Made by a program: the position numbers and the translations under genes
Notes under the pieces: model-generated
Told to the model about the DNA's origin: nothing
What the model saw: the letters and a program-made list of their open reading frames with translations, nothing else
The model's database searches: none
Virus record (IMG/VR): IMGVR_UViG_3300029288_000087
DNA: 64,000 bases
DNA from: an uncultured virus (IMG/VR IMGVR_UViG_3300029288_000087)
Taxonomy: Duplodnaviria; Heunggongvirae; Uroviricota; Caudoviricetes
Strand: one strand, 5' to 3'
Shown here: positions 1 to 64,000 of the stretch, in pieces
Layout: every line of letters starts with the position of its first letter
How positions within the stretch are numbered: position 1 is the first letter of the stretch

Positions 1-500
1 AAGAGCAGCTGTACAAGACTTGCTACGACGGGTGCATCGTCGAGCACAAGGGCCAGTGGAGCCCGAACATGTGGCTCTACTGCGAGAGGACATGCAAGGA
101 GCAGACTGGCCTGCCTCAACCGGTCAGCCAAGTGCAAGGGGCGCAGATGAAAGACCCCGCGTGCATGAAGGCGTGCAGCGACAATAACCCAGCCGACTTC
201 ATTGCCTCGGGCATGTGCAAAGACCGCTGTCCCGTGATCACCGTCTCGTCAGGGACGCTCTCCAATCTACTTGCGCGCGCCTCCGCGGTCCTGACGCCAT
301 CGAAGACTACGGCTTCCCCGGCGGCTGTGCCCGCGTACGCCCCGAAGCAGACTCCTTCGGCGGTATCCACCACAAGCTCTGTGGTGGCTCCGTCCTCGAC
401 GGGCGTGTTCCGTCTGGTTGCTGCCCCCACGACGAACACGTCGAAGACGAGCATCCCAGCTGGGACTTCGGCTGGGGTGCAGCCGGTGCCGGTGACCTGA
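1..500 (+). CDS. Partial Cys-rich protein with Ser/Thr/Pro-rich C-terminal tail (5' end outside window)
   Basis: Frame is open from position 3 to the stop at 500; repeated CxxxC motifs; low-complexity S/T/P tail. Confidence 0.6.
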   Translation, partial: EQLYKTCYDGCIVEHKGQWSPNMWLYCERTCKEQTGLPQPVSQVQGAQMKDPACMKACSDNNPADFIASGMCKDRCPVITVSSGTLSNLLARASAVLTPSKTTASPAAVPAYAPKQTPSAVSTTSSVVAPSSTGVFRLVAAPTTNTSKTSIPAGTSAGVQPVPVT

Positions 501-700
501 TGCTGGGCGCTCTTCTCATGAACGGGCGGGTACAGAAGTACGCCAAGTTCGCGTTCGGTCTGAGAGGCAGCGACGTGCGCGACCTGGACAGCTACGGCAT
601 CCCCGTCTGGTCGGTCGTGCTCGCATCGTTCGTCATCGGCGGCTACGTGACCCTGCGGTTCGCACCGAACTTTCTGGTGGGATGGGTGCGACCGAAGTGA
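500..700 (+). CDS. Small membrane protein
   Basis: ATG overlaps upstream TGA; hydrophobic segment VWSVVLASFVIGGYVTL. Confidence 0.55.
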   Translation: MLGALLMNGRVQKYAKFAFGLRGSDVRDLDSYGIPVWSVVLASFVIGGYVTLRFAPNFLVGWVRPK

Positions 701-711
701 GAGGATAGGGG

Positions 712-1404
712 ATGCCCGGACTTCTGGAGTTCTTCCGATCGGCTATCAAGGGCGGCAACGGTGCCGGTGGCCCAGAGGACTTTCGTGCAGCTGCGAACCT
801 CATCGACGGCGCAACGTTCGTGCAGCAGACCGTGAGTGCGCTGTCTGGCGAGCGCGCGCAGGCGCTGCTGTTCGAGGTGCTGCTTCCGTGGGCGGGGCAG
901 GTTGCGGGCTTGGCCGTGAACAGATGGACCTCGATGCGATCGGGTCGGCGATCGCACTGCCGCCTTCAGGTGAAGGGTGAGCCGTGCCGCAGAGCGAGCG
1001 CCTCAACCTGCTTCGGTTGCGGCAAGCCCGTGTGTCTCGAACACGCGTTCGTCGGATCGGACTCGACGCTGGTGTGTTGGGAGTGCATGCGCGTCGGGGT
1101 GAACACCGCCGTCAAGGGGCGCAAGCATTCGGAGCATCAGCCGCCGCCCGAGAACTGGAACTGGGACAACTCCGCCGCTCCGTCTCCGGAGGAGCAGCAG
1201 AAGAAGGACATCGGCTGGGCATACGCAACCATCGGCGTGGCCGAAACAGCGACCGATGACGAGATCAAGTCCGCGTACCGCAAGGCGAGCGCGAAGTGGC
1301 ACCCGGACCGCGCGAAGGACCCGCAGGAAGCCAAGAGCCACGCGGAGATGTTCAAGTCGATTCAGCTCGCGATGCAGACCATCAGGCAGCAGCGCAACGT
1401 CTAG
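712..1404 (+). CDS. J-domain (DnaJ-like) protein with central Cys/His zinc finger
   Basis: C-terminal AYATIGV...DDEIKSAYRKASAKWHPDR...FKSIQLA with HPD motif; CxxC/CxxH/CxxC cluster upstream; GAGG-type RBS. Confidence 0.85.
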   Translation: MPGLLEFFRSAIKGGNGAGGPEDFRAAANLIDGATFVQQTVSALSGERAQALLFEVLLPWAGQVAGLAVNRWTSMRSGRRSHCRLQVKGEPCRRASASTCFGCGKPVCLEHAFVGSDSTLVCWECMRVGVNTAVKGRKHSEHQPPPENWNWDNSAAPSPEEQQKKDIGWAYATIGVAETATDDEIKSAYRKASAKWHPDRAKDPQEAKSHAEMFKSIQLAMQTIRQQRNV

Positions 1405-1413
1405 GAGATCGCG

Positions 1414-1809
1414 ATGTTCTACAAACACCAAGCAATCCAGCCGACCCCAGGCCTCGCGTTCGAGGCCTTCGATCGCCGGTATCGCAACCCGATGATGCCC
1501 CAGCAGGCATACAGGCCGCGCGCGGCGGGCCCGGAGTTCCTGGCCACAGACGGGACCGACCACGCGTACATGACCGCGTTCCGGAGCCGCAACCCGGTGA
1601 ACCTTCGAGGCTTCGGGCTCGACGTGAACCAGCTGCTCGGGGATCAGGTGGGTCAGGTCATCGACGCGGCGATCGAGCGTAGCTGGCCCAAGATCCAGGT
1701 GAAGCTCAACGAGAGCCTCAAGCCCGTCATGTACATGCTCGGAGCCGCCGTCCTGCTTTCTGCCGCGGGCGCGACGCTGTCCTACCTCACGTACTCGAAA
1801 AGGGCTTGA
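1414..1809 (+). CDS. Hypothetical protein with C-terminal transmembrane helix
   Basis: AGGAG RBS; hydrophobic C-terminus. Confidence 0.65.
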   Translation: MFYKHQAIQPTPGLAFEAFDRRYRNPMMPQQAYRPRAAGPEFLATDGTDHAYMTAFRSRNPVNLRGFGLDVNQLLGDQVGQVIDAAIERSWPKIQVKLNESLKPVMYMLGAAVLLSAAGATLSYLTYSKRA

Positions 1810-1842
1810 CGGTTGCCCTAGCGACGTGAGACCTTTCGGCTC

Positions 1843-2541
1843 ATGTCGCAGCCCCCGCCGAAGGTCGAAACGCCTACCCCTTCCGCCGATACCTTGAACG
1901 ATAGCCCAGCCGAAACAATTCCCGCTCCTTCGCCTGCGGAAGCGCCGAAAGATGAGCTTGAGGCAATGGCCGAAGGGTGCGAGGCCAACCTCTCGATCAT
2001 GGTGCGTGGGGGGACGAGCACCTACGCCCACGACATGGCCGAAAAGAAGCGCTGGGCGGAAGCCGAAGCGCGCCGCGACATGCTGGAGCGCTATCAGCAG
2101 ATCGCCAACACGCCCATCGAAAAGGGCGGCGGCGTCATGTACTCGAAGCAGTTCGCCGATCCGCTTTCGTCTCCGCGTGTGCTTCTTCGATACGTCAACT
2201 CGAAGAAGGAAACGCTTTGCGAGATGCTCTGCGAGCTGATCGAAAGCGACACGACGGGCGATCTCATCCTTCAGTTCGTGTGCCCGGAGTGCGTGAAGCG
2301 CGGCGTACACATGGATGCGGCGCAGTGCACGGTGCGAGACACGCACCGCAAGTGGTTCGTCGATACGAAGTGCACCGGGGAGATGCGCAAGGCAGAGACC
2401 GTGGACATGCGCGGGAACAAGATCCTGGAGCCGTATCTGCACGCCGGGGACATCGTGGACACGGAGATGCTCACCTGCGACAGGTGCGCGACGGCGTACA
2501 AGATCCACAAGAACATGCTTTACCGCGTATGGGGCAAGTGA
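1843..2541 (+). CDS. Hypothetical protein with two CxxC pairs (possible Zn-binding)
   Basis: CPEC and CDRC motifs; coupled to the next gene. Confidence 0.65.
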   Translation: MSQPPPKVETPTPSADTLNDSPAETIPAPSPAEAPKDELEAMAEGCEANLSIMVRGGTSTYAHDMAEKKRWAEAEARRDMLERYQQIANTPIEKGGGVMYSKQFADPLSSPRVLLRYVNSKKETLCEMLCELIESDTTGDLILQFVCPECVKRGVHMDAAQCTVRDTHRKWFVDTKCTGEMRKAETVDMRGNKILEPYLHAGDIVDTEMLTCDRCATAYKIHKNMLYRVWGK

Positions 2542-3887
2542 TGGGTCTCGAAGAGTTCATCATCGACGAGCAGTGCGAAGGCTCTATCGAGCAGCAGCTC
2601 GCAGAGCACGGCGACATGTGGAAGGAAGGGCGGGCCGCGAAGCACGAGCGAGGCATCGTCTACAAGGCCCCGTGGGAGACGCAGCACGACGGCGTGTGCA
2701 TCGCGGCGCGTCGGCATGCGCGCGCGCTCCGGATGACGGGCGTGCCGGTGTTCCTGCAATCGGACAGCTTCACCCACTCGAACCTGGGCGTTGTGTCGGA
2801 GGTCGAGTATTTCAGCCTCCCCGGGCTGGTGCGCGCGGAGGTGGATGGCATCACGCAGGTGGATCACGGACAGTCGCTTCTGCTCATCCGGCACTGCGTG
2901 CCGACGCGCGGGGCTCTTGAAGCTCTCGTCTATCCTCCCGTGATGCGGCTTCTGAACCATGAGCAGCTCACAGTGGTCCGCAAGGCGATGATCTTGTTCA
3001 GCGCGTTCGAGACCGACAAGCTCGACGAAGACGCCGTGCGGTACATGAACATGCTCGGGCGCGTCTGGGTAACGTGCGACAAGAACAAGCAGTGGCTCTC
3101 GGCAGCAGGCGTGGACGAGGCCCACATCGTTGTGGTGCCCCACCCCTTCTACGGCAAGGACCCGATGGCGCAGCCCAGGACTGGCAAGCGCACGGGACTC
3201 TTCAGGTTTCTCAACGTCTCGAAGTGGGAGCCCCGCAAAGCGCAGCACGACCTTATCGGCGGATTCCTGCTGGCTTTCGGCCCAGCCGATGACGCAGAGC
3301 TGGTCCTGAAGTGCAACCCGTTCGCACGCGTCGAGGGCTACCCCGCGGACTGGCAGGCCTCCATCGAGCAGTGGGCCGCGAACGAGAAGGTTTCCGCACG
3401 TTGGACCAAGGAGAAGATATACGAACGCGTAAAGGTGCTATGGAAAGCCCACATGACGCGTGCAGAGCTGGCGCAGCTCTACCGTGAGTGCGACGTGTAC
3501 GTGAGCACTGGGCGGGCCGAAGGCTTCGATTTGCCCGCATTCGACGCGAAGCTCTCGGGGATGAGAATGATCCATGCAGCGAGCGGCGGGCCTGAGATGT
3601 TTCACCAGCCGGGCGTGGATGTGCTGATCGATCCGACTGCGGAGACGCAGCCGTTCCACCCGATCTACAACGCCGCCCCGGATGCGAGGTGGTGTGGGTT
3701 CGACGCGACGCACGTGAGCCACGCGCTGATGGCTGCGTACGCGTGCTTCCGCGATCCGATCCCTGCGTTCGACCGGAGCAGGTACACGATGAAGGCAGTC
3801 GGGGCCGTGATGCGCCAGTCGTGCAACGAGCTTCTGAAGGAGCACGGTACGGACATCTCGAACGTGAACGTGGACGCCTCGCCATGA
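2541..3887 (+). CDS. GT4-like (GT-B fold) glycosyltransferase
   Basis: FLNVSKWEPRKAQHDLI and AEGFDLPAFDA motifs; likely start ATG 2541 overlaps upstream stop. Confidence 0.85.
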   Translation: MGLEEFIIDEQCEGSIEQQLAEHGDMWKEGRAAKHERGIVYKAPWETQHDGVCIAARRHARALRMTGVPVFLQSDSFTHSNLGVVSEVEYFSLPGLVRAEVDGITQVDHGQSLLLIRHCVPTRGALEALVYPPVMRLLNHEQLTVVRKAMILFSAFETDKLDEDAVRYMNMLGRVWVTCDKNKQWLSAAGVDEAHIVVVPHPFYGKDPMAQPRTGKRTGLFRFLNVSKWEPRKAQHDLIGGFLLAFGPADDAELVLKCNPFARVEGYPADWQASIEQWAANEKVSARWTKEKIYERVKVLWKAHMTRAELAQLYRECDVYVSTGRAEGFDLPAFDAKLSGMRMIHAASGGPEMFHQPGVDVLIDPTAETQPFHPIYNAAPDARWCGFDATHVSHALMAAYACFRDPIPAFDRSRYTMKAVGAVMRQSCNELLKEHGTDISNVNVDASP

Positions 3888-4201
3888 AGCAAGTCTTCCC
3901 CCACAGGTTCTCAGCAGCGTTGGGGCTGAAGGTGCTCAGGCTTGCCGAAGCGCAGCTGCGAGAGCAGCATCCGGCTCTCGGGCTGACGACGATATGGGAA
4001 GAGCAGAAGAGCCGCGTGGGGTTCGGGTTCACCGCTTTGACGACACGGTTTGCTGGGGTGATCACGTCGAAGGATCGAGGTCTGCACCTGGAGATGGACG
4101 TGCCGACGATCTTCAAAGCGTGGATCCCTCTCGCCAAGCAGGTGATCGAACGCGAGGTCGGCAAGTGGATCGCGCGTGTCGAGAAGGGGGAACTCGGATG
4201 A
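3884..4201 (+). CDS. Small hypothetical protein
   Basis: ATGA overlaps on both sides (MKQVFPHRFS...). Confidence 0.6.
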   Translation: MKQVFPHRFSAALGLKVLRLAEAQLREQHPALGLTTIWEEQKSRVGFGFTALTTRFAGVITSKDRGLHLEMDVPTIFKAWIPLAKQVIEREVGKWIARVEKGELG

Positions 4202-5358
4202 GCAAGGAGATTGGCCTCGCGTACCCCGGATGCTCCTATGCAGTTCGAGACCACGGAGTACAACCCATGAGTCTCTGCGTCTACGGTCCCAAGATCGGCT
4301 ACTCCAGCCTGGAAGTCGTCACGCGCGGCATGATCGAGGCCGGGATCGAGCACGGCGTGTTCTCGGGGCACGTTCCGACCGGGCGGTCCTACGACGATCA
4401 CGATCTGTATCGGGGCAGGGACGCGAGCTGTGCCGTGCTGTGCGGCGGGTACCCAGAGATGCCGATCCTCGAATACGGCGTCCACCGCTACCGATCGTTC
4501 ATGCTCGCCGCGAACAGCACGTGGGTTCCGGATGCGTTCTGGGCTCACTCAAGATCGCAACTGACGGAGATCCTGACGCCTTCGGAGTGGAGCAAGCAGC
4601 AGATCGAGTCAGCTCGCCCCAGCAGCGTCGGCCTTCCCGTGCGCGTTGTGCCTCACGGCGTGCTCGCTGGCTTCAAGCCGGTGGAGCCAGGGGAGAGTCC
4701 GAAGGTCAACGTGTGCGGACCGCCGGGGAAGTTCGTTGTGACGCACTTCGCTGGCTCAAGCGACGAGCGCAAGGGAAGCCTGGAGCTGGTCAAGGCGTTC
4801 ATGGCGTGGCCGAAGCGCGACGATGCGTTCCTGTTTCTCTGCATGAACAGCATGCAGGTGCACGTGTTCACGATGAAGGTGCTCGACTTGTTTGGCGAAG
4901 AGGCGCAGAAGCACATGGCGATTGTCCCGCAGCTCAACGCGGAGCCCGAGACAATGCGCTGGGTCTACGCCGCCTCCGATCTGGTCTGCCAGCCTTCACG
5001 GGCGGAGGGCTTCGGCCTCGTTCCTCTTGAGGCGCTCTGTTGCGGGACTCCGATCGCGGCCACAAAATCGACTGGCCATCTGCAATGGATGCTCGGCGCG
5101 AGGGGCGAGGTTGGGGCTGGTATTGTGCCGATCGAGGTAGAAGCGCCGCGCAAGATTGACTACGATCCGGGCGGCATGGCACCGCATGTGAGCGTGGACG
5201 CGATCGCCGCTGCGCTGGACTTCGCATTCACGCACATCGAGGTGCTGCGCAGGGAAGCGATGGAGTTTGCGAGCGATCGTCGCTCGTGTTGGTCGTGGGC
5301 GAATCAGACACGCGCGTGGGTGTCACAACTGAAGGAAAGGTATGTGAGCGATGGTTGA
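4198..5358 (+). CDS. GT4-like glycosyltransferase
   Basis: ERKGSLELVKAF and QPSRAEGFGLVPLEALCCGTP (E-x7-E motif). Confidence 0.9.
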   Translation: MSKEIGLAYPGCSYAVRDHGVQPMSLCVYGPKIGYSSLEVVTRGMIEAGIEHGVFSGHVPTGRSYDDHDLYRGRDASCAVLCGGYPEMPILEYGVHRYRSFMLAANSTWVPDAFWAHSRSQLTEILTPSEWSKQQIESARPSSVGLPVRVVPHGVLAGFKPVEPGESPKVNVCGPPGKFVVTHFAGSSDERKGSLELVKAFMAWPKRDDAFLFLCMNSMQVHVFTMKVLDLFGEEAQKHMAIVPQLNAEPETMRWVYAASDLVCQPSRAEGFGLVPLEALCCGTPIAATKSTGHLQWMLGARGEVGAGIVPIEVEAPRKIDYDPGGMAPHVSVDAIAAALDFAFTHIEVLRREAMEFASDRRSCWSWANQTRAWVSQLKERYVSDG

Positions 5359-5692
5359 TCTCGAACCCTATGTGGGAGAAGTCGTGCTTCTCATGCTGGC
5401 CAAGCCCCTGCCGTACGTCCTCAAGCAGGGCCTCCAGTTCGCGCCGGTAATGGTCAGCAAACAGCTTCAACCGAATGAGCCCCCGGTGCAAATCCCGGCC
5501 CTGACGGAGATGTTGCAGGGCAAGGTCGAGAAGCGCGGCAACAACTACGTGATGTCGTACTCCAACCCCACCAAGGACGGGACACGCATGTCCATTGCCA
5601 TCGATCCCAACATGGTGGACGCCGTGTACTCGCACAGCGGGATCGCTGTCGTCAGTCCTCTGATGGAGATTCCGGGGTCTCCGGGACAGTAA
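5351..5692 (+). CDS. Hypothetical protein
   Basis: ORF with RBS, overlapping the previous stop. Confidence 0.6.
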   Translation: MVDLEPYVGEVVLLMLAKPLPYVLKQGLQFAPVMVSKQLQPNEPPVQIPALTEMLQGKVEKRGNNYVMSYSNPTKDGTRMSIAIDPNMVDAVYSHSGIAVVSPLMEIPGSPGQ

Positions 5693-6239
5693 GACGGATC
5701 CGGGCTACCGTTCCGTCGTCTCCATAGGAGATGACGGGCGAGATCCTCAAGTCCCTGTCCCCGAGCCGCGCGCACGCTCCGACCTGACCATTCGCACAAC
5801 GGAACGACCCTCCGGGCCTGCTCTCCCTGCGGCACGCCTGGAGGGCCCGCTCGCGCTCTTCGTAGGATGACTCGTTGCCGTAGAAGAAGGACGGGTCGCC
5901 GACGAAGAGCATGGCGAGCGTGCCCCAGACGTGGCCCACCTGTAGGAACTCCGACTCCGGGTGGACGGCGGGCGGGCTCGGGTCAGGTCCGAGCGACAGC
6001 TCGATGACCCTGTGCTTCTTGGGCTTGGTCGGATGCTTGACGACATGGAGCCCCACGAACAGCTTGTCGCCGCCGAAGGGCAGGTACAGGCAAAACTCGT
6101 CCATCGGGTGGTGGAGCTTGCGGGCTACGGGGACGATGAGCAGCCTGCCCGACTCGACAGCCAGCTCGCCTCCCGTTGTGGGCTCAGAAGTGCTGGGGTA
6201 TGATGAGGCCATGGCACGAACTCTCGTTGGGACAATCAC
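5652..6239 (-). CDS. Hypothetical protein (true start probably downstream, near 6103-6140)
   Basis: Protein-like segment MDEFCLYLPFGGDKLF...; start uncertain. Confidence 0.45.
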   Translation of the reverse strand: MIVPTRVRAMASSYPSTSEPTTGGELAVESGRLLIVPVARKLHHPMDEFCLYLPFGGDKLFVGLHVVKHPTKPKKHRVIELSLGPDPSPPAVHPESEFLQVGHVWGTLAMLFVGDPSFFYGNESSYEERERALQACRRESRPGGSFRCANGQVGACARLGDRDLRISPVISYGDDGTVARIRLTVPETPESPSED

Positions 6240-6423
6240 ACGGATGACGGCAAGCGTGTACGTGGCTGAGCGCGTGCCGCCCTACGGAACCGACTCGGTG
6301 ATCAGGGGCTCGTTCCCGGAGGCCAAGCTGTGGCTCAAGGGGTGCGTGAACGACGATCTGACGGAGACTCGCAACGCGAACGCGCTGCCTCCCGAGATCG
6401 TCTACCTGTACACCCCCGGATGA
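6211..6423 (+). CDS. Small hypothetical protein, probably leaderless
   Basis: TATGAT at 6199-6204 lies 6 nt before ATG; converges on the recombinase stop. Confidence 0.5.
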   Translation: MARTLVGTITRMTASVYVAERVPPYGTDSVIRGSFPEAKLWLKGCVNDDLTETRNANALPPEIVYLYTPG

Positions 6424-6428
6424 CGACA

Positions 6429-9400
6429 TCAGGTGACCCACTGCTCCGCAAACACCAGCATCACAGGGTCAGGTAGCTCGTCGGTGAACGTCTCGGAGAA
6501 GTTGGGCTTGGCTCTGCGCCTCACGATCGGCTGCTTGAACTTGGCAGTCTCCTGCTTCGCCTCCTCTTTGCTCTGCCACGCCCGCGAGGTTTGCTCTTCG
6601 TAGCTGCGGCCCGCCGGTATGCCGCCGTGCGCTTCCTGCGATTCCTCGAACTCCGTCTCCACCTCGGCGTACCTTTCGGCCTTCTTGCCAACGGCCATTT
6701 GCAGGCGTCGAGCCACCTCAACGTCGCCGACTTTCTCCTCGGCAAGCTCGCCGCGGTCCTTGAGCATCTGCGTCACGGTCTGTCCCCAGGCCTCGGCGAT
6801 GACATCTCGCATCCGCTCGGCGCTGTGCGCCGCCATGTCAGCAGGATGAAGCCGACGAAGTTCTTCTTCGATGGCGGCAGGGCAGGGCACGATGTACGCG
6901 AGCCATGCGTAGTAGTGCCTTCGGATCATGTCGTGATGCTCTTGAGCGTCGGGGCCACGCTTGCCCATGGCCTCCTTGTGACGCTCCCACAGGTTGCGAG
7001 CGATGCGCCGAAGGACGCACTCGGAATCGGTGCCGTGTCTGCGCCAGAACTCCTCCTTCGTCCGCATGTCGTGAACGATGGTGTTCTGCTCATTGAACGT
7101 GAGGTACCCCTCCTCGAACATCCGCGCACGGAGGACTCGTGACGGCTTGACGGCCCCTGGCGCACTGATGTCGATGCCGTGTTTGCTCTTCAGGTACATC
7201 GTGAGTCGCTCATCGTACTTGAGAGGAGCGTGGCGAGGCCTACCCTCTTTGTCGATCTCTTCCATCATCTCCGTAGGCTCTTCGAGCGTCGGGTGCTCTT
7301 CCCGCGCCTCTGCGATCGCTTCGTCCTGTTCCATCCCCTCTTGCATCTTGGCGTCGATGTCCTGCTGTATTCTGGCAAACGACGCGTCCGCGGCTTTGCC
7401 GACGATCTCGTAGATACTGATCGGAGGGATCTTCACCCCTGCCCCAAACCTGTCCTGCTTGCCGGTCTCCTCCTGGAATTTCTTGTCCAGTTCCGCCATT
7501 TGCTTCTTGGCGGTGTCTCGCGCGCTCGTGTCGAACTTGAACTCGTGGTAGTAGTCTCCCCACACCTGTAGCCAGTTCACGAGGTCGTCGATCGCAACCG
7601 TTGTGCGCATGACGCTGGGGCGGATGCCTTGGAGCTGCTCGATCCACTTACGCATCTGCGCGCGCTCTTCTTCTGGCAGTGAGAGCAGAGGGTCTCGATC
7701 GAAGAACCACTTCGGCAGATCGCGCATCGCGGCGAGAGCGGGGTAGCTCGTCTCCTTCATCTGCCCCCAGGTTGTGGCATCTGCCCACTCGATGGCTTGC
7801 AGGAACCCCTCGTCGATCTTGGCGCGGTGCTCCTGCCTGATCGCCACCATGCCGCCGGAATACATCCCCACCGTCGCATGCCGCCAGTCTGGTCTGCCTA
7901 CGCCCTCACCCTTCTTCTTGGCGACGCCCATGAACTTGATCTCTCGACCGGGCTGGAAGATGACACGGTTCTTCTCCGTGTCGTCCACACGGAAGCTCCG
8001 CGTGTCGATGCGTGTGGCGCGCTCGGTGAACGGGATCCAGTTGTAGGGCCTGCGAATGAGCGGCTGCACGGCCATGTCGCCGTGGACCGCAAACCACTCC
8101 ACGATCCTTTCGGCCATGTGTTCGCGAACGATCCCAAGCTCCCCGGGCGAGGCGCTAGCCTTGAAGTCAATCCACTTGTCCCCGCGCTTGACCATGATCG
8201 ACTGGAACTGCTTGGACGCAACGGTCGTGATCTCCGTAATCCAGGCGACCAGCGCCAGCGCAGCCGTGGGGCCCTTCTCGTTCCAGAAGCGCTTGTAGAG
8301 GTTCTGGAGCCCCTTGAGTACGTCCCAGTTCGGTTCGGTCTCGGGCTGCGTCTGGAAGTGGCTCAGAATGGGAGCCATGTCCTGCTCGGCCCAGGTGTTC
8401 TTGCGGCCCGCCCACCACGGTAGCCTGGAGGTGTGTCCAATCCGGTAGGTGAGTACGGCTCCCTGTCCCTTGGGCACGTCATGGGGGTCCATGTGGACTT
8501 CCGGCAGGTAGAGCCTGAGCTTGTCCACGCCGGTCTGGTACGCCCACTCGGGGCTCTTGAGCGGCTTGTCGGAGACGGCGATTCGCTCGCGGCGCGGACG
8601 CTGTTCTTCCCCTGGCTGCTGCCCCACGAACGGCGTAGGCACTTTGCGCCCCTCGGGCTCGGAGGCGATGATGCGCTCGTCGTCGAGCGGGCTCCCGCGC
8701 CGCCTGTGCATCCGCTGCGCTTCCTCGGTGGACATCACATCGCCCTTCTCCGCCTTGGCGATGTACGCGCCGATGATCACAACGGAGTCGGGCTGGATGT
8801 GCACGTAGCCCTCGGTCGTCTTGATGCTCTCGTGCCCGAGCAGCGCTTGGATCTCGTCCAGGGGCATCCCCGCTTCCCTGGCGCAGGTGGCCCCGTAGTG
8901 CCGGAAGTTGTGGGCGTGGATCCGCTTGCGCTCGTCAGCGTTCAGACCCCGCTGCATCCCGCTCTTCACTTCCACAACGCGCGCTCGTTCCGCCAACGCG
9001 TAGAGCATGCGCCGAAGCCCGCTCGTATCCAGCGGCTCCAGGGCCGTCTGCTCCGGTTGCCCGTCGCGTTCGTTGGTGCCCCAGCGGACCAGCGACGGCA
9101 CGATGGGCGCATTGGGGTTGGTCATCAGAGCTGCGCAGTACCTCGCCCAGTGCGACGGTTGAAGCTCGCCAGTCTCGGGATTGACTTCGTTTTCTTGCGC
9201 TCGCTGCCGAAGGCCTTGATCGAAGGCGACCATGGCATCGCGGATCTCGCTGGACAACGGGATCTCGCGCGTCTTGTCGCCTTTGCCGCTGCGGATGCTC
9301 AGGGTGAGCAAACCGTTCTTCTCGTACAGATCCTTTCGCAGGGCTCCGACAAGCTCCTCGGATCGAAGGCAGGCGTGTGTGAGAAGGTAGAGAGCAAGCG

Positions 9401-10334
9401 TGTCCCGGAGCGATTCGAGGTTGGGACCGGCGGCGGCGCGGAAGATGGACTTGCGGAGAGGGTGGGTGAGCATCACCTCGCGCGCCGCGCGCTTGCGCTC
9501 CTCGCGGGCTCCACGCAGAGCGATTCGGGCGGGTTCCTTCCACACGTTGACGCGAAGCGGTGCTTCTCCGTGCGGCCCTGCGTCCCCCTTGAGCATCTCG
9601 CTCCAGATGGCGCTCAGGCCCGACAGGTACGTCGCGATCGAGCCCATCTTGATCGAGGCTCGCTTCTCGGGCACCACGTAGCGGTAGACCATCGGGTCGC
9701 GCTCCTTGCGCGTCCAGATGCGTCCCTGCTCCTTGCGCACTTCGATGCTCCTCGGGAGTCGGTACATCCATCGGTAGTCCCGGATGAGCATGCCCAGGCG
9801 CTTGTGCAACTGGGACAGGTCGTCGGTCCCGTCAGGCTTCTTGGGAACGAACTTGGCGCGCGTGGCGGGCGTGAGCATCTCGTAGATTTCGAGGATGTTC
9901 ACCTGTCTGCCTCCGCGGGATGCCTTCTCGACGGCGCTGTAGATCATCCACGAGTCCATGCCGCTGGCCCGCACGATCATGCCTCGGATGTCGGGCGGAT
10001 CGGTGCTGCGCATCCACTCGTACAGCTCCATCGCGACCCGGCGCGTGACCTCGTCCGGGTCCAGCTCCCTGCCGAACTTCGCCCTCATCCAGTAGGTGAA
10101 AATCTCCAGCGACTTGAGGTACACGCGGATCGTGTTGGAAGCGTCCTGGGGCTTGTTGCGGAGCCTGCGCTTGCCTCGGAGATCCTCGCGCCGCACGCCC
10201 TTCGCGCTGTCCTTGAGACGAGAGACGAGCCGCTGGATCGCGTCCACGTACTTGGACTGCTGATCGACTTGGGAGTCCTCGAAGTACCCGAGTGCGTCGG
10301 GGCGGTTCGGGCGCGTGAGATCGAAGTCAGACAC
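6429..10334 (-). CDS. Very large tyrosine recombinase/integrase (1301 aa) with long C-terminal extension
   Basis: Intact catalytic set: CLRSEEL (R), GKGDKTR (K), HNFRH (HxxR), LLGHESIKTTEGY (H, Y); N-terminal core-binding-like NTIRVYLKSL and SIATYLSGLSAIW. Confidence 0.9.
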   Translation of the reverse strand: MSDFDLTRPNRPDALGYFEDSQVDQQSKYVDAIQRLVSRLKDSAKGVRREDLRGKRRLRNKPQDASNTIRVYLKSLEIFTYWMRAKFGRELDPDEVTRRVAMELYEWMRSTDPPDIRGMIVRASGMDSWMIYSAVEKASRGGRQVNILEIYEMLTPATRAKFVPKKPDGTDDLSQLHKRLGMLIRDYRWMYRLPRSIEVRKEQGRIWTRKERDPMVYRYVVPEKRASIKMGSIATYLSGLSAIWSEMLKGDAGPHGEAPLRVNVWKEPARIALRGAREERKRAAREVMLTHPLRKSIFRAAAGPNLESLRDTLALYLLTHACLRSEELVGALRKDLYEKNGLLTLSIRSGKGDKTREIPLSSEIRDAMVAFDQGLRQRAQENEVNPETGELQPSHWARYCAALMTNPNAPIVPSLVRWGTNERDGQPEQTALEPLDTSGLRRMLYALAERARVVEVKSGMQRGLNADERKRIHAHNFRHYGATCAREAGMPLDEIQALLGHESIKTTEGYVHIQPDSVVIIGAYIAKAEKGDVMSTEEAQRMHRRRGSPLDDERIIASEPEGRKVPTPFVGQQPGEEQRPRRERIAVSDKPLKSPEWAYQTGVDKLRLYLPEVHMDPHDVPKGQGAVLTYRIGHTSRLPWWAGRKNTWAEQDMAPILSHFQTQPETEPNWDVLKGLQNLYKRFWNEKGPTAALALVAWITEITTVASKQFQSIMVKRGDKWIDFKASASPGELGIVREHMAERIVEWFAVHGDMAVQPLIRRPYNWIPFTERATRIDTRSFRVDDTEKNRVIFQPGREIKFMGVAKKKGEGVGRPDWRHATVGMYSGGMVAIRQEHRAKIDEGFLQAIEWADATTWGQMKETSYPALAAMRDLPKWFFDRDPLLSLPEEERAQMRKWIEQLQGIRPSVMRTTVAIDDLVNWLQVWGDYYHEFKFDTSARDTAKKQMAELDKKFQEETGKQDRFGAGVKIPPISIYEIVGKAADASFARIQQDIDAKMQEGMEQDEAIAEAREEHPTLEEPTEMMEEIDKEGRPRHAPLKYDERLTMYLKSKHGIDISAPGAVKPSRVLRARMFEEGYLTFNEQNTIVHDMRTKEEFWRRHGTDSECVLRRIARNLWERHKEAMGKRGPDAQEHHDMIRRHYYAWLAYIVPCPAAIEEELRRLHPADMAAHSAERMRDVIAEAWGQTVTQMLKDRGELAEEKVGDVEVARRLQMAVGKKAERYAEVETEFEESQEAHGGIPAGRSYEEQTSRAWQSKEEAKQETAKFKQPIVRRRAKPNFSETFTDELPDPVMLVFAEQWVT

Positions 10335-11064
10335 CGCTATGCTCCGCGTTCGGATCCGACGCGCTGAAATGCCGGATCTCGTCGTTGATCTTCGTGCAGA
10401 GCGTCTCGCCCTCGCCCATCGATCCGCGCAGCCACCGCAGGTGGACTTCTCCGTGTGTCGGATGCTTGCCCGTGACCTCTACCCTGCCATCGGACAGCTT
10501 GCACTTCGTTGCCGGGATGCCCTGGGCGATGCACTCGCGCACGAGCCCTTCGAGCCTGTCCTGCTGGTAGGACGAACGCGGCGTTCTCGCCCTCGGCTTG
10601 GTGTCGCGCTTGCGAGGGGCGTCTGACGGCTCGACGATGTCCTCGTCATCGTCTTCGTGCACAACGAGCGGGGAGGTGTCCAGCCCGAGCGACTGCGCGC
10701 GCATGTGCAGCGAGTGCGCTTCCTCACCGTCTGCCAGCTCGCAGGCGAACACGATGAGAAGCTCCAGCAGTTCCCGGAGCGATGTGCGCCAGGACTCCTC
10801 GATGCTGCTTCCCAGGGCCTCGAACAGCACCTCGAACTTGCGGAACTTGTCGGGGCCCATGTTCTGCTTGAGAGCCGGGCTCTGCACCGCCGTCTTGCAC
10901 ATCTGGATCAGCGCGACCGTGCCGCCTGCGATCATCATCGTGGCTGTGGCGCAGGCCTGGGCAGTGACGGCGACCTCCCGCGACTCCTTGTTCTCTTCGA
11001 GAACCGCGATGGCGTACGAAACGAGGCGAAGGTCGAGACTTCGGCGCAACTTGCCTTGCTGCAT
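10327..11064 (-). CDS. Hypothetical protein upstream of and coupled to the recombinase
   Basis: MQQGKLRR...; 3' end overlaps the recombinase start. Confidence 0.65.
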   Translation of the reverse strand: MQQGKLRRSLDLRLVSYAIAVLEENKESREVAVTAQACATATMMIAGGTVALIQMCKTAVQSPALKQNMGPDKFRKFEVLFEALGSSIEESWRTSLRELLELLIVFACELADGEEAHSLHMRAQSLGLDTSPLVVHEDDDEDIVEPSDAPRKRDTKPRARTPRSSYQQDRLEGLVRECIAQGIPATKCKLSDGRVEVTGKHPTHGEVHLRWLRGSMGEGETLCTKINDEIRHFSASDPNAEHSGV

Positions 11065-11071
11065 GGCGATG

Positions 11072-11100
11072 ATAGTGCGCCTACGTTGCACTATGTGCAA
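11072..11100 (-). promoter_or_regulatory. Putative sigma70-type promoter for a leaderless recombinase operon, overlapping an ATAGTGC-N9-GCACTAT inverted repeat
   Basis: Minus strand TTGCAC-17-CACTAT-7-ATG; inverted repeat at 11072-11094. Confidence 0.45.
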
Positions 11101-11130
11101 CTGCTTACAAGCGGCCCAGTTCCAGACTTT

Positions 11131-11370
11131 CTAGTATCTACGGCCTTTGATTGTTTTGGGGCGGGGCCTGGGGACCATCACGCGCTCGATCCTGCGGGCC
11201 GTTGTGGGCATGGCTTCGTACGCGTCGGACTGCACCTTCGAGCATGCCTCCAGCTCCGGGAGCCCGAGCTTGTTGACGGCTGGCGTGTACCACCAGTTGT
11301 GGGCCTTCAGGGCGATGATCTTGCCAGTCTCGTCGATGATGCCGCCGTCGTACTTGTGGAGCGTCGTCAT
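11131..11370 (-). CDS. Small hypothetical protein
   Basis: MTTLHKYDGG..., coupled to the upstream gene. Confidence 0.55.
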   Translation of the reverse strand: MTTLHKYDGGIIDETGKIIALKAHNWWYTPAVNKLGLPELEACSKVQSDAYEAMPTTARRIERVMVPRPRPKTIKGRRY

Positions 11371-11954
11371 CTCTTCCACCCTTGTTCGCGCAGGCATCCT
11401 TCGATGTCAGGCGGCTTCCAGCCCTCTGGCTTCATCTGTTTGAGATTCACGATCGGCCCCCCGAGCTTGGTCATGTTGGCTCGGTGCACCTCCTCCGCGA
11501 TCGGCCCGCCGTCGATGCCGAAGGCGATGCGGGAGCCCTCGACGACGTAGTCGGTGTCCGCGAACCCGTCAGCTGCGGCAGGAAGATCGACATCGACTTT
11601 CAGGCTGTCCAGGCAGTCGAGAGTCGTGCGCTTGAGATGCCCGAGCACACCTGCCCCGTGATCCGGCCTCTTGTCGTAGCATGCTTCCGCAACCTCGAAT
11701 GCCTCTTCCAGTACGAGTCGAACACGCAGCCTTACCGTCGCTTCGTCAGGGACCGTAGGCGTCGAGTTCTGGACTTGACCGACCGCCTCCATGAACTCCT
11801 TCACCTGACAGTGTACCTTGCTCACCGCGAAGTCCGCGATCTGGGCAAGGATGCCGTGTACTGCCTCGTGCCACGTGAGGCAGCCGGGCTCAGGATCCTC
11901 CAGCAGCATTGTCAGCTTCTTCGACAATCCCAACAGCTTCTCGATGTTGCTCAC
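11367..11954 (-). CDS. MazG-like/PRA-PH nucleoside triphosphate pyrophosphohydrolase
   Basis: LVLEEAFEV, DGFADTDYVVEG, EEVHRANMTK, KPEGWKPPDI motifs typical of phage all-alpha NTP-PPases. Confidence 0.85.
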   Translation of the reverse strand: MSNIEKLLGLSKKLTMLLEDPEPGCLTWHEAVHGILAQIADFAVSKVHCQVKEFMEAVGQVQNSTPTVPDEATVRLRVRLVLEEAFEVAEACYDKRPDHGAGVLGHLKRTTLDCLDSLKVDVDLPAAADGFADTDYVVEGSRIAFGIDGGPIAEEVHRANMTKLGGPIVNLKQMKPEGWKPPDIEGCLREQGWKR

Positions 11955-12939
11955 GTCTCACCATCCTTGTAGCCCTGCATCATCCTCGCCGCGACTTCCC
12001 CCGGTGTCTCCGGTTTGACGCTCCAGTCGATGCCCTTCTTCTCCTTCTGCTCCCCCGTAGGCTTCTCAGCCTCGACCTCGGATCGGTATTTCGGCTTTTC
12101 GGAGGCCATGCCATACACAATGATCGCGTCGCACTGCCCGCATGTCGCGTGGAGGTGAGACCCTTTGTGTTTCCACTTACAGGTGGCTTCCGTGTAGAAG
12201 CGAACCTCGGAGCACTTCACCCCGTTGCACACGTGGCAGAAGAACTCTTCCTTTCCCTTCCACCTCAAGCGCCCCAAATCGTCCGTTCTTGGATCGGCGG
12301 GGGCCGATTCGGACTTCTTCTCAGTATCGTCCCCCACCTTCTCGGCAGGCTCCCGATACGGATGCCCGTTTTTGTCCTTCGCATCCGGCGCATCCGTGGT
12401 CAGGCTCACGATGCGGTTCAGGTACTCCTGGGCCTTCGCCTCCGCGTCGTGCATCCTCTTGCGCAGATCGCGGATGATGCGGAAGCGATAGACCGCGAGG
12501 GCTGAGCCCGCGACGATACCGAGCAGGATCAGAGTTAGCGCTGCCCAAAGTGTCAGCGGATGCGTTACAAGGTAATCAGCCATCTCGGATCTCCTTCAAT
12601 CAGCTCGCGGTCGCTTGTGCCGGTTGAGCCAGCCGACGACGTGCACCTTCCCGCAGTATGGGCACTCGTAGCCGAATAGCTCGCACAGGATGATAGGAAA
12701 GCAGACAAAGGCGGCAAGCACGAAGCTCAGCGCTACGATCAGCAGGAGCTTGCCGACGAATACCAGTACAACGATCACTTCTCCTCCCTCGCGCGCAACT
12801 TGCGTATGCGCTCAATCTGCTCGTTGTTCTCCCTGATGCCTGCGCTACACAGCATCATGATGCGCGTGCAGCCGATGACGACCGCGATGTCGCACAACAC
12901 GGTGAGCGCTAGGAGCGTTATGTAGATGTAGTAGCCCAT
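11951..12939 (-). CDS. Three small membrane-associated hypothetical genes (11951-12583, 12596-12778, 12775-12939)
   Basis: N-terminal hydrophobic helices; tight or overlapping starts and stops. Confidence 0.5.
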
Positions 12940-15035
12940 CACTCTTCCCTCAACACTTCCGCCAGCGTCCCCTGCTTCTCGGTCCCCATGAGCCTCGCCA
13001 GGATCTCCGCTGGCAACTGCTTGTGGTAGCGGGGCAGGATGCGCTTGGCGAGTGCGACCTCGCCGTCTGTCAGCTGCCTTCGCTTGGCGATCTCTGCGAC
13101 GCGCCTGCCCATGTGAGCGTGCGCTCCGGAGAACCCCATGCCGTCCCTCTGGCGAGCCCCGTCGCACAGCGCCGAGACCGCCAGGAAGCCCGCAGAGGCC
13201 GCTCCGCGCTCTTCGTCCGTCGCCACGGGCCAGACGATCTTGGGAGGCTTCGGAGGCTCCACGGGGCCAATGCGAGCAGCCGCGGTGTGCTCCAAGGCAG
13301 CGTCCGCGATCTGTTGCTTGCGAATGACCTTGGCGAGCATTACAGCGTCCAGGCTCTCGTCCACGGCGAGATGCTGGATGAGCACGGCGTTCCGCTGGGA
13401 AATCCTATGAATGCGATCTTCTGCTTGGCTCAGGTCTCCGGGCACCCAGGAGCTTTCGACGAACGCCATGTAGTCGGCTGCGGTCAGGGTGAGCCCGACG
13501 CCCGCCGCTTGGATGCTTCCGATGAACACCCTGATTTTCGGGTCGGACTGGAAGCGGTCCACGATGGCGAGCCGATCGTTCTGCGGAGTCGGGCCGTAGA
13601 CGCACACGGCTTCGCTGCCATAGTGGGCGACAAGCTGCTCGATGACCGCGTGGTGGTGCGCCATGACGACGATCTTGGGCCGCTCCTCCAGGACGAGATC
13701 GAGATGCTCGAACACGGACGGGAGCTTCGCCAGGGCGAGCTTTTGCCGCTCCACCGAGATCGTCTTGAAGTCGATGTCCGCAATGGTCTGGCAGAGCCGG
13801 TCGAGCGCCATCTCGTACGCGACCGTGTCCCCGCCCGCTTCGGCCAAGTCCACCTCGGCAGCGAGCACATCGATCTGCCCGCTCTGCTTCGTCCATGCGG
13901 CGTGCTCCGCCTTGACCGCGGCAGACGCGCCCGTGGGCGGGAGGAACACGATTTGTCTGGTTTTCTTCGGCAAAAAGGGCAAAACGTCGGACTTTGCGCG
14001 TCGGATCATTACCGTCGATCTCATGCGTTCTTGCAGTTCTTCGAGGCGGCTCGCGCCGTCCGTGTGCCACACCTCGCGCGTGAATCCGCCTCGGACTCGG
14101 ATGGTCTCCTTCACAGCGCCGCAGTAGCGCATCAGGAACGGCCATTCCAGGTTCCAGGTGACCGGGTCCAGGGCGTGCAGCAGCGGCCATAGCTCCTTCG
14201 GGCGGTTGGGCAGCGGCGTGCCCGTCAGGAACAGCGCGCGCTTGGCTTGGTTGATCAGTCCAAGCTGGGCAGGCTCCGCGGGTCTGCCTCGCTTCTTGTC
14301 CTCGCGTTTGCCCTTCTTGCCCAGGATGACTTCGCTCCGTTGTGCGGTGCCCGTCTTCATGCGGTGAGCTTCGTCCACGATGAGAAGGCCCCAGGTCCGA
14401 GCCATCAGCGCTGCGCGGAGCTGGGCTGCACGCGGGCCGACAAGCCGCTCGTAGTTGACGATGACGAGATCGTTGCGAGGATGCGGAGGATCGTTCGACT
14501 CCACAACGTGGATGAGCCGTGGGCGCACGAGCCACTTCTCTGCCTCGCGCTTCCACAACAGGCGCAGGCTTGCCGGGCAGATGACGAGGATGCTGCCCAT
14601 GTTGGGCACGGCATTGGCGACTCCGAGCGCCTCCACGGTTTTGCCAGTGCCACAAGAATCCGCCAGCAGCACATTCCTGCGCGCCAGCGCGTACTCGACG
14701 GCGGCAAGTTGGTACGGGTAGTATTCGCACCCGGGCGGCGCAGGCACTTCGAGCTTGCTGTCCGCGGCCTTGCTCGCCTCGACGGTGCGGTAGTGATCCG
14801 CCAGCGAGTAGATCGCGGACTCGGCGAGGTACTTCTCCGCTCGGGAGGCCACCGTCTTGTCGGCGGTGAACCAGATGCGCGGCTCCATGTGAGCCTTGCA
14901 GGCTTCGCAGGCGTGGTAGCAGCGCTCGTCGCCGAAGTGGAAGTGGAAGCCCAGGCTCTTGAGATACTCGCGCGCGGGAACGTCGTCGAAACGAATCTGC
15001 GCGTAGTAGATGCCGTGGCTGAACTCGATCTTCAT
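12939..15035 (-). CDS. SNF2-family (HARP/SMARCAL1-like) helicase
   Basis: LLADSCGTGKT (Walker A), LIVDEAH (II), LTGTPLPN (III), AAGVGLTLT and QAEDRIHRISQ (V/VI); likely start MKIEFSHG. Confidence 0.9.
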   Translation of the reverse strand: MKIEFSHGIYYAQIRFDDVPAREYLKSLGFHFHFGDERCYHACEACKAHMEPRIWFTADKTVASRAEKYLAESAIYSLADHYRTVEASKAADSKLEVPAPPGCEYYPYQLAAVEYALARRNVLLADSCGTGKTVEALGVANAVPNMGSILVICPASLRLLWKREAEKWLVRPRLIHVVESNDPPHPRNDLVIVNYERLVGPRAAQLRAALMARTWGLLIVDEAHRMKTGTAQRSEVILGKKGKREDKKRGRPAEPAQLGLINQAKRALFLTGTPLPNRPKELWPLLHALDPVTWNLEWPFLMRYCGAVKETIRVRGGFTREVWHTDGASRLEELQERMRSTVMIRRAKSDVLPFLPKKTRQIVFLPPTGASAAVKAEHAAWTKQSGQIDVLAAEVDLAEAGGDTVAYEMALDRLCQTIADIDFKTISVERQKLALAKLPSVFEHLDLVLEERPKIVVMAHHHAVIEQLVAHYGSEAVCVYGPTPQNDRLAIVDRFQSDPKIRVFIGSIQAAGVGLTLTAADYMAFVESSWVPGDLSQAEDRIHRISQRNAVLIQHLAVDESLDAVMLAKVIRKQQIADAALEHTAAARIGPVEPPKPPKIVWPVATDEERGAASAGFLAVSALCDGARQRDGMGFSGAHAHMGRRVAEIAKRRQLTDGEVALAKRILPRYHKQLPAEILARLMGTEKQGTLAEVLREE

Positions 15036-15037
15036 GC

Positions 15038-15703
15038 CTATCCTCGCGCCCCGGCAACCGTCATCGCGTTGGCGAACTCGGTCATGTACGGCAGGCGAAG
15101 GATCCACGCGCAGACACCTTCCGGCCCCGACCACTCGGGCATGCGGTGGCTCCTGCGGTCGAAGTACATCTTGAGCGCGGTCTCGTAGTTGAACGAATAG
15201 GTGGCCTTCTGCAAGAAGCTCTCGGGCAAGTGCATCTTGAGAAGGTGAAGCCGCTCGGGGGTCTTGTCGGAGCGGTACATTGCTCCAAGCCCGTTCACGT
15301 ACTCCAGTTGGGCTTGCGTGATGCAGCCACCCTCAAAGTCGGACCGCTCCAGGTCGCGGCTTCCGAGCTTGTGCATCGTCGAGCACGAGTTGCGGACCGT
15401 CGAAACCTTGTACGTGTCGAGTTCCTGCCAGATCGCCCGCGGGATCGTGATGTCCCACCACACCTGGATCTGCCTCAAGAACTTCCGGTGCGCACCACCG
15501 CCGCGGATCAGCGACAGGGCAAGCTTCATGTCGTCGGGGCCGATGGCGGGTTTTTCTGAGGACTTGATCCCGTAGTCATTGAGCGTCCAGCGATCGGAGT
15601 CATCCTCGAACCGACTGTCTGACTTCGCCCACGACTCCATGGGGTTCCTCATCCCACGCAAAGCCGCCCTCCAGCCGTAGACCTCAACGTTCTCGATTTT
15701 CAT
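15038..15703 (-). CDS. ThyX (Thy1)-like phage protein
   Basis: GMRNPMESW, HRKFLRQIQVWWDIT, NSCSTMHK, LPESFLQK, RRSHRMPEW pattern recalled from a phage ThyX-like family; activity unverified. Confidence 0.6.
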   Translation of the reverse strand: MKIENVEVYGWRAALRGMRNPMESWAKSDSRFEDDSDRWTLNDYGIKSSEKPAIGPDDMKLALSLIRGGGAHRKFLRQIQVWWDITIPRAIWQELDTYKVSTVRNSCSTMHKLGSRDLERSDFEGGCITQAQLEYVNGLGAMYRSDKTPERLHLLKMHLPESFLQKATYSFNYETALKMYFDRRSHRMPEWSGPEGVCAWILRLPYMTEFANAMTVAGARG

Positions 15704-15717
15704 GTTGCTTCCTTCCG

Positions 15718-16275
15718 TCACGGCTTCCCGTACAGGCGTTCCATTTCGGTCCGGTGCTCAGCTTCGCGGCACTCGTGCTCTCGCCTGAGAACGGCAACGA
15801 GTGCTTTGAGCCCCCGGGGCGTGTCAACGTGATAGCCGGTCACATCGCGGCTTGGGGCTGGGCAAGCGCACGATCCTTCTGTGCGCACTTCCTTGCCGTG
15901 CGTCGTGAAGAGTTCGGCTGCTGCCGACAGCGGGAGAGGGTTGTACTTCGTGAAGCACACCCAGTAGTACCAGTTGCGGCGGAAAGACCAACCGTACGCT
16001 TCGGCTGTCACATCGTGCACATTGATCCACGTCGTTCCCGATCGTGCACACGCGTCGGGAGAAACAATGCCGCAGCGCCCCAGTTGCGCAGCCTCGGAGC
16101 CGGGCTTGTAGACTTCGGCTTCCCTTGTAGTGAACGTCACTACGCCTCGCGGTATTCCGGCCTCTGACAACTCGGCCAGCGCCGTGTCCTTGGCCTTTGC
16201 AGGGAACGGCGGATCGCCCAGGTTGGGGAAACCCACGAGTTCACCATCAAGATTACAGCTTGGATTCAGACTCAT
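15718..16275 (-). CDS. Hypothetical protein
   Basis: Coupled ORF with RBS. Confidence 0.6.
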   Translation of the reverse strand: MSLNPSCNLDGELVGFPNLGDPPFPAKAKDTALAELSEAGIPRGVVTFTTREAEVYKPGSEAAQLGRCGIVSPDACARSGTTWINVHDVTAEAYGWSFRRNWYYWVCFTKYNPLPLSAAAELFTTHGKEVRTEGSCACPAPSRDVTGYHVDTPRGLKALVAVLRREHECREAEHRTEMERLYGKP

Positions 16276-16658
16276 CGTTTTTCCTTCCTCCGCTCGCTCG
16301 GCTTGATGAACACGATCTTGATCTCACAGACGCGCTTGCCCCACCTCCCTATCTTCTCCACGCGGGCCATCACGTCGTAGCAGCCGTCGCCGAACCCGGA
16401 GGAGACGCAGACTCCCAGGCCCTCGTGCCCCATGTCGTACGAGAAGGACTTCATGGCCGGGCCACCGTGCATCCGCTCGAAGAGCCCGAGCTTGTTGCAG
16501 AAGTCTTCCCAGTCCTTGCCGATCGATTTCGGCTTGTCCTCGCCCTGGCGGTGCAACACGTAGCAGGGGTCGCCGATCCACACGAGCCCCGCATCCACAC
16601 CGATCTCCCCGACCTTCACCCAGCTCGACTTTGTCCGTACCTTCTTCGTCGTCTTCAT
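16272..16658 (-). CDS. Hypothetical protein (DUF4241-like GVDAG/SGFGDG motifs)
   Basis: IGVDAGLVWIGDPCY and SSGFGDGCYDV. Confidence 0.55.
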   Translation of the reverse strand: MKTTKKVRTKSSWVKVGEIGVDAGLVWIGDPCYVLHRQGEDKPKSIGKDWEDFCNKLGLFERMHGGPAMKSFSYDMGHEGLGVCVSSGFGDGCYDVMARVEKIGRWGKRVCEIKIVFIKPSERRKEKR

Positions 16659-17698
16659 GTGTCTTCCTTCCCCAGCACGTGCTCTCGCACGTTGATCGGC
16701 GCATCTTCTGCCCCGCGCCAGTATGGCTCGATCTGGATTGCCTTGCGCAGCGCCCGGTTCACCCCATGCGGCTGCATCTTCCAGTGTCCGCGCACCAGCA
16801 CCTGTACCTGCGGGATGCCAGCCTTGCGCTTGCCCTCCATGTATTGCCGGATGGCGGGTCGGCAGTCGATCTTGATCGGCTTGCCGACTTGGTACGTCGC
16901 GATTGTGGGAGGACCGTCCCGCAGCTTCGCAGACCTGTGCCCCGCGTCGATCTTGTTCTGCTTGGGAGGCCTGATGTTGGACGGGTCGCTCATGGCGAGG
17001 CACGTTCCGCACACGAGCCTGCCCAACAGCGCCGCCGCCCGTTCGTCCACCTCCTCGAACGGGTGCACGAAGCTGCACTCGTCCCAGTGCGCGCTGTTTT
17101 CCTTCACGTCCAGCAGACACGTCACGTCGGGTCCGTACCTCCAGATGAGCACTGAGGAGTCGGAGAACGCCACCATGGCCCAGCCGTACGTCCGCTTGTC
17201 GCGCCAGCGAAGTGATGTGACGAGCACGTGGCGGATGTCGCTCAGCCGCCCGGTCGTGTCGTTCTTGATCTGGATGAGCCCCTCCGGGACAACGATGTCG
17301 AACGCGGGCCACGGCATCAGGATGTGCTCGCGCATCTCGTCGGTGACGCACGTTGCCATGAGCGCGGCGGCGTACTTGTGCCCCATGGTGACCTGTGGGA
17401 AGCCGCCTTGTGCCCAGCGGTGCGAGCCAATGAGGATGAGTTGGTCCCCTGGCTTTGCCGCCATGGTCGCGATGGCGAGCCCCTGCGCAGGATCGAAGTC
17501 CAGCTGGTGTTCGCTCAAGGCGTCCAGCAAGTCCTCGTCGGAGTTCATCGGCCCCACCGTGGAGAACACGACTTTGCCGATGCCAGCCACCATCTCGCGG
17601 CTCATGCCTGTGTGGGGATCGACTCCCCAGACTCGCTGCGCAGCGTCCGCGGACTCGGCGAGCGCCTTCATCTGCGCCCAGTCTTCCGGCTGCATCAC
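16655..17698 (-). CDS. Conserved phage hypothetical protein
   Basis: C-terminal VRGHWKMQPHG...IEPYWRG motif seen in phage proteins. Confidence 0.65.
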   Translation of the reverse strand: MMQPEDWAQMKALAESADAAQRVWGVDPHTGMSREMVAGIGKVVFSTVGPMNSDEDLLDALSEHQLDFDPAQGLAIATMAAKPGDQLILIGSHRWAQGGFPQVTMGHKYAAALMATCVTDEMREHILMPWPAFDIVVPEGLIQIKNDTTGRLSDIRHVLVTSLRWRDKRTYGWAMVAFSDSSVLIWRYGPDVTCLLDVKENSAHWDECSFVHPFEEVDERAAALLGRLVCGTCLAMSDPSNIRPPKQNKIDAGHRSAKLRDGPPTIATYQVGKPIKIDCRPAIRQYMEGKRKAGIPQVQVLVRGHWKMQPHGVNRALRKAIQIEPYWRGAEDAPINVREHVLGKEDT

Positions 17699-18411
17699 GT
17701 GCCTCGCTTCTTCCTCTCCTGCTCCGCTTCCTCAGTCGTGCACCAACACCCGTAGTCCTCGCAGCTGACGAGCTGGCAGAGCGCGCCGTGGATTCTGTAC
17801 AGGATCTCGGGCTCTCGGATGAGGTGGACGGCGAGCTTGACGGAGTAGCCGAACGTGTTGCCGCTGTGATCCGAAAGGTCGGCCAGCACCTTGCGCTGCT
17901 CGTCGTTCGAGGCGTCATTGAACGCTTTGACGGCCTCGACCGTCTTGCACGCTGCTGCGATCTTCGCTGCCGTCTCGCAGCAGAACATCTCGTAGGGCCC
18001 GAACTCTGGTCCCCACCCCGGCTTGTGCATGAAGAACAAGATGCGAAGGCGCATGTGAGTAGGCAGAGCTTCGACCCTGGCGTTCCACTCGGGGAGCTTG
18101 TCCGCGAACTCCTTCTCCTTCCTCGCCTTGCTCTCAGCGATCTCTCGCAGCCGCTCCACCTCGTACTCCTGCTGCGTCTGGTAGTAGTACACCCGGTCGC
18201 CACAGGCGACGCCTCGCACCGGATAGCCGAAGCCCTTGCCGTAGAAGCGAACCATCTCGCCCCTCTTCGGCAGCGGCAACTTCTCCGGATTGCTCACGCG
18301 CAGAAAGCCGCTGTCTTTCACGCGCAGCTCGAAATGGCCTGCGTCCTGCTGCGATGTGGACGCGCACTCCACGTCGTAGAACTGCGTGTCGTCATCGGTC
18401 GGGTGTTTCAT
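17695..18411 (-). CDS. Hypothetical protein
   Basis: AGGA RBS, protein-like composition. Confidence 0.65.
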   Translation of the reverse strand: MKHPTDDDTQFYDVECASTSQQDAGHFELRVKDSGFLRVSNPEKLPLPKRGEMVRFYGKGFGYPVRGVACGDRVYYYQTQQEYEVERLREIAESKARKEKEFADKLPEWNARVEALPTHMRLRILFFMHKPGWGPEFGPYEMFCCETAAKIAAACKTVEAVKAFNDASNDEQRKVLADLSDHSGNTFGYSVKLAVHLIREPEILYRIHGALCQLVSCEDYGCWCTTEEAEQERKKRGT

Positions 18412-18421
18412 GGACTTCCTT

Positions 18422-19794
18422 TCAGAGCTTCGCTTCCCAGGTCTTCAGCTCGGGCCAGTACGCCACGATGCCGCTCCCCAAGTTGTCGATGTGCGGGGTA
18501 CCGAGCAGGAGCCCGTTCTCTCCCAGGCAGAGGCCCAGCCGGTACAGGTCACTCCAAGCCTTGAGCCTGACAGCTACGCAGCAGGCTCCGCGCATGCCCC
18601 GTCCTGAGTAGCCAACATCAGCTTCCCAGCCCAGCTCGTGGAGCTGAGCAACAACATCGGCGGGGACAACAAGCATGGGCTTCTCCTACCGTCAAAACCC
18701 CGCTCCCATGAGCGAGGTGAGGACGGGGCAGCGTGATGTCATTCGTCGGTCAAGAAACCGTCGATCGCTTCGGCTAACGCCATCATCTCGGCGCGATTCA
18801 GAGATGCCGTCGCGATCATGAACACCGCTCCATCCTGTCCGTTGGATTTTGTGAGCGGGCTCCTGATCTGCAAGTTCCATGCTGCGCCGTGCTGGGTCGA
18901 GTACAGCCGGATTGCCTTCTCTCGTTGCGCATCGCGGTTCGACGCCACTTCCGCATAATTGATCGGTCGGTAGAACTCGTCCTGCGTTCCTATCTTTCTC
19001 ATTTCGCGCTCCAATGCCTCGCCGTGGGCAAAGCTGGTGTCTCAGTCCCTCGTCTCCTCCGCAGAGTGCGTCATCGCCCTTCGCGCAACGATGACTCGCT
19101 CACCGTGCCCAGGCAGACGAATCGGCGGGTGCGTGGCGTGCTCAATGGCCCCTGGCCCCAGGCGCACGACATGCCCCGAAGGCAAGTTCGGCATCTTCGG
19201 CCCAAGGCCTCGAATGACCGCGATGTCACCCTGGCGTCGCACGATCTGGTTGGAGCACGACCGCCAGATCCAGTCGATGGCAGAGCGTACAGAGGCGAGC
19301 CCGGACGGTACCGCATGGGCGAAGAACGTCCCGCTCTCGTTGCGGCCCACCACGAACCGACTGCTCGTCTCCTTCGGGTACCACTTGGAGGACTTGGCGT
19401 AGACCCGCTTGCGCGTGACCTCGATGAGAGCGAGCCCCGCGTGGCCTGAGTCGCAGTACGGCACCTGAGCCGCCAGCCCCGGGCCCACATAGTCGACCAC
19501 GTTCGTGCTGCGGTAGTCGCCCCGTGTCGAACCATGCTCGTCGAAGTACAGCTGAGCCATGCGGGCGAGCCCGCGCCCCTGCCGCTGCATCTTCTGCGCC
19601 TCCCATCCGGACGCAGTCGGCGCGTACGGTTCGGCGAGGCCCAGCAGAGCCACGATGGCAACGTGCCGGGCGTTGACGAACATGCGTTTGGAAGGAGCCC
19701 CGCGCTTGCCAGCGATGGCTCGCTCCGCGGCCTTCTCCAGCTGGTCAAGCTGCGTCGTCTTGTCGTAGCTTCGGATGGCCTGTTTGAGGCTCAC
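18422..19794 (-). CDS. Three hypothetical genes (18422-18676, 18739-19014, 19042-19794)
   Basis: Co-oriented ORFs; the last starts at a GTG overlapping the ParB-like stop. Confidence 0.5.
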
Positions 19795-20675
19795 TTGCCG
19801 CTCTCCGTATCGATGCAGGCGTCCAGGGCCTTGTCGTCTCCGAACATCCATCGCATGGCCGCGAGGACTCCCTTGCCCATGGGCGAAAGGGTCTTCTCGC
19901 GCGCCGCCAGCGCTTCCATCTGCGGGGCCACTGCCTTGGCAGGGCGCAGCCGGAACTTGGGAGCCTTGCGCTTGCGCCCGCGGCCTCCCCTGGCTTCCTT
20001 CGCTTCCTTCGCCGCCTTGGGCGACCTCACGCTCAGGAGCCCCGCCGCCTCGAACTCCAGGATCTTGGCGTCCTGCTCGGCCTCGGGCAGCGTGGACAGG
20101 TCTCGGGCCACGCTCACGGCTAGCCGTTCCTGCTCCAGGAGCTTCTGCACGACGGCGCTGCACGACAGCAGCATCAGGGCGCTGCGCATGCCCCTGGCGT
20201 CGAAACCGAACCGAATCCTGGCCTGCTTCTCGTCGTGCCCCGCGTCGAGGTACCGGCGCAGCTTGAGCGCTTCGACCATGGGCGTGTCGTCCGTTCGGAT
20301 TGAGTTGCGGGTGATCATGTAGCCCATGCTCTCCTCGCCGTTCGCGCGGCGGGAGGTGGCGGGCACCAGCCAGTGTTTGTCGCTGCCAGCTTCCTTCAGG
20401 CGACGGTTGGCCTCGATGCAGCACCGCACCCTCTGCCGTCCGTCGATGACCTCGACGATGGGGTTGCCGTGCTTGTCCTCGCCGTTCTTCCGGACCATGA
20501 CCGGATCGAGCACGCCGTCTGCCATGATGGACAACACCAGCGATTCGTCCAGCGGGAGGTGAACCCGCTCGTCGTACAGCGGGTGACTCTTGTCCGTGAC
20601 AATCGTCAGCGCCTCGGGTTCGTAGTTGTATCCGTTCAGGCGCGCTACCGCGCCGAACTCTTCCGCTCTGCTCAT
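19791..20675 (-). CDS. ParB/Srx N-terminal domain protein
   Basis: LVLSIMADGVLDPVMVR...VIDGRQRVR motif. Confidence 0.85.
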   Translation of the reverse strand: MSRAEEFGAVARLNGYNYEPEALTIVTDKSHPLYDERVHLPLDESLVLSIMADGVLDPVMVRKNGEDKHGNPIVEVIDGRQRVRCCIEANRRLKEAGSDKHWLVPATSRRANGEESMGYMITRNSIRTDDTPMVEALKLRRYLDAGHDEKQARIRFGFDARGMRSALMLLSCSAVVQKLLEQERLAVSVARDLSTLPEAEQDAKILEFEAAGLLSVRSPKAAKEAKEARGGRGRKRKAPKFRLRPAKAVAPQMEALAAREKTLSPMGKGVLAAMRWMFGDDKALDACIDTESGK

Positions 20676-20707
20676 CTGCTTGCCCCTGTCTGCCGCCTAT
20701 GGCGGCA

Positions 20708-21415
20708 CTACGATGTCAATGCCTTGGCGCTGCCGCCTGTGAGCCCGGGTCTGCCCAGGTTCAGACTGCGGCCTGCCTCCAGGCCACGGTTGTAGGCGCA
20801 GGCGTCGCTGATCGACGACCGGACCGCCACGGTCTTCGTCCCGTTGGTAAGCGCCTCCCGAAACGCTTGCGCCTCGCCCTGCCGCTTGTCGATCACGGCC
20901 AGCGCGCTGGTAGATGCCGTTGCCCGGACTTCCTGCTTCGCCGCTTCGAGCTTCTCGCGGATGCCCGCGACGGCCCCCAGGTACCAGGAGGCGAAGGCGC
21001 TGCGCCCCATGCCCCGGCACTGCGCCTCCGCGAGCCTGCCCAGCTCATTCAGAGCATAGGCCAGCAGGTACTTGACCGACTCCACGTCGGACTTGCGCCC
21101 AACGAACTGGTAGGTGGTCACGCGCGTGTAGCGAGGCCGTGAAAACCACATCGAACAGCCGTTCGCTTTGACCAGGGCGAGCATCAGCCGCACCTTCCAG
21201 GTCGCCACGCGGCTGCCCTCCATCAGGACTTCCCCCGCCTCGACCATGGGCTCGGACGGCTCCTGCCCGCTGGCCTCCAGCTCAGCCACGCTCAGCCGGT
21301 GCTCGTCAATGAGCCGCTGGGCCGCGCCCATAGCTGCCGCGGCTTCGTTCTCGTTGCTGCTCTGCGCGAGCCGCAGGAGCTTGCGAACCTTGTCCAGGAC
21401 GGGAGATAGATCCAT
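20708..21415 (-). CDS. DUF2786 domain protein
   Basis: VLDKVRKLLRLAQSSNENEAAAAMGAAQRLIDEHRL N-terminus. Confidence 0.8.
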   Translation of the reverse strand: MDLSPVLDKVRKLLRLAQSSNENEAAAAMGAAQRLIDEHRLSVAELEASGQEPSEPMVEAGEVLMEGSRVATWKVRLMLALVKANGCSMWFSRPRYTRVTTYQFVGRKSDVESVKYLLAYALNELGRLAEAQCRGMGRSAFASWYLGAVAGIREKLEAAKQEVRATASTSALAVIDKRQGEAQAFREALTNGTKTVAVRSSISDACAYNRGLEAGRSLNLGRPGLTGGSAKALTS

Positions 21416-21419
21416 CGGG

Positions 21420-24400
21420 TTACGCCGCCTTTTTCTGCTCGGGGACGATCTCCCAGTATTGGAATCCGCCGCACTTGGTGCAGCAGCACGTCACGTCCTG
21501 CTTCTCGGTCCCCATCACGACAAGCTCGCCGCCGCACTTGCAGGCTGCCAGCACGCCCCCTGAGCGAGCCCGCGAGGCCCGTTCGACGGTGTTCTCCGAC
21601 GTGGCCTTGCCCTTGCCCCACACGGGCTTGTCCTTGGCATCATCCCACCGACCGATCCGTCTGTACTTCATCTGCTTGCTCCTTCCGCTGTCTGACCATA
21701 ACCACCACGCTGGCGGTGTCAACGACTTTTACGCGATCGTATACTCCCCAACAAGTACGGCACGATACCGCTCTCGCATGAAAGCAGCTCTTCGGCGCGC
21801 TCCGTCAGCCCGGCCTTGTCCCGCACGTCCACCCAACAGCGCTCGGTGTAGTTCCAGGGCGACCACACGCCGATGACCGCGCCGCCGCAGGCGTTCGCCT
21901 CCAACCTGAAGGTCACGCCGTCCGTGGTCCCCTCGTGCGCCAACGACTCGGCCAGCTCAACGTTGAGGTCGATGTCCGTGTCGTCCACGGGCTCGCCCGT
22001 CTTCGATGCGAGCCGAATGACGGTGCCCCACTTGTAGTCGTCGCAGGACATGTCCTCCGGGGCGTCCACCGTCAGCCCCTTGTCCCGCAGCCCCGTCGCG
22101 AGCCGTTCCAGGAACGCCAGTATCTTGGGGCCGTAGCTCTTGGCGATCCGCTCGGTCGCCTTGGAGTACTTCTCCTCAGTCATGGGGCGTGTCATTCGCC
22201 CAGCCTCCACACCTCGTGTGCACCAGCCATCAGCAGAGCCCGGTGGACGCAGGCATAGGACCAGTCTGCCAGTGCTGACGCGCTCCACACGGGGCACCGC
22301 TGACAAACGACGTTGGTGTCACGAAGGTGGCGGTAGATGTCCCCGATCGCCATCCCTGGTGCCACAGAAAGCAGCGACCGGACGGCTTTCGTCAGCGCTA
22401 CCCGTTCCTCCTCGGGCAGCCCCTTCGGCCAGCCGTGTCCGTCGCGCTCCACGTCCGTCAGGTACTTTTCCACATAGGTGAGATTCATCGGCTTGCTCCT
22501 GCCATACGTGTATGGCGACTCAATCCTCCCAGATCAGGGTGCCGCCCCGCGGGAGCTTCTGTGGCAACTGCTCGACGGGCAGACCAAACGCCTCCGCAAT
22601 CTTGGGCAACCAGGACTTCCACTTCTCATGGCCGATCCTTCCCTCGCCAGCGTCACCATAGCGGCTCAGGTGGTCCTGCTCGCGGGAGTCTTTCGAGCCC
22701 AGCATCCAACATGGCCCGTAGTAGGACTGGCACCCGACACCACTCCAGCCGACATGCCCGCGCGTCTTGCAGACACAAACCTTGCCCCTGCGCAGCACCA
22801 CGTCCCGCTCGGTTCCGTAGTCGGTCCCCAGCGAATGCCTCGAAAGCGTTTCCCTACTGGCTCGCTTCACCCACGGCATGGCTACTCGGCCTCCACCAGC
22901 TTGTAGAGCTTCTCTCCGACCTTCACGCGCACCTCGAACGAATCGGGGAACCTACGCGCAAGCTCCAGCGCACCCTCGGCAGTCTCGAACGTGCAGGTGG
23001 GCTTGTTGTCATACCGCTCCTGAAGCAGCGGCACCCTGGCACGAAGCGCTGTACTGTCCGGGCTCAGGGTATCCAGCAGGAGCACCGTCTTCTCCCTCAT
23101 GTCCAGCCACAGCGTCCCGTCCTCGCAGCGTGGAGGGATCCCTCCGCTATCATCTCCGATGGCGAAGCGCCCGCTCGGCACGTGCAGCCACAGCTTGTGG
23201 CCTCGCGCACAGAGCCTTCCCATGTACCGCCACGACACGTGCCTCTCCGGTCCAACCGCGGTTGTCGTTGCCATCACACCATCTCCTCGAATCCGCTCGC
23301 TGACATCTCGTCCGCAAGCTCGCCCTCGAACGTCTTGCCGCAGGTGCACGTCACCGTGTAGCTGGCGTGGACTCCGTAGTACGTCGTGCGGTAGCGCATC
23401 GGAGTCGTCGGCTTCAGCCCCCGCGAGTCCTCGGTGGACTCGTACTCGCCTTCGATGGACAGCTCGTGCTCGCCCTCCGGAGCATCCTTGTGCTCCTCCA
23501 TGTGCTCACGCACGGCGTCATCCTGGCCCTCCAGCTCGAACTCTGCCGACTTGAGTCCCTGACTGCACTCGCCGCAGCGCTTCTCCAGCGTCACCTGGAT
23601 GTTGATGTTGCCCTCGTCGTCCACTTCGCAGGACTGCTCTTCGGGCTCTTCGTCACCCTCGTACGATACGAACTTGTTGCAATCAGGACACCGCATCGCT
23701 TGCTCCCTTCAACGAACCTGACATAACCATCGCACCGGGCGGCGCAAGGGCTAGTCGTCGGAATCATCCTGGCCGGGCTTCCAGGTGCCGCTTGCGCCGG
23801 TCGCGTGCACCATCTCCAGGAAGCGCTGTGCTGCCTCGGGAGAGATACGCAGCCAGCCGCCATCCCTGTAGCTGTCCGCGTACGCCTCGAACCCACGATC
23901 GCGCAGCCCGTCACGCAGCCCGTCTACGCGCCGCTTGAGTGCCTCGTACTCGGCTTGCTCCTTGGCGTCCTCTGCCCGCTCCTCTTGCGGGTAGAACCGG
24001 ACCTCGCCCCTGCGCCCCAGAGCAACCTCCCCAGCCGCAGCGAGTCGCTTGATCGAGCCGCGCACCTGGGCAAGGCTCAGGGCTGTAGAGTGTGTCAGCC
24101 ACCGGGCGCTAGTGCGCCCCAGCCTGCCGCCTTGGGGGCACTTCGCCTTGTCCTCTTCGTACTCCTTGACCAGCGAGCGCAGCACAGCTGCGTCCACTTG
24201 CTTCAACCACTCTTTGGTCTTCGCCATAGCTTGCTCCTTCGACCAGCCTGACATAACCATCGCACCGGGCGGCGCAAGGGGCTACGTCGTCAAACCCAAA
24301 CGCTTCGCCGCGTCGTCGAGCGACTCGATCGTGAGGTTGCTGGGCAGCGCCGAATAGATGTTCCACCCGTTGCGGTTGCCCCGGACCGTGATGATCGCGA

Positions 24401-24866
24401 CGTGGCCTGTGCTGAACTGCCACGCCTCGACGTAGGCGGAAGGCGACTCGGGATCGCCCATCGGCAGTTGCCACTGGCAGCGCGCATCGTGGTCGTCAAG
24501 CCACCGTTGCAGCTCCGGGTAGTTGCTTACCCACGGCTTGTCGCTGTTGTCCTTGTCTCTGGTTGTTCTGGATCTCGGTCGTGACATGTTGCCTCCTCAT
24601 CCGCAGTGCGACAGCTCGCACCACTCGTTTGGGTTCTCGGGCACCGCGTCGCCGCAGGCCTTCAAGAACGCCTCGATCTGTCCCTGCTCTTGCACCGTGT
24701 ACGTGTACCACCAGCCAGGACAGCCCAGCCAGAGCCACTCGCCACGGTGCTCCGTCATGATGTCTGCCGGTTGCTGCCCAGGCCGCATCGCGTAGGGAAT
24801 ACCCCACAGCGAAAGTGTGTCCGCTTGCCTGAACAGCACCCGGATTCTCGCTAGCTTCTCTAGCAT
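21420..24866 (-). CDS. Run of small hypothetical genes (21420-21671, 21719-~22195, 22192-22488, 22520-22879, 22882-~23274, 23274-23696, 23751-24227, 24282-24587, 24597-24866)
   Basis: Co-oriented short ORFs, several with GGAGCAAGC-type RBS. Confidence 0.6.
21695..21722 (-). promoter_or_regulatory. Putative sigma70-type promoter
   Basis: Minus strand TTGACA-16-TATGGT upstream of RBS AAGGAGCAAGC. Confidence 0.55.
23717..24280 (-). repeat. Identical 34-bp direct repeats (23717-23750 and 24247-24280) flanking one gene; promoter-like
   Basis: CCTGACATAACCATCGCACCGGGCGGCGCAAGGG occurs twice; minus strand reads TTGCGC-16-TATGTC and shares TGGTTATG with the promoters at 21.7 kb and 38.3 kb. Confidence 0.85.
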
Positions 24867-24913
24867 CTTACCCTCCTGTGTCGCGGGGATGACATTGCTC
24901 CTGCTCCCAGTGT

Positions 24914-25330
24914 TCACAGCAGCGCGGGGATAGTTCCTGCCTTCGCTGCTGCGAGAACCGTGTCGATCACTTGCTGCGCCCATCCGCCCGGGTAGCCGCG
25001 CATGACTTTGATGACGGGCTCGCTGTGGATGAAACGCCAGCCGTCCCAATCGGGCGACCAGAACTTGTCCCATCCGACCTTGACGTTGAAAGCATGGACC
25101 GGCGACCACCCCTCACGGGCGGCGTTGAGAATCGCGGTGCCCAGGTTCAGGTAGAACCCGAATGAGCCACCGTAGTCGCCGCACTGGAGCGTGACGCGCC
25201 AGCATGCGATCGGCACCTCCGCCTCGGGCGGGTAGTTTTTCAGCAGCGTGTCAAAATCCTGCCTTGTGAGGCGCGGCAGCTTCGGCACCTCGTCCAGCCT
25301 CTTGAACTTCTTACTGTCCACTCGAATCAT
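24914..25330 (-). CDS. Array gene 16, hypothetical (MIRVDSKK...)
   Basis: Start directly after the leader motif. Confidence 0.75.
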   Translation of the reverse strand: MIRVDSKKFKRLDEVPKLPRLTRQDFDTLLKNYPPEAEVPIACWRVTLQCGDYGGSFGFYLNLGTAILNAAREGWSPVHAFNVKVGWDKFWSPDWDGWRFIHSEPVIKVMRGYPGGWAQQVIDTVLAAAKAGTIPALL

Positions 25331-25392
25331 TGACTTGCTCCTGCTTGTGGCGGGATGATTCCCGCAACGGTGCCGCCGGGTGGCGGCTGTGC

Positions 25393-25701
25393 TCAGCGGA
25401 AGAACTTCGCCTTCGGGTACATCGCCAGCACCTGATTTCTGGCGTCCTCCCGACTCTTGGCTCGCAGCGTACCGTCGATCGTGCAGTCGTCGTTGGCAAA
25501 CCAGTAGATCGGCGTGCCAAACCCGAAGTACGTGCCGTTTTCGTCGTAGGCACCGTCTGCACTCATGCGCACCTTGCGCAGCGTGATCTTGCCCGAGAAG
25601 GTAGGAGGCCCCTCCCATGTTCCGCGGCCCATTGCTGCGCCGCGTTTGGGGTCTCCGCACCATCCCTTGGGGTCGTGCGTCTTGTAGCTCGGTCTCGACA
25701 T
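25393..25701 (-). CDS. Array gene 15, hypothetical (MSRPSYKT...)
   Basis: Start directly after the leader motif. Confidence 0.75.
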   Translation of the reverse strand: MSRPSYKTHDPKGWCGDPKRGAAMGRGTWEGPPTFSGKITLRKVRMSADGAYDENGTYFGFGTPIYWFANDDCTIDGTLRAKSREDARNQVLAMYPKAKFFR

Positions 25702-25767
25702 GACTTGCTCCTGCGTTGTGGGGCATCGTAGCCCCGTTGGTGCCGCAGGCGAACCTGCGGCTTCGGT

Positions 25768-26169
25768 TCAGATGTCCCTGGCGGGAAGGTCTGCGATCAC
25801 GTAGTCGGCCATGCGGTCGTCACCGATGACGCCCGCTACGCGACGGATCGCTCGGATTGTTGCCTCCTCATCGGGCTTGCCATGCGTAGCCCCGTTCGCA
25901 GGCGGGATGAGGTATCCAGCCTGCGAACCGCGCCAGCCAGCGGGGACGCCCCTCGGTCCGCTCTCCAGCATGCCGTAGACGAGCCTGCGCCCGTCTCCGG
26001 GCTGCCGCACCTTGATCCACCAAACGCGATTGGCTTGGCACTCGTGCTCACCATTGTAGTCGTGAGCGCTCGCGATCACAGGCCAATCCTTGGCGACGAT
26101 ACGCACAGGGTTTTCGTCCGAAAGCGCGACGACGATCTTCTTTTCCGTGGTGGTGGTCTTTTCTGACAT
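25768..26169 (-). CDS. Array gene 14, hypothetical
   Basis: Start directly after a leader motif variant (AGCAGGAGTACGTC). Confidence 0.75.
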   Translation of the reverse strand: MSEKTTTTEKKIVVALSDENPVRIVAKDWPVIASAHDYNGEHECQANRVWWIKVRQPGDGRRLVYGMLESGPRGVPAGWRGSQAGYLIPPANGATHGKPDEEATIRAIRRVAGVIGDDRMADYVIADLPARDI

Positions 26170-26234
26170 GACGTACTCCTGCTTTAGCGTGGCTTGATTG
26201 CCACGGTAGTGCCTGGGCCATCCCAGGCTGCTAG

Positions 26235-26441
26235 CTACTCCACCTCGGTGTAGACGGTGCGTTTTGTCGCCAGCACCATCGGCTCACCGCAGCACGTGAA
26301 CACGTGGTCCTTGGGAGCGTCCCAGTAGTCCCCTGCGTTCGCGCTGTTTTCCGCACCGCACACATTACAGAGAAGGAAGGGGTGCGGGCCGGGCACACCG
26401 ATCTGGTTCTTCAGATCCGCGACTGTGACTTTGTTGCTCAT
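26235..26441 (-). CDS. Array gene 13, small Zn-ribbon-like protein
   Basis: CNVC...CCG; leader motif. Confidence 0.75.
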   Translation of the reverse strand: MSNKVTVADLKNQIGVPGPHPFLLCNVCGAENSANAGDYWDAPKDHVFTCCGEPMVLATKRTVYTEVE

Positions 26442-26516
26442 TGACTTGCTCCTGCTACTCGCGGCGACATTGCCGCAATGGTGCTACCCGGCCACGACGG
26501 GGCTGGTAGCGGTAGG

Positions 26517-26927
26517 TCAGCGGTGGAACTCCTCGAAGGGGCAGCGTCCGCTGGGAACGGGAGTGTAGCCTGTGCTCACGGCATCGTCCCAGGTGAGCCC
26601 GCAGGTGCCGCACGTCATGGGATCCTTGGCTTCGTCCCCGGGCTTGACCGGCTGCACCGGGAAGTCTGGAGGGACCACCACGGTGTGTGTGGCGGGCACT
26701 GGCTCTTCGTCCATCTCATCCACGACGGAGATGTCTCGCCCGTCGTTGTCGGTCGGGTAGCTCGGGTAGCAGCGCCCGTTGAGCGTCTTGCCCCACGTAG
26801 TGGGAACGTCGAAGCCCTCTTCGTTCTCGTCCATGAGATCGTTGGCGAGCTTCATCGCCTGCTCTTCTGTCTCGGCTGCCACGTCGAAACAGAGCCATGC
26901 CTTGGCTTGGCATCGGTATGTTTTCAC
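26517..26927 (-). CDS. Array gene 12, acidic hypothetical protein with C-terminal CxxC
   Basis: GTG start after the leader motif. Confidence 0.75.
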   Translation of the reverse strand: MKTYRCQAKAWLCFDVAAETEEQAMKLANDLMDENEEGFDVPTTWGKTLNGRCYPSYPTDNDGRDISVVDEMDEEPVPATHTVVVPPDFPVQPVKPGDEAKDPMTCGTCGLTWDDAVSTGYTPVPSGRCPFEEFHR

Positions 26928-26987
26928 GTTGTTGCTCCTGCTTTGTGCGGGTCTCCCCGCGTTGGTGCCGCCGTGTGGCGGCTCGAC

Positions 26988-27215
26988 TCATGCCCCTTGC
27001 ACTCGCTTGGCGAAGTCCTTGAGCGCTTCCTCGTACTTGCTGAAGTAGTGCCCCCACACGTACTCGCTGTGCTCCATTTCGTGGGTGAGCACTTCGACGT
27101 GCGTGACGTACGGCTCGATGCCGTTGCCGATCTTGCGCAGCACGACGCGCGAAGGAAGTTGCTGCCCCTTGATACCGGGACTTATGGGGCCTTCGGCCAG
27201 ATGCCTTTGTTCCAT
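26988..27215 (-). CDS. Array gene 11, hypothetical
   Basis: Leader motif; WGHYF motif. Confidence 0.75.
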   Translation of the reverse strand: MEQRHLAEGPISPGIKGQQLPSRVVLRKIGNGIEPYVTHVEVLTHEMEHSEYVWGHYFSKYEEALKDFAKRVQGA

Positions 27216-27277
27216 GACGATTGCTCCTGCTTGGTGCGGGTCTCCCCGCGTTGGTGCCGCCGTGTGGCGGCTGGCAG

Positions 27278-28141
27278 CTACGCTGCCGCGCTGTTGAGGT
27301 GCCCGGGTAGCATCCCCGCAGCGAAGCCCAGGCGGCGGTAGATGTACGCCGTGAGGAGCTTGGTGAGCCGCTCGCGTCCGTACTTCGCCCAGTACCCATC
27401 CGCTGCCACGCCCTGTTCCCAGAGCGCGTGCAGCACGCTGTGAACCGGCCTCGGCATGTGCCCAGGCCCGCCAGCTTCGTTGATCGCGTTCATCAGCATG
27501 CTGGGCACGTAGTAGGGTTCCTCCATGTGGCCCAGGATGTGGCTCTTGGGGTCACCGTCGAGCACGGGCTTGCCGCTCTTGTCCTTCATGAGGCAGGCCC
27601 AGCAGTCCGCACCCGAAGGCTTGGGAACCTTCAGAGCGAACAGCGCGTCCATGTAGTCGGAGACGAACTTGCGAGCCCGCTTCTTGAGCTTGATGTCGCT
27701 CCGGGTCTTCTTGTCAGTCGCCAGCGGCGCACCCTTGACCTTGCCGGATTCCGTGACGGTCATGCCGTCCGTGAACACGTAGGCCTTGCCAGGAGACGCC
27801 CAGGGGTATTCCCCCGGCTTGTACATCTTGACGTACCAGATCCCGGCATCCGTGTAGATGGCGAGCCCTGCGGGCATCAGCGCGTTCAGACGACCCTTTG
27901 TCGTGGCCGTCTTGAAGCCGCATGACGAGATGATCATGCCGCCCGACTTGCGGAACACGGCGATCTTGCTGCCGAACAAGTGCAACTCGATGTTGCCCGC
28001 GTTCAGGCAGACCGACGTGTTCTCGCTCAGCTTGCGAGTCGTGACCGGCTTGCCGCGACTCATCAGCAGTGTCCCGCCGATGACGCGGAAGAAGGTCTCG
28101 CCTCGCTTGTACTTCCTTCCTCCGAAATTCAACTTGTCCAT
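27278..28141 (-). CDS. Array gene 10, hypothetical (MDKLNFGG...)
   Basis: Leader motif; GFKTATTKGRLNAL motif seen in phage proteins. Confidence 0.75.
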   Translation of the reverse strand: MDKLNFGGRKYKRGETFFRVIGGTLLMSRGKPVTTRKLSENTSVCLNAGNIELHLFGSKIAVFRKSGGMIISSCGFKTATTKGRLNALMPAGLAIYTDAGIWYVKMYKPGEYPWASPGKAYVFTDGMTVTESGKVKGAPLATDKKTRSDIKLKKRARKFVSDYMDALFALKVPKPSGADCWACLMKDKSGKPVLDGDPKSHILGHMEEPYYVPSMLMNAINEAGGPGHMPRPVHSVLHALWEQGVAADGYWAKYGRERLTKLLTAYIYRRLGFAAGMLPGHLNSAAA

Positions 28142-28221
28142 GACTTTGCTCCTGCTTGGTGAGGGGACATCCCCTCGTTGGTGCCAGCCTAACCATGAAC
28201 GGTCAGGTGGCAAGAGGCGGG

Positions 28222-28887
28222 TCAGTCGCGAGCCCAGCAACCGGGCAGCGTGACCGTTTCGGGCAGGGACTTCAGGAAGGCGATCACGTCCTCCGGGACT
28301 TCCTCGTACAGCCATTGGCTGCCGTACTTGTATCCACACTCCGGGCACGGCTTGTTCAGCAAGCCCTTGGGATGCTCTTCTGGGCGCACCCATCCCGTGG
28401 CCTTGGTTTCCCTCTTGTGTACCCGGTAAAAGGAAACGTCCAAAGGATGAAGCGTGCTCAAGGGCAGTGACAGAAGGAACCGCTGTCGCTCTGTCACGGC
28501 GGTCGAGCCGTTCTTGACCAGCTCCGCGACGCCGGATTCCACCAGATTGTTCCGCGCAGTGTAATGCTCAGTCTTGAGCATGTACTCGATCACTTCTACC
28601 TTTTCGGTCACATCCCAATCCTTGCGCTGGTGCTCGCAACCGGCTCGCATGTCGTTCAGGTGCCAGCGGTTCCACACCTCTGCCAGCTTGGCGACATCAA
28701 TCCCCGGGAACGGCTGGGTGACGTTGACCAGATCGATCTGACCGCAGCCACCCTTCGCATCACCATTACTCAGCGGTCCTTCAACGCCGGTCAGAGAGAG
28801 GCGCTTTCCGTCCCACTTGATGGTCACGAAGACCTTGCCGCAGTCACCTGTGCCCACCAGCACATGCTTTGTGAATGGTTCGATCAT
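28222..28887 (-). CDS. Array gene 9, hypothetical (MIEPFTKH...)
   Basis: Leader motif; WNRWHLNDMRAGC and CPECGYKYGSQW motifs. Confidence 0.75.
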   Translation of the reverse strand: MIEPFTKHVLVGTGDCGKVFVTIKWDGKRLSLTGVEGPLSNGDAKGGCGQIDLVNVTQPFPGIDVAKLAEVWNRWHLNDMRAGCEHQRKDWDVTEKVEVIEYMLKTEHYTARNNLVESGVAELVKNGSTAVTERQRFLLSLPLSTLHPLDVSFYRVHKRETKATGWVRPEEHPKGLLNKPCPECGYKYGSQWLYEEVPEDVIAFLKSLPETVTLPGCWARD

Positions 28888-28957
28888 TGACTTGCTCCTG
28901 CTTGTGGCGGGATGATTCCCGCAACGGTGAGCACGCCGGGGAGGCGCGCTCGTAAGG

Positions 28958-29467
28958 TCAAACGGCTGCGCGCTCGCTGCGAAGCTCATTGACCAGCGCT
29001 CGACGGTGAAGATCGGCTTTGTAGTACCGATCACAGTTGTACGTGTTCAGCATGGCTTCGCGGATCCGGTACCACGCTTGCTCTTCGCTGGCCTCGGAGC
29101 GACCCTGCCACGTCCGCTCGACTTCAGGAATCGGCGTGACGTAGGCGTTGACGATCGCCCAGTTGTCTTCTGGCCTGCCGTTGAACGAGATCGCGGGCGC
29201 GAGGCCGAATCCGCAGCCGGGTGCGCCGAGCGATCCCATGGTCTCACACGTGTCAGCGTCCAGGCCGCACTGCTCGACGAACTTGTCGAACTGCTTGCGG
29301 GTGAGGATGGCGCAATACTTGCGATGCTTCCCGTGAGGGAATACCTCGCTGTAGTCCGCGCTCTCATCGCCCTCTGTGCATTGCCACTGCCGAATGCACG
29401 GTGGCCTGTACTCCGAGACGCTAGCTCCGCGCGCTATGTCAAACGAGTAGATGACTGAGAACTTCAT
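28958..29467 (-). CDS. Array gene 8, hypothetical
   Basis: Leader motif. Confidence 0.75.
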   Translation of the reverse strand: MKFSVIYSFDIARGASVSEYRPPCIRQWQCTEGDESADYSEVFPHGKHRKYCAILTRKQFDKFVEQCGLDADTCETMGSLGAPGCGFGLAPAISFNGRPEDNWAIVNAYVTPIPEVERTWQGRSEASEEQAWYRIREAMLNTYNCDRYYKADLHRRALVNELRSERAAV

Positions 29468-29538
29468 TGTGACTTGCTCCTGCTTGTGCGTGGCACCATG
29501 CCACGTTGGCGCGTGCGCTTGCGGCGCACGCTTGGATG

Positions 29539-29961
29539 CTACGGAAGCAGCATCGCGCAGATGTACAGGTAGCCGTAGCTCGCGTTCGGAGTCGCCACGA
29601 GGCGAACGCCGTTCTCTTCGATCTCAATCAGATCGCGACTGTCAGGGCTCACGTACTTGCTCGCCACGCGCTTGTGCAGCTTGTCCAGCAGCCCGGAGTC
29701 CCCGTTGAGCCTCTTCTGAAGATCCGGCCACCGGGACTGGTCGCCATCGGCCCCTTGCCGATTCGGCACGAGGTCCACGGACTGAACCAGCTTCTTGTCC
29801 TCGATGATGCGCGTGCGCCCGCCGACACGTTTGCGAATGCGCTGCGTTTGGTAGCTCGACTGAAGGATCGCTCGCGCGCCCCAGGCGACTGCGCAGTCAC
29901 GGTCAACGAGCCAGCCGCACCATGCGGGCTTGGGCCTGCTTGCGTTCTTCTCTTCTTCCAT
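29539..29961 (-). CDS. Array gene 7, hypothetical (MEEEKNAS...)
   Basis: Leader motif; C-terminal ATPNASYGYLYI. Confidence 0.75.
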   Translation of the reverse strand: MEEEKNASRPKPAWCGWLVDRDCAVAWGARAILQSSYQTQRIRKRVGGRTRIIEDKKLVQSVDLVPNRQGADGDQSRWPDLQKRLNGDSGLLDKLHKRVASKYVSPDSRDLIEIEENGVRLVATPNASYGYLYICAMLLP

Positions 29962-30038
29962 TGACTTTGCTCCTGCTTGTGGTGCGGGCACCATACCCGC
30001 CCTAGTGCCTCGCCGCTTCCTCACGGCGAGGCAGGCTT

Positions 30039-30416
30039 CTACTTGCTCCCTTCTCCCTGGCCGACATGTGCCCGCAAGCGCAGGAGCGTCCACCCTGCGG
30101 ACTTGCGGCCTGAGTATCGGCGACCATCGATCATGGTCGCAAAGCACTGCACCACGACGGGGCAGTACGCGCCCGGAGGGTGAATGCGGTAGCGCCCAGT
30201 CAGAGCCAGCGGCGCAATGATCTTGTCGCCAGCCCAGTTCTTGAGCACAAACCGCCCGCCCTCCTCGCAGACGTGGCCGATGACCACGCCTTGGGTATGA
30301 TCCACAACCGGGCCGATAGAGGAGAACTGCGTCCCGTTGTGTTCAACGAAACCGATCTCCACCTGCGCTCCGGTCGCGGTCACACCGCTTTCGGAATGAA
30401 AGGTTGTCTTGTCCAT
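30039..30416 (-). CDS. Array gene 6, hypothetical (MDKTTFHS...)
   Basis: Leader motif. Confidence 0.75.
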   Translation of the reverse strand: MDKTTFHSESGVTATGAQVEIGFVEHNGTQFSSIGPVVDHTQGVVIGHVCEEGGRFVLKNWAGDKIIAPLALTGRYRIHPPGAYCPVVVQCFATMIDGRRYSGRKSAGWTLLRLRAHVGQGEGSK

Positions 30417-30491
30417 TCGACTTGCTCCTGCTTGTGCGTGGCACCATGCCACGTTAGCGCCATCGTAGCGAGCTGGCTAGATGGCGGGCGG

Positions 30492-30626
30492 TCAAATCTC
30501 CGTGTATGCCACAGACACTTGACGCCCCGGGTATTTTGCCTGGGCCTTCCTCTCCGCGTCGTTGTGCGACTTGGCTCTGATCATTCCCACCTCTTCCCCG
30601 TCCACGTATACGATATATACCTTCAT
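30492..30626 (-). CDS. Array gene 5, 44-aa protein absent from the ORF track (MKVYIVYVDGEEVGMIRAKSHNDAERKAQAKYPGRQVSVAYTEI)
   Basis: Translated by hand; exactly fills the space between two leader units. Confidence 0.75.
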   Translation of the reverse strand: MKVYIVYVDGEEVGMIRAKSHNDAERKAQAKYPGRQVSVAYTEI

Positions 30627-30722
30627 TCGACTTTTGCTCCTGCTATGGTGCGGGACCATGCCCGCCCTGGTGCATGCGCGCGCGAACGCGCATGCGAGGG
30701 ATTGTGCTGCTGTGGTGGGATA

Positions 30723-31883
30723 CTAGGCGGCGAGCGCTTGGGAGAAAATCTTGCCCGCGAACCGTTCCAGGTCGAGCACGTCGTCGCCGATCTGCGCCGA
30801 GCGTGCCTTGCGGGGCGCACCAGCGAGTGCCTTCGCCTCGATGTCCTGGCTGAGAGCCGACACGGCCTGCGCCGCATCGAGCCAGGAGATGCCCTTGCCG
30901 AGCGTGTGAGGCACGCGCGGGTCGGCGCTCTGCACCATTTCGACGACGCGCTTCGCCATGTCCTGGGAGACCTGACCCTTGAGGATCGTGTTCAAGCGGT
31001 CCACGGTCAGTTCCTTCTCACCCGCCGCGTTCAGCGAGTCGAACATCGACTGCCGCCGCTCGGGCAGAAGGAACTGCGATGTGCTGTCCTTGATCATGCT
31101 GATGGTGGCCTCGTGGTCGAGCTTGCGCGTGTCTTGCGACCAGTCCACGTCACGGTCGAGCCGCTGCCCGAGATGCACGCGGCGGAAGATCCGCTCAGTC
31201 GTCATCCCGTTCATGCAGGCCAACCGCAGGAAGAACGCCGTGATGCCCGCTGCCGTGCCGCCCCAGTCCGAATTGCGATACTCGATTCCCAGGACGTAGG
31301 GGTCGCCGCCGACCATCTGCACCTGCGGAATGACCATCTTGATCGCGAACTGGAGATCCGTGCCGGTCGCTGAGAACGGGACCGCGCCCGACTTGTCAGA
31401 GACTTCCAGCACGGTTTCGAGCAAGGGGCGGGTGTCGATCGTGTTGTAGCTGGCGGAGAGAACCGCCATGCCCAGTTCCACGTCGGGCTTCTTGCGCGCG
31501 CGCACGAGGTGAGCCGGGGGCCTGCCGTCCTTGCCGACAAGGTGCGCCCAGTCCGTGTTCAGCACGTTCTGCAAGAGGTCGCGCGCCCAGTCCGTGTCAG
31601 CGTCCAGGCAGGCGTTCGCGAAGTTCGCGTTCACTACCTGACCGATGCCGTACACGTGGCTGAGAGCGTGGTCGTGCAGCACGAGCGTATCGTGCTTGTC
31701 GAGCACCATCTGGACGTTGTTGTCCTGCGTGACCGCGAACTCCACAAGCTCCGCGGGCGCTTTGCGGTCCACCGGCATCTCGCTGAACACGCGCGCGACT
31801 TGCGCCTTCGCGTTCGGGAGGTTCCGATGGATCACTTCGTCCAGGCGTGCCGCCGCCTGTTCTGCCGAAACATTCTGCATCAT
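30723..31883 (-). CDS. Array gene 4, DUF932-like protein
   Basis: VLSASYNTID, RNSDWGGTA, FLRLACMNGM, RRVHLG motifs. Confidence 0.75.
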   Translation of the reverse strand: MMQNVSAEQAAARLDEVIHRNLPNAKAQVARVFSEMPVDRKAPAELVEFAVTQDNNVQMVLDKHDTLVLHDHALSHVYGIGQVVNANFANACLDADTDWARDLLQNVLNTDWAHLVGKDGRPPAHLVRARKKPDVELGMAVLSASYNTIDTRPLLETVLEVSDKSGAVPFSATGTDLQFAIKMVIPQVQMVGGDPYVLGIEYRNSDWGGTAAGITAFFLRLACMNGMTTERIFRRVHLGQRLDRDVDWSQDTRKLDHEATISMIKDSTSQFLLPERRQSMFDSLNAAGEKELTVDRLNTILKGQVSQDMAKRVVEMVQSADPRVPHTLGKGISWLDAAQAVSALSQDIEAKALAGAPRKARSAQIGDDVLDLERFAGKIFSQALAA

Positions 31884-31985
31884 TTGACTTGCTCCTGCTT
31901 TAGTCGGGCCGCGACATGCGACCCGCTTGGTGCCATCCTAACCATTGCTGGCCGGGTGGCAAGGGAGGGCGTGACAGGCAATGTC

Positions 31986-32369
31986 CTAGTCCACGATCTC
32001 AGTGAGCGAGCACTGGAAAATCTCGTGGATGTAGTCCTTGATCTCGCGGCGGTCGCGTCCGGTGATGCGCAGGACGATTCCGTGCACGAGCGAAGCCTTG
32101 ACGATCACGGTGTGCTCGGTCCAGCCATCGTACATGCCAACATCGTTCATGTGGTGGTAGCTGGTATGGATCACCAGCTTCTCGCCAGTGGACGCATCGA
32201 AGTCGAACGTGCATCCGTTGTCGAACCCGGAGCCGTGCGGCAACCTGTTCAGAACGAGCTGCTCAATCGTCTCGCGGTGCTTGACTCGCCATTCCGCATT
32301 GCCCTTCTCGGCACAACGCGCGTAGGCGTCAACGGATGACGCCAGCCTCTTGTAAACTGGCTCTTTCAT
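31986..32369 (-). CDS. Array gene 3, hypothetical (MKEPVYKR...)
   Basis: Leader motif; LPHGSGFD and YHHMNDVGMYDGWTEH motifs. Confidence 0.75.
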   Translation of the reverse strand: MKEPVYKRLASSVDAYARCAEKGNAEWRVKHRETIEQLVLNRLPHGSGFDNGCTFDFDASTGEKLVIHTSYHHMNDVGMYDGWTEHTVIVKASLVHGIVLRITGRDRREIKDYIHEIFQCSLTEIVD

Positions 32370-32444
32370 TGACTTGTGCTCCTGCTTTGTGCGGCGGGAT
32401 TGCCGCATCAGTGCGCGTACCCGTGCGGGCGTACGCGCGTGGGG

Positions 32445-32741
32445 TCAACCGACCCGCTTGGACGCGCCAGCGGTTTCCATCTCCGCCACCAGTGCGCGCA
32501 CCGCAGCGTCGCCACCCTTGTCGCTGTAGACGTGGTGCGGACGCCCGATGCGCCCCTCGAAGTCCCACCCTTCGTAGCCGTCGCGGCGCGCGAAATCGAT
32601 CCGCGTTCCGTCTGCGCGTTCCAGGTAGAACTCTCCGAAGCCCATGTGATGCAGGGTTCCGAAGCGGTTGCAAGCGTTCAGGAAGTCGGAATCCCCGACA
32701 ACCTTCTCGCTTCCATCAATCTGCTTGATCGTGTGAGGCAT
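32445..32741 (-). CDS. Array gene 2, hypothetical (MPHTIKQI...)
   Basis: Leader motif. Confidence 0.75.
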   Translation of the reverse strand: MPHTIKQIDGSEKVVGDSDFLNACNRFGTLHHMGFGEFYLERADGTRIDFARRDGYEGWDFEGRIGRPHHVYSDKGGDAAVRALVAEMETAGASKRVG

Positions 32742-32812
32742 TGACTTGTGCTCCTGCTTTGAGAGGCGGCACCATACCGCCTTCAGTGCGTACGCGGGCG
32801 CGTACGCGAGGC

Positions 32813-33160
32813 TCAGTCCTCTGCGGTCTCTGGACGGGAGAACGGAAGCTGGTGACAGCCGCAACCGTGCGGGCAGCACCATGCTTCCTTGAAGTCGTTT
32901 GTGCAGTTTCGGAGGCGTTCCGCTAGCTCGTAGATTTTGTTCGCCAGGGTTTCGTTGCACAAGCAATCGGCCCCGCAGAGCGCACGCTGGTAGCGGCGTT
33001 CGTCAAAATCAGTCCGAGCGTTCCACCTCGGATGGAAGTAGCCACCGGAGCTTGCTTTCCATTCCGCGTACACCACAAGCAACCACTCGCGCGGCTGATC
33101 GTGAATGTTCTCGTACAGGTCAGCGTATGCCTCCGGTGCGTGAGACCATTCGCATGTCAT
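32813..33160 (-). CDS. Array gene 1, hypothetical (MTCEWSHA...)
   Basis: Leader motif. Confidence 0.75.
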   Translation of the reverse strand: MTCEWSHAPEAYADLYENIHDQPREWLLVVYAEWKASSGGYFHPRWNARTDFDERRYQRALCGADCLCNETLANKIYELAERLRNCTNDFKEAWCCPHGCGCHQLPFSRPETAED

Positions 33161-33197
33161 GGTTTGCTCCTGCGCTGTGCTGACGGAATTGTCAGCG

Positions 33198-33328
33198 GTC
33201 GGTACCCGGGAATCGAACCCGGATCTCGCGGCACCAGTTACGGTGTCGCGTGACAGCTTGCTCCTAGGCGCGTCAAACGCACCATGCCCGGCGGTCAGAT
33301 GCCCCGTCAGGCCTTTTGGCTATACCGA
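33198..33328 (-). ncRNA. tRNA-like RNA with expanded anticodon region (not a canonical tRNA)
   Basis: Acceptor TCGGTAT/GTACCGA, mini D-arm GCC-AAAA-GGC, stem TGACGG/CTGTCA enclosing ~50 nt, long variable arm, T-arm CCGGG-TTCGATT-CCCGG; no encoded CCA. Confidence 0.7.
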
Positions 33329-33329
33329 T

Positions 33330-34260
33330 TTTGAGGTTGCTGGCGACAGGTTGACTATTGTCGCCAGAGAGCCCCTGCCCACGTCTTAGCGTGAGCGGCA
33401 GGAGCAGGAGCGGGATCTACTTCCCCCACCACGCTGGTATGCCCAGTCACGGGCGCGTGATGGTTTCGGAACCTGCCTGGAAGCCGTACGGTCAAAAGCC
33501 CCGGGCTATCATGCGGCAGGCTCGCGCAGCTTGGAGCAGCGCGACGATCCAAAATGTCATCCCCGTTGAATTCGATTCACGTTGCCGGTTCACCTCAGTA
33601 GCAGCGGTCCGATTTGGCATGCGTCCCCATGGACAGCCGCGGACTTGCTTGCCCCCCGTCAAAGACAAGGGGCTGAGTTTACCCGGTACGCGGGATAGTA
33701 GCTCTAGCCGGAACGGAATCTCTCCCGTGGCCCGCGGGTATCAGCCGCAGCGCCCTGCGCGTAGGACGGCTCAGGCGATCTGAGGGACGGAGCCCAGAGG
33801 CGCAGTCACGCCGCACGGTACGCCGTGCGGTTAGGCGAGCACCGCTTGTCCGTTCGCTTGTCGGTTCCGCTTGCTAGTCTTGCTTCAGGCGTTCACGGAT
33901 CCAGGAGTCCACGCGAGACCTTGAGCCTTACCGAGCCGCCAAAAGCGACCCCTATACGCGCCGGTCCGAACGGAAACCTGCCCGGTTCCCTGGTGAGGGG
34001 AGGACTTGCGCGCCCCAAATGCTGGCGCAGCAGCGGTCACATGGGCCGGGTAGACCCGTGGCAGCCATCCGCTCGACTAGCGCGCGTTGCCGCGTCGCAA
34101 TCGGGGCAGATGTTGCCCTATTGCTTGCAGGGTACGCCCCGCAAGGCTGGCGTGGTCCGGTCAAGGGCACCGGCTAGGCTCACCCCACAACAGGCAGGCT
34201 CGCCAGGGGAGCCGCCCCGCCAACCGGGGCCGCGCTCCACCCTGTTGTTGTCCTGCACCC
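33330..34260. ncRNA. Putative large structured non-coding RNA region
   Basis: No convincing ORF over ~0.9 kb in an otherwise packed genome; many inverted repeats; contains the split match to the array leader motif; strand unresolved. Confidence 0.55.
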
Positions 34261-34279
34261 CACCCCCTCCCCTCCTATA

Positions 34280-34350
34280 CGTGGCGATAGTGTTTCGCTA
34301 TCAGCGCGTACAGGGGGTACATCGTGGCGATAGTGCACTGGTATAGTGTA
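34280..34350 (-). promoter_or_regulatory. Repeated CGTGGCGATAGTG boxes (34280-34292, 34323-34335; partial ATAGTG near 34343): candidate promoters/operators of the ncRNA-array unit
   Basis: Exact 13-bp direct repeat in an AT-richer patch; minus strand reads CACTATCGCCACG. Confidence 0.5.
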
Positions 34351-34451
34351 TCGTATTGCAGCGTCACGCGGTGTATTGTGAGGTGGTGTGATGTATCGCT
34401 GGAGCTTGCTGTCCAGCTTGGGAACGGAGCGCGCAGGGAGCGCGTGCGACG

Positions 34452-34904
34452 CTACCGCGTGCGGCGACGGTGCGAACGGCTACGGTTTGGCGTGGCCTTG
34501 CGCCGGGCGGCGAACCAGATGCCTGCTACGGCCAGCGCGACGGCTACCGCAACGTAGACCTTGCCGTACGGTTCGCAGCCGGAACCGTAAAGAGCGGGCA
34601 GGGCCAGCAGGGCGGGGCACTGCTTGCCGTGCGATGGCGCAGGTTGCGCGGGCTTCGGGGGCTGCACAGACCCCCACGGCACGCATCTGCTCAGCTTTGG
34701 ATCCCACCTCTGATCTGGTGCGAGGCAACCTCCCTTGCCGCCGTTCGCACCGCACGCGTCCATGAAGGCGTTCAGCGCAGAGCCCTTTGTCATGTCGAAG
34801 GGGATGCTCAGCGCCTGGGCCTGCTGCGCGCAGTCAACAGCCATCGTCGTGGCGGCATCCGCTGGAAGCGCGGCCATCTGCTTGTAGAAGTCTTCGTAGG
34901 TCAT
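34452..34904 (-). CDS. Cys-containing protein with C-terminal TM helix and basic tail
   Basis: VYVAVAVALAVAGIWF followed by ARRK...RRRTR; GATAAT 5 nt before ATG. Confidence 0.65.
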   Translation of the reverse strand: MTYEDFYKQMAALPADAATTMAVDCAQQAQALSIPFDMTKGSALNAFMDACGANGGKGGCLAPDQRWDPKLSRCVPWGSVQPPKPAQPAPSHGKQCPALLALPALYGSGCEPYGKVYVAVAVALAVAGIWFAARRKATPNRSRSHRRRTR

Positions 34905-34945
34905 GCCCCATTATCCACGACCCCCCGGAATCTCCAAGCGCGCGG

Positions 34946-35838
34946 CTACCTCTTGCGTTTGACCGGCGCAGCCGTCTCGCGCTCCTGTCTCACGTCGCAC
35001 AGCAGTGCTTCCACCGTGCGCAGCTCGCGCGCAAGTGTCAGCTTGCGCACCTCCAGCCACTTCTCACCTTGAAGCAGCATGCGCTTCGCGGCCCCCAGCG
35101 GACCCCACCAGGAGAGCCCGGAGCGCTTTATCCTGTCCGCGCGCCGCTGCGCTGCCTCGAACGTTGGGAAGACGCCTACGAGCCGGAAGTGAGGGAAAGG
35201 TTGCCGCGCTTCGACGAGGACGGCGTAACGACTGCTCGCGGACCTTTTGGGCGGGACAAACACCGTCTTCTCCCGTAGGATGTTTCCGTCCCCGTCTATA
35301 GTGGTAACGCGGAGACGCCTTCCGGGCATCAGCTTACGATCTCTGACATTCAACAACGTCAGCGACGACATCGGATGAGGGTTGGGCTTCTTCATCTCCC
35401 CTTCACCACATCCAGCGCAACCTTGTACAACTGCGCCAGCGCCATCGGTAGCCCAGGCTTATGGTCGCCACGCCCGCAGCACCTGCACCCGCCGTTCGTT
35501 GCCATGCCGTGCGGCGTGATGAACATGCAGCTGTTGTCCCCACAACCGGCACGAGCCGTGACCGCTGCGACGGCCTCCACCAAGCGCGCATCCTCTCCAC
35601 GAACAGGCGCGTCCTTCGCCAAAGTCGCGGCCAGCGTCCAACCCAAACGCCAAGCCGTTCCCTCTCTCCCTTCGTACGGCGTCGGATTCTTCTCAGTGCT
35701 CCGCAGGGCGATGTAGCTCAGCGCGCCCTCCAGGACGTAGTACACCCCGCTGAGCGGGCCGATCCCCGGCCTGTTCACCGCTTCGTTCACCTTGTGCAGG
35801 ATTTCCTCCTGCTCTGGTGTGTGTCTACCCACTGTCAT
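34946..35838 (-). CDS. Two hypothetical genes (34946-35395, 35392-35838)
   Basis: Coupled ORFs with RBS. Confidence 0.55.
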
Positions 35839-36526
35839 GAACTCCCTCCTTCTTCTCCGTATCCTGTACGGGGGCGGCAGCTCGGCGGTTGAAATCATCT
35901 GCCAGTGCCCGGAGCACTTCACGAACCGTTTCTCCGTCAAGATCCATATCGGCAGCCAACTCGTGCAACGTTCTTCCCTCGGCTAACTCGGCGAGCACCC
36001 GGGCCAGTGGAAAACGTGTTCCGCGAACTACGGGGAGGCCTCCGCGCATATTTGGGTCCACGTCGATGAACGCAGCAGGACCCCGCTCCTGCTTGGCCGC
36101 GGCGGGCGGCGAAGAAGAATCGGCAACCGCTCTCTGCCAAAGCCGTTCCGCCGTCTGCTGGTGCAGGTAGATGGCCGGCGGCTGCTCTGCACTGACCCCG
36201 TTGTCGCCCCTCTCGACGAGCCCCGTGTACGTGACCCGAAGAACCAACGGTCCCTCCGCACCCATCACCCAGAGACAGCACACCTTCTCGAACCGAAGCT
36301 CCGGATTGGCTGGCCACCCTTCCTTCAGATGTCTGAGGGACGCGCGCGGCCAACACGCCTTGACGAACTCCCACAGGGGCTCGTTTGGGCGCACGACGAA
36401 GGTCAGCGCTCTGCCCTCGTTCACCCAGGGCAGCGGGTCTTTCTCGTGCTGCTCACGCGACCACGTCTGCTGCTCGTTGAAGTTCTTGTTCGCCTCGTCT
36501 ACCAGAAAGTCCATCAATGTAGTCAC
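35825..36526 (-). CDS. Protein with C-terminal DUF433 domain
   Basis: IDVDPNMRGGLPVVRGTRFPLARVLAELAEGRTLHELAADM. Confidence 0.75.
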   Translation of the reverse strand: MTTLMDFLVDEANKNFNEQQTWSREQHEKDPLPWVNEGRALTFVVRPNEPLWEFVKACWPRASLRHLKEGWPANPELRFEKVCCLWVMGAEGPLVLRVTYTGLVERGDNGVSAEQPPAIYLHQQTAERLWQRAVADSSSPPAAAKQERGPAAFIDVDPNMRGGLPVVRGTRFPLARVLAELAEGRTLHELAADMDLDGETVREVLRALADDFNRRAAAPVQDTEKKEGVHDSG

Positions 36527-36550
36527 ATCTGCCTCCGGGTTGCCGTAACA

Positions 36551-39500
36551 CTAGATCATGTCGTCGCTCGGCAGGCCCCCAAGCCAGTCAGGCAGCTTGC
36601 AGGCATGGGCAACGCAGTAATCGTACGTGAGATCGCGCTGGATCTGCGTCGGTGCCTTGTCCCCGCAGAACACGAACTGTGCGTTGTCCAGCAGCATGCT
36701 CGTGCAGAATTTCAGCCAGCCATCCGCCGCAAGCCCATCTTCCGTGCTCCCCAGAGCCCCGGCCAGGGCGATGTGCTCGTGATAGCGGCAGCGGTAGAAT
36801 TTTCCCTCCGGGGAGAGCCAGCCCGTGTCCGAAGTCACCGCGTTCTCTGCGGGCGGGAGGGGGAAGCTAGGGGGATCGTCTTCTTTCTCGACCGGCTCTG
36901 CGGGCAACTCCGCCGCAGACGCGCCTTTCGGCCCTTGTGCAGGACTGCCGCTCCGCGCGTCGAAAGGCGGCGGGCACTGTTGCCAGTAGGGCAGCGTATC
37001 GTAGTCGTAGGGCTCCTTGATTATCGGATGGTGCACTAAGGAGCCTCCGCTCCCCGCTTTTCTTTGTGGGATCTTGCGCTTCCCTGTAGGGCTTGCGACG
37101 TACTCCACGTCTCCGATCAGAAGCTGAATCAGGTCTGCTTCGCCGTCTCTCGCCTTGTCCCGCTCCTTCATGAGTCTGGCGAGCACCGCGGAGAGCTTGG
37201 GCAGCGGCTGCCCGTGCACGGTGGTCGTCGCATCGTCGGGCACCATCTCGATGCTGTTTTCGCGGCTGTCCCCAACGAGCTTCGCTTTGCCTTCAAGGAT
37301 CTCGATGGCCTGCGCCAACGTGATCCCCTGGAGCCCGTCCATGAGCGTGCGGAGCGCGTGATCGGGGCGATCCTCTTCGGCCCACAGATTTCGGACATGC
37401 TGCGTGAGCCATTCCCCGTCGATGGAAAAGCACAGCGTGTATGTCTCAGCTCGTGCTGCGTTATCGCTCTTGCCTCCCACAACTGCCCCCTCCTCTACCA
37501 GAACATCGCCCGCACGAGATACACGATCCCGCCCAGCAGCCCCGTAGCGACGAACAGGCAGACGGCTGCCAGAATGCCGAGACTTCTCCTGGTCACGCGC
37601 CGATCAAGCTCGGGGTCCATCCCCTCGAACACCCTATCGAAGAGCCTGATCGCGAGCATCGGCTCGTTCCGCATCGCACGGAACATCGTGTCGCGCAGGA
37701 CTTCCTTGTTGACCAGAATGCCGCGCCGGTCCACCCACGACTCCAACGCCACGATGTTGCCCGCGCGCACCAGGGCTCGTCCCTCTTCCAGCTCTGCTTC
37801 GGTCAGCTTCATGGCTCTCCCTCTCCCTGCATCCCATGCACTTGCACCACGTCCACGATCTCGACGGACATGAAGCACCTCTGCATCTCTTCGCTGTTGT
37901 CCAAAGCGTTCTGCACGCACTCCTGCACGAAGCTCAACGTGCTCTCCGTCATCCTGGGCACCCGAATGTTCACGGTCACTTCCACGAGAGGATCGCTCAC
38001 TTCTTCACCGCCCCGCTCGTAGCCTTGTCTGCCAGACGGATCGCCTTGTCCAACAACCGGAGGGCATCGTCGCGTTCCTTCCTGAGCACATCGACCATTT
38101 TCTCGTGGATGTCGTTGAGCGCAACGACGCGGGCCTGCTCTGTGGCAAGCTGGGCGCGAAGTGCGTCGATCCGCTCTTGGTCCAACTCTCTCACCAAACA
38201 CACGGAGCAGCGTCCTCCGTTCGGCTGATCCATCCTATGTAGGGTCGCGACGGTGTGCCCGCAGCCGTGGCAGAAGTATTGCGCCTGGGTGATCATGCGC
38301 CCAGCATAACCACGCGAGCGCCCCGCCGTCAATACGAACGTGTAAAAGAATCAGGATCTCTTCGCCGCCCGCCACGCAGCGAATGCGGCGAGGCCAGCCA
38401 GCGCTGCGATCAGCATCTCATCCCACCAAACAGCCAGGAAGACCAGCGCGGCATCACCGCCACGGTTGCGCGCGAGCTTGCGTTGCCTCACCACGCCGTT
38501 TTCTCCCAGTCCTCACGCGGCTTCTCGGGCGCTCCCGTGAACAGCACCGACACGAGAAATCCAGCCACCAAGATCCCGCCCACAACGAGCAGGGCGACCG
38601 GCATGTCGCCGAAGTCGGGCCTGACGGGAACGAGGTCGCCCATCCACCCAGCGGTTGCGCGCGAAGGGAGAGGTCCACCCTTGCCGCACGGGCAGGGCTG
38701 CTTGTAGGGAGGAAGCTGGCTCATGATCGCTCCTACAGGTCTTGCCAGTAGATTTTGCCAACATCGTCGGCATAAATCTCACGCAGAGCCACTTCCTCCT
38801 GCTCCATTTTTGTCACGACGATGAGGTGGGTGACAGGGATGAGATACGTGAGAATGCCGATTGCTGCATCCTGGGCCTCGTTGAAGCTGCTGAACTTCTT
38901 GGACTCCCAGCCGGTTTCCTTCATGGTTCTCTCGTTGATCGCAACGAGCCAACACGACCCGGTCCCGGGGAAGTCGTAGGTGGGTGCCCGGTGAGCCCAC
39001 TTCCATCCTGAAGGCAGGCTGGCGACGTTTCTTCGGGCGGCTCCATGTCTCATGGATCCGGATCCTACATCCAGATCCCGGGTTCTGTCACGGATCTCGA
39101 TGCCCGCAGTACCGACAGCGCATCTTCGCGGCGTAGGTGACCGCTGAGTAGAACCGGGTGCGGTACAGGCCCTTCTTCCCGCACTTCGGGCACACCTCGA
39201 ACCGCTCGCCCTTCTTCACCCGCACGCAGTCGGTGACGATCGGTCGTGCATCTCCACGATCGCATCGTGAGCAGTGGGCGACCTCCCCTACAACGGGTCT
39301 TCGAGCCATCAGGTGTCCGACCTCGTGTCCGCACTCCAGCACCAGCCTACCGAGCCCGACCTTGCGCCCGTGGTTGTACACGCGGTTCTTCCTTGCAACG
39401 ATCTTGCGCAGCATCGGCACCTTCAGGAAGGGAGGGTGAACTTCCCCATGGACTTGAAGTCTCCATTGGTCTGGATCACGCCCATCAGCACGTCCCCGTG

Positions 39501-39667
39501 CCCCTGGTGCTCGGAGACAAAGGCCGCGAGCTGGTCGCACTCCTGCATCGTGTCCGGGATCAACATCACGTTGCAGATCGTGCAGAGCATGGCCGCGTCC
39601 TTCTCCTCATCGTCCAGTCCGTCGTCTTCGGCGGGACCAGGGCACTCCTGAACGTCAGCGGTCTTCA
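36551..39667 (-). CDS. Run of hypothetical genes (36551-37480, 37495-~37812, 37809-~38000, 37997-38296, 38488-38724, 38733-39053, 39088-~39414, 39423-~39667)
   Basis: Co-oriented, mostly overlapping short ORFs; several CxxC. Confidence 0.5.
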
Positions 39668-39871
39668 TTTTACTCGGCTCTGGTGCCGCCCTCGGGCATG
39701 GAATCACAACGGTATCAGGCCGCTTGGCGCATCGCAAGGGGAAGGGCGAACCACAAAAGACGAACGCCCCACCGGACCATCCGGCAGGGCGCACGCCTTT
39801 CGCGTAACTCAGCTCGGCCAAGATGCCCACTGCGCTACCCGATGTCAACGGCCACGGTGTAGAATGCTCCC

Positions 39872-40618
39872 ATGCGCAACGGGACCGGCTGCATCCACGA
39901 CCCGCCCACCGTCCGCGGCTCGCACTCGAAAGAGCAGGTGTTCGGGACAGCCCTGCTCAACGAGCCCCCGGACATCCTGGACCTGACCCTCCTGATCGAC
40001 AGCATCCGGCAGCAGAACCGGCAGCCTACTTGCGTTGGCTTCGGCACAGGTCAAGCCATCCAGGTGGTGGCCAAGCAGAACGGATGCCCGCACATCGCCG
40101 TGCCCTCCGCTCGGCACCTGTTTGCCCAAGCCTGCGGCATCGCTCACGACCCGGGGCTGGACGGCACGACCATCGGGGCCTGCATCGAGGGAGCGCAGCT
40201 GGGCGGCATCATCGACGAGAATCTCCTGCCGTACGACCCGGCGAAGGTCTACGACGAGATCGACCTGGACGTGCTCCAGATGGGGCTCGTGCGCATCGGC
40301 CTGAAGGCGCACCGGCTCATCGAGTTCGGCGAAGACGTGGACAGGGCTGTGAAGCTCGCCGTAGCGTCAGGCAAGGGCGTCGTGGGCGGCATCGACGTGG
40401 ACGATCTGTTCTTGGAGTGGCCCGCGGGAGAGGTCTACCCGGGCATCACGGGCGAGTACGCGGGCGGGCACGCCATGAACTTGCTCGATTTTCCGCTGGG
40501 ACTGCCCCGCTGGGTTGGCAGCTACGGCGCGAATTGGGCAGAGGGCGGGCTCATCACAACGGCGTGGGATGTCGTGAGGAAGGCGAGGTCGCTGTGGATC
40601 ATCGACTACGTGCCGTAG
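39872..40618 (+). CDS. Papain-like (C1A) cysteine peptidase homolog
   Basis: IRQQNRQPTCVGF (Q...C), GGHAMNLL (H); the usual NSWG appears as GSYG; TAGAAT 6 nt before ATG. Confidence 0.75.
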   Translation: MRNGTGCIHDPPTVRGSHSKEQVFGTALLNEPPDILDLTLLIDSIRQQNRQPTCVGFGTGQAIQVVAKQNGCPHIAVPSARHLFAQACGIAHDPGLDGTTIGACIEGAQLGGIIDENLLPYDPAKVYDEIDLDVLQMGLVRIGLKAHRLIEFGEDVDRAVKLAVASGKGVVGGIDVDDLFLEWPAGEVYPGITGEYAGGHAMNLLDFPLGLPRWVGSYGANWAEGGLITTAWDVVRKARSLWIIDYVP

Positions 40619-40881
40619 CGGCACTTCTGCTGCTCACCGATTGCGGCACCTGCGAGCCGCCGCCGCCGAAGCCCCCGGGCGAGCCCAGTGTGCAAGCGGC
40701 ATGCGACACGTTGTGTCGCTTCAAGTGCCCGGAGTGCACACCGAAGGCCATGTCGTGTCAGGATTCGCTCAGTAGGCTCCTGGAAGTCGGCACGGTCACG
40801 CCAGAGAGGCTGTCGTGCATCTCGGGAGCGGACGGGGTTGAGCAGCTTGCGACGTGCAAGGTGAAGTGCGCCGGGCAGTGA
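40594..40881 (+). CDS. Small Cys-rich secreted/lipoprotein-like protein
   Basis: VAALLLLTDC signal-like N-terminus, multiple Cys. Confidence 0.5.
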   Translation: MDHRLRAVAALLLLTDCGTCEPPPPKPPGEPSVQAACDTLCRFKCPECTPKAMSCQDSLSRLLEVGTVTPERLSCISGADGVEQLATCKVKCAGQ

Positions 40882-40882
40882 T

Positions 40883-43103
40883 TCAGTCGCTCTTGCCGAT
40901 CAGCTGTTGAACCATTTTGGTCAGGCAGTGGTCCGAGCGAAAGCTCTTCACCCGACGCCAGCTCTGCTCGCCCATGGCATCCAAGCCTCCCTCTTCAATC
41001 GAAAGGTAGCCCGATTCCTCTAGCACGACACGACACAGCGTTTCCACCTCGTGGTTCACCTTCGACGCGTACCCATGAAAGAGAAGTTTTCCAGTCATTT
41101 TGTATCACCTTTTGCACCCGGCTCCTCGGGGTAGGACCCACACACCGTCCCGCCTACGCACGAGAAACACTTCCTTCATCACACGCCAAGCACGCCCACA
41201 CCACCGACTCTGCTCTGGCGTCATTTGCGAGTCTGTTATCCTTGGGTCAGTGAGCGCCAACAGGATCTGCTGGCATCGCTTCAAGTCGTTCGGTGGTTTC
41301 ATCGTGGATTCTCCTTGTGCTGCCGCCACGCCCTCTCGAACTCTGCCTTCTCGCGCTCGGCCCGCTTCTGCTTCTCGCGGTCCTCTGCCACCGTGCGAGC
41401 CAGTGACTCTACCCGCTCCAGATTCTTCAGCACGATCTCGTTAGCTGCTTTCGTCACCGCGTCACGAAGAATCTTCGCACACCCCTCGCAGGTGTCGTTG
41501 ATAACGGGCCACTTGCGCGTCTCGGGTATGTCCCAGCCCTCGAAGTTGGGGCTCGTCTGGAACGAGCCGTAGTTTTCCGTCGCGTCACTGAGCCGCCTAG
41601 CGCACACGCCACAATAGCAAGCCATCACGTCACCTCGGCAGTCCGAATACCTCCAGCGATCCTTCGTAGTCGCGCCCGGTCAGGTACCTGAGCGACTCCT
41701 TGGAGACCGGGCACCCCATCTTCCAGTCCCACACCCGCTGCGTCCTCGGACCCCAGATGCCATCGACAGCAATCTGCTCGTCGGCGTGCCACGAGGTGTC
41801 GAACTCCATGCGGTTGAGGATGCCCTGAATCTCCTCTACGATGGCGATCATGGTCCGAACCCATCCAATCTCGGCCTGATCCCGGCCTTCCGCAGCTGAT
41901 CGAACGCTGTTTGCGCGCACCTGTGCAGAGTGCCGATCCGTTCATCCGCAATCCGCAGCTGGTTCCGCAGCGCCTGATTCTCCGCCGCGGCATCCTCGCG
42001 AGAAGCAATCTCCTTCTCGTACAGGTCGGACGCTTCGTGCGCGATCTTCTTCCACGCCGCGAGCTTCGATCCGTAGATCGACTCGGCGTCGTTGACGAGA
42101 GCGCCGATGCGCGCCTCGATCTGCTCAACGGTTGCGGTCGAGGGGCTCAGGTTCGCAGCCCTGGCGAACCGCTCGCGCAGATCCGACTCGGGCTGGCGGA
42201 CGGCGAAAGAATAGAGCCTGCCTTCGGGGATGTCCGTCAGATCGAACGTGGACACCATGACGTGAGCGTTCCACTCTTCTCTCGTCGGGTTCTCGACGAG
42301 CACTGTGACCCTTTCTCCAGTTCGCAGGACAACCGGCTCGTATGTGCGGTAGCAATCCCTGTCAAAGACGGTGCGACGACCCGCTGTGACAGTCCGTATG
42401 TAAAGCGCGCCGGTCGTCTCCCATACATCAACCAGCTGCACGAGCTTCTCAGCGACGTACATAAGAGTCTGTGACCCACCAGATGGGATCGGGCTCGAAC
42501 TGGTCAGATTGTGCTCGGACATTCTGCCTCTCATGTTCTCGATCTTCATGATCTTACCTTCCCCTTCGGCGTTGTCGCCACTTCGTGTAGCCTCCGCCAG
42601 ATCGCCTGCGCCTCCCCGAGCGGCATCACGCGGTGTTCGCATCCGTTCGGAACCCCCAGAACCGACATCTGCGTATCGGCGGCCATCCTCGACGGAAACA
42701 TGAGCACCTTGTCGTGTAGAGTCGCCCAGCCGCCTCCGATGTACCACAGCCACTCGCCGTTGTGTGCCTTCTGGACACGCCCTAGCACCCACGGCTGGCC
42801 AATCTCGTCATCGACTTCCTCGACCGGGGGCTCAGCCGTGGTCTTCTCGTCAGGGACACGGATCTGCTGGAAGTCGAGTCTGCGCAGGTAGTGCGTATCG
42901 CTGCTGTAGCGGGCCTTCCCACTGACACGAAGTCGGCCAACACAGGGCTCCCCTGGCTTCGCGCCGCAGCACTTGCACGTCACGTACGCCACACAGACGT
43001 GCGTGCGCATGTAGCGCCCCCGCTCGTTGGGCACCACGACGAACACCATGTTCTTATGCCCAGCGGCGATGATCGGAGCGGAAGGGTACGGTTTCTTAGT
43101 CAT
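40883..43103 (-). CDS. Run of small hypothetical genes
   Basis: Coupled ORFs 40883-41098, 41105-~41302, 41299-41628, 41630-~41851, 41848-~42550, 42546-43103. Confidence 0.5.
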
Positions 43104-43112
43104 CTCGACGCC

Positions 43113-43412
43113 TCAATCGTAGTACGCCACGCTCAGCATCTTGTAGAGAGCGAACGGAACACCTTGTTCCAGCATGTACCCCACAACTCTCTTGCCAACC
43201 ATCTCGTCCCTGTCGCGGGCCTTGGCAAAGACGCGAAGCATGTGCGCCTGCCACAGCGTTGGGCTCAGCTCCCCGCGCTCCCACTTCGAGACGGTCATCT
43301 CATGCACGCCGAGAAGCTGTCCGAGCCTCGCCTCCGTCATGGAGAGAGCTTTGCGCAACCGGGTGATGCCCCTTGGGCGCATGCTGAAGGTGGTTTCTGT
43401 GAAGGTCTTCAT
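43113..43412 (-). CDS. XRE-family helix-turn-helix protein
   Basis: ITRLRKALSMTEARLGQLLGVHEMTVSKWERG. Confidence 0.85.
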   Translation of the reverse strand: MKTFTETTFSMRPRGITRLRKALSMTEARLGQLLGVHEMTVSKWERGELSPTLWQAHMLRVFAKARDRDEMVGKRVVGYMLEQGVPFALYKMLSVAYYD

Positions 43413-44832
43413 GACTTCTCTACCGGCACCTGGGCTCGCAGCCTGGGGATAGCCAGTTCGCAAGTCCGCAATCCGACCGCTAAAGGCATGGGCAACTTCT
43501 CGATCCCACCGATCGAGTTCACGTACTCGCGAGCCTTCTTCGTGCAGCGCTCCAGATCGCCCATCTCCCGCTCGCGCTCTGGAGTGCCGGGCGCAGTGCC
43601 CTGCGCAGCCAACAGAAGGTGCATCTTCGCTTCCGCCAATAGATCAACCACGCGGAGCAACTCAGGTGTGAGTTTCACGGCTTCACCAGCCGCAAATGCG
43701 TCTTCGCCGCCGCCATCCACTTGGCGATCTGCTGATCGGCCTCCCGCTCCACCTCGTCCTTGGTCTCGTCATCGAAGGCCGCGGCGTAGATGACCTCCAG
43801 TGGGTGTTTCAGATCGTACTCTTCCCCTCGCGCGAGCACGACCTTCTTGGCGATCTTGGTGACGCTGTTCCAGTACACAACGAGTTCGCGTTCCCCAACG
43901 GCTGCAAGTCTGACGAATGCCATACTTCCTCCGTTCAGCAGGGAGCGCAGCCAGGGTGAGTAGGGCAGTACACCTCGCACTCCTGCGCGTCCTCCTCCAC
44001 GGCGTCCTCGTCCGACGCTTCCTCAGACCCAGCGTCCTCCTGCTGGGCGTCGGGCGCAACCTCGCTCTCCGCCTCCCCTGCGTCGGGCACCTGATCCCCA
44101 GAGCCGATGTTCACCGACCCGCCGCATGCGGCCAACAAAACCAACAACCACCCGTACCTGATCATGCCATTCCTCCCTTACTGTTGACGCCCATCGCAAA
44201 CGAGCCCGGGGCCTGCCCAGCGAGTGCTTCCGCCATGTTCACAAAGGGGCACTCGATGCCCTTCACCTTCAGGGCTCCGATGAGCTGAAGCCCGATGTGC
44301 CCACCCTTCATCAGCTCGCATTCCTGATAGATGATCGCGCGCGTCGTATCTGTCATCCCGGGCTCGGTGCCGTTCCACAGCGCGGCGGCGTGCGTCCACT
44401 GCTTCGCGAACTGCTCCTGCGACATGTTGGGCTTTCCGCAGAGGATCGTGAACTCCTTGCCTTGCATCTTGAGTACGACAGTAATCTGGTTCGGATAGTA
44501 GGCGCAGAAGATGTCGGCGGCAGGGAAGCCCAGCCTGCGCAGGGCCTCCCACATTGCGAGCACTTCCCGGATCGGCGCGGGGATGTGGCGCGGTTGGATG
44601 GGTCGAACGCGGGGGCTCTTGGCTTTGGTCACGACTTCTTCTCCTGTATCCGACCGTACATCACACCCCACGAGAAGCGCCAAATAACGAACGACACGCC
44701 GCATTCGTCGAACTCAATAGCGAGCCAGCGGATCCAGACGGATCCTTCGATCAGGCGGCACGCGTAAGGCTTGACCCAGAAGGGCAGATCCAGCACCTGC
44801 CATGCCTTGCCGAAGCGGCGGAGCACTTTCAC
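43409..44832 (-). CDS. Run of small hypothetical genes, including a lipoprotein-like ORF at 43935-44165
   Basis: Coupled ORFs; LLVLLAAC lipobox-like sequence. Confidence 0.5.
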
Positions 44833-45650
44833 GGCTCCACCTCGTAGCTCGTGATCACAACCTCGCCGACCTTACCCCGCTTGCTGGCGTCGCAGTTCAC
44901 GTTGCGCCGCGCCGAGACGGAGTGGATGCGGAAGCCGCCGAACATCTCGCGCACCTCGGGCGTGTCGGCCTGCGACAGCATCACGTACGCGCCTCGCTGC
45001 CTTGCCTCGCAGCAAGACGCGCGGAGCCGCTTCAAGTCCTCCAGGCCGAAGCCGCCCGGCGTGTACGTCGTGAAGTTCGCTGTCTTGGTTAGAGGCACAT
45101 AAGGCGGGTCACAGTAAGCCAGCGAGCCCTCCTCCGCGTTCGCTATGATGCTCTGAAAGTCCGCGCACATGATGCGAGCCTTCTGAAGAGCCGCGGAGCA
45201 CGCGCGAAGGTTCTCTTCGTCACACGTCGTCGGCAGCTTGTCGTCCTTCCACTTGCCCCACGGCACGTTGAAGCCACCGCTCTTGTTGACGCGATAGAGG
45301 CCGTTGAAGTCGGTGTGATTCAGGTAGATCGTCCTGGCAGCCGCCGCGGCAGGGGACAGATCCGCTGGCTTCAGGCTGCGCAGCGCGTAGTACCGCTTCT
45401 CGTCGATCGGCAACTTCTTCAGCTCGTGAATCACGGAACCCACCTGAAGGGCGACTGCTAGGTAGCAGCTCACAAGCTCCAGGTTGGCGTCGGAGACGGT
45501 TGCGTGCTCCGGTGCCAGATCGAAGAACATCGCGCCGCCGCCAAGGAACGGCTCGTAGTAGTGGTTGAAGCTCTTCGGCATCAGCGCGCGAAGCTGTGGG
45601 AGAAGCTGGGTCTTCCCACCTGCCCAACGGAGCAGGGGATAAGCCTTCAC
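44829..45650 (-). CDS. dam: Dam-like (D12 class) N6-adenine DNA methyltransferase
   Basis: LLRWAGGKTQL, EPFLGGGAMFF, FNGLYRVNKSGGFNVPWG, YCDPPY. Confidence 0.9.
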   Translation of the reverse strand: MKAYPLLRWAGGKTQLLPQLRALMPKSFNHYYEPFLGGGAMFFDLAPEHATVSDANLELVSCYLAVALQVGSVIHELKKLPIDEKRYYALRSLKPADLSPAAAAARTIYLNHTDFNGLYRVNKSGGFNVPWGKWKDDKLPTTCDEENLRACSAALQKARIMCADFQSIIANAEEGSLAYCDPPYVPLTKTANFTTYTPGGFGLEDLKRLRASCCEARQRGAYVMLSQADTPEVREMFGGFRIHSVSARRNVNCDASKRGKVGEVVITSYEVEP

Positions 45651-46335
45651 GTCGCCCCCGTCATGCGTCGGACATGCGTCACGAAGTCCTGCCCTGGCCG
45701 CACGTTGTGCTTCTCCAGGTAGTGGGCGAAGCCCTCGGGCCACACGAACGTCCCATCGGTCAGGTCTGCGTCGCCCATCTCCGCGTCGTCGATGCCGCAC
45801 TTGAAGCGGCACGTGGAGTAACCGAAGTAGCGCTCCAGGACGCGACCCTTGCGCAGGTACGCGATCACCATGCCGCGCTCGGCAGGATCCCAGGAAGGGT
45901 CAACGAAGTCCTTCGGATCCGGAAGAGACAGCAACGATTGCAGACGAACGTTGCCCGCGAGCCACGTGAGAATGCCAAGTGATCGAGGAGTCTGGATAGC
46001 CTCAATGAGCCTGTGGAAATCCGATGGCTGCCTATCGGCTGACGGCGGTCTCCAGTACCCGATAGCCCGAAGCCCTTGCGTGCCCTCGATATTGTCGGGG
46101 TGCTTAGGCAGAACCATCGACTTAGGCTGCTCGATCACGGCGTCGCCCCCATCTCCTTGCACCCTGCATGCTTGGCCTTGAACACCGCTTCCGTCCAGCG
46201 CCAGTCGTGGAGACTGATCGGGTACTTGCGGACCTCACCCTTCCCACAACGGGCGCAGCGGATGGCGCACTGATTGTCGCTGACCATCTCGACCACGCCC
46301 CACGTCACCTCGACCGGCTTGCTGTCCTTACCCAT
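45647..46335 (-). CDS. Two hypothetical genes (45647-~46138, 46135-46335)
   Basis: Coupled ORFs; TDGTFVWPEGFAHYLEKH motif. Confidence 0.55.
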
Positions 46336-46699
46336 CGACGACCTCCATCACTTCCACGCCCGCCTTCCGCGCTTGGCGCACACAATCCTCCGTGCCTTTT
46401 CCGCCCGGGAATGCCACGACGAGATCCGGCTTGCCTTCATCGAGCATGCGCCGGTTGCGGATCGGCCCCGCCGCATACCCGTCCCGATCCCAGTTGGCGG
46501 GGAACGAGAACAGATCGCACTTGAACACGTCTGCGATGTGAAACGTTCGCAGAACCCACTGCGCCGCGAGTGTGTCGGCTCCGCGTGCTGCGCCGTGGAT
46601 GAGCGCGTCGATGCCACGCTCCGCATGCAGCTTGTCGAGAACCTCGAACACGCGCTCGCGGTTGGCGTAGTCCCTGCCGCCGCAGACCAGTACGCGCAT
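46328..46699 (-). CDS. SLOG/YspA-like (DUF2493) protein
   Basis: MRVLVCGGRDY, IHGAARGAD, AGPIRNRRML, VVAFPGGKGT. Confidence 0.85.
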   Translation of the reverse strand: MRVLVCGGRDYANRERVFEVLDKLHAERGIDALIHGAARGADTLAAQWVLRTFHIADVFKCDLFSFPANWDRDGYAAGPIRNRRMLDEGKPDLVVAFPGGKGTEDCVRQARKAGVEVMEVVDG

Positions 46700-46922
46700 C
46701 ACAGTCCAGCCTTCCTGCGCATGGCAGCAACGTTGCTGGCCGACAGCGCCAACGATGCGCGACTCTCCGCCCGCGCTTCTGGCGACTTCACGGAGAAGCG
46801 CCGATACCCGTTGCGGCCAATCGGGCAGTCGTAGCACTCGTACTCCGCTCCGTACCCAAACCCGTAGTCGGGCGTGGTCAGTCCGACACGCTCGGATCCG
46901 CACCAGATGCACTTTACGCCGC

Positions 46923-47963
46923 TCATCGGATCTCCGTGGCGGAAACCCCGCCCTTCAGGCCGGGGAGGAGCCGCGTCCTCCATGCGTTGTAGGTCAGGAA
47001 ACGCACATCTGCTGGCTTCGCGTTCTGGCAAAGGCGCTTACCATCTGCCACTGCGAGCAGGCTGATCCTCCCAGCCATCGTCCCGCCAACGTAGACCAAC
47101 CCGTACTTCGGGTGCGTGACCAGCGATCCTCGCTTCAGTCCACGACTGCGCGTGCCCCCGTACGCCTTGCGAACCCCGCCCTTCGCGGGCTGAAGCATGT
47201 GCAGTTGTCGCCGATGCAGTCGGATCGGCGAGACGCACATCATCCGCTTGTTCTCTGGCAGAATGTGCCCACCGACGTACCAGTTGGCGAGCACCCAGCT
47301 GTCCACGCAGTGCGCCTCGAAGACTTCCGACATCTTCGACTTGGACTTCTTGAGCCCCGCGGCATTGCGCAGCTCGAACGTCTCCCACCCTTGCTTCACG
47401 TGCACGTTGCCGAAACGCTTCAGCTCTTCGTAAAACCACGCCTTACCGACTTCGAGCGGGGAGAAGCTGCGGTTCCACTTCCGCTGCCACTTCTTGGTCT
47501 TCGCCCTGATGTCCTCGACGGCGATGTCGGTGATCGGAAACACCTTCGCGAGCTGCTCGACGATGCGCAACTTCCACTGCCATCGTGCCTTCGTGCTCGG
47601 AGGAAGACCCCCGCGAGCACGGTTCTTCCTGCACGCCCGATAAGGCGTCTTACGGGACCGACGCGCCCGACGCATGTTGTGGCGCACCTCCACGGCATCC
47701 TTGACGTGCCGCACAGCATCCGCCTGGATGTTGAGCAGCGTGTGCGCCTCAGACTTGACCGTGAACCCTTCCTTCTTCGATCCGGGATCGATTCCAACCA
47801 CAACTGGCTGCAAGACTCGACTAGACGGCTCAACGTTCAGGCGGATGCAGAAGATGCCTCGCTTCCAGAAGGGCGTTGCCTTCCTCGATGCGACCATCTG
47901 CCGCGCTCGCTTTTCCGAGCACGGCATCAATGGCATCCGCTGACTGTCAACAACTGGAACCAC
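46923..47963 (-). CDS. isrB: IsrB-like RNA-guided nickase (IscB family lacking HNH)
   Basis: N-terminal PLMP, RuvC-I GIDPG, Arg-rich bridge helix RRARRSR, RuvC-II VEDI, RuvC-III HCVD; 346 aa, no HNH. Confidence 0.85.
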   Translation of the reverse strand: MVPVVDSQRMPLMPCSEKRARQMVASRKATPFWKRGIFCIRLNVEPSSRVLQPVVVGIDPGSKKEGFTVKSEAHTLLNIQADAVRHVKDAVEVRHNMRRARRSRKTPYRACRKNRARGGLPPSTKARWQWKLRIVEQLAKVFPITDIAVEDIRAKTKKWQRKWNRSFSPLEVGKAWFYEELKRFGNVHVKQGWETFELRNAAGLKKSKSKMSEVFEAHCVDSWVLANWYVGGHILPENKRMMCVSPIRLHRRQLHMLQPAKGGVRKAYGGTRSRGLKRGSLVTHPKYGLVYVGGTMAGRISLLAVADGKRLCQNAKPADVRFLTYNAWRTRLLPGLKGGVSATEIR

Positions 47964-47965
47964 AA

Positions 47966-48193
47966 ATCACCTCAAGAAGAATGCCCGTAAGGGCCTTGTG
48001 TATGCGCCACTTCGACACCTTCCGGCCGAGGGAAGCGGGGCTAGTGGGGCACCCCGCATGTCGCTCGCCCTGCCACGGGCAGCCGGTTCGGTTGGCGGCA
48101 CGGAGCCGCCCTGTCTAGTCAACCGTTTGGTCTCTCTGGTCCGCATGGCTTTGCTTTCCTTCAAGCCCCTGCCTTTAGGGAGGGGTGGTTGAC
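47966..48193 (-). ncRNA. omega RNA scaffold of the IsrB element
   Basis: Begins GTCAACCACCCCTCCCTAAAGGCAGGGGCTTG, with a pairing GGTTGAC downstream, directly upstream of the PLMP ORF. Confidence 0.8.
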
Positions 48194-48392
48194 TGTAGTA
48201 GTAATGCGAGGAAGGGTGCACTTCCTGCAACTGGCACACGATCTGCGACCGCTCGAACTCGATGTACGGCCCGCGCCCGCCGATCACAACCCGTCGGTAC
48301 CCGACCGAGAACAAGACGCCGGTCTCGGTGTAGAGGCGCATCATGGTCGAGCCTTCAACCGGAATGCGCAAGCGAGCAGCGTAGTCTTGCAT
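48194..48392 (-). pseudogene. Phage gene truncated by the IsrB element
   Basis: MQDYAARL...VIGGRGPYIEF...HYYY reads straight into the omega RNA scaffold. Confidence 0.6.
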
Positions 48393-51298
48393 CAGCCCTC
48401 CAGACTCTTCATGCGCAGCACCACCGGCAGCATATCCTTCCGCGCACGCTCCGCCGCCGTTTTCCCAAAGTGCTGCTCGATGCCTCTTGCCAGGATCTCA
48501 AACCCCCACCGAAGCCTCCACCGTACTCCGTCGTCTGCTGTGAAAATCACGTTGTCGATCCGCCCCACCTCCAGCGGGAACAGCCACTCGTGTCTCCAGA
48601 GAGCCGCCAGGGAAAGCGGAACCATCAGATCATCCACGTCAACGAGGATGAGCGCTTCGTCGCCGCCATCGGTTGCGGGGAGGAGCACAACGGTCTGCTC
48701 GACGCCGTTGAACTCGACGGAGCCCCTGATCTGGCGGCTGATACCGGGCTCGGCACTGTACCTGTTGGCCACCTCCCGCTGATCCCAGACCGACTCCATC
48801 GAGCTTGCCAACCCGATCACGTCTTCGAGGGAAGCGTGAACGTCGGCAAAGATAATGGGATCGCCGCATGACATTATGGCATCTATGGCAGCGCGGCACG
48901 CCATGCTCAGCCCGGTCATGTCGGAGCGGTACACGGGACGCTTTTTCATCGAATCTCCTTCATCCCGAACGGCAGCGTGAACCCCTTGGGCAGCACCCAC
49001 AGGTGGTACAGGTTCGCGTGGTCAACCAACTCGGCTTGCGCTGGAAACACCTCGATTGCGACCCGGTCCTCACCGACGATCTCGTTCTTGACGCGCTGCA
49101 GTTCCTGCCAGGAGCGCACGGGGGCCTCGTCGTTGCGCCGGATCATCAGCCGCTCGACCGTGCCCCACTCCGTCACATGGTAGACGATCTGCACGACGTA
49201 CACGTTGTTCTTGAACACCGCCTCGACGTTGCGCAGACTGGGGTACTTCGCCGGGTCGGGCCTGGGCACGCGCTCCCATTCGGACCAGCCCTGGCGCATG
49301 AGCTTGCGTCCGACCGACCTGGAGGCTCTGCGCTGGAGACGGCTCACGAGTTTGCTTCCTTCTTGCGTTCAGCGTCCATCTCCAAGAACCGCTTGCGCTG
49401 CCGCTCCCTTTGTGCTTCAGCCTTCGCCTCCGCAGCGTCGTACTCGGCCTTGGTGCAGATCGACCAGTACGTGACCGTTTCTGTCTCCACGACAGCCAGC
49501 TGCGCGCCGCACTTTCGGCATTCCAGCTCGGAGCCCGCCCTCATCTCGTAGTAATCGTCCTGTTGGAACTCGTGGCCACACACGGGGCACGTGACCATCG
49601 GGGCCGCCGTTGTGGTGCTCACTGCACGTCCCTCGAAAAGAGCGGGAACATCCACATCATGTCTGTCCTATTTCTCCTCATCACAGCGTCCAGATGCGCC
49701 CTTTGCAGAGCATCCAGGGGCCGCTTGCTATATGCGATCGACGCGGCGACCGCTGCCCTGAGCCGTGCGCGGTTGCGTTCCATGTACTTGCGAGCACGCC
49801 TGCGCCTCCTGCGGGCTCTGTGGCTACGAGAACTCATTTGTCGGCTCCGTACTTGTCCAAGTCTTCCTTCGGCCACCATGGGGGTGCCTGCTTTTTGACC
49901 ACCAATGCCACCACTTCGGCCCTGAACTCCTTTGTGGCAGCGATCGACCACAGACCTCCATGCACCCATCCGTCTCTGAACCCTGCCGAGTAAAGCGCTC
50001 TCCCGACGACAGAGATCAGCAGAACGGCTTCGGCAAACATCGCGACGAGCAGCCAAACCCACTGCATCACGCCACCCTCTTGAGCGCCGTTGCGATCTCC
50101 GCCACGCGCTTGAAGTCTCGAACCTCGACAGCCTTCTTCAGCTCGGCCTCCATGCGCCGCGGTTGCCCATCCACGGCACGCCGCGGTTCGAGGTCGGGAC
50201 GTTCGCAGTCGAATAGCTCCCGACACACCTTCCAGGTAGCGTCACCGTTCGAGTAGACGCCCCACATGTCGTTCATGTTGGTGAACACCGTGCCGCGAAA
50301 CAGTCGCCCGTTCCTGCGCACGTATTTGATCTGACCGTTGAAGATCGGCTTCTTGTCCCGATCCACGTTCTGCCCACAGGTGCCTTGCCTATATTCCTTT
50401 TCTGTTGGCCAACCGCGCTCGTCTCGCTCGAAACGGATCGCCTCCCACCTCTGGTTGAAGTCCGCGAGCGGATCCGCGCGTGCAGGGTTCCGGCCCTCCA
50501 TCGCGCGAAGAATCGACAGCGCGAACGGCTCCCCTGGCATCGGAGGCGACTTGCCAAAGTCCATCGTGTACCCGAACTCTATCCACTTCTGGATGAGACG
50601 CAGCGCGGCCAGCGCTGTCTGAAGCCGGATGAGGCGAGGCATCTTCCGCATCTTGTCGAAGTCGTACCGTCCACCGTTGCGGTTCTCGACGTTGGCGACG
50701 TTCTGATAGAACATCACCTTCATCGTGCGCCCGGACTGCTCCGCGTTGAACTCTAGATCGCCGAGACGCCCATATCTGCGGCACGGGCCAAGGCACTTGT
50801 AGTGCTTCTCGATCTCTGGGTCGCGCGTCACCTTGAACCCGTGGAACTTCATGCGCTCCATCGTGCTCTGGAACGTCTTCAACATGGCCACGTCGTCCAC
50901 GTGCTCTTCCCAGACCATCACGGACGTGTCGTGGATACGGATGCGACCCTCGCGATGCCACCATTGCGTCATTGCCCGATACCTCGTCTGCTCAGGTTCA
51001 CCGGCTCGCCATCACACTCCCACAACGGGTAGTTCGGAGGGCCGCATTGATCGATATGGCAGCAGCCGACATTCAGACTTTCCCACATCTTGCACGAGCC
51101 GCAGTCGCGCATGTGGCACAGGTCGTCGAGCGCTTCGAGAAAGCAAAGCGCGCACAGCACGCCCTTCCCGTCCTTGCCCGTCCACGGCTTGGCGTGTCCG
51201 TTGCGCTCAGCGAGGCGAGCATAGCGATCGAAGTCGGCCTGCTCGTGGAGTCGCCCGCACTTCCGACAGTTGGGAGGGATGCCGTAGGTGTTCATCGC
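48392..51298 (-). CDS. Run of hypothetical phage genes (48392-~48949, 48946-49347, 49344-~49622, 49834-~50067, 50067-50972, 50969-~51298)
   Basis: Coupled ORFs; 48946-49347 has the common phage motif SWQELQRVKNEIVG...EVFPAQAELVDHANLYHLW. Confidence 0.55.
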
Positions 51299-51300
51299 GC

Positions 51301-51726
51301 TCACCACCACGGCTCGACTGGACGCCTTGGAATGACCCAATCGCCAACGTCGAGCCCGGAACACGCAGGATTCCCTCTGCTCGGGCGGGGGAATTTGTAG
51401 CGAGCCGTCCCGATCAAAAGCGCCGCTCCGACTCTACCCAAAAGGAAAGCCCCGATCAAGATTTCGCGCGTGGGAGCGTCCGGGCAGAATGCAAGCGTCT
51501 CTGTTTCCACGTCGGCCCCCGGGATACGAACGCGCAGAACCGTTGCTTGTCCGTCAATCCGCTTGCCGTCCGGGCCCCGTGGCATTCTCGGAGGCTCACA
51601 GAGCGTCGCTCCCGCTGCCCTTGCCGCCGACTTGGAGAGGAAGATGCCGCCCGTGAACCCGGTGTCCACAAGGGCATCGCGCGCGATCTTTCTCACCCAA
51701 GAAATCTCGATAGGGATTGTGATCAT
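51301..51726 (-). CDS. Retropepsin-like (clan AA) aspartic protease
   Basis: ALVDTGFTG catalytic motif and ILIGAFLL. Confidence 0.7.
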   Translation of the reverse strand: MITIPIEISWVRKIARDALVDTGFTGGIFLSKSAARAAGATLCEPPRMPRGPDGKRIDGQATVLRVRIPGADVETETLAFCPDAPTREILIGAFLLGRVGAALLIGTARYKFPRPSRGNPACSGLDVGDWVIPRRPVEPWW

Positions 51727-52333
51727 CGTCCCACCTTCACGACCCACCCATCGGGCAACGTGTACTCGCTCGTTCCTGAGTCGAACCTCGTTCCCTTCGG
51801 CCACACGATCCTCACGCGCTTGTCGGGTTCGTCAGTCACCCCGCAGCCGTGGCTGATCAGCTCCCTGCGCTGCCCCCGCAGGTTGTCTGCAAGGATCGAC
51901 GTTGACAGCACCTCGAAGACTTCGTTCATCAGTTGAGCGCCTTTCCATCGGCTTCCGACGCAACGATCGTACCGTGCATGACTCTGCCGATCTGCGCGTT
52001 GGCCCGCAGGCTGTCGAGCACGGCTCCCTGAAGCGTCTCGCGGAGCGCGGTGTCAGCGTGCTTCGAGATCATGACCATCACCGGGTCGCCACGCACATCC
52101 ACAACGGCCAGCGCCTCGTCTGGGAACCGGCCAGCGTCGAACTCCTCGATCGTCACCACCGGCTGGCGTCCCTGCGCAAAGACGACAAGGATCGCCGGGT
52201 CCGGATCCCCGCTGGCCCGAAGCACCATGACCCGGCACTGGATCTGTTCGAGCACGCTCGCCAGATCGGTTGCCATCCCTTCCTTGCCTGAAAACATCGC
52301 TTTTATTTCTTCCTTGACGCCGCGTCTCGGCAT
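51723..52333 (-). CDS. Two hypothetical genes (51723-51929, 51929-~52333)
   Basis: Coupled ORFs ending at a divergent junction. Confidence 0.5.
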
Positions 52334-52349
52334 GTATATCACTGATGGT

Positions 52350-52592
52350 ATGTCGCATCCCGGTGAAAGTCAACAGCTCAAAGGTCTCCAGATCGCTCTT
52401 CGTATCTCGCAGGAGATGGATGACGAACTTCTCCAGCTCGCGCAGCGATGGGAGCGCACGATGACGCTCGACACGCGCGTGGGCAAGACGACGATCGCGC
52501 GCGAGGCTCTCAAGCGGGGCATGAGGCTGATCGACGAGGAGCTTACGGCCATCGAGGCGAAGCAAGGGAAGAAGAAGGACGGCGGGCGATGA
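52350..52592 (+). CDS. Ribbon-helix-helix-like DNA-binding protein
   Basis: [18 protein letters not shown]...KTTIAREAL pattern; first gene after the strand switch. Confidence 0.55.
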
Positions 52593-52762
52593 CCTACGAG
52601 TACGAGTGCGACGCCTGCGGACACGAGTGGGAGCAGGAACAGAAGATCACTGAGGAGCCGGTGAAGGTGTGCCCGAAGTGCGGGGAAGAGGCGGCGAAGC
52701 GGCTCGTGTCCAACGGCAACTTCGTGCTCAAGGGGAAGAACTGGGCGAGGGATGGGTACTGA
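52589..52762 (+). CDS. FmdB-family zinc ribbon protein
   Basis: [15 protein letters not shown]...CPKCG...KRLVS..FVLKG..W..DGY. Confidence 0.85.
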
Positions 52763-55700
52763 CGCAAAGCCCACGTGGCTCCTCCGCGTCGAGATGCAGC
52801 ACGCTGTCTTCGGTATCATCGTTGCGGCAGACGGCAGCGTGATGGAAGCCGCGCCCATCGCGAAGTGGTCGGTGGGTAAACGAGGTCGGGAAGTCGTTCG
52901 GTACTTCAGGGAGCGGGGAGCGACGGTAACGGTGCATGGAGGGAAGTAGTCGATGAGCGAGAAGCACGTAAAGATCGTCCGAGCAGTCCGGGACCAGCTC
53001 AAGGCCTACGGCGTCAACAAGGACGAGAGCCTGCGTGACGCTATCGATCGGCTCACGGCTGAGCACGCGCTCGCGACCGATGAAGCGCGCACCTACAAGA
53101 GGCTCACGGAGGAGGCGCAGCAAGAAGCTGCCCTGGCCCGCAAGACGCGTGACGAGGCAGAGGCAACAGCGATCGTCGCGCTGGCGAAGGAGAGAGCTGC
53201 GACGTTCCAGAACCGCGCGCTGCGAGCGTTCCTTGATCTGGTCATCGAGCGCAGCGGCGCGCAGATCCAGAAGGACTACGCGGGGGCCCTGGCGGAGATC
53301 GATGCGCGGAGCAAGACCATCGCGAAGGAAGCGGGCACGACCCGGCTGGAAGACGACATCCGAGAAGTGGAAGCCCGACGCGTGACGGCGTTCGCTCAGT
53401 CGATGCAGGGGAAGTCGTTCGACACCTACGGGAATCCGCTACCAAACGGCGTGCTTTGTAGAAAGAGGGACTCGTATCTCGACGACTGCCTCGCCCCGAA
53501 CCCGAAACATCCTGGCGCGAATTGCCATCGTCCGAAGACGCACGGTGGCCAGCACCAGAACGGGGACGACGTGTGGGGCGATGAACCTGAAAGCAGAAAG
53601 GCAGGTGCGTGATGCCCTGGTGCTACGCAACGTCCAGAGAAGCCGAAGCATGGAACGGAAACTTCGCGACGCGGGAAGAGGCGATCGAGGAGGGAACTCG
53701 CGAGTACGAGGGCGACGCTGATCATTTCTTCGTCGCGTGCGGCGAGTGTCCGGACCCGGCTGATGCCATGCCCCGAGCGCTCGACATCATCGAGATGATG
53801 GTGGAGTGTGCTGGCGACGAATGGGGCGAGATCGCGGAGGACTGGCCCGAAGTCTCTAAGGAAGAGGAGAAGGAACTGGACGACATCCTGGAGGGATGGG
53901 CACGCAAACACTGCCGCATCTCGTTCTTCATGGTGGATGGCGACAAGGCAGAGGAGGTGCGCATCGCGAAGGCAGAGGAGCCGAAGCAACCGTGAGCGCG
54001 CGGCAAGAGAGGATGGTCGAAGCCAGACAGCGCCTCGATGACGCGATCGGCGCGCTCTCCGACCTGTACGAGTACGGCCACCTGCTCGCCCAGACCGAGC
54101 CCGACAAGCTCCTGATGCTGGCTGTTGAGGAGATCCGAAAGGCGCGGGACGAGAAGCGCAACGAGAAGAAAGGCACGCGAACACATGGACGATGATGCTG
54201 CCAACAAGACTCCGGAGCCCGCTCCGTTCGTCTGCCCATACCACAGGCCGTCTCCACCCTGGACATGGCGCGACACCGTAGGGGTGCTGCTCCTGATTGC
54301 CGCTGCGACCGTGCTCACCATCGGCATGTATCACGTCGAAAAGCTGAGCGAGCACTACTGGATCATGTCGGCCTACCTCACGAAGCCCATAACGCTGTAC
54401 TCTTACCGTGGACATCGTGAGTGGGTAGATCGGGATCGGATCGAGAAGTCCGACGCGGACGACTACGGCCAAGCGTACAGGGAGGGGTACCACGACGGCA
54501 AGGGCATGTGCGTGGCCGCGTACAAGAGGACGAAGAGCCCAACTGCGCTCTGGGTCTCGACGGGTTGCATCGACGCCTGCGCTGCCATGCGCAAGGCGGG
54601 GGCTCACGACATGAGTGCACAGACGCCCGGACATGCCTGCGAGTTCTTCTGCGAGGCGGGCAACGAGCGGGGCTACGACGATCCGTGGCCGGTTGCGTGC
54701 TTCCAGCGGGCGAAGTCGCAGCAGGATGTCCACGACTGCTGGATCGGGGCGGAGAAGAAACAATGACCAGGATGGCTCACCACGAAGAGTGTGGCATCTG
54801 CCACAGCGACCACATGTGCGAGCACAGGCTTCCGAAAGTCGAACCTCGCCCTCCGAGCATCTGCCCCCTGTGCGGAGAGCCGATCAACCCGCTCGACGAG
54901 ATCGAGACCGATCGGGACCGCCTGATGAGGGCAGCGCCCGGCTGCACCACCGATGGGTGGATCGCTCACAAGAGCTGTGTCACCAAGGCGGGCACGTGAC
55001 CACCCCCAAGACAACGTGCGGGACATGCGGCGGTGACTACCCAGTCGGCTCGACATGTCCTAGCTGCGGTCCCCACAACCCCGGAGCGGCGCTGTTGGGC
55101 GCTCTCCGCGGGCACGGCAGTGGCTTGGCACCCGATCCGTTCGAGCAGGCCGAAGCGTGCCCGTACTGCGACATCAAGGACCAAGTGATCAAGGCTGCTG
55201 GCGAGCAGATCGAGGCTCTCGAACAGAAGCTCGCTGACGCCGCTGCTGATCGCGACAGGAACGCATCGTCCGTCGAGACACTGATCCGCGAGATTGGCTA
55301 CAACCGCGTGCTACCGTATGGAGATGTGGGCGCTGCCGTCGAGTACGCCCGCGGGCTGCACGCGAGGATCGCATCCGACGCAAGCGACAACGCCAGATTG
55401 TGCAATGCCCTCAACCGGGACAAGACCGGGCTGGCGCAGGCGCTCGTGGATGTCCTGACTGAAGCCAGGGGTCGTCGCTGGCTCGGGCCAGAAGGCGGGT
55501 GGGGCTCGTACGAGTGGCAGGAGCACACGACGGACACGCTGCGCAAGGAGATCGAGTGGGCCCTGGACGCCATCGAGACGATCGCGAAGAAGGCGCTCGC
55601 CACGTCGGGCGCGCTCGCGACGGAGACGCTTCGGCTCACAGCAGAAAAAGCCCGCGCGATGTGCAGAACGGCGGTAGACATACCCAGCCGCTACGGCATG

Positions 55701-56095
55701 ATCGAAGGCGCGCACCATAAGCAGTGGGTCATCGACCAGATGCTTCGGAAGATGCTCGGAGAAGCGGGCTACGCTACTTGGGTAGCGGGGATGAACGCGG
55801 ACCCCGACTTCGCACCGTGGGACACGGGGATCGCGCCATGAAGGCCCTCTGCCCCTGTGGCCGCATCGCCACGTGGTTCTACATGCTCTGCACACCCGCT
55901 CCGGTCGTGTACTGCGATGCCTGCGTGCCCCGCAACTGCGCCTGCGGCGTCTGCCAGCAGTTCGGAGAAGAGCGTGACGAGCAGGGGCGCTTGACGCCCT
56001 GCATTTGGTGGGCCGAAGAGCCGCATGGAGTGGATGATAGCGAGCCCGGGTGGATCGCACACGATCAGCCGTTCGAGCAACCGGAGGCGACGTGA
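52752..56095 (+). CDS. Run of hypothetical genes (52752-52949, 52953-53612, 53609-53995, ~53992-54195, ~54185-54766, ~54763-54999, ~54996-55841, ~55838-56095)
   Basis: Translationally coupled ORFs, many Cys-rich. Confidence 0.55.
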
Positions 56096-56526
56096 AAAAG
56101 CTCAAGGTGCTCCCACCCATGACGTGCGATCCCGGCTGCGGGGACTGCTGCGGTATCGTCCCGGTGACCGAGACCGAGTTCCAGCGGGTCGCTCGATACG
56201 CCCGCGAGCACGCCGTCGAGCCGCTGCGGCAAAGGATCACCTGCCCCTGGTTCCAGCAGGGCAGCTGCGCGGTCTACCCGGCGAGACCCCTGCCATGCCG
56301 CCTGTTCGGGCACACCCCGGGGCTGGCGTGTCCGAGAGGGCACAGCGCGTTCGTGTGGGAGCGCGAGATTCAGCGCATGATGCGAGCGAACGGAAAGCCC
56401 GTAAAGCTGCTGCACGACGTGTTCCCCGACTTCAGGAATGGGATGGCGCTCGACATGTTTATCGATCAGATCCAGCAGGCCGCGCAGTTGTACGCTCGCG
56501 ACATGAAGTTCGCGGGAGGGGTGTGA
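56092..56526 (+). CDS. YkgJ-like CxxCxxCC Zn/Fe-chelating protein
   Basis: CDPGCGDCCG...CPWF...CAVYPARPLPCRLFG. Confidence 0.8.
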   Translation: MKKLKVLPPMTCDPGCGDCCGIVPVTETEFQRVARYAREHAVEPLRQRITCPWFQQGSCAVYPARPLPCRLFGHTPGLACPRGHSAFVWEREIQRMMRANGKPVKLLHDVFPDFRNGMALDMFIDQIQQAAQLYARDMKFAGGV

Positions 56527-57191
56527 GTATGAGTAGGGACGAAGAACCGAACATCATGTTGCCGGATGAAACGCAGCGCATATCGGACCTGCACAACGAG
56601 GCCTTGGCTGACCTGAGCATCGCGCTCGACATACTCGAAGATGAGCAGTGGGACGGGGACACGGCTGCGCTACCGGACGAACGCGACAGGGGCTGCGCGA
56701 CGTGCAAGAACTCGGAGGTGGATGGAGCGCACAAGTGCGATTGTGCCAAAGCCCTGCTGCTGCGCAAGTACGGGCGGAAGGTCAAGATCCAGGGGGATCC
56801 TTGAGGCTCAACTGGCACCGTCCCCGAGGCCACCCGATGCCCTTCCGACAGCGCTTCGCTCGTCCACAACCCCTGCGGTGCCGCTCCCTGCCGAGGCCGT
56901 CTGTGCCGCCTGCATGCGCCCGTAGCGCCGAGTCGCTGGCCTGCGTGAGAAGGACGAGGCTTGAGATCGCCGTCCAGCAGTTCGAGCAGATCGCGAAGCG
57001 CATCCAGATCGAGAACAGCGACACCGGAACCACAGCGTACGGCATCCGGATCGACCGGGGCCTGCTCTCGGTGCGCGTGTTCGTGAACGGCGAGCTTCGC
57101 GAGGTGATTGACCTACCAACCAGGGACGAGTACCCTACGATGTCGTACGGGAACCGCGTCTGACCCCACTCGCTGATAAGGAGCTGGCAAC

Positions 57192-57821
57192 ATGGATCTG
57201 GCCTCTATTGAGCAACTCGCAAATACCATCGCTTCCATCCCTGATACGCGGCCCGACTGGATGAAAAACGTGTGCATGGGAAATGAGGGCTGGCTATATT
57301 ACAGATTCTTCCACGAGTTCATTCAAAGGCATGGGCCAGCGCGTGTTGTAGATATTGGGACTCACATGGCAGGTTCTGCTGTACACCTCGCCTGCGGCAA
57401 CCCGCAGGGCCACGTCTACACAATGGACCCGGACCCGAACTCAAAGAACTGCGTCGCGCTTCTTCCGGTGAAGAACATCACGGCGTTCACGGGTACTTCC
57501 ATGGCTCTGGCGGATCAAATCCGCCGGTTCGGGCCGTTCGACATCGCTGTCATCGACGGCGAACACCACATCAATCACATGTACCCAGAATACGTGTGCT
57601 ACCGAAGCATGGTGAAAGACGGAGGGCTCATCTTCTTCGACGACGTGAACTATGACCAGTTCCCCAGCATGCGTATTGCCTGGGATCTCATCCCGGACCC
57701 CAAAGCGCTGCTACCTACGCTGCACTTCTCTGGGTTCGGCGTCTGCAAGGTAGACCACAGCATCCACGCCCTGGAGCTTCGGGCCGCTCTGCGGCAGAGA
57801 GAGCGAAGAGCTACGGCTTGA
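57192..57821 (+). CDS. Class I SAM-dependent methyltransferase (Methyltransf_24-like)
   Basis: VVDIGTHMAGS, FDIAVIDGEH, GGLIFFDDV. Confidence 0.8.
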   Translation: MDLASIEQLANTIASIPDTRPDWMKNVCMGNEGWLYYRFFHEFIQRHGPARVVDIGTHMAGSAVHLACGNPQGHVYTMDPDPNSKNCVALLPVKNITAFTGTSMALADQIRRFGPFDIAVIDGEHHINHMYPEYVCYRSMVKDGGLIFFDDVNYDQFPSMRIAWDLIPDPKALLPTLHFSGFGVCKVDHSIHALELRAALRQRERRATA

Positions 57822-58299
57822 TCGCCTCGAAGAATGAGTCGAGACCTTCGATGCGGTTGTCCACGATGACGTAGGACTTCCTACCGTTCTCGATCATCCA
57901 CTCCCCGAACAGCACCTTGTACGCGTCGTGCGAGAAGCGCCAGCAGTCGGTCGGATACGCATGGTACCCCCATGCCCAGGCGGCGCTGATGCACAGTAGC
58001 CCACTCGGGCGAAGCACGCGATCCATCTCAAGCACGAGCTTCCATGGCATAGAGACGTGTTCCAGGCTGTTCGCTGAAACCACTGCATCCACGCTTGCGT
58101 CGGCCAGCGGGATCTTGAATGGTTCCTTCTCGACGATGTCTACGTTCGGACCTTTCTCGATGTCGAACCCGATGTACTTCGGGCCAAACAGCCCGCGCAG
58201 GTTCCCATTTACGTCGTAGGCTCCAACATCCAGGACCACCGCATGCTTCGGCACCTTCTTCGCGAACTCCGCTAGTCTATTGTAGCTCTGTGCGTGCAT
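57811..58299 (-). CDS. SAM-dependent methyltransferase (Methyltransf_11-like)
   Basis: VLDVGAYDVNG, DAVVSANSLEHV, RVLRPSG, HAYPTDCWRF. Confidence 0.85.
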   Translation of the reverse strand: MHAQSYNRLAEFAKKVPKHAVVLDVGAYDVNGNLRGLFGPKYIGFDIEKGPNVDIVEKEPFKIPLADASVDAVVSANSLEHVSMPWKLVLEMDRVLRPSGLLCISAAWAWGYHAYPTDCWRFSHDAYKVLFGEWMIENGRKSYVIVDNRIEGLDSFFEAIKP

Positions 58300-59092
58300 T
58301 TTCGTTCTCCCGTTTCAAAAAACCAGTTGGGTTCCATGTAACACAGAACCGCTCCCGATCCCTGTCGCTTGCAAACTTTTTGTTTTCGGCCAGAAATGCC
58401 GCGACCGCCTCATAGGGGCCAGGAGAATGGCCGACGTTCAACCCGTGATGGCAAATCGTATCTTCCACGATCAGATAGCTGCCGCACGTTACCACGTCTC
58501 CATAGGTTCGCATCACGCTCAGCGTGTGTTCATACGTGTGCGCCGTGTCCTCAATCACGAGAACCGTCTCCGCTCCGCTGCACAGTTTCTTCACATCTCC
58601 GAATCTCGCGATGACATCCCCCTGCACCAGCTTGATTCTAGGGTGCCTCGGAACCGTCTCGTGCAGCATCGCGAAGCTCTTGTCCACACCTACGACGAAG
58701 CCCTTCCCGATGCTCTGGCACGTGTCAGCAAGCCACAGTGTTGCCCCGCCCCTGGATACACCCAGCTCGACGACAGCGTTTGGCCGAAGCTCGTACATGA
58801 TCTCTCGATACGTCCACAAGTCGAACGGGTTCTTGAGTGCCACGACTCCATTGTACGCCATGAGACCGGACATCAGGCGCTCCTGGACTTTAGCGAGAGC
58901 GTCGCGTACCTTCGCCTTCTGCATCCCTCGCAGGAGCTTCAGCATATCCTTTGCGCACGCCATGACCCACATGTCAGCAGGCACGCCCACCGACTTCAGT
59001 GGCCACGGATGGCGCGGTGTGAACAACTCTGCCTCGACAATCGGTAAAATCTCCGACACTGGCCTATCAAGCATGGCTTCCATGATTGGCAT
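58277..59092 (-). CDS. CmcI-like (cephalosporin hydroxylase/rhamnosyl O-methyltransferase family) protein
   Basis: KNPFDLWTYREIMYELRPNAVVELGVSRGG, VIEDTAHTYEH, YLIVEDT, TWNPTGFLKR. Confidence 0.85.
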   Translation of the reverse strand: MPIMEAMLDRPVSEILPIVEAELFTPRHPWPLKSVGVPADMWVMACAKDMLKLLRGMQKAKVRDALAKVQERLMSGLMAYNGVVALKNPFDLWTYREIMYELRPNAVVELGVSRGGATLWLADTCQSIGKGFVVGVDKSFAMLHETVPRHPRIKLVQGDVIARFGDVKKLCSGAETVLVIEDTAHTYEHTLSVMRTYGDVVTCGSYLIVEDTICHHGLNVGHSPGPYEAVAAFLAENKKFASDRDRERFCVTWNPTGFLKRENENARTELQ

Positions 59093-59095
59093 GAT

Positions 59096-59833
59096 TCAAC
59101 CCTTGAAATACGGGCTCGCTGGCGGAGCCCTGTGCCCATACGCGGAGACCTCCCCGATGTGCTTGCACATGCAGGGGTGAGCGTTGAAGATTGGGATCTT
59201 GTGCAGCGCACAGGCTCGGTTGATGCCCATATCCGCGTACCAGTCCAGTGCCCCGCCATAGACCGGCAACAGCATCTTCTCGCTAATCGTCATGGCAAAT
59301 TGCGACGCGACAGCAGCAGGCATGCACAGACCATGGTTGGCGTAAAAAGCAGTCGGGTACTTCCACTTCATCAGGAGATCCTCTCCGAAGCCGGTGGCAT
59401 CCACCCGATCAAAGTCTTCCAGTCGATACAAGTGATGCAGAGTTATCATCCACTTGTCGCACTTGCCCGACACGACGCGCACAAGCGCTTCCACTCGCTT
59501 GTACCAATCGCGAGCCAAAATCACGTCATCCTCGAATACGCACCCTGGCTCACCTGTCTCCGCGATCCACTTCAGAGCCCGCACCAAATTCAGGGTCAGC
59601 CTGATGCCTCCATGCGTCGCGTCCGCGAGTTCGATTGGAGGGGTCACGTGGACATACGTGCCTTCCGGGACTGATGGTACGATATGATGATCGACGAATA
59701 CCCCCATGTTCGTGGCCTGAAAAGTCGGATCTTTCTCGACCATCTCGCGCAGCGTCTGCTCGCAATATCCATACCCGATCCCTATTCTAGGAGCCGTGGT
59801 GGTTGCTGCGCGCATCATGATCTTTGTCTCCAC
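59096..59833 (-). CDS. GT-A fold glycosyltransferase (GT25-like)
   Basis: CVFEDDVIL motif; late KHIG. Confidence 0.6.
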   Translation of the reverse strand: METKIMMRAATTTAPRIGIGYGYCEQTLREMVEKDPTFQATNMGVFVDHHIVPSVPEGTYVHVTPPIELADATHGGIRLTLNLVRALKWIAETGEPGCVFEDDVILARDWYKRVEALVRVVSGKCDKWMITLHHLYRLEDFDRVDATGFGEDLLMKWKYPTAFYANHGLCMPAAVASQFAMTISEKMLLPVYGGALDWYADMGINRACALHKIPIFNAHPCMCKHIGEVSAYGHRAPPASPYFKG

Positions 59834-59845
59834 GGATACCGCCTG

Positions 59846-60700
59846 TTACCACACGGTTTGCACCATCGGGTGATGTAGTAGATGTTCTCGGCTCAGTGCC
59901 TGCTCGACGTATTCTCGATACCTACCCACGTCGCGACTGACGCGCCGACCGAACCGCTTTGGCCCATCCATGTGCAGAATCACCTTCCCAGGCGTGTCTG
60001 ACATCAGGCTGTACTTTTCCGGATCCAGTTGCACAGGAGAAATGTCCGCTTCCATCGCTGCGCAGTTCATCGGAGTATTCTCAGGAAGGATCGCCAAGGC
60101 TCGCGCGTTCGGATGCGCAATACCGAACTCCGACGTGCGCTGAAACATCTGGATCACCTTCTCACACCGTCGCACAAACAAGAATGCTGCCCCGAAGTAC
60201 GGCCTCCTGTTCAGTGCGTCCTGTTCTGGCAAGTTGAAGAAACTCTTCAATTCTGCACCCGAATCGGGGCAGATGTCCAGACGACTGCCAAGATCGCTTC
60301 TGCATCTGGCATGGTCGTGCCTAAGCTCTACCGTGCTTGAATGCACCTGCATGTACGAGGAGTTGTCCACTACGGCTGCCAGCCCGGTCCTGTGAGACTC
60401 CTTGATCCCTTCATGCAGCGAAGCAAGTGGCACGGTGTCCGCGTCGAGAAGCACGACCTCCCTGTCGCCTGCGCAGCTGAGTAGGTGCAACCACGATCTG
60501 GGCTTGCGAATGTAGTGCTGCGGATACTCGTCATCCACAGGGCGGTGCTCTATCCAGTCCGGGAAGTCTCTGGCATACTTCTGGGGGCTGTAGACGATCA
60601 CCGTCATATCAGGATCTGCGCGTCTCGCGCAGCATGCGCTTATCAGCGCCATGCCGACGTAGATCCCGTCCGCGTAGTACGCAAGGATCGTCTGGCTCAC
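59846..60700 (-). CDS. GT-A fold glycosyltransferase (GT8-like)
   Basis: VVLLDADTV (DxD), ILHMDGPK. Confidence 0.6.
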   Translation of the reverse strand: MSQTILAYYADGIYVGMALISACCARRADPDMTVIVYSPQKYARDFPDWIEHRPVDDEYPQHYIRKPRSWLHLLSCAGDREVVLLDADTVPLASLHEGIKESHRTGLAAVVDNSSYMQVHSSTVELRHDHARCRSDLGSRLDICPDSGAELKSFFNLPEQDALNRRPYFGAAFLFVRRCEKVIQMFQRTSEFGIAHPNARALAILPENTPMNCAAMEADISPVQLDPEKYSLMSDTPGKVILHMDGPKRFGRRVSRDVGRYREYVEQALSREHLLHHPMVQTVW

Positions 60701-61500
60701 GCGACGCTCCGCTTCTTGAACACCGTGGTCGCGCACCCCAGCCTCTGCAACTTCTCCACAGATACTGGGCACGCGACGCCGCTGGAGCTTATCTCCCAAG
60801 CGTCGTACCCGCCCTCCATCATCTCAACACCGAACCTCTTCGCGTAGTGAGGACGCCAGCTGCACACAAAGATCGGAGGCTTCTCTGTGGATAGGATACC
60901 GGAAGCTCCCGACACGACCTCTGGTTCAGCCCCGCACGCGCCGCAGAATATCACGTCTGGAACACTCGACAGGGCGAAGTCAAGATTCGCCACTTTCACG
61001 TCCAGCGACATCCAGTCGTCAGCGCCGCAAACGATAGACCCTTCCATGGGAGAACGGGGCGGGCACCTGAGATCGTGACTTCCGCAGACATCGCTCACCG
61101 CGCACTCGTGTACGTCAGTGACGGCAGAGAGCCCGTTGAGCCTCAGATTATCCATCAGCAAGGGAACCAGCTGTGGGTTCGGCTCGAACGCGTCCACGTG
61201 TCCGTTCTCACCAACGAGATGAGCGAACAGCATAGTGTAGTAGCCAACGTTCGCGCCGATTTCCACGACGTGCATCCCGCGACGGATGATCCCGCACATG
61301 GCAGCTGTTATCCAGCTTTCCCAGTAGCCATCGAACACGACATGTGGCGCAAACGTCGTGTCCGAAGAGAGCACGAACGTCTTGAACATCCCAAGCGTGT
61401 GGCAAAGCACTCTATCCGGCGGGAATGAAACCGCCCTAACTTTGCTGCGAGAGAACTCTTCAATCTTCTGAGGAGTGGGGTTGCTCAGGTAAATCGACAT
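60697..61500 (-). CDS. FkbM-family methyltransferase
   Basis: VVEIGANVGYYT, VDAFEPNP. Confidence 0.85.
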   Translation of the reverse strand: MSIYLSNPTPQKIEEFSRSKVRAVSFPPDRVLCHTLGMFKTFVLSSDTTFAPHVVFDGYWESWITAAMCGIIRRGMHVVEIGANVGYYTMLFAHLVGENGHVDAFEPNPQLVPLLMDNLRLNGLSAVTDVHECAVSDVCGSHDLRCPPRSPMEGSIVCGADDWMSLDVKVANLDFALSSVPDVIFCGACGAEPEVVSGASGILSTEKPPIFVCSWRPHYAKRFGVEMMEGGYDAWEISSSGVACPVSVEKLQRLGCATTVFKKRSVA

Positions 61501-62291
61501 CACTTCCCCGCATTCGTCAGTGTGTCGTTGTACTCTTTCGCAGCGCGCAGAACGCTCATGTCCACCCCAACACTAGCGGCGGCAACGAGCATAGCGTTCG
61601 TATCCTTCGGCAGGCATTTCCCACCGAACCCCCTATACCCCTTGTGGAACACGTCCAAGTGCGTCGGCCCACACATCGGGTCCACTTCCGCCGCTCGACG
61701 TATATCCTCGTACTGTGCCCCAATCGCTTGCGACATGTCGTACATCTGGTTGGCGAACGACACCTTCACCGCGTACCAGCAGTTGGCGAAATACTTGACG
61801 AGTTCTGCCTCTGTGCTTTTCATCAGCAAGACGAACCCGGCTGGCGGCAGTAGCGACAACACCCGATGAAGAACTTGAGCGTCTCTGCTGCCCGCAAACC
61901 CCACAACGTGGCGCGCGGGGTGTAGAAAGTCGTCCACTGCTGTTGCGTCGGACAAGAACTCTGGCATGAATAGGATCGCCAAGGTAGGATGCTTGGCTTG
62001 TAGCGCCGCGGTAGTCCCCGGGGCCACGGTTGAGCGAATGACGACGATGATGCCCTCGCGAGCGGACAGCTTGCGCACAGCATCTTCGACAGCCGACACA
62101 TCGCATGCTCCATCGGCGCGTTCAGGAGTCGGCACGCACACGAATGCGACTTGACAATCGGCAACCGCATCCCAGTCGTTGTAGCCCTTCGCCGGATCGT
62201 AGACGGACAGCTCGCATCTGCTCGCGAGCCACTCTGCCATCGCGGCCCCTACCGTGCCGTGCCCAATGACCGCTACACGCTCTGCGCTCAC
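61500..62291 (-). CDS. UDP-glucose/GDP-mannose dehydrogenase family (short form)
   Basis: VIGHGTVG, FVCVPTP, IRSTVAPGTT, MPEFL, AELVKY, GFGGKCLPKD. Confidence 0.9.
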   Translation of the reverse strand: MSAERVAVIGHGTVGAAMAEWLASRCELSVYDPAKGYNDWDAVADCQVAFVCVPTPERADGACDVSAVEDAVRKLSAREGIIVVIRSTVAPGTTAALQAKHPTLAILFMPEFLSDATAVDDFLHPARHVVGFAGSRDAQVLHRVLSLLPPAGFVLLMKSTEAELVKYFANCWYAVKVSFANQMYDMSQAIGAQYEDIRRAAEVDPMCGPTHLDVFHKGYRGFGGKCLPKDTNAMLVAAASVGVDMSVLRAAKEYNDTLTNAGK

Positions 62292-62845
62292 GCCTGCCCC
62301 TCCGCCGCTGCCTCCGCGGGGGCCATCTGCACGAACGGCGCGGTCACCTGATACTTCGCAAACTTCTTGGACCCGATCTGCTCCACCTGCTTGCTCTCCC
62401 GAAGCTCCCGCATCGCGCGCTTCACCTGCGAGATCGACCAGTCGAACTGTGTGGCGAGCGAGCCATGGATCTCCGCCAGCGCGACCGGCTCCGCGAACCC
62501 ACTCAGGTAGCTCAGGATCTCGCGCTTCACGTCCTGCATCGGCGCAGCCTTGGACTTGCTCACGATGACCTTGCTCTTGCCGATCACCTTCTTGGCCCGC
62601 TGCATGAGCCCAGAACGCTTCTTCTGCACCTTACCCATCGGCTTACCGTCCCGGGCCACCTTGCGCGCCCCGCCCCGGCGATCCCCTCCCGCGTCCAGGT
62701 ACATCTCGTGCAGGAACTGCTTGTGCGCCTCGCAGTGCGCCTCCGCGAGCTTGTCCGTGATCTCTTTCGAGTAGAGCGGCCTGAGCGTCGCAAAAAACAA
62801 GTCGTAGAGCGACGAACGCGCCTTCTCGATCTTCTTTTGGGACAT
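62288..62845 (-). CDS. Basic protein with C-terminal winged-helix-like segment
   Basis: ILSYL...LAEIHGSL...SQVKRAMRELRESKQV; TTGACA box upstream at 62877-62882. Confidence 0.55.
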   Translation of the reverse strand: MSQKKIEKARSSLYDLFFATLRPLYSKEITDKLAEAHCEAHKQFLHEMYLDAGGDRRGGARKVARDGKPMGKVQKKRSGLMQRAKKVIGKSKVIVSKSKAAPMQDVKREILSYLSGFAEPVALAEIHGSLATQFDWSISQVKRAMRELRESKQVEQIGSKKFAKYQVTAPFVQMAPAEAAAEGQA

Positions 62846-62878
62846 GCGAAGAATGATTAGCCGAACAACAAGAATTTG

Positions 62879-63286
62879 TCAACGCGCCGTCATCGCACGA
62901 TAGGCGAGGAAGCCAAGGATCGCTGCGATGACCACGACGGCTGCGCGTGGCGAGGAGGCCACGGATGCTTGGATCACAGGGGGTTGCGTGATGACGATCT
63001 CGGACTCCGTTTCGTCAGGCGGCGTCTCTTCGTCTGGGACTTCCGGCGAAAGGGACGCGTACAAGTTCGATAGGGCCTGCTCGATGGCCGAAGCGTAGTA
63101 CCCGTCGATCTGAGGCTCGTCCCCGATGATGATGAGCGGCACCTGCTTGATGGCCGAGTCCTCGCCCGCGTCGTGAACGTTGACCGTGACGCCGTGGGAG
63201 GCCGGGTCCGACGCCATGATCTGCGCCTTCGCTTTTTCGCAATGCTCGCAATACGGTCGCGTAAAGATGTCGATCTGGGTTCTCAC
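62879..63286 (-). CDS. Glutaredoxin-like domain with C-terminal TM anchor
   Basis: IFTRPYCEHCEKAK, QVPLIII..IDGY, hydrophobic C-terminus; start uncertain. Confidence 0.65.
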   Translation of the reverse strand: MRTQIDIFTRPYCEHCEKAKAQIMASDPASHGVTVNVHDAGEDSAIKQVPLIIIGDEPQIDGYYASAIEQALSNLYASLSPEVPDEETPPDETESEIVITQPPVIQASVASSPRAAVVVIAAILGFLAYRAMTAR

Positions 63287-63323
63287 GCGTGCACCGCCCG
63301 GAGGATCTTCGGGGTGAGCCCGA

Positions 63324-64000
63324 TCATTTTTCGCTACCAGACGCTGCCGGTGCAACATCTAATGCCGATGCATCCTTCAGGTTACCCCGAAGGACGGGTT
63401 GATCTCCCAAAGCTCGCAGGAAGATCCCGCGAGCGCCATTGTAGTCTCGATCCATCGAGAGTCCCGTCTTCGCCGAGCGCACCACCTTCGAGCCGCCGAG
63501 CTTGGCGTTCACTTCACCCGTCCACGATACCGTCTTGCTCGTCCAAGCCTCGTTCTGATCGAGCACGAGCTTGCCGTACTCGAATGCCTTGTGCTTCAGA
63601 AACATCCTGAAACGGTAGTGGGCAAACGTCAGCATCGAACGCACCGACTTCGCCCGGAGCTTACGCGCACCTCGTTGCACCATCTCCTGCGTCTCGAACG
63701 GAGGCAGGATGATCACGTCGAAGCTCTTCACTAGAAATGCCGCCACCTTGTGATGCAGCTCGTCCACGAGGTTGTGGAGCCTGCTCTGCATGTTCAGAAT
63801 CGCGCGGCGCAAGTTCCGTTTTCGGAAGCGCTGCGTCTCCAGCTTGCGCCTGGAGATCAGATCGTCGATGTGCGCGCATAGCCGCTGAATCTGTCCAAAG
63901 TCACCGTCTCCGAGCTTGCCACAACCTGTCTCGGCGTAGAACGTTTGGAAGGATCGCACCCCGGGATCGAGAGCAACGACGCGCCCTTGGTTTTCGGCTG
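63324..64000 (-). CDS. tnpB: TnpB (IS607-type), 5' part outside window
   Basis: RVVALDPGVRSF (RuvC-I), LVDELHHK, LTFAHYRFR, NEAWTSKT, DRDYNGARGI; candidate right end ...AAATGATCGG near 63320. Confidence 0.85.
   Translation of the reverse strand, partial: AENQGRVVALDPGVRSFQTFYAETGCGKLGDGDFGQIQRLCAHIDDLISRRKLETQRFRKRNLRRAILNMQSRLHNLVDELHHKVAAFLVKSFDVIILPPFETQEMVQRGARKLRAKSVRSMLTFAHYRFRMFLKHKAFEYGKLVLDQNEAWTSKTVSWTGEVNAKLGGSKVVRSAKTGLSMDRDYNGARGIFLRALGDQPVLRGNLKDASALDVAPAASGSEK

Follow-up and report, generated by a model that had tools for sequence, protein, structure and literature searches.

Start-associated tags and repeated regulatory cassettes have been described in phage early regions since 2010–2011. 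At the RNA level, the processing stalks of rRNA operons arise by pairing between sequences that flank a long transcribed segment, and in polycistronic mRNAs a perfect non-coding target can serve as a decoy site that titrates a regulatory sRNA. The c4 antisense RNA is said, in work attributed to Citron and Schuster in 1990, to have two short complementary stretches and to undergo RNase P processing, and the promoter-early stem-loops (PeSLs) of T4-type phages were reportedly studied further by Comeau et al. in 2014. In phages P1 and P7, c4 lies in the c4-icd-ant operon (PMC8198154), and PeSLs are presented in the account of T4-type phages by Arbiol et al. 2010 (PMC2839356). The SAS and ESAS motifs of Cluster K mycobacteriophages are the subject of Pope et al. 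2011 (PMC3203893). By the criterion used in that paper and in a survey from 2025 that covers 188 Cluster K genomes (PMC12699233), an SAS deviates at no more than two positions from the consensus GGGATAGGAGCCC. PMC3203893 describes ESAS as 17-bp imperfect inverted repeats with a consensus for each subcluster, in which departures from the consensus do not support RNA pairing. The 2025 survey still calls SAS function unverified and the mechanism of the tags open (PMC12699233).

We analyzed an uncultured high-GC phage-like element over a window of 64,000 nt (the whole stretch of DNA examined), in which a recombination-shuffled early-gene array is laid out as follows:

34451–33161, minus strand: non-coding head (leader) of 1291 nt, with GC flat at the three codon positions
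33174–24914, minus strand: sixteen cassette genes of 44–386 aa, each headed by hairpin A, hairpin B, and a tag, from ORFs and folds
24280–21670, minus strand: the cassette region continued, with tags of a second subfamily, GGAGCAAGC..ATG, at 24237, 23706, 22499, and 21682
24277, 23747, and 21722, minus strand: promoter-like TTGNNN-N16-TANNNN repeats in this continuation, from a repeat scan

All array genes lie on the minus strand and start with ATG (15) or GTG (1), and the head of each of the 16 small genes shows the layout AGCAGGAGCAA..GTCA..ATG, 15 of the tags being within one mismatch of AGCAGGAGCAA and one having two mismatches. Allowing at most one mismatch, AGCAGGAGCAA occurs 20 times in the window versus 1.49 expected, a count reached in 0/100 shuffles, and 16 of these matches are minus-strand ones within 24895–33174. 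The anatomy of the hairpin unit was seen in 15/15 intergenic regions. Hairpin B is present in 27/27 gene-linked units; its stem of 5–7 bp varies in sequence, with G-C, C-G, U-A, and A-U found at the same stem positions and changes on both sides that keep the pairing, and its loops are semi-conserved, often beginning with AAU. Since the hairpins covary, they act as RNA or as single-stranded DNA.

The units are sparsely equipped with other signals. A promoter consensus scan found, over 11 kb of the array strand, a single promoter-like site, and the TTGNNN-N16-TANNNN repeat stands at only 2 of 15 units of the first subfamily. These two positions, 31962 and 28213, are sigma-70-like promoters inside the array, so that many transcripts carrying the gene-less copy described below would lack the leader in cis. 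In a subset of units, a sigma-70-like promoter is embedded in an inverted repeat, and several of the second-subfamily cassettes, which come after genes 17–18, sit behind sigma-70-like promoters. None of eight terminator-like matches falls in a unit, and the hairpins carry no U-tract. Rfam gave no match in the window at gathering score; with E up to 10, the array gave four matches (E 1.1–7.2) to eukaryotic, archaeal, and animal-virus families. No ribozyme family was among them, and the units were rejected as known ribozymes on that ground. Two of these four matches, far below threshold, overlap hairpins, one at 24916–24952 beside that gene-less copy and one at hairpin A before gene 8.

The cassettes are mobile relative to one another. 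One metagenomic relative, recovered as two contigs (L054+L046), has retained head and hairpins as well as the tag, which stands on 11 units, with its cassettes shuffled: homologues of genes 4, 6, 1, and 10 (74, 65, 44, and 53% identity, respectively) occur there in a different order and beside different neighbors, and the upstream unit moves together with the downstream gene. Relative to each other, head and array are oriented alike in both genomes. The exact 18-mer of the tag gave 33 loci in metagenome contigs, true arrays being only L054 and L046, together with 22 single matches in genome contigs, about the chance expectation, and two single matches in viral contigs; a degenerate tag gave ten single matches in viral contigs. 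Five loci (L033, L052, L053, L059, and L065) have one unrelated low-GC gene in common. The iteron block of the head had no match in viral contigs, gene 4 searched alone found no relative there, and a megablast of 9.7 kb against GenBank phages gave no match. By tblastn against phages, gene 4 reached at most 37.5% identity, mostly ~30% or less, and a search of 93 genomes from the phylum of the bin brought up nothing beyond paralogues within that bin. Alignment of gene 4 in viral contigs yielded 40 loci, all screened for repeated 10-mers, of which only L076, L088, and L089 were read closely; the present tag is in none of those screened or read.

A sequence-only reading of this DNA had singled out one 25-mer, directly after gene 16, as the terminal unit of the array, free of hairpins and the only perfect target of a guide in the head RNA. 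The features around this orphan are:

24953–24917, minus strand: hairpin with an 11-bp stem, overlapping the gene 16 stop codon (MFE structure)
24908–24884, minus strand: the orphan, a gene-less start-associated tag; 25-mer GGGAGCAGGAGCAATGTCATCCCCG, read from the sequence
24895..24860, minus strand: 11-codon upstream ORF, translated as MSSPRHRRVRC
24890–24885, minus strand: AUCCCC, predicted from MFE structures to partner the GGAGGG of gene 17 in a local hairpin
24866..24597, minus strand: gene 17, 89 aa, GC3 0.79, with its own AGGAGGG at 24877–24871, from the ORF and homologues
24587–24282, minus strand: gene 18, an ORF with an ordinary ribosome site

The 25-mer is indeed present on the minus strand, beginning 5 nt past the TGA of gene 16 (24914–25330), and no other place on the 134-kb contig is exactly complementary to both leader segments described below. 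It is terminal in that it is the final member of the AGCAGGAGCAA..GTCA subfamily; the array itself does not end there, the second-subfamily cassettes continuing to ~21.7 kb. Likewise, the short stretch between stop codon and tag does lack a hairpin, as had been claimed, hairpin B being the missing one, but the 11-bp-stem hairpin at 24953–24917 lies just upstream and ends 8 nt before the orphan's AGCAGGAGCAA core. Compared with the unit of gene 10, the orphan is identical at 17/18 positions through GTCAT. In 4/16 units GTCATG holds the ATG; the orphan has ATC there, and the ATG of the 11-codon ORF sits 5 nt upstream of this ATC. No TTGNNN-N16-TANNNN promoter repeat accompanies the orphan.

The 11-codon ORF and the separate ribosome site of the next gene, both reported earlier, were recovered at the coordinates listed. 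Gene 17 begins 17 nt beyond the 25-mer and 29 nt beyond the end of the tag core. Six of six homologues start within a few residues of the 24866 Met, which is therefore the real start of gene 17, and the idea that this gene once started at the tag's in-frame ATC was rejected on the same evidence. Searched in viral contigs, the gene 17 family turned up in two unrelated contexts (L116 and L117). The 17-nt gap leaves no room for a decayed gene, an alternative that the earlier reading had set against its own suggestions. Among these, an empty site fits: a unit with no gene is likewise found in the relative (L054, position 3091), where it has decayed hairpins and opens a 25-codon ORF running through the hairpins of the next unit and ending just past the next start. 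Another hairpin and tag with no start was found at C3:43564.

The head that mirrors the orphan contains the following elements:

~34340–34250, minus strand: promoter/iteron block, common to L054, where a BLAST match of 211 columns at 69% identity includes it
33565–33553, minus strand: leader segment 1, CGGGGATGACATT, the exact complement of 24896–24884
33552–33412, minus strand: 141-nt insert between the two segments, predicted to self-fold into several hairpins
33411–33401, minus strand: leader segment 2, GCTCCTGCTCC, the exact complement of 24907–24897
Just before gene 1, at ~33.2 kb, minus strand: tRNA-like element, from a scan of the head

Given flat GC at the three codon positions and no PHROGs match, a protein-coding head was rejected; Rfam gave no match to the head at E up to 1, and the tRNA-like element could be a processing signal. 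The 141-nt insert contains a block, GGGCTTTTGAC..TTCCGA, common to the relative; having no second copy in the 3.57-Mb bin, it was rejected as a repeated mobile element. No anti-tag in the 1.29-kb head is stronger than segment 2. A local 9-bp leader hairpin takes one of its arms from the 3′ part of this segment, and in larger contexts segment 2 is mostly paired within the leader (unpaired probability 0.15–0.17), segment 1 being only average in this respect; the stability of the leader fold is unremarkable (z -1.4).

Together, the 13-mer and the 11-mer complement the orphan exactly, contiguously on the target and in the order that fits antiparallel pairing, covering 24 of its 25 bases, nine of them at positions outside the family consensus, including TCCCCG. 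The 13-mer of segment 1 has two matches in the window versus 0.08 expected. Across 5000 dinucleotide shuffles of the head, the maximum coverage was 20/25, with none reaching 21 and none containing a 13-base match, figures that apply to a site partly picked because of its leader match; when any site in the 8.9-kb body is allowed, a covered run of at least 24 bases appears in 9/3000 shuffles. Single matches of such length do arise by chance, as a second, unrelated 13-nt head–body complement (34147/30817) attests. Predicted energies set the orphan apart: segment 1 binds it at -23.7 kcal/mol, compared with -4.8 to -9.5 kcal/mol for the 16 other units, and thus, among the 17, the orphan only. Co-folding gives a ddG of -23.1 kcal/mol for the orphan versus -10.4 to -17.9 kcal/mol for the others, or -20.8 versus -7.9 to -15.0 kcal/mol with longer leader context, and the MFE structure is a clasp in which segment 1 contributes 12 bp and segment 2 contributes 11 bp, the insert folding alone.

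The earlier proposal that the site pairs with the head RNA is supported in silico, by exact ordered complements, shuffles, and co-fold preference. Its extension, that pairing loops out the whole ~8.5-kb array, is weakened by cassettes that run past the site and by the internal promoters at 31962 and 28213. These promoters, and a leader–orphan distance of ~8.5 kb that is far for contact in cis, also tell against a clasp. The public sequencing runs holding this DNA amount to one DNA run, possibly its source, with no RNA run listed.

The relative has a comparable segment, CGGGTGATGACAAC, which precedes the common GGGCTTTTGAC block by ~65 nt, the same distance as here, and the arrangement is therefore probably old and the perfect match here unlikely to be a neutral relic. 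At the matching place, the relative's segment has four extra bases (GCTCCTCTCTGCT), the tag itself being unchanged, and its best anti-tag lies elsewhere; conservation of the leader anti-tag was accordingly rejected. The complement of the relative's two segments, which lie at 4078–4065 and 3968–3956 in L054, is absent from the 12.4 kb covered, its contigs ending before the site equivalent to the orphan. The rest of the head has diverged from the relative's beyond alignment, and with so poor a two-sequence alignment the idea of a conserved head secondary structure was dropped. A 10-nt complement between the L054 head and its gene-less unit was set aside as probably due to chance because it is one of seven such matches and lies upstream of the iteron block.

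The reading that we tentatively favor, and would place only a little short of probable, is that the orphan is a recombination-junction copy kept as a docking site for the leader RNA, overlapping the translation signals of gene 17. An origin at a recombination junction is the simplest because the orphan sits where the AGCAGGAGCAA..GTCA cassettes yield to the 17–18 block. Genes 17 and 18 would have arrived as a two-gene block bringing their own ordinary ribosome sites, and the orphan would have been retained for work at the RNA level. Its 24 bases would pair with the two leader segments (13 bp and 11 bp), which the folded 141-nt insert would hold side by side in a three-way junction. The AUCCCC bases fall inside the part of the orphan complementary to segment 1; the duplex would pull AUCCCC off the GGAGGG of gene 17, besides burying both GGAG boxes of the orphan and the beginning of the 11-codon ORF, and ~24 bp of double-stranded RNA may be offered for processing. 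We infer that the leader is transcribed, that it pairs in vivo, and that pairing affects gene 17; acting either in trans or, where transcripts read through, in cis, the leader RNA would then set the passage of expression from the tagged cassettes to genes 17–18. The exact two-part mirror suggests, rather than proves, such an RNA clasp controlling the next genes.

It is rather unlikely, in our estimate, that the orphan is an inert scar, the functionless leftover of the recombination or deletion that brought the tagged cassettes up to the 17–18 block, and that its leader match is a coincidence. The units are places of cassette gain, loss, and movement, the contig encodes the recombination proteins YqaJ and RecT, and the ATC at the consensus start position and the missing hairpin B give the orphan the look of a relic, as do the decayed gene-less unit of L054 and the startless copy on C3. 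Coincidence, for its part, can draw on the 9/3000 shuffles and on the other chance 13-mer. Against this, the best head-complementary site in 8.9 kb is precisely the one gene-less unit, both halves are exact and ordered, even at the nine non-consensus positions, and a neutral relic should not stay perfect in a head that has otherwise diverged beyond alignment.

More doubtful is an account in which the leader has no role and the orphan acts solely through the 11-codon ORF, loading ribosomes that melt the hairpin masking the gene 17 Shine-Dalgarno site, so that the untagged 17–18 block comes under the tag's control, whatever that is. The local arrangement invites it: the ORF reads across this Shine-Dalgarno site, and its stop TAG (24862–24860) overlaps the gene 17 ATG (24866–24864) in ATGCTAG. 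GGGAG stands 8 nt before its ATG, and the orphan's two non-consensus positions (GG upstream and the T in AATG) create both this box and the ATG. The AUCCCC/GGAGGG hairpin is predicted, all other gene blocks in the region have a unit, and the gene-less unit of L054 likewise opens an ORF ending just past the next start. However, a nearer AGGAG lies just 2 nt from the ATG, the masking hairpin is weak (-9 kcal/mol for the 50-nt stretch from the gene 16 stop to the gene 17 ATG), short ORFs ending close to the next start are common by chance, and the leader complementarity is left unexplained.

Equally improbable, to our mind, is a leader RNA with two guide arms, joined by the insert, that reads the start tags and for which the gene-less copy is a high-affinity anchor or decoy. 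The 11-nt arm can pair with all 17 tagged ribosome sites, over 9–11 bp each, and both arms together would lock onto the orphan. If true, start-associated tags would be the address labels of an RNA-guided translation or processing switch, and the SAS class of phage motifs, so far unexplained, would gain its first mechanism.

We regard as very unlikely that tag and hairpin B form a DNA or RNA site for a phage or host protein, such as a stoperator-like repressor or a translational regulator recognizing a hairpin beside the ribosome site, with half-copies of that site in opposite orientation in the leader. Such a site would suit a tag whose conservation reaches far outside the Shine-Dalgarno core although the proteins of the two genomes are only 44–74% identical, and hairpin B loops that are semi-conserved and often begin with AAU. 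Pope et al. 2011 (PMC3203893) favors protein binding for ESAS and reports a lone reverse-oriented SAS with no gene start in four Cluster K phages. The leader copy, though, cannot be one site because it is split by 141 nt; the match extends into the non-consensus bases TCCCCG, and no regulator was identified, Pfam and PHROGs being blank for nearly all neighboring genes. Finally, we give hardly any credence to head copy and orphan being DNA recombination sites that invert or mobilize the 8.6-kb segment: an inverted pair does flank the segment and a 1301-aa protein with a tyrosine-recombinase domain is encoded at 6429–10334, but this gene is 14.5 kb away, no integrase or recombinase gene adjoins head or array among the flanking ORFs, the relative shows the same orientation, the 141 bp interrupt the head copy, unlike the intact 26–34 bp sites of Gin, Hin, and Cin segments with their adjacent invertase, and the contigs of the one run, which break at repeated units as expected, hold no inversion joint, their single joint, 25394 to 34015, being treated as noise because one side has only 21 bases and the flanks are unrelated.

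To a field in which tags and cassettes are familiar, this locus adds covarying hairpins, a tag copy that has no gene of its own and overlies the signals from which the following gene block is translated, and an exact two-part mirror of that copy in a long untranslated leader. Real pairing would show how one leader RNA can gate expression along a multi-kilobase phage operon and would make it worth looking for reversed tags elsewhere among phages; failing that, the locus remains a clear illustration of how cassettes are shuffled at structured 5′ units, here in an uncultured phage-like element of high GC.

Among the known systems, SAS resemble the present tags in having an asymmetric AGGAG word a few bases before the ATG of non-structural genes in one orientation, conservation that exceeds what 16S pairing explains, inverted repeats just upstream, and a rare copy untied to a gene start plus a single reversed copy. 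SAS are defined as conserved words of ~13 bp with AGGAG, placed 3–7 bp before mostly ATG starts, and the tag, carried by 16/16 array genes, follows this layout. By contrast, the word here is AGCAGGAGCAA..GTCA rather than GGGATAGGAGCCC, with only the AGGAGC core in common and outside the SAS consensus; the hairpins here show compensatory changes on stems of 5–7 bp, unlike ESAS; the units form one dense array; and the reversed copy is split in two, exactly matching one particular gene-less copy.

PeSLs share with these units the repeated intergenic cassette of stem-loop, Shine-Dalgarno, and start that flanks small ORFan genes, the gain, loss, and movement of genes at cassettes between related genomes, here between this array and L054+L046, and, in a subset of units, a sigma-70-like promoter inside an inverted repeat. 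However, most units here, the orphan included, lack the promoter that each PeSL cassette carries, the hairpins have no U-tract, and the genome is not T4-type. Integron cassettes, which come with attI and an adjacent IntI integrase and with attC sites that have paired R/L boxes and a GTTRRRY core, differ too, there being no integrase beside head or array; the units, two separate short hairpins instead of one long imperfect attC stem, were rejected as attC sites.

At the RNA level, c4 offers the same plan of an untranslated RNA at the operon head with two short stretches complementary to a downstream ribosome site, and two such stretches, of 13 nt and 11 nt, are matched exactly in the sequence here, on one strand and correctly ordered. 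An RNA of the c4 type is a stable, processed small RNA that represses its target, which for c4 is a few hundred bases away at most rather than 8.5 kb; the partner here is a tag copy with no gene. From rRNA stalks and sRNA decoys this locus differs in its distances and in its bipartite three-way geometry. The IMG/VR contig L089 represents a distant phage that shares the gene 4 family and has a row of small genes punctuated by hammerheads, with a structured RNA element and a near-identical ribosome-site word (GGAGCAAGG) before each, as in this array. The L089 elements carry the hammerhead core (CUGAUGAG..CGAAA..GUC), unlike the units here, which match no ribozyme family; by analogy, this parallel suggests that the hairpins here may also serve RNA processing or stability.

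The gene-less copy of the start-associated tag between genes 16 and 17 is real, with two corrections to its first description. As the sequence-only reading had it, GGGAGCAGGAGCAATGTCATCCCCG stands right after gene 16 (25330–24914, minus strand), at 24908–24884 and 5 nt past the TGA; it is accompanied by an 11-residue ORF (MSSPRHRRVRC; ATG at 24895, stop at 24860, minus strand), and the next gene has a ribosome site of its own, AGGAGGG, ahead of its start at 24866. Gene 17 is coding-like, with a GC3 of 0.79, and in all six homologues found the start lies no more than a few residues from the same Met. The corrections concern the hairpins and the place of the site in the array. The site had been described as free of hairpins; hairpin B is missing from this orphan copy, but another hairpin adjoins it upstream. 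It had also been taken for the end of the array, whereas cassettes with a second tag subfamily go on past genes 17 and 18, each of which has an ordinary ribosome site.

Features of the array and its surroundings:
34250–34345, minus strand (4644–4740, minus strand, in the relative L054): conserved head block with candidate promoter/iteron words
30492–30626, minus strand: gene 5, a 44-aa ORF (MKVYIVYVDGEEVGMIRAKSHNDAERKAQAKYPGRQVSVAYTEI) with a full unit
24953–24917, minus strand: 11-bp-stem hairpin, overlapping the gene 16 stop and ending 8 nt upstream of the orphan tag's AGCAGGAGCAA core
24237, 23706, 22499 and 21682: second-subfamily tagged genes (GGAGCAAGC..ATG), downstream of genes 17 and 18
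38332, 31962, 28213, 24277, 23747 and 21722, minus strand: TTGNNN-N16-TANNNN repeats, sigma-70 promoter-like

The array comprises 16 small genes (44–386 aa) between 33174 and 24914, for which a family search, with gene 5 in effect left out, found almost no known family. Each is headed by AGCAGGAGCAA, 0–3 bases, GTCA, 0–2 bases and the start codon. With one mismatch at most, the 11-mer AGCAGGAGCAA has 20 matches in the window against 1.49 expected, a count that none of 100 shuffles reached, and 16 of these lie on the minus strand within the array stretch. Two hairpins occupy each intergenic region (15/15). Across this genome and its relative, every one of the 27 gene-linked units has hairpin B, of 5–7 bp, ending 1–6 nt ahead of AGCAGGAGCAA, and because G-C, C-G, U-A and A-U pairs all occur at equivalent stem positions, its structure is under selection in RNA or single-stranded DNA. 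The orphan copy, at 24905, matches the gene 10 unit at 17 of 18 positions, up to GTCAT, and is a true member of the tag family, with ATC in the place of the ATG of GTCATG units. Two features outside the consensus, GG upstream and the T in AATG, create a GGGAG box and the ATG of the short ORF. The promoter-like element, (C)CCTTGNNN-N16-TANNNN, sits inside an inverted repeat, TGCCA..TGGCA, with a conserved ATGGTTA; it recurs in the relative (L054 1380; L046 1374), and over 34 nt the copy at 24277 has the same sequence as the one at 23747. In appearance it is a sigma-70 promoter, and in some cassettes it seems to serve as hairpin A as well. A further gene-less tag was seen outside the window (C3 43564–43610, minus strand), where a run of minus-strand genes ends: a hairpin with an 11-bp stem precedes CACTCAAGCAGGAGCAAGCTG, and no start codon goes with it.

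The window corresponds to bases 62001–126000 of a 134-kb contig of 62.7% GC, whose home bin holds 205 contigs of uneven GC. Among its products are a YqaJ-like exonuclease, RecT, an AEP-type primase, helicases, a ParB-like protein, a Dam-type methylase and an SLT transglycosylase, next to many ORFans. The contig has the look of a phage or of a phage-like mobile element; no close relative was found among GenBank phages. One further gene was recorded:
6429–10334, minus strand: 1301-aa ORF, much bigger than ordinary integrases, with a tyrosine-recombinase (Phage_integrase) domain at residues 299–514 only
In a second phage-like contig of the bin, C2 (161,119 bases), a palindromic word around ACACGTGT (GCGAACACGTGT / GCGCACACGTGT) occurs more than 40 times, and a gene-4 paralogue (32% identity) lies behind a TTGACA-type promoter.

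A tag scan of metagenome contigs for relatives yielded one true relative, represented by L054 (9.9 kb) and by L046 (2.6 kb), which overlaps it. Eleven of its units bear the same tag, and its hairpins are arranged in the same way. Its homologues of genes 4, 6, 1 and 10 (74, 65, 44 and 53% identity) differ in order and neighbours, and the units before genes 4 and 10, compared in both genomes, move together with the downstream gene. This reordering and joint travel show the array to be a series of cassettes whose shuffling takes place at structured 5' units, as in the promoter-early stem-loops (PeSLs) of T4-type phages (PMC2839356). The head of the array is homologous as well: a promoter/iteron block is common to both (211-column BLAST match, 69% identity), and its words, which are CACTATCGCCACG twice in direct orientation, GATAGCG as a partial copy in inverted orientation, and GGGGGTGGGGTGCAG, are identical in L054. 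This block is a candidate operator/promoter or set of origin iterons. A gene-less unit occurs in L054 too, at 3091 (3010–3140, minus strand): its tag, AGCAGGAGCCACGTCATG, lies behind decayed hairpins and overlaps the stop of the first array gene. It opens an ORF of 25 codons, which crosses the following unit and terminates 10 nt beyond the next start. Both contigs end short of the position equivalent to the orphan site. In two other contigs with a gene-4 family member, different repeats were seen. L089, from a distant phage, has a row of small genes (5920–9190, plus strand), each preceded by a structured element whose core is of hammerhead type (CUGAUGAG..CGAAA..GUC/UUC), then by an AT-rich spacer and by GGAGCAAGGATCATG as ribosome-site word; Rfam hits to these were sub-threshold only (Hammerhead_3 and RAGATH-1-hammerhead, 31.9 bits each). 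The phage contig L088 (13600–14800, plus strand) has dense tandem-like GGTAGGGCAAGGCAGGT repeats in a G/T-rich non-coding stretch.

The head before gene 1 comprises 1291 non-coding bases (34451–33161), with GC flat across the three codon positions and no match in Rfam or PHROGs. Within it, CGGGGATGACATT (segment 1; 33565–33553, gene strand) is the exact complement of 24896–24884, and GCTCCTGCTCC (segment 2; 33411–33401, gene strand) that of 24907–24897; the two targets directly adjoin each other, and the segments are ordered as antiparallel pairing demands. With the site fixed, the leader covers 24 of its 25 bases, while the best of 5000 dinucleotide shuffles of the head covered 20 and none held a 13-mer. 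A single leader match would by itself be unremarkable, because a covered run of at least 24 arose in 9 of 3000 shuffles when any site in the 8.9-kb body was allowed, and another 13-mer head–body complement exists, unrelated to the site. The remarkable point is that two adjacent, correctly ordered matches fall on the sole gene-less unit, and that nine of the matched positions lie outside the consensus of the family.

Segment 2 is the head's strongest anti-tag, with predicted contacts to every unit (−19 to −24 kcal/mol), and segment 1 is specific to the orphan site (predicted −23.7 vs. −9.5 kcal/mol at best elsewhere). In co-folds, the site pairs with both segments and the 141-nt insert between them folds by itself; the orphan site is preferred, with a ddG of −23.1 vs. 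−10.4 to −17.9, or −20.8 vs. −7.9 to −15.0 for a longer leader. Several observations speak against the pairing. The fold stability of the leader is ordinary (z −1.4), and segment 2 is mostly paired in a local 9-bp hairpin (unpaired probability 0.15–0.17). L054 has a similar first segment (CGGGTGATGACAAC), at equal distance from a common GGGCTTTTGAC block; its second segment carries four extra bases, with the tag unchanged, and its best anti-tag lies elsewhere. Also against the pairing, sigma-70-like promoters lie inside the array, so that many site-bearing transcripts would be without the leader in cis. Just before gene 1, a tRNA-like element was noted (33195–33270, minus strand; L054 3672–3765, minus strand), for which ARAGORN made no call. 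Its T-arm has the loop UUCGAUU/UUCGACU and a stem that covaries between the two genomes (CCGGG/CCCGG vs. GGCAG/CUGCC), and it has an anticodon-like arm, with single-stranded AGGAGCAAG replacing the D arm. It may be an att-like remnant, or it may serve as a processing signal.

The orphan site overlaps the translation signals of gene 17, whose GGAGGG pairs with AUCCCC (24890–24885) in the predicted fold. Our leading explanation, held tentatively and at somewhat less than even confidence, is that the junction unit has been retained as a docking site for the leader RNA. Pairing would hide the ATG of the 11-codon ORF together with both GGAG boxes and would free the Shine-Dalgarno site of gene 17, and the leader–site duplex of ~24 bp might serve as a processing substrate. 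Such pairing is a specific, testable hypothesis, still unproven. That the orphan is an inert scar is the next most plausible account, though unlikely: a chance match to the leader needs a coincidence of about 1 in 1000 or rarer, and a relic of neutral duplication should be imperfect, since the remaining head has diverged past alignment with the relative except for short blocks. Less probable again is an upstream-ORF coupler in which the leader is not involved; the 11-codon ORF, with GGGAG 8 nt ahead of its ATG, reads through the AUCCCC/GGAGGG hairpin and stops on the gene 17 start codon. A protein-binding tag is improbable. DNA inversion or mobilisation, with the two copies as recombination sites, is very improbable and conflicts with the split of the head copy and the lack of a recombinase beside it. 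The chance, relic and DNA-level objections determine this ranking, with the docking site at its head.

A limited check of the literature turned up no account of a gene-less tag that a leader matches in two parts. Pope et al. (PMC3203893) describe one reversed copy of the start-associated sequence (SAS) of Cluster K mycobacteriophages, unlinked to a gene start, in four phages. In layout, leader and site resemble the c4 antisense RNA of P1/P7 (PMC8198154). The array works like the SAS/ESAS (PMC3203893) and like PeSLs, but fails defining features of both: the word differs, the hairpins covary and most units are without a promoter. The orphan site is a variant of a kind of phage regulatory repeat already known.

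Follow-up and report, generated by a model that had tools for sequence, protein, structure and literature searches.

A structured two-hairpin leader is repeated before each gene of an accessory cassette array in an integrated mobile element

Sixteen co-oriented ORFs (44–386 aa) and 15 intergenic units form an array at 24914..33160 of the window, the whole 64,000-nucleotide stretch of DNA that was analysed. The array and the mapped parts described below lie on the minus strand. On the 5' side of each ORF, hairpin A, an R-C-Y linker, hairpin B, the leader GCAGGAGCAAGTCA, and the start codon follow one another. The layout is restricted to this locus, hairpin B covaries, and the cassettes turn over between two elements. 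Judged from the sequence, there is about an even chance that the unit is a portable expression adaptor that acts at the RNA level and accompanies each cassette of an accessory operon, whose role is probably anti-defence. It would then keep the ribosome site insulated, shield the ends of mRNAs, and offer homology at which recombination can occur.

The ORFs start at 33160, 32741, 32369, 31883, 30626, 30416, 29961, and 29467 (genes 1–8) and at 28887, 28141, 27215, 26927, 26441, 26169, 25701, and 25330 (genes 9–16). All 16 small ORFs of a first-pass annotation are present, and they are unrelated, as it had stated: Blastp of the proteins against each other finds no paralogues, the sole match being 20 aa long (E = 0.002). 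The intergenic units span 32815–32739, 32447–32367, 31988–31881, 30725–30624, 30494–30414, 30041–29959, 29541–29465, 28960–28885, 28224–28139, 27280–27213, 26990–26925, 26519–26439, 26237–26167, 25770–25699, and 25395–25328. All 15 have the two hairpins and the leader ascribed to them, but they are 66–108 nt long rather than 60–100 nt. Units 1–15 score 40–57 bits with a covariance model (CM), and the hairpin originally quoted at 25742–25761 is hairpin A of unit 14. Gene 1 is preceded by unit 0 (33158..33205; CM 25.6 bits, E = 5e-05), with hairpin B (GCTGAC-AATTCC-GTCAGC) and the leader GCAGGAGCAAACC-ATG. The blocks of the units are mixed, units 8 and 15 having the same hairpin B behind different types of hairpin A; units 10 and 11 are almost identical.

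Two hairpins and the leader are predicted in 15/15 intergenic units, with a mean z of -4.2 against shuffles, and two hairpins in 10/10 units of a relative, L069 (z about -4), whereas the mean z is -0.63 for four further gaps between co-directional genes elsewhere in the element. Hairpin A has a stem of 6–12 bp and begins with G in 15/15 window units. Hairpin B has a stem of 5–7 bp, a loop of 3–6 nt, and a fixed distance to the start. Its core helix is 97% paired in 27 distinct units, compared with 35–54% in slid controls, and is independently predicted by RNAalifold, with the SD left unpaired. Both sides are changed in four of the five pairs. In accordance with the initial claim that the stems vary and the pairing is kept, the double-change cells of hairpin B number 30, while shuffled alignments give 8.8 ± 2.4 and reach 30 in 0/500 cases; these counts are of non-independent events because the units are paralogues in two related elements. 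The proposed bias of G-U pairs to the mRNA strand is present but weak. The core stems have 10 and 5 G.U pairs on the sense strand versus 1 and 1 C/A mismatches, but total fold energies are -428 (sense) versus -435 (antisense) and -277 versus -293. The antisense strand folds equally well or better, and therefore a role as DNA hairpins is still conceivable.

The conserved core of the unit is a ribosome site. The AGGAG of the leader is able to base-pair with CCUCCU in the tail of the host 16S rRNA, and the sole SD of each array gene comes from its unit. GCAGGAG occurs in 28/28 CM rows, 6–10 nt ahead of a start codon that is ATG in 27 rows and GTG in one. AGCAGGAGCA is present in 25/28 rows, GTCA directly behind it in 24/28, and the closing C with R-C-Y, described earlier as standing before hairpin B, in 26/28. 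Pairing with 16S rRNA does not account for the fixed SD flanks (AGC.., ..CAAGUCA), which point to a specific binding factor. The covariance model, run over the 3.57-Mb genome, gives 16 significant matches, all of them array units and none elsewhere, so that the motif is not dispersed genome-wide; two weak matches (15.1 and 16.5 bits) lie immediately downstream of the array. A genome-wide search for the 14-mer leader with at most one mismatch places 7/7 matches within the array. The units have no excess of intrinsic terminators, and most have no sigma-70 sites.

The comparison rests on one relative, L069, from a metagenome. Units, leader, and head all recur in L069, yet only 4 of its 11 cassettes are shared, and these stand in a different order. 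Therefore, the cassettes are shuffled, as had been proposed. Homology between the window and L069 breaks at unit borders; for the gene-4 cassette it begins directly behind the upstream stop codon, and the upstream genes are unrelated. In this alignment, the module moves together with the downstream ORF. In genes 4 and 10, hairpin A is retained in L069 via compensatory changes, and hairpin B is swapped for another hairpin. The shared proteins differ at 26–56% of residues between the elements. The backbone genes are otherwise nearly all different, and outside the arrays just one protein, which is AcrVA2-like, is common to both in the DNA compared.

Gene 4 (30723..31883), the best-conserved cassette, has 74% aa identity to r7 of L069. 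As a lead only, it is DUF932-like (phrog_1362, E = 1.3e-23; score 0.97 and TM 0.79–0.83 against atlas DUF932 clusters). Hairpin A of its leader (31961–31931) contains sigma-70-like hexamers, TTGCCA-16-TAGGAT (31962–31935), and the leader is promoter-like in both elements. The array is presumably a single transcription unit, but may be more than one transcript because of this promoter-like leader. Gene 10 (27278..28141) has a Kyano_Gp96-like N-terminal domain (PF23790, E = 6e-07; phrog_554) and 53% aa identity to r11 of L069. Follow-on genes with decayed units occupy 22486..24925. The decayed units are a leader without a start (24925–24888), two 45-nt repeats (CCCTTGCGCC..ATGGTTA..AGGAGCAAGC-ATG) whose ends lie at starts 24227 and 23696, and a hairpin with AGGAGCAAGCCG-ATG (22542–22486). 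The array neighbours are AcrVA2-like, ParB-like, DUF2786/DUF7168, Dam methyltransferase, and SNF2 helicase genes, consistent with an establishment or anti-defence region. Virion or conjugation genes are not recognised in the integrated mobile element, and no relaxase is identified in it.

Upstream of the array lies a head that co-occurs with it in 2/2 elements, as expected by the first-pass annotation. The head block (34253..34344) comprises two exact copies of CACTATCGCCACG (34335–34323 and 34292–34280) and then a G-run (34275–34253). It is 86% identical to L069 over 92 nt, with flanks that cannot be aligned, and its 13-mer has exact matches in the genome only at the two head positions. On sequence grounds, the block is a candidate promoter/operator or other protein-binding site. 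The next ~1 kb (33273..34252), in which no ORF passes a codon-position GC test and none is convincing, is presumed to be a long 5' untranslated leader or spacer. Its fold z is -2.24 on the minus strand and -0.75 on the plus strand, and nothing above 8–11-mers is conserved in L069. It is followed by a pseudo-leader without a start codon, AGGAGCAAGCTGTC (33252..33265), with AGGAGCAAGGCTGTC at the equivalent place in L069, and by a tRNA-like piece (33206..33247) consisting of a CACC/GGTG hairpin (33247–33230) and a T-arm-like hairpin, CCGGG-TTCGATT-CCCGG (33222–33206). The latter is GGCAG-TTCGACT-CTGCC in L069, with the loop kept and both sides changed in 4/5 stem pairs. In the upstream region, only the head block, the pseudo-leader, and the T-arm-like hairpin are conserved. 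Of a tRNA-like element claimed here, the T-arm-like hairpin stands, but ARAGORN finds no tRNA, and Rfam gives only sub-threshold alignments (mascRNA, 15.4 bits, E = 1; tRNA-Sec, 12.2 bits, E = 8.9). The array motif, said to recur upstream, is limited there to the one pseudo-leader. The claim of a cognate guide-like RNA is not supported: the ~1 kb is unconserved and no more complementary to the leader than expected by chance (p about 0.05 and 0.41), and the upstream region has no Rfam family match.

The invariant 14–20 nt around the SD could be the site of an element-encoded regulator, either a stoperator-like DNA repressor that blocks elongation when integrated or an RNA-binding translational repressor of all cassettes. 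Conservation past the SD core, the single orientation of the motif and its confinement to the array locus, its retention in L069 although the backbone genes nearly all differ, and the conserved pseudo-leader fit such an operator array. We consider it rather unlikely, since no candidate regulator is common to both elements in the DNA compared, and two sequence-variable, pairing-conserved hairpins are left unexplained. Hairpin A with its 3' R-C-Y might instead mimic an acceptor-stem minihelix (G1-C72, R73, C74, C/U75). Cleavage of the long transcript by host RNase P, with the help of a 3' processing enzyme, would then release single-gene mRNAs beginning with hairpin B. In the cited portion of one report, G292, G293, and U294 pair with D73, C74, and C75, and hairpin model substrates are cleaved (PMC11143913). 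The near-constant closing C and R-C-Y, the G that opens hairpin A, and the type A RNase P RNA of the host suit this idea, as does the T-arm-like hairpin with conserved TTCGAyT loop and covarying stem ahead of the first cassette in 2/2 elements, around which the mascRNA and tRNA-Sec alignments put an acceptor-like stem. However, those alignments are far under threshold, hairpin A has 6–12 bp versus 12 bp for acceptor plus T stem, and its loops are not T-loops. In addition, the fourth base is not A in L069 (ACTAC, ACCCC, GCTCTC), the position ahead of the hairpin shows no U preference, and most host tRNA genes apparently do not encode CCA. Such tRNA-like punctuation is unlikely.

Integron arrays have unrelated co-oriented ORFs, folded attC sites conserved in structure over sequence, and variable content. 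The present array is like them in these respects, and its hairpins could be folded single-strand recombination sites for the tyrosine recombinase of the element, with the head, which has direct repeats, as the primary insertion site. We regard this as very unlikely. The recombinase (1301 aa) is encoded 14.5 kb beyond the array end and reaches 38.7 bits with an integron-integrase model that has a cut-off of 265, there is no adjoining IntI or attI, and the unit lies 5' of the ORF, carries an RBS, and has two separate hairpins instead of a long imperfect palindrome. The head is 1 kb away from the first cassette, and the source-run contigs contain no credible excision joint. It is equally hard to credit the unit as a promoter, whether an N4-like hairpin promoter recognised by a non-canonical RNA polymerase or an Frpo-like single-strand promoter on entering DNA. 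The dimensions of hairpin B and its constant distance to the start would suit a promoter, as would the hexamers in gene-4 hairpin A of both elements and a gene set like the leading or early regions in the cited part of PMC11541004. Yet no RNA polymerase domain is detected in the window, VirD4 and VirB4 are not found in the 95%-complete genome, -35/-10 boxes are missing in most units (3 promoter-like sites in 12 kb versus 1.7 ± 1.2 expected), and G.U pairs favour the sense over the template strand. A selfish intergenic repeat of the REP, MIRU, or BOX kind, functionless for the element and spread inside the operon, could account for the mixed unit blocks. It is highly improbable, given that 16/16 significant CM matches are within the array, that the repeat provides each gene's sole SD, and that structure is kept by compensatory change across such diverged elements.

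Among known systems, the T7 early region, ompA, aprE, and ermC have 5' stem-loop stabilisers or intercistronic hairpins processed by RNase III/E. In these and probably in the array, cistron-end hairpins delimit stable segments of polycistronic mRNA. To our knowledge, the known stabilisers are single sites with individual sequences, whereas the array unit is a repeated portable module joined to a fixed ribosome site. Start-associated sequences (SAS, GGGATAGGAGCCC) are scattered across the right arm of a phage. In the related ESAS repeats a 17-bp sequence is conserved, and the authors, in the sections cited, found little evidence favouring mRNA hairpins (PMC3203893; PMC12699233). SAS and the array leader alike are asymmetric conserved motifs with the SD AGGAG, a few bases before many start codons, in one orientation and often with inverted repeats just upstream. 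In contrast to SAS as described there, the array motif precedes each gene of a single contiguous array, its units have two sequence-variable hairpins with compensatory changes, and its host element is not recognisable as a phage. The T4-type PeSL (promoter-early stem-loop) is described as combining a strong sigma-70-like promoter with an effective terminator (PMC2839356, PMC4122927). Like array units, PeSLs, as portrayed in these extracts, lie between small, non-essential ORFs of a hyperplastic region as short composite regulatory repeats, and insertions, deletions, and swaps among relatives map to both. However, most array units have no promoter or U-tract terminator, only the gene-4 leader being promoter-like, and their core is a ribosome site. 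The array belongs with SAS and PeSL regulatory cassettes and is neither an integron nor a guide system; to call it an undescribed system was an overstatement. Leading-region anti-defence islands of conjugative elements, for which selection for fast, strong expression is reported, likewise have one-directional small, mostly unknown genes adjoining methyltransferase, ParB-like, and anti-CRISPR-like genes. They differ in that the element here has no identified relaxase, T4SS, or Frpo-type promoter, and the cited parts of the published descriptions give no repeated structured leader per gene (PMC11541004, PMC13478746).

If the unit is a portable expression adaptor, the integrated element would carry a ~10-kb accessory-gene operon preceded by the head, ~1 kb of untranslated sequence, and the T-arm element. 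Each ORF would have its own 5' module, consisting of G-C-closed hairpin A, an unpaired A/C-rich R-C-Y linker, hairpin B, and an SD (invariant AGGAG with fixed flanks, 6–10 nt ahead of the start codon), and the module would act at the mRNA level. Hairpin B would shield the ribosome site from upstream sequence and give every foreign ORF a uniform open, strong start. A host endonuclease may first cleave the unpaired linker, and the hairpins would then guard the upstream message at its 3' end and the downstream message at its 5' end; the host encodes RNase E/G, RNase Y, and RNase P. The repeated modules would also provide homology for cassette gain, loss, and reordering. The units mark the points at which genes are swapped between related elements.

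The array comprises 16 consecutive ORFs on the minus strand, running from 33160 (start of gene 1) to 24914 (gene 16) and encoding proteins of 44–386 aa. The 16 proteins show no paralogy by blastp (the sole match covers 20 aa, E = 0.002), 12 of the 16 cassettes have no family match at the thresholds used, and a PDB sequence search with genes 4, 6, and 10 returns nothing at E <= 0.1. As the first-pass annotation described, the spacers share one layout. All 15 (66–108 nt) present their parts in identical order: the stop codon and 8–30 nt; hairpin A, which begins with G in 15/15 units and ends with C; an unpaired linker with R-C-Y first; hairpin B; a few A/C-rich bases; and the leader GCAGGAGCAAGTCA, or a near variant, followed by the start codon. 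A 16th unit lies ahead of gene 1. The conserved motif containing the SD is found in 28/28 rows of the covariance model (CM), all on the coding strand. Its SD is positioned 6–10 nt from the start codon (ATG in 27 rows, GTG in the remaining one), and the SD core is complementary to the host 16S tail (...CACCUCCUUUCU). The rule of a closing C followed by R-C-Y holds in 26/28 rows.

Beyond the array, a decayed leader (AGGAGCAAGC..ATG) precedes at least four more genes, as far as 22486. Two of these leaders follow a 45-nt repeat; the near-identical intergenic copies (CCCTTGCGCCGCCCGGTGCGATGGTTATGTCAGG..AGGAGCAAGC; 24227-24290 and 23696-23750, minus strand) are related to hairpin A of genes 4 and 10. 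In the CCCTTGC..ATGGTTA subfamily, sequence is kept as well as pairing, and -35/-10-like hexamers are present. The exact repeats of the array reach about 44 nt and interrupt the source-run contigs built with k = 31; the cassette order is taken from the original assembly. An independent relative and an even depth of about 18–23x speak against an assembly artefact.

The units fold better than their shuffles (mean z -4.2, range -2.2 to -5.5); as a control, the four other co-directional gaps of the element (40–160 nt) give a mean z of -0.63. After model alignment, 87% of the cells in the 16 window units are paired, and cells with both sides changed number 20, versus 7.2 +/- 2.1 in shuffles (0/500 reach it). 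When the relative is included (27 distinct units), the 5-bp core helix of hairpin B is 97% paired, with both sides changed in 4/5 pairs. The double-change cells then number 30, versus 8.8 +/- 2.4 in shuffles (0/500), in an alignment that was fitted to the CM; with all units being paralogues drawn from a pair of related elements, these cells are not independent events. Sliding the partner by 1–3 columns lowers pairing to 35–54%, and RNAalifold, unprompted, predicts the same helix and leaves the SD open. In accordance with the earlier remark that stem sequences differ while pairing is kept, the substitution pattern indicates that the unit structure is under selection. The accompanying claim of a strand bias stands in part. 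The core stems contain 10 (window) and 5 (relative) sense-strand G.U pairs versus one A/C mismatch each, favouring sense stems, but the total folding energy of the sense strand is no better than that of the antisense strand, partly because the sense linkers are A/C-rich and unpaired.

The motif is confined to one locus. With up to 1 mismatch, the 14-mer leader has 7 copies in the 3.57-Mb genome, all inside the array, and the backwards-read control has 3. A CM of hairpin B and leader finds 16 significant matches in the whole genome, every one in the array, with three matches elsewhere at E between 0.3 and 0.6 and two more weak matches in the window immediately downstream of the array. The unit motif is neither the general ribosome site of the host nor a dispersed repeat, and the concern that it might be an ordinary genome-wide RBS falls away.

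In JGI metagenomes, the exact 18-mer leader occurs at 33 loci, of which 31 are chance singles and two, the contigs L069 (9888 bp) and L061 (2628 bp), are genuine. Both contigs derive from a single sample, with a 148-nt overlap that contains 144 identities. Together they carry 11 model-significant units and one decayed unit with the layout unchanged. The comparison rests on this single relative, the contig of which ends within the array. The window array encodes homologues of four of the relative's 11 cassette proteins (gene 4, 74% aa identity; gene 6, 66%; gene 1, 44%; gene 10, 53%), and the other seven have none. The cassettes are ordered 4, 6, 1, x, 10 in the relative and 1, 2, 3, 4, 5, 6, 7, 8, 9, 10 in the window. 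Therefore, only one of the two elements has gene 5, genes 7–9 have been replaced, and gene 1 has changed position.

For gene 4, nucleotide homology spans the entire unit, from the stop codon of an unrelated upstream gene onward. Genes 4 and 10 retain hairpin A via compensatory substitutions and have hairpin B swapped for a different hairpin, and the homology of genes 6 and 1 starts only at the leader. Judging from these borders, the unit belongs to the downstream ORF, and the breakpoints lie at various positions within units, as expected if repeated modules recombine with each other. The suggestion that cassettes are shuffled is thus borne out in this pair of elements, with changed order and swaps at units. 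Upstream of the arrays, the backbones of the two elements have only an AcrVA2-like gene in common; thus, the array and its head, a conserved block ahead of it, behave as a module of their own.

Wider searches return no further array. The exact 18-mer leader has 22 loci in 185,579 species genomes, all chance singles without the unit layout, and 2 chance loci in IMG/VR, where a variant leader has 7, also chance. A head 16-mer has 19 loci in IMG/VR, none with a second repeat or an array, and a protein-based locus search there with gene 4 and 50070-50972 gives none. Megablast and blastn against phage records give no match, nor does a search with the region upstream of the array across 92 further genomes from the class. 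A search of IMG/VR with the gene 10 protein leads to a phage contig (L036, 89.6 kb) with a 38%-identical homologue. In this contig (locus positions 567-12810), a distinct start-associated repeat, ACCAAGGAACCACCATG, accompanies 6 gene starts, and paired hairpins are mostly absent.

The region upstream of the array is organized identically in both elements. The head (34344-34253, minus strand) is a 92-nt block, 86% identical in the relative, with two exact copies of the 13-mer CACTATCGCCACG and a G-run; genome-wide, the exact 13-mer occurs only at these two positions. A stretch of about 1 kb, unalignable between the two elements, separates the head from a pseudo-leader, AGGAGCAAG(G)CTGTC, a leader-like word without a start codon. 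A CACC/GGTG hairpin and a T-loop hairpin follow. The latter reads CCGGG-TTCGATT-CCCGG in the window and GGCAG-TTCGACT-CTGCC in the relative, with 4/5 pairs changed on both sides. As predicted from the window alone, the head and this T-arm element accompany the array in both elements.

The T-arm element, earlier termed "tRNA-like", is a hairpin with a T-loop sequence and a covarying stem, not a recognisable tRNA: ARAGORN finds no tRNA gene in either the window or L069/L061, and Rfam 15 over 24500-35000 gives 0 matches at the gathering score or E <= 1. Its best Rfam alignments are sub-threshold and tRNA-like (mascRNA, 15.4 bits; tRNA-Sec, 12.2 bits). Its match to host tRNAs is confined to the generic T-loop and it has no repeat elsewhere in the genome; therefore, an att remnant is unlikely, and we reject that reading.

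The first-pass annotation also spoke of a cognate guide-like RNA in the 1-kb stretch, which we do not uphold. The coding strand of the stretch has a somewhat stronger fold than the other strand (z -2.24 vs -0.75), and conserved blocks are not found between the two elements. The best duplex that the leader forms with the stretch is no more favourable in energy than with shuffled sequences (p about 0.05 and 0.41). The word GCTCCTGCTCCTGCC (33393-33407, minus strand) includes the exact reverse complement of 9 leader nt (AGCAGGAGC); the energy of its duplex with the leader is not significant, and the relative has only a partial match.

The window corresponds to C3:62001-126000 of a metagenome-assembled genome (3.57 Mb, 205 contigs, 62% G+C) from a small phylum of 93 species genomes. 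Between ~6.4 and 52 kb lies a run of minus-strand genes that has the look of an integrated mobile element. A 1301-aa protein (6432-10334, minus strand) contains a tyrosine recombinase domain (residues ~230-520), its other ~800 residues belonging to no known family; a search of the 92 other genomes of the phylum finds no homologue. An AcrVA2-like protein of 347 aa (16658-17698, minus strand; Atlas feature score 0.98, a structure match passing the bar, no Pfam family) has a 30%-identical homologue upstream of the array in the relative. Further genes encode an SNF2 helicase, a PRTRC-type ParB-like protein, a DUF2786/DUF7168 protein, a Dam methyltransferase, a YspA-SLOG protein, and an RRXRR/HNH protein (46926-47963, minus strand) that matches the N-terminal half of the IscB model at 112 bits, below the cut-off of 175. 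A Cas12f1-like TNB (TnpB-type) fragment (63327-63959, minus strand) lies close to the window end. Virion protein families are not found among the element's genes. The leading region of a conjugative element goes with a T4SS coupling protein or VirB4 ATPase, whereas VirD4 and VirB4 (PF02534, PF03135) have 0 matches in this 95%-complete genome, and FtsK-like matches sit on contigs other than that of the array.

A search with gene 4 in 60 host relatives finds no match outside the same genome. A second mobile element of this genome (C2:28000-56000, beyond the window) encodes a 32%-identical gene-4 paralogue (C2:39595-40620). It has repeated sigma-70-like promoters (GTTGACAAAC..TAnnnT) ahead of small genes, and the 12-mer ACACGTGTTCGC has 22 copies on C2. 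At C12:1523-8600, also beyond the window, the 22-nt word CATGGCCCGGCATTCTCCGGGA is repeated 16–17 times in about 7 kb, and may form a CRISPR array or other repeat array.

Among known cassette systems, the integron is rejected. In an integron, each ORF has on its 3' side an attC site, a single imperfect palindrome whose outer core sites are conserved, whereas here two hairpins and an SD leader lie 5' of the ORF and are inherited with it. IntI is absent: the sole recombinase is 14.5 kb past the array end and scores 38.7 bits with TIGR02249 against a cut-off of 265. The source-run contigs contain one candidate cassette joint (side 21, likeness 85), which is not credible. The start-associated sequences (SAS) of Cluster K phages resemble the unit in having a conserved asymmetric SD-containing motif just before starts in a single orientation. 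However, they are defined by the consensus GGGATAGGAGCCC with up to 2 mismatches (PMC12699233), and the leader GCAGGAGCAAGTCA has only AGGAGC in common with it and falls outside this definition. The associated ESAS are 17-bp inverted repeats conserved in sequence and lacking a compensatory pattern (PMC3203893), whereas the stems here vary in sequence and covary. The unit is not homologous to the Cluster K SAS. PeSL cassettes show indels and swaps between relatives at the repeats, as here. However, each PeSL unit carries a sigma-70-like promoter, whereas here only the gene-4 leader has a promoter-like site on the coding strand. The stem-loop of a PeSL acts as a transcription terminator; hairpin A sits just past each stop codon but has no U-tract. 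Because most units have no promoter, the array is not PeSL in the strict sense. The unit belongs in kind with mobile regulatory cassettes such as SAS and PeSL, and a literature search outside subscription journals yielded no account of an array whose every gene carries a two-hairpin SD module.

The units show no excess of sigma-70 sites or U-tract terminators. In 12 kb, promoter-like sites number 3 (1.7 +/- 1.2 expected) and terminator-like sites 8 (8.6 +/- 2.9 expected). The one promoter-like site within a unit on the coding strand is in hairpin A of gene 4 (TTGCCA-16-TAGGAT; TTGTCA-16-TATGGT in the orthologue), and both versions are flagged by the consensus scan. Hairpin A begins 8–30 nt past each stop codon. 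The array most likely forms a single long operon, in which gene 4 may have an internal promoter. Such an operon could be punctuated by tRNA-like signals, with RNase P cutting one transcript into about 20 hairpin-capped, single-gene mRNAs; the T-arm element would end an untranslated leader, and hairpin A with R-C-C/U would form an acceptor-stem-like minihelix on each cassette. The G...C closure followed by R-C-Y (26/28 rows) and the T-arm element ahead of the array fit this reading, as do the D73-C74-C75 contact and the hairpin substrates described in a review of RNase P (PMC11143913). However, the stems of hairpin A are just 6–12 bp, its loops are not T-loops, and base four of the linker is variable, and we consider this processing route improbable. 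If true, it would be a bacterial counterpart of mitochondrial tRNA punctuation, on portable gene cassettes.

Most likely, each ORF of the operon carries a standard RNA adaptor. Hairpin B would shield the ribosome site from upstream sequence, and the A/C-rich linkers would hold that site open. A host enzyme would probably cut in the R-C-Y linker, after which hairpins A and B would cap the ends of the adjoining cistrons. The host encodes RNase E/G, RNase Y, and a type A RNase P RNA; the RNase J C-domain is not found in it.

If this adaptor model is true, the unit is a natural, plug-and-play adaptor for expressing whatever ORF is captured: it would insulate the ribosome site and protect the mRNA ends, and would double as the handle by which recombination moves that ORF. 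It would be a compact part for synthetic operons. Because its hairpins show clear compensatory evolution, the array is a tractable case for the unsolved function of SAS. The orphan cassette genes probably serve anti-defence, and their products are candidate new anti-defence or host-takeover proteins. The adaptor would explain how large, fast-changing sets of orphan genes on mobile elements are uniformly expressed.

Follow-up and report, generated by a model that had tools for sequence, protein, structure and literature searches.

Which kind of element separates the genes of an array in which every open reading frame (ORF) is preceded by the same composite spacer, and whether such spacers move genes in the manner of an integron, are the questions raised by a locus in a 64,000-nucleotide stretch of DNA from an uncultured virus (IMGVR_UViG_3300029288_000087), which was analysed as a whole and is referred to here as the window. 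Between 24.9 and 33.2 kb of the window, 16 small ORFs of 44-386 amino acids (aa), with a GC3 of 0.68-0.87, lie on the minus strand in the same direction (Table 1). Pfam matches were obtained for two of the 16, one of them under its cut-off, PHROGs matches for three, all of unknown function, and an NCBIfam match, far under its cut-off, for one of the 15 ORFs scanned; when the array ORFs were compared with each other, no paralogy was found. Judged by their sequences, the 16 genes are ORFans of unknown function, and the region is apparently one long promoterless operon of accessory ORFan genes, as we infer. The contig that carries the array measures 134 kb and has neither tRNA genes nor recognisable housekeeping genes; no recognisable capsid, portal or terminase was found on it, and its PHROG matches, obtained for 7 of 51 proteins, are none of them structural. 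We call the element phage-like because of its accessory genes and of the relatives of one array ORF, ORF386, in IMG/VR contigs. Other proteins encoded on the contig are RecT, a YqaJ exonuclease, one of 166 aa that contains sigma-70 region 2 and has ECF-like matches, and a large one of 1301 aa with a tyrosine-recombinase domain.

A related array was found in only one other contig (L240), an independent metagenome contig from another data set, in which 7/7 spacers have the same design and the genes are largely different. The tRNA-like element at the head of the window array, which was neither called by ARAGORN at default settings nor found by Rfam, has a counterpart at 6137-6215 of L240, and the conserved block in the region upstream of the array is 85% identical to L240 over 95 nt; no sigma-70-like site was found in this upstream region.

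Ahead of each ORF stand, in order, a hairpin A, an unpaired RCY linker, a hairpin B, an invariant GCAGGAG leader and the start codon, and this two-hairpin fold was found in all 16 units of the window and all seven of L240. GCAGGAG lies 7-12 nt ahead of the start codon in 23/23 units; the window has 16 copies of the leader motif where 2.78 would be expected, a count reached by 0 of 100 shuffles, and in a 3.57-Mb assembly the exact motif has seven copies, every one inside this array. Hairpin A, rich in GC, varies in both its sequence and its length, and the linker is short (2-6 nt) and C-rich, with RCY following A in 16/16 window units and 6/7 L240 units (chance rate 0.135). Hairpin B, on the other hand, is sequence-constrained, having a 5-bp core stem with three near-invariant G-C pairs (21/23 rows each) and two covarying pairs, and a loop that usually carries AT at positions 2-3. 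The model R1 scores the 23 units at 29.5-68.3 bits, and the next best match in 243.5 kb reaches 20.7 bits. Hairpin A begins 5-9 nt after the stop codon in 13 of the 15 window spacers that follow an ORF and 6-29 nt after it in L240, a looseness that makes a coupling to termination less likely.

Table 1. Features of the array in the window; all lie on the minus strand.
Feature	Position	Strand	Hairpin B	Linker	Hairpin A	Remarks
ORF array, 16 small ORFs	24914..33160	-				starts 25330, 25701, 26169, 26441, 26927, 27215, 28141, 28887, 29467, 29961, 30416, 30626, 31883, 32369, 32741, 33160
Unit 1	25331..25392	-	25347-25368	25369-25371	25372-25387	
Unit 2	25702..25767	-	25720-25735	25736-25741	25742-25761	model R1, 54.0 bits
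Unit 3	26170..26234	-	26188-26205	26206-26210	26211-26228	model R1, 49.0 bits
Unit 4	26442..26516	-	26459-26478	26479-26482	26483-26510	model R1, 61.0 bits
Unit 5	26928..26987	-	26947-26960	26961-26966	26967-26982	39-nt exact repeat with unit 6
Unit 6	27216..27277	-	27236-27249	27250-27255	27256-27271	
Unit 7	28142..28221	-	28161-28176	28177-28181	28182-28212	A of the same class as in unit 13 and L240 unit 8585
Unit 8	28888..28957	-	28904-28925	28926-28928	28929-28951	
Unit 9	29468..29538	-	29489-29505	29506-29510	29511-29531	37-nt exact repeat with unit 11
Unit 10	29962..30038	-	29981-30002	30003-30005	30006-30033	
Unit 11	30417..30491	-	30437-30453	30454-30457	30458-30486	
Unit 12	30627..30722	-	30647-30667	30668-30671	30672-30695	27-nt spacer ahead of A
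Unit 13	31884..31985	-	31902-31927	31928-31930	31931-31961	24-nt spacer ahead of A
Unit 14	32370..32444	-	32388-32410	32411-32412	32413-32438	B core same as in L240 unit 8065
Unit 15	32742..32812	-	32760-32785	32786-32787	32788-32807	23-nt leader repeat with unit 14
Unit 16, array head	33161..33232	-	33179-33196			T-arm-like hairpin 33200-33228 at the A position; model R1, 29.5 bits
Degenerate tRNA-like element, array head	33197..33266	-				ARAGORN at relaxed threshold only
Upstream region of ~1.2 kb without convincing ORF	33233..34451	-				includes block 34250-34344 conserved with L240

The constraint on hairpin B could mean that B is a double-stranded DNA operator, made of 5-bp inverted repeats ~6 bp apart and bound in each spacer by a repressor of the element, with A being incidental; B would then be comparable to the stoperators of cluster A mycobacteriophages, which are mentioned in part of PMC3203893. 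The three invariant G-C pairs, the biased loop, the presence of B in every spacer in one orientation and the high homogeneity of the seven B copies of L240 would all suit such a site. However, 95.5% of 110 stem cells are paired, against 76.9% in shuffles, a value that 0 of 500 shuffles reached, and double changes account for 17 cells, the two variable stem positions having changed jointly in 11/23 and 5/23 rows. Such joint changes are predicted by base pairing and not by two independent half-sites, and A pairs likewise without sequence conservation, so we regard an operator as unlikely. As to the acting strand, the energies summed by hand over 15 units are -224.7 (sense) and -218.2 (antisense) kcal/mol for A, and -162.4 (sense) and -154.6 (antisense) kcal/mol for B; being nearly equal on both strands, they mean that G-U pairs do not identify it, and hairpins or cruciforms at the DNA level may be an alternative to action at the RNA level.

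Conserved intergenic cassettes through which ORFans are shuffled have a precedent in the PeSLs (promoter-early stem-loops) of T4-type phages, as described in parts of PMC2839356 (Arbiol et al. 2010). If the units were transcriptional cassettes of this type, each would carry a non-sigma-70 promoter, used for example by the ECF-like sigma factor of the element, and its hairpins would attenuate read-through. The 166-aa protein would be a candidate for this factor, and the position of the units, the Shine-Dalgarno sequence (SD) and start codon at their 3' end, the ORFan content and the differing gene content fit PeSL behaviour; furthermore, for high-GC bacteria it has been proposed that hairpins lacking a T tract can act as terminators. 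Against this stands a consensus scan of the 16 window units for sigma-70 promoters, which gave a single weak match (9/12 positions) and none in the other 15, and no T-tract terminator was found in the units either, 0 of 10 terminator-like sites falling in a unit. An AAC motif in the linker was seen by eye in only 6/16 units. Besides B and RCY, only the ribosome-binding leader is conserved across both arrays, which leaves no room for a -10 element plus a transcribed SD. A promoter in each unit seems to us rather unlikely.

The first-pass annotation had proposed that the A and B halves of the leaders were exchanged between units, and this is borne out, the pairs that it named being fitted by exact repeats of 47, 39, 37 and 23 nt with unrelated sequence at their borders. 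Units 1 and 8 are identical over 47 nt (25326-25372 and 28883-28929), a tract that starts 2 nt beyond the start codon, takes in the SD and hairpin B and extends to the linker (CACC on the minus strand); the A hairpins next to it show no relationship (A similarity 0.09). Similarly, units 9 and 11 have 37 nt with the SD and hairpin B in common (29471-29507 and 30419-30455) next to unrelated A hairpins (-0.24), and units 10 and 12 have a similar B (0.77) and dissimilar A. The opposite combination is found in units 7 and 13, which have hairpin A in common (0.55) and differ in B (-0.15), and in unit 1, whose A is 1 nt different from that of units 5 and 6, with a different B. In units 5 and 6 the repeat (26945-26983 and 27234-27272) spans both hairpins, and units 14 and 15 have, by eye, A in common in addition to their leader repeat. 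Over 22 units, A similarity and B similarity are uncorrelated (Mantel r=0.04, p=0.28); only one of four A-similar pairs shares B, and only one of nine B-similar pairs shares A. The unit repetition and the mosaic pattern are far beyond chance.

That crossovers cluster at the RCYR junction, as was also proposed, holds in part: the similarity of A and B does break in the linker, but further breaks coincide with the stop codon, the beginning of A and the start codon. Selection for intact hairpins alone would limit surviving breakpoints to the linker, so that clustering there is no proof of a site-specific mechanism. The mosaic might also have been produced by mis-joins at the repeated leaders, as the window is a short-read metagenome assembly in which the gene order across repeats rests on the original assembler, and in the Logan unitigs (k=31) of the probable source run every repeated leader marks a break. 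On the other hand, depth is uniform (17.7-25.9), and the graph X-R1-a-R2-b-R2-c-R1-d-R3-e-R3-Z has, by reasoning, one path if segments are used once. Moreover, mis-joins cannot give rise to the units themselves, and the identical design in L240 means that the design is not an artefact; an assembly origin of the mosaic is highly improbable.

Comparison with L240 bears on whether the units move as cassettes. Two of its seven ORFs have a window counterpart, one of them tentatively, as for the second shared ORF orthology is based on an alignment of 15 residues (E=0.002), and five have none. The breaks between the window and L240 coincide with unit boundaries, and the units, lying between ORFans of a plastic region, border the differences in gene content between these relatives. 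The spacer and A of unit 13 are kept in L240 with one compensatory pair change, and B is replaced; the spacer of unit 12 shows homology to the stretch that, in the L240 homologue, codes for the C terminus. The cassette envisaged at first, of integron-like logic, consisted of B, SD, ORF and A, and would be moved as a circle by a structure-specific recombinase that cuts the RCYR linker. Such a system would agree with the unidirectional, promoterless ORFan array and its structured element after each stop codon, with the A/B chimeras that break in the linker, with the tyrosine-recombinase-domain protein encoded at 6429-10334, and with RCYR, which follows A in 16/16 window units (1-nt register shift allowed; chance rate 0.07); part of PMC2839356 also has the PeSL authors raising the stem-loop as a possible target of a recombination protein. 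However, the linkages that it predicts fail. With L240 as the only related array, on which these counts rest, the B upstream of the shared ORFs is conserved in 0/2 and the A downstream of ORF386 in 0/1, and it is the upstream A that travels with ORF386 (one of the two shared ORFs), though the ORFs further upstream are unrelated. The flanks of an apparent ORF44 indel are not preserved, and identical B and leader tracts stand ahead of unrelated ORFs, so that B is not tied to its ORF.

The features of an integron are absent as well. Against the integron integrase model (TIGR02249, cut-off 265 bits) the score of the 1301-aa recombinase is 38.7 bits, and genome-wide none of 15 matches exceeds the cut-off (best 82.3 bits); its gene is ~15 kb from the array and in the same direction, not divergent beside it. 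The attC sites of integrons are 57-141 nt long and consist of a long imperfect palindrome between RYYYAAC and GTTRRRY cores, whereas the hairpins here measure 14-31 nt, GTTRRRY is found in 1/23 units and RYYYAAC in 0/23, and RCYR is kept in only 1/7 L240 units. Neither the proposed cassette nor its integron-like logic is thus upheld, and we consider a recombination system of this kind improbable.

We lean, with some reserve, to the explanation that the units are standardised intercistronic RNA punctuation which also serves as recombination linkers. The unit would act in the transcript, as punctuation of a polycistronic mRNA: its hairpins would define or shield the ends of the mRNA, or a factor would bind them, and the leader would even out translation. 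Since the units are repeated in direct orientation, they could serve as linkers for recombination, either by the element's own RecT/YqaJ-type annealing or by template switching in replication at very short homology. The homology in the linker is 4-10 nt, below the usual RecT or RecA length, which counts against the annealing route. Unit 1 would be an example of the resulting chimeras, with its crossover inside the 4-nt CACC. As a result, A, B with its leader, and the ORFs would reassort independently, and selection for intact hairpins would leave visible only those crossovers that lie in the linker and at ORF boundaries.

Among known systems, hairpins between the cistrons of one transcript are familiar from the T7 early RNase III sites, the REP stabilisers and the RNase P cleavage of hairpin+RCCA substrates. 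The stems here do not reach the length of a classical RNase III site; hairpin A, closed by G...C in 16/23 units and followed by RCC in 16/23, resembles with its RCC(A) the top of a tRNA acceptor stem, but RCCA is found in only 9/23. Integron cassette arrays are likewise unidirectional, vary in gene content and are made up of small, mostly promoterless ORFans, each followed by a folded element; the array studied here differs in having no IntI, no R''/R' core motifs and much shorter hairpins, and in that an ORF is not accompanied by the element behind it (ORF386). Closer to the leader are the start-associated sequences (SAS) and their extended form (ESAS) of cluster K mycobacteriophages, a precedent for repeats that contain an SD and have an inverted repeat ahead of it; for these the relevant parts of PMC3203893 (Pope et al. 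2011) give as criterion that a conserved motif, asymmetric and including AGGAG, lies 3-7 bp ahead of the start codon, and propose a role in translation. They too stand ahead of many non-structural genes of different families, in a single orientation, and are rare elsewhere, and about half of the SASs have an inverted repeat ahead of them, at the far side of a spacer that varies. The leader here, though analogous in its arrangement, differs in sequence from the SAS consensus quoted there; the ESAS repeats are imperfect, sequence-conserved and 17 bp long, unlike the 5-bp stem of B; SAS sites are dispersed through half a genome, whereas here a single array has a unit in each spacer; SAS and ESAS lack a second hairpin behind the stop codon; and those parts of the paper describe no mosaic halves.

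The PeSLs (PMC2839356; Comeau et al. 2014, PMC4122927) are composite conserved intergenic elements that fill the interval between the stop codon of one gene and the SD and start codon of the following one, with GC-rich stem-loops, clustered between ORFans in a plastic region and located where relatives differ in gene content; their exchange is expected to yield chimeric elements, mini-circles have been demonstrated, and in PMC2839356 their authors compared them with integrons. They differ in having a strong promoter of sigma-70-like type, preceded by AT-rich sequence, where the units here have no match beyond one weak site, and a single stem-loop that terminates transcription, where all 16 window units have stable hairpins without a T tract. 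Here there are two hairpins under different constraints and a C-rich linker in GC-rich sequence, and the host element is not a recognisable T4-type phage. By this comparison, the units are best read as a promoterless, bipartite variant of PeSL and SAS/ESAS elements, and the spacers appear to be more like the gene-shuffling linker cassettes of T4-type phages than an integron.

All 16 units of the array fold into two hairpins, and their spacers, 60-102 nt long and on the minus strand, are laid out in the same order: stop codon, a gap of 4-9 nt (in two units, 24 and 27 nt), hairpin A, an unpaired linker of 2-6 nt, hairpin B, an A/C-rich stretch, the leader GCAGGAG and, 7-12 nt further on, the start codon. 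Hairpin A (16-31 nt) varies in sequence and in loop, and is closed by a G...C pair in 16 of the 23 units of the window and of L240, a metagenome contig from another data set that carries a related array. In the alignment of hairpin B across these 23 units, 95.5% of the 110 cells are paired, versus 76.9% after shuffling, and none of 500 shuffles scored as high. Three pairs of hairpin B are G-C, each in 21 of the 23 rows, and two pairs covary (CG 10, GC 6, UA 3, AU 1 and GU 1 in one; CG 13, GC 5 and UG 2 in the other), while its loops, judged by eye, mostly read N-A-T-N-N-N. A covariance model of the linker, hairpin B and leader (R1) scores 29.5-68.3 bits on the 23 units, which are its training set, and 20.7 bits on the best non-unit match in 243.5 kb, including all of C3, the contig that holds the window. 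An exact 13-nt leader motif has seven copies in the genome, every one of them inside the array. No Rfam family reaches its gathering score in the 64 kb, and none reaches E<=1 in 24.5-34.8 kb. A few leader-like sequences appear to be vestigial (see the table); in L240, one leader plus ATG lies immediately beside the following hairpin A, as though a deletion had removed only the ORF.

The two halves of these units form a mosaic. The first-pass annotation had described leader halves swapped between units at the junction, and this is confirmed by the exact repeats, by the unrelated A hairpins next to them, and by the similarities of the two halves. The 47-nt repeat extends from 2 nt beyond the start codon up to the linker, where it ends; the A hairpins on its flank are unrelated. 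Over 22 units (all but the head unit, which has a tRNA-like arm in place of A), similarity in A is uncorrelated with similarity in B (Mantel r=0.04, p=0.28, 5000 permutations); B is common to one of four A-similar pairs, and A to one of nine B-similar pairs. Unit 1 (at 25331) is a clear chimera, its hairpin A being 1 nt off those of units 5 and 6 and its hairpin B and leader identical to those of unit 8, and the two tracts overlap by CACC only. Because A hairpins of one class occur in three places (units 7 and 13, and the L240 unit at 8585), each time between another pair of unrelated ORFs, and because identical B-plus-leader tracts precede unrelated ORFs, hairpin A, hairpin B with its leader, and the ORFs are three separately exchangeable modules.

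Features of the window and of the related contig L240 (positions of direct repeats are those of the two copies)
Feature	Size, score or sequence	Window position (strand)	L240 position (strand)
Exact direct repeat	47 nt	25326/28883	
Exact direct repeat	39 nt	26945/27234	
Exact direct repeat	37 nt	29471/30419	
Exact direct repeat	23 nt	32367/32739	
Vestigial leader-like sequence (R1)	14.4 bits	24888-24940 (-)	
Vestigial leader-like sequence (R1)	20.7 bits	22486-22546 (-)	
Vestigial leader-like sequence (R1)	17.1 bits		6768-6815 (+)
125-aa ORF, tentatively common	125 aa	30039-30416	
Extra gene of the window (if the 125-aa orthology is right)	44 aa	30492-30626	
Degenerate tRNA-like element		33197-33266 (-)	6137-6215 (+)
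Upstream region without convincing ORF	~1.2 kb	33233-34451 (-)	
Conserved upstream block	95 nt, 85% identity	34250-34344	5152-5245
Best sigma-70-like promoter	TTGACA, 16 nt, TATGGT	21695-21722 (-)	
347-aa gene and its homologue		16655-17698 (-)	1014-1745 (+)
Protein with tyrosine-recombinase domain	1301 aa	6429-10334 (-)	
TnpB-like gene and IS607-family serine transposase		63324-63959 (-); C3 126.4-127.0 kb	
Joint in a contig of run X1 (unreliable class)	21 letters/side, depth 7.46	25374-25394 to 34015-34035	

ORF386, the 386-aa ORF of the array, has six homologues among 5.8 billion proteins, and scanning metagenome contigs with an alignment of the homologues gave 8 loci. A 76% identical protein, P0002, is encoded on ENA contigs of up to 33 kb. 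L240 (9,888 bp) encodes a homologue that is 74% identical, and all 7 of its spacers follow the same design; the architecture is therefore conserved and is not an assembly artefact. Such spacers are absent at the more distant ORF386 relatives L241 and L289 (both 45% identity) and L290 (29%). Gene content differs between the relatives, five of the seven L240 ORFs having no counterpart in the window. Common to both arrays are ORF386 and, tentatively, the 125-aa ORF, of which 17 residues are visible in L240 (15 aligned, 60% identity, E=0.002); if this orthology is right, the window would have an extra 44-aa gene between the two common ORFs.

On the 5' side of ORF386, nucleotide homology between the arrays sets in precisely with the stop codon of the preceding ORFs, themselves unrelated (E=34), covers the 24-nt spacer and hairpin A with one compensatory change from a C-G to a T-A pair, ends at the linker, is missing over hairpin B, and is back at the leader. 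On the 3' side it extends beyond the stop codon of the window ORF and ends at the start of the next hairpin A, the 27-nt spacer there being a homologue of C-terminal coding sequence in L240. At the tentative second common ORF, neither A nor B is conserved between the window and L240. Judged by where the homology breaks, B is linked with the ORF that it precedes in 0/2 cases, A with the ORF that it follows in 0/1, and A with the ORF that it precedes in 1/2. These counts contradict the proposed cassette of hairpin B, SD, ORF and hairpin A; the modular exchange between A and B, borne out by the Mantel test and the chimeric units, is real, and the first-pass interpretation is supported in part. 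The tetranucleotide RCYR, put forward as the junction site, follows hairpin A in 16/16 window units but in 1/7 units of L240 (chance rate 0.071), compared with 16/16 and 6/7 for RCY (0.135) and 11/16 and 5/7 for RCC (0.074). The conserved feature of the junction is thus a C-rich unpaired linker with a purine first, and not a four-base site. Sigma-54 spacing, and a reading of the linker as an ECF-type -35/-10, were each dropped after a check by eye. The homologue of the 347-aa gene found downstream of the window array lies upstream of the array in L240; as this gene is on opposite sides, the two elements have been rearranged around the array.

The suggested analogy to integrons is supported by neither enzyme nor site. 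GTTRRRY and RYYYAAC are the core motifs of attC; the former occurs in 1/23 units and the latter in 0/23. The sole tyrosine-recombinase domain of the window scores 38.7 bits against an integron-integrase cut-off of 265, and 0/15 matches in the genome are over the cut-off of the integrase model. This domain is confined to approximately residues 230-520 of the 1301-aa protein, the other ~800 residues of which match no Pfam family. Recombination among the direct repeats is the best explanation of the mosaic, and the element encodes RecT and YqaJ. Template switching induced by the hairpins could also give rise to crossovers in 4-10 nt of homology. Whatever the mechanism, selection for intact hairpins would by itself confine the visible breakpoints to the linker, and their clustering is therefore no proof of site-specific cutting.

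The window (G000:C3:62001-126000) belongs to an assembly of 205 contigs and 3.57 Mb, in which C3 is a 134,037-bp contig without a tRNA gene. The 16 array ORFs (minus strand, 24,914-33,160) are 44-386 aa long with coding-type GC3, and none of them resembles any other. Pfam matches two of the 16 (Kyano_Gp96, E=6.1e-07, and one below its cut-off), PHROGs matches three, of unknown function in all cases, and NCBIfam gives a single sub-threshold match among the 15 scanned. Elsewhere, C3 resembles a mobile element. It encodes helicases, a YqaJ exonuclease, RecT, an AEP primase and an AAA_25 protein, as well as an ECF-like sigma factor, a ParB-HTH protein, a DUF2786/DUF7168 protein, a Dam methylase and an RRXRR protein, and carries an IS607 transposase, a TnpB-like gene and sugar-modification genes. 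Because no capsid, portal or terminase was recognised (PHROGs matched 7/51 proteins, 0 structural), yet relatives of ORF386 are found on IMG/VR viral contigs, we call the element phage-like, with reserve. The TnpB-like gene, with a Cas12f1-like TNB domain, and the serine transposase lie near the contig end, and GC falls to 0.57 at 58-62 kb, among the sugar-modification genes.

Just upstream of the first unit, both arrays have a degenerate tRNA-like element, whose T-arm loop is near-identical in the window and L240 (TTCGATT and TTCGACT, respectively) and whose stems differ compensatorily. It is called by ARAGORN at a relaxed threshold only, where there are also many false calls, and is found neither by default ARAGORN nor by Rfam. 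The reading of this piece, at 33.2 kb, as an attachment site is unsupported, as it matches no tRNA of the assembly. In the upstream region, the only block conserved with L240 has two direct copies of the 11-nt motif CTATCGCCACG and, after them, a G-rich run; this block could act as a promoter, operator or origin, or could belong to a non-coding RNA. The best sigma-70-like promoter in the 16 kb scanned precedes a gene starting at 21671, whose leader GGAGCAAGC resembles the array leader and is without hairpins.

Further arrays were not found in the collections searched. Megablast with an 8.6-kb query found nothing in 50,697 phage records, and a DNA search of taxonomic relatives gave 0/60. In viral contigs, a leader 15-mer had at least 104 single matches, the scanned loci having no array, a linker-plus-leader pattern had at least 120 single matches, mostly low-GC coding repeats and no array, and a conserved upstream 28-mer had none; a 22-mer of the leader had 0 matches in metagenome contigs. 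The B-plus-leader pattern gave 32 loci in genome contigs, all single, from diverse taxa and with R1 scores of at most 26.7 bits, and one locus in viral contigs (L248, 9987-10036 (+)), a single unit of 35.3 bits. The latter stands in front of a single gene on an IMG/VR contig (62% GC) that is unrelated in other respects and has no credible protein homology to C3, and may be due to chance or be a shared regulatory module. ORF386 as a single query found nothing in viral contigs, nor did its alignment in genome contigs. One sequencing run holds the region (X1, probably the source); its unitigs break at every repeated leader, with uniform depth (17.7-25.9), and its contigs, the only data used, list no joint from one unit to another and are blind to rare circles and deletions. 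The joint listed in the table, of an unreliable class and with both flanks unlike the window, could come from a lower-abundance relative without the array, or be noise.

We favour a function of the unit in the transcript, because pairing rather than sequence is kept in A and double changes maintain pairing in B, because all units point strictly the same way as the genes, because every unit ends in an invariant ribosome-binding leader, and because the units are without promoters. This function is inferred from the DNA, in which neither hairpin energies, which do not differ between the strands, nor G-U pairs give a clear strand preference. A more specific reading, which we regard as a long shot, is that the spacers are tRNA-acceptor mimics punctuating a promoterless ORFan operon, with the transcript cut at each spacer and DNA exchanged at the same linker. 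The G-C-closed hairpin A followed by RCC(A) would then be read as the top of a tRNA, and a degenerate tRNA-like element does head the array in both relatives; either an RNase P/Z-type activity or one of the element's own enzymes would cut the transcript at every spacer; as DNA exchange would be tolerated in the same hairpin-flanked linker, RNA processing units and recombination modules would coincide. If true, the array would be the counterpart, in a bacterial mobile element, of the tRNA punctuation of mitochondria, with gene shuffling coupled to it. As to the favoured role in the transcript, should the hairpins serve as signals for processing or end protection, the array would offer a compact natural layout for the even expression of many unrelated genes under a single promoter, and a system in which to ask whether sites of RNA punctuation are also hotspots of recombination.

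The best-documented way in which large phages evolve by modules is through conserved linkers that combine regulation with the shuffling of accessory genes, the linkers known to date being promoter-terminator cassettes of T4-type phages. Within the array, a weak sigma-70-like site is found in 1/16 units and a T-tract terminator in 0/16. PeSLs, which lie between stop codon and SD, are made up of a promoter of sigma-70-like type and a stem-loop that terminates transcription (Arbiol et al. 2010, PMC2839356), border ORFan indels and form mini-circles (PMC2839356; Comeau et al. 2014, PMC4122927); the array spacers are alike in logic and position but unlike in composition. The SAS/ESAS elements (Pope et al. 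2011, PMC3203893) share with the units an SD-containing repeat with an upstream inverted repeat, whereas their sequence, size and distribution differ. Among the matches listed in a full-text literature search that covered few subscription journals, there was no description of a two-hairpin promoterless spacer of this kind. The spacers are a new promoterless, bipartite variant of the known conserved intergenic linkers that accompany the shuffling of phage accessory genes, with two halves that evolve as separate modules. On present evidence, the array is an interesting variant and not a new class, in which the logic of T4-type linkers recurs, promoterless, in a GC-rich element that is unrecognisable in other respects.

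Follow-up and report, generated by a model that had tools for sequence, protein, structure and literature searches.

We tentatively favour the view that a 131-nt tRNA-like element in an uncultured virus is a non-decoding, tRNA-derived punctuation signal that would be cut by RNase P and a 3′ nuclease, parting a long leader from the early mRNA behind it. The window (the whole stretch of DNA analysed, 64,000 nucleotides) contains a phage-like element with a 1.3-kb gene-free leader, and the tRNA-like element lies at the end of this leader, followed by a row of small genes; a single base separates it from the hairpin A that precedes the first early gene. Of the roles proposed in the first-pass annotation, separation of a non-coding RNA from the mRNA is the best reading because the element marks the point where a long non-coding leader gives way to the first mRNA cistron. 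Its likeness to tRNA-Ser, its position in the leader on the transcribed strand and its conservation argue for both tRNA ancestry and function.

Results

Parts of the Element and Its Setting

Every feature named in the first-pass annotation is present where it had been placed (Table 1). The sequences of the acceptor, mini D-arm, "anticodon" stem, inner hairpin, motif and T-arm were as described, as was the lack of CCA; the discriminator is followed by CG. The 7-bp acceptor helix has six Watson-Crick pairs and one U.G pair. The T-arm is an exact match to the tRNA consensus and stacks on this helix without a gap. The "anticodon" stem encloses 47 nt. The variable-arm-like hairpin is also there, but instead of the 10 bp claimed for it we found 4 + 4 bp with an A.C mismatch.

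Table 1. Features of the tRNA-like element and the sequences around it.
Feature	Position	Strand	Remark
Gene-free leader upstream of element	33329..34451	minus	
GCTCCTGCTCCTGC, two overlapping complements of RBS core GCAGGAGC	33398..33411	minus	in leader, 130 nt upstream
Whole tRNA-like element	33328-33198	minus	131 nt including discriminator C33198
Acceptor 5′ strand TCGGTAT	33322..33328	minus	pairs with GTACCGA
Mini hairpin GCC-AAAA-GGC	33311..33320	minus	D-arm position, without G18G19
TGACGG, proposed "anticodon" stem 5′ strand	33304..33309	minus	complement of CTGTCA
Inner hairpin GGTGCGT-TTG-ACGCGCC	33267..33283	minus	
AGGAGCAAG, copy of array RBS 9-mer	33257..33265	minus	no ATG/GTG/TTG behind
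CTGTCA, proposed "anticodon" stem 3′ strand	33251..33256	minus	
Long hairpin CGCG-A-CACC GTAACT GGTG-C-CGCG	33227..33250	minus	variable-arm-like
T-arm CCGGG-TTCGATT-CCCGG	33206..33222	minus	
Acceptor 3′ strand GTACCGA	33199..33205	minus	relatives' similarity stops at 33197
Hairpin A of first array unit, GCTGAC-AATTCC-GTCAGC	33179..33196	minus	outside element
RBS GCAGGAGC and ATG of first array gene (115 aa)	33158..33173	minus	

The element had been placed at the position of hairpin A, which did not hold, for hairpin A persists between the element and the RBS. In a 17-unit alignment, the T-arm plus GTACCGAC matches hairpin B plus GCACCAAC of the other array units, several of which have an additional hairpin before B. 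Judged by this alignment, the element takes the slot of the distal hairpin and not that of hairpin A.

The motif AGGAGCAAG was found 12 times in the window, where 0.54 matches would be expected, and each time on the minus strand; apart from the copy in the element it is confined to the starts of array genes. The insert, GGCATGGTGC-N13-AGGAGCAAG, resembles the unit GGCATGGTGC-N11-AGGAGCAAG upstream of the gene at 30416. It looks like a diverged array unit (hairpin A plus RBS) inside a tRNA-derived frame. No promoter consensus was found at the array units.

Stop codons of all three kinds occur in all six frames of the leader and there is no GC3 periodicity, on which grounds we rejected both stop-codon recoding and a hidden leader gene. 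A frame beginning at CTG 33256 runs without a stop into the 115-aa gene, for an open frame of 168 aa. We also rejected this as an N-terminal extension: its AGGAG spacing is 4 nt, the start of the 115-aa gene agrees with three distant homologues, which start at ATG, and an open frame of 53 codons is by our estimate common at 62% GC.

Comparison with Known RNA Classes

ARAGORN at default settings found no genes in the window. The Rfam tRNA model RF00005 (gathering score 29 bits) gave 49 matches in the genome at E up to 10, none of them on the element, and a search of the 601 nt around it listed no tRNA up to that E value. The expectation that these tools would return no canonical isotype was borne out, and the term "tRNA-like RNA" is apt for a sequence that resembles a tRNA but passes none of the standard detectors as tRNA or tmRNA. 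The part of the element that agrees with a canonical tRNA is the 7-bp acceptor stacked on a 5-bp T-stem with a TTCRANN loop. The D-arm lacks a G18G19 loop and consists only of the mini hairpin; in place of a 5-bp anticodon stem with a 7-nt loop there is either the 6-bp stem around 47 nt or a 9-position hairpin with a 6-nt loop. When introns were allowed, ARAGORN called the element "tRNA-Val(aac)", placing an intron of 57 nt at 31/32 and giving it a weak D-arm, but this mode is unreliable here because it made 19 intron calls in this bacterial genome. An intron-containing tRNA is improbable, since the "intron" would lie at 31/32 rather than 37/38 and has no Rfam group I intron match.

The absence of an Ala-type G3-U70 pair had been noted earlier and is correct, the pair found being G3-C70. 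ARAGORN in tmRNA mode was silent on the element and in relaxed mode gave only unrelated upstream candidates. The element was not among the 14 matches that the Rfam tmRNA model RF00023 returned at E up to 0.001, and on contig C74 the genome encodes a tmRNA of its own. The insert contains a short frame, GCA...TGA, but we saw nothing in favour of a tag function for it, nor any pseudoknot module. We rejected tmRNA on the basis of the G3-C70 pair and the silence of ARAGORN and Rfam. The element is neither tRNA nor tmRNA.

The only Rfam family with any signal on the acceptor/T-arm half was mascRNA/menRNA (RF01684), covering the T-arm and part of the acceptor with 15.4 bits (E = 3.3) where the gathering score is 42.5, and the element is not a member of it. 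Rfam as a whole, C4 included, gave no match at E up to 10 besides three weak rows. YrlA or another bacterial Y RNA was rejected as there is no Rfam match and no long closing stem; the Ro/TROVE domain is absent from the 89 proteins of the window and contig (47 + 42) searched with Pfam.

As a candidate substrate for RNase P, the element offers a 12-bp acceptor/T-arm stack preceded by single-stranded CAACCTCAAAA. The host RNase P RNA is type-A (276.7 bits). The 3′ RCCA that would engage the P15 loop of such an RNA is missing, the tail being C-C-G, and the predicted cleavage site has U+1 and A-1. The favoured context for RNase P includes 3′ RCCA, and U+1 and A-1 are less than ideal. Lack of an encoded CCA is normal in this host because only 12 of its 50 tRNA genes encode it.

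Predicted Folding

The isolated element has an MFE of -55.9 kcal/mol (z -1.88; 12 of 200 shuffles fold equally well), and the cloverleaf of the first-pass annotation is nearly isoenergetic at -55.4 with its helices enforced. Pair probabilities in this isolated fold are 0.8-1.0 for the acceptor, 0.87 for the long hairpin, 0.83 for the inner hairpin, about 0.4 for the mini D-arm and only 0.15-0.19 for the TGACGG/CTGTCA stem; AGGAGCAAG is mostly unpaired (unpaired probability 0.6-0.99). The T-arm keeps a pair probability of 0.98-0.99 in all contexts tried. Once 90-230 nt of upstream leader were added, the acceptor probability fell to 0.25 and then to 0.07 as alternative pairings won. The distal leader (33690-34300) showed no excess folding on either strand (z -0.66, -0.22).

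Chance Level and Likeness to tRNA-Ser

The 3.57-Mb genome has 74 copies of a strict T-arm motif, of which 47 fall in tRNAs called by ARAGORN and 27 elsewhere. A 7-bp closure is found at 7.9% of random positions, which gives about 2.1 "T-arm plus acceptor" sites expected by chance outside tRNAs; three were seen. The T-arm plus acceptor motif by itself is compatible with chance. All three sites lie outside coding-like frames; 13 of the 27 non-tRNA T-arms lie inside one. The other two sites, on contigs C116 and C9, are each just upstream of a gene.

Positions 33245-33222 share 21 of 24 nt with tRNA-Ser(GCT) of the genome, over its variable arm and the 5′ strand of its T-stem. This similarity score (33) was reached by none of 300 shuffles and ranks first among the 615 windows of 104 nt on the strand, the next two scoring 31 and 30. 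The tRNA-Ser likeness and the pattern of conservation add independent support to the motif count.

Relatives and the Module Boundary

The element is 97-98% identical in two other metagenomes and the next gene is 88% identical; pieces of the leader are 84-99% identical in four other runs. The contigs compared (X2-X5) cover parts of the stretch, and uncovered parts do not mean absence. In run X2, positions 33197-33465 differ by six substitutions and one insertion in 269 nt, the distal leader by 17 changes in 211 nt and the next gene by 35 in 285. With 2-4 changes in 131 nt (two listed, two contig changes unplaced), the element is the least diverged part measured in this run (Fisher p = 1.3e-4 against the gene, taking 2 element changes). 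Three of the four placed X2 changes keep a predicted base pair (33269, in the inner hairpin, U.G to U-A; 33429, U.G to U-A; 33412, G-C to G.U), and the fourth, at 33231, falls on the A.C mismatch. In run X4, there are 2 changes in the 74 nt of 33197-33270; this match concerns the 3′ half of the element, ending at 33270 with 11 contig letters left. Given the mosaic array, recent exchange of modules, and not selection, could account for the low divergence.

In both runs, which come from two studies, similarity ends at 33197. The gene-carrying contig of run X2 matches from 33196 on, hairpin A going with the downstream gene. The element therefore belongs to the leader module and, as far as these two runs indicate, the module boundary is the tRNA-like 3′ end to within 1-2 nt. 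A contig from a soil RNA library (X5), which may be DNA, covers only 33709-33945, outside the element.

Wider searches gave few matches. The DNA at 33100-33450 had only a 22-nt chance match among 13 genomes of the family, and the 115-aa protein (93 genomes of the class) and the 1.27-kb leader (93 genomes of the phylum) were each found only in their own genome. Phage records gave one unrelated 162-nt coding match, plasmids none and genome contigs one spurious 8-residue match. There were no matches in viral contigs to the 24-nt 3′ end, the 19-nt RBS unit or the 23-nt conserved leader block, nor in metagenome contigs to the 22-nt 3′ end or the 23-nt leader block. For the proteins at 30723-31883, 34452-34904 and 36551-37480, viral contigs yielded no relative. 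Three distant viral homologues of the 115-aa protein (30-32% identity) have no tRNA-like element upstream. T-arm motifs occur elsewhere in the records of two of these three.

Pairing between the Leader and RBS Copies

Predicted duplex energies for the anti-RBS sequence GCTCCTGCTCCTGC of the leader are -20 to -29 kcal/mol against the RBS units and -22.8 against the copy in the element. As a comparison, ordinary 34-nt windows of the same strand form duplexes that average -17 and reach -37. We therefore rejected this "guide" pairing as statistically special, its energies being within the range of ordinary windows. In a 321-nt context, the first anti-RBS copy and the AGGAGC of the element have a pairing probability of 0.05.

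Discussion

Alternative Explanations

The element might be a dead pseudo-tRNA, that is, a Ser-like long-arm phage tRNA gene whose D and anticodon region was hit by a recombined piece of the array, leaving a decaying relic with no role. We regard this as rather unlikely. The resemblance of the long hairpin to tRNA-Ser, the parallel between the insert and the unit at gene 30416, the missing D-loop GG and 7-nt anticodon loop, the silence of the Rfam tRNA model and the acceptance by ARAGORN only as an intron-containing tRNA would all be accounted for in this way. Set against it are the intact acceptor and T-arm, a divergence in run X2 that is lower than in the distal leader or the gene, and the fact that in two relatives the element remains joined to the leader even as the cassette behind it changes. 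It is unlikely, too, that the likeness to tRNA is fortuitous, with the arms being two distal cassette hairpins, the acceptor 3′ strand a conserved ACCRAC linker and the upstream TCGGTAT a coincidence. The alignment of the T-arm with hairpin B, the extra hairpin before B in several units, the frequency of 7-bp closure, the number of non-tRNA sites close to that expected and the modest MFE z-score are in line with such an origin. However, none of the other units shows a G-C-closed TTCRANN loop of 7 nt or a tRNA-Ser score above 30, the element's score is the highest on the strand, the three closure-positive sites all avoid coding-like frames, and the element travels with the conserved leader and not with the cassette.

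The first-pass annotation had also suggested a sponge or switch presenting a copy of the guide target, and this found no support. The processed mimic would show its RBS copy and titrate the anti-RBS "guide" of the leader, or ribosomes, to set translation of the array. The strand bias and otherwise gene-start-bound distribution of AGGAGCAAG, its largely unpaired state in the isolated fold, the two overlapping GCAGGAGC complements in the leader and one 571-nt MFE that joins the first complement to the AGGAGC of the element are consistent with this role. But the duplex energies are no better than those of many random windows, pairing in the 321-nt ensemble is rare and the copy in the element is complementary over only 6 nt, making this role highly improbable. 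We give similarly little credence to a recombination site acting at the DNA level, such as an attP-like site or a fixed anchor for cassette swapping, that is no RNA signal. Tyrosine integrases often use tRNA 3′ ends, two runs from two studies show similarity breaking off precisely at the 3′ end of the tRNA-like sequence, and a 1301-aa protein with a phage-integrase domain is encoded in the same phage-like element. Yet its gene is 23 kb away, homologous exchange between conserved linker/hairpin units explains the break equally well, the 3′ end is found in no tRNA of this genome, its 22-nt and 24-nt versions had no matches in the metagenome collection and the viral contigs, respectively, and an att site needs no 5′ acceptor strand. 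A dual role is a long shot as well. In that case the 3′ end of the element would, as DNA, be a fixed anchor for the insertion and exchange of hairpin-flanked early-gene cassettes (integron-like, perhaps via the large tyrosine recombinase of the phage-like element). As RNA, the module would be cut by host tRNA-end enzymes, freeing a conserved leader RNA of 1.2 kb, and the anti-RBS repeat in this RNA could target the RBS shared by all cassettes.

A Possible Punctuation Signal

For the punctuation signal that we favour, we infer transcription, cleavage and any effect on stability or translation as follows. The element would have kept the acceptor/T-arm half of a tRNA and a long arm of tRNA-Ser type, with the D and anticodon regions replaced by a diverged "hairpin A plus RBS" unit of the array. 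The leader and the array of about 17 genes would be transcribed as one minus-strand RNA, in which the type-A RNase P of the host would cut 5′ of U33328 and a nuclease acting on tRNA 3′ ends (RNase Z, or else RNase E with exonucleases) would cut at or just after C33198. This would free the leader RNA, and the remaining mRNA would begin with hairpin A as a protective 5′ stem-loop, followed by the RBS. RNase P is described as cutting tRNA-like structures in mRNAs, long non-coding RNAs and phage regulatory RNAs (section 5.4 of PMC4919922). If our reading is true, the virus would borrow the tRNA-maturation machinery of its host to punctuate an early transcript and to protect its first mRNA with a 5′ hairpin. 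The elements on C116 and C9 in the same assembly hint at recurrent, undescribed tRNA mimicry in phage gene expression. Tools for finding tRNAs miss such elements, which is a caution for annotators. Among the listings and abstracts covered by our literature search, we did not find this arrangement described in phages.

Comparison with Known Systems

Like a type II tRNA such as tRNA-Ser, the element has a 7-bp acceptor, a T-stem of 5 bp closing a TTCGATT loop and a long extra arm, the last identical at 21 of 24 nt to that of the genome's own tRNA-Ser(GCT). Unlike tRNA-Ser, it starts with U1-A72, has discriminator C and lacks both the D-loop GG and an anticodon arm of 5 bp/7 nt. With the tRNA-like domain of tmRNA it shares the acceptor and T-arm, a reduced D region and a large insertion at the place of the anticodon arm; it differs in G3-C70 versus G3-U70, in being only 131 nt long and in having no pseudoknot or tag module that we could find.

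The gene context resembles that of the promoter-early stem-loops (PeSL) of T4-type phages, which reportedly flank shuffled small early genes. In both there are small early genes, each with a conserved hairpin regulatory unit, and module exchange occurs there. Unlike PeSL, the array units consist of two hairpins and a fixed RBS with no promoter consensus found. We know of no counterpart, in PeSL-type systems, of the tRNA-like end of the leader. The C4 antisense RNA of phages P1 and P7 is said to be excised by host RNase P from the leader of the operon that it controls. In C4, as in the CI RNA of P4, a tRNA-like acceptor end guides RNase P and the targets overlap a downstream RBS. The C4 and CI RNAs are about 77 nt long with their own antisense loops and a CCA-like end, whereas the element carries a sense copy of an RBS.

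In plant mitochondria, t-elements are structures resembling tRNAs within the precursors of mRNAs (Forner et al. 2007, PMC1920247; PMC4919922, section 5.4). As far as these sources describe them, they share with the element a non-decoding tRNA-like fold beside a coding transcript, proposed to be cut by tRNA-end enzymes and to set mRNA ends. The element differs from organellar t-elements in being bacterial or phage-borne, in its 131 nt and in its embedded RBS-like unit, and its cleavage is predicted. At the 3′ ends of the long non-coding RNAs MALAT1 and MEN-beta, the tRNA-like mascRNA and menRNA are cut by RNase P and RNase Z (PMC4919922, section 5.4). The element, like mascRNA in that account, would be a tRNA-like module that parts a long non-coding RNA from what follows; unlike the element, mascRNA is eukaryotic and has no mRNA downstream. 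Cleavage of the element by RNase P and a 3′ nuclease would make it a bacterial or phage equivalent of both the organellar t-elements and MALAT1/mascRNA.

Parts of the tRNA-like element

When the sequence was read, every part that the first-pass annotation had listed for the 131-nt tRNA-like element was found in its place on the minus strand between 33328 and 33198. Two details of that description did not hold. What had been called a 10-bp long arm is two blocks of four pairs flanking an A.C mismatch, and the element does not take the place of hairpin A, one of the hairpins of the units that precede the downstream genes; hairpin A of the first unit is still present. In a 17-unit alignment, the T-arm with GTACCGAC aligns with the distal hairpin (hairpin B) and GCACCAAC of the other units.

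Features of the tRNA-like element and of the unit that follows it
Feature	Sequence	Position	Strand	Remark
Acceptor strands	TCGGTAT / GTACCGA	33328-33322 / 33205-33199	minus	6 Watson-Crick pairs and 1 U.G
Discriminator	C, then C and G	33198	minus	therefore no CCA
Small hairpin	GCC-AAAA-GGC	33320-33311	minus	
Complementary strands	TGACGG / CTGTCA	33309-33304 / 33256-33251	minus	47 nt in between
Inner hairpin	GGTGCGT-TTG-ACGCGCC	33283-33267	minus	
9-mer	AGGAGCAAG	33265-33257	minus	
Long hairpin	CGCG-A-CACC/GGTG-C-CGCG	33250-33227	minus	loop GTAACT
T-arm	CCGGG-TTCGATT-CCCGG	33222-33206	minus	no gap to acceptor 3' strand
Hairpin A of first unit	GCTGAC-AATTCC-GTCAGC	33196-33179	minus	then ACAGC-GCAGGAGC-AAACC-ATG

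Detection and predicted folding

ARAGORN in default mode called no tRNA and no tmRNA in the window. A search with 4227 Rfam families at gathering scores gave no match. At E up to 10 on 601 nt, three weak rows appeared, none of them for tRNA or tmRNA; the top one, mascRNA-menRNA (15.4 bits, E 3.3, gathering score 42.5), covers the T-arm and part of the acceptor. When the complete assembly was searched, the tRNA model of Rfam gave 49 matches at E up to 10 and the tmRNA model found the real tmRNA of this genome (contig C74, 132.7 bits) plus 13 weaker matches; neither model had a match on the element. With introns allowed, the single ARAGORN call in the 1.6-kb region was a tRNA-Val(aac) at 33328-33197, with the same ends as the element, a poor D-arm and a 57-nt intron at position 31/32. 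Across this 3.57-Mb bacterial assembly the same mode predicts an intron in 19 cases, and in 4 of these the intron is no longer than 100 nt; we give its call on the element little weight.

The minimum free energy of the 131 nt is -55.9 kcal/mol (z -1.88), and 12 of 200 shuffles folded equally well. The predicted fold retains the acceptor, T-arm, long hairpin and inner hairpin and loses the TGACGG/CTGTCA stem; enforcing the helices drawn in the first-pass annotation gave -55.4 kcal/mol, a penalty of just 0.5. Pair probabilities in the isolated element were 0.8-1.0 for the acceptor, 0.98-0.99 for the T-arm, 0.87 for the long hairpin, 0.83 for the inner hairpin, about 0.4 for the mini D-arm and 0.15-0.19 for TGACGG/CTGTCA. 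Adding upstream leader lowered the acceptor value to 0.25 (from 33420) and 0.07 (from 33560), with the hairpins persisting.

Gene array and leader

The window belongs to a 134-kb contig in an assembly of 205 contigs. Genes around the element are mostly on the minus strand and without known family; the recognisable neighbours encode helicases, a ParB-like protein, a DNA methyltransferase, an HNH/RRXRR protein and a DUF2786/DUF7168 protein. A 1301-aa open frame (window 6429-10334, minus strand) matches phage integrase families at residues 228-518, and its remainder has no family match. No capsid or tail families were recognised among the proteins around the element. We call the surrounding DNA a phage-like mobile element.

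About 17 small genes of unknown function run from 33160 down to about 24900 on the minus strand. Upstream of each array gene are one or two GC-rich hairpins, an ACCAAC-type linker, a second hairpin and AAGCAGGAGCAAGTCAATG. The window contains 12 copies of the 9-mer of the element, all of them on the minus strand, vs 0.54 expected; of the copies checked, only the one in the element is not followed by ATG, GTG or TTG. Because the insert of the element (GGCATGGTGC-N13-AGGAGCAAG) parallels the unit ahead of the gene at 30416 (GGCATGGTGC-N11-AGGAGCAAG), what had been described as an expanded anticodon region looks like a diverged unit of hairpin A plus ribosome-binding site (RBS). A distantly related phage, represented by a viral contig that encodes a 32% homologue of the 115-aa product of the first array gene, also carries a conserved unit ahead of successive small genes (locus L004, 2540-3005), although that unit differs in sequence, with hairpin GTTCGGTTACCGAAC and then CAAACGAAAGGACAGC-ATG. 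The layout of a hairpin plus a fixed RBS may be a shared habit of this phage group.

Upstream of the array, 33161-34451 is a real 1.3-kb gene-free leader; it has all three kinds of stop in all six frames and lacks GC3 periodicity. On either strand, the proximal 570 nt of the leader are more stably folded than their shuffles (z -3.06 and -2.43), and the distal leader folds no better than shuffles. Leader pieces recur at 84-99% identity in four other runs from four studies (lake water, sediment, freshwater and a soil RNA library), and among the contigs aligned from those runs, none with a likeness of 80% or more fell on the coding DNA that flanks the stretch on either side. The contig from the soil RNA library spans 33709-33945 (237 nt) with 6 differences and 1 gap; it may represent RNA or carried-over DNA. 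At the leader head (window 34279-34360, minus strand), CACTATCGCCACG occurs twice, about 40 nt apart, together with the related GATACACTATACC. Here CAATACGATACACTATA resembles the promoter consensus of single-subunit phage RNA polymerases; the protein scans turned up no polymerase of this type. The leader also contains GCTCCTGCTCCTGC (33398-33411, minus strand), which complements the RBS core GCAGGAGC in two overlapping copies and which we refer to as the anti-RBS. In a local fold its first copy is predicted to be unpaired (0.81) and its second to form a hairpin with GGCAGGGGC.

Relatives and the module boundary

No DNA relatives came from the phage records, plasmids, viral contigs, metagenome contigs and family or phylum genomes searched. 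A run index placed parts of 32700-34500 in four runs of four studies (probable source run excluded). In the lake-water run X2, one contig differs from 33197-33465 by 6 substitutions and 1 insertion over 269 nt and is unlike the window for 150 nt below 33197. A second carries hairpin A and the 115-aa gene (32912-33196, 35 differences in 285 nt) and is unlike above 33196, and a third covers 33441-33651 (14 substitutions and 3 insertions in 211 nt). The contig from the freshwater run X4 matches 33197-33270 with 2 differences, is unlike below 33197 and has just 11 letters above 33270. The module boundary thus falls 1-2 nt past the tRNA-like discriminator in two independent relatives.

In X2, the unlike stretch after the element looks like the linker and hairpin A of another unit, and on the gene contig the one preceding hairpin A looks like an ordinary hairpin B. 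These junctions indicate that the array is a mosaic in which each cassette runs from hairpin A through the linker following hairpin B. The X2 relatives hold the same array units in a different order, and cassettes seem to be exchanged at the boundary of linker and hairpin A. The same comparison places the element in the conserved leader and not in a cassette.

Two X2 changes are placed in the element (33231 and 33269) and two more of the first contig are unplaced, giving a range of 2-4 in 131 nt. Taking 2 changes, divergence of the element is lower than that of the gene (Fisher p 1.3e-4) and than that of the distal leader (p 0.013). Three of the four placed changes on this contig keep predicted pairs (U.G to U-A at 33269 and 33429, G-C to G.U at 33412) and the fourth hits the A.C mismatch. 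Because these are transitions in a 98% identical relative, they back the predicted structure weakly.

Chance, ancestry and other explanations

The element could be a chance look-alike built from ordinary cassette hairpins. With both strands counted, the assembly has 74 copies of a strict T-arm motif (5-bp stem with at most one G.U, loop TTCRANN, G-C closing pair), of which 47 fall within default ARAGORN tRNAs and 27 outside. A 7-bp complement (at most one G.U) lies 25-230 nt upstream of 45 of the 74; 42 of these are ARAGORN calls and three are not, namely the element and one site each on contigs C116 and C9. At 200,000 random positions of the genome the rate of such closure is 7.9%, which predicts about 2.1 chance sites among the 27 non-tRNA motifs; the motif alone does not set the element apart from chance. 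Coding-like frames hold 13 of the 27 non-tRNA matches and none of the three closed sites, and the C116 and C9 sites each closely precede the start of a gene on their own strand. Moreover, 33245-33222, which takes in the long hairpin and the bases that follow, is identical at 21 of 24 positions to the variable arm and T-stem 5' strand of tRNA-Ser(GCT) on contig C35. This local score of 33 was reached by none of 300 mononucleotide shuffles (best of 50 tRNAs per shuffle) and ranks first among 615 consecutive 104-nt windows of the minus strand, where the next scores are 31 and 30; the other 15 array units scored 19-30. Together, the avoidance of coding frames and the likeness to tRNA-Ser(GCT), both independent of the motif, raise the element above chance, and we consider the look-alike explanation unlikely. 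Because the score margin is modest, the likeness is taken as support for tRNA ancestry and not as proof.

Such ancestry would also suit a dead pseudo-tRNA, which we regard as a rather doubtful account. The first-pass annotation had proposed that the element presents a copy of a guide target as a sponge or switch. With the anti-RBS taken as this guide, its duplexes with RBS units have -20 to -29 kcal/mol, but background windows average -17 and extend to -37 kcal/mol, and the anti-RBS pairs with the AGGAGC of the element with a probability of 0.05 in a 321-nt context. These values make the sponge or switch very improbable. We assign a similarly small likelihood to a recombination site acting at the DNA level.

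Both other closed sites have tRNA-like folds. Contig C116 (locus L015, minus strand, 2217-2088 and 2085-1990) has two tandem elements, 130 and 96 nt long, in the gap between a pair of phage-type genes; the next RBS follows about 30 nt later. Both have 8-bp acceptor helices, TTCGACT T-loops and a common D-arm (GCGTG/CACGC) with GG in the loop, and neither matches Rfam. The 130-nt element has three extra hairpins, as does the element studied here. ARAGORN calls the 96-nt element 'tRNA-?(ca)'; its loop contains TTCAT and could conceivably present a UCA anticodon, which would read UGA. A 78-nt tRNA-shaped fold (z = -5.3) is predicted on contig C9 (plus strand, about 53540-53630; locus L016, about 3540-3630), with acceptor GACGGTG/CACCGTC, GG in the D-loop and T-loop TTCAAAT. 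It lies inside a further stem of about 8 bp directly upstream of a gene and was called by neither ARAGORN nor Rfam.

Possible transcript punctuation

The description that fits the element best is a non-decoding module derived from a tRNA. We tentatively predict that it works as transcript punctuation, which we rank first among the mechanisms considered and to which we give somewhat less than an even chance. Host RNase P would cut ahead of U33328 and a tRNA 3'-end activity would cut at about 33198/33197; these cuts would detach the leader and leave an mRNA that begins with hairpin A. A type-A RNase P RNA is encoded on contig C66 (276.7 bits). The missing CCA is no obstacle because just 12 of the 50 tRNA genes of the assembly encode CCA. 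A full-text literature search, at the level of listings and abstracts, found no description of tRNA-like punctuation of phage early leaders. Precedents are known: the non-tRNA substrates of RNase P covered in one review section include polycistronic mRNAs, the phage-induced regulatory RNA C4 of P1/P7, the plant mitochondrial t-element and MALAT1/mascRNA (PMC4919922, section 5.4).
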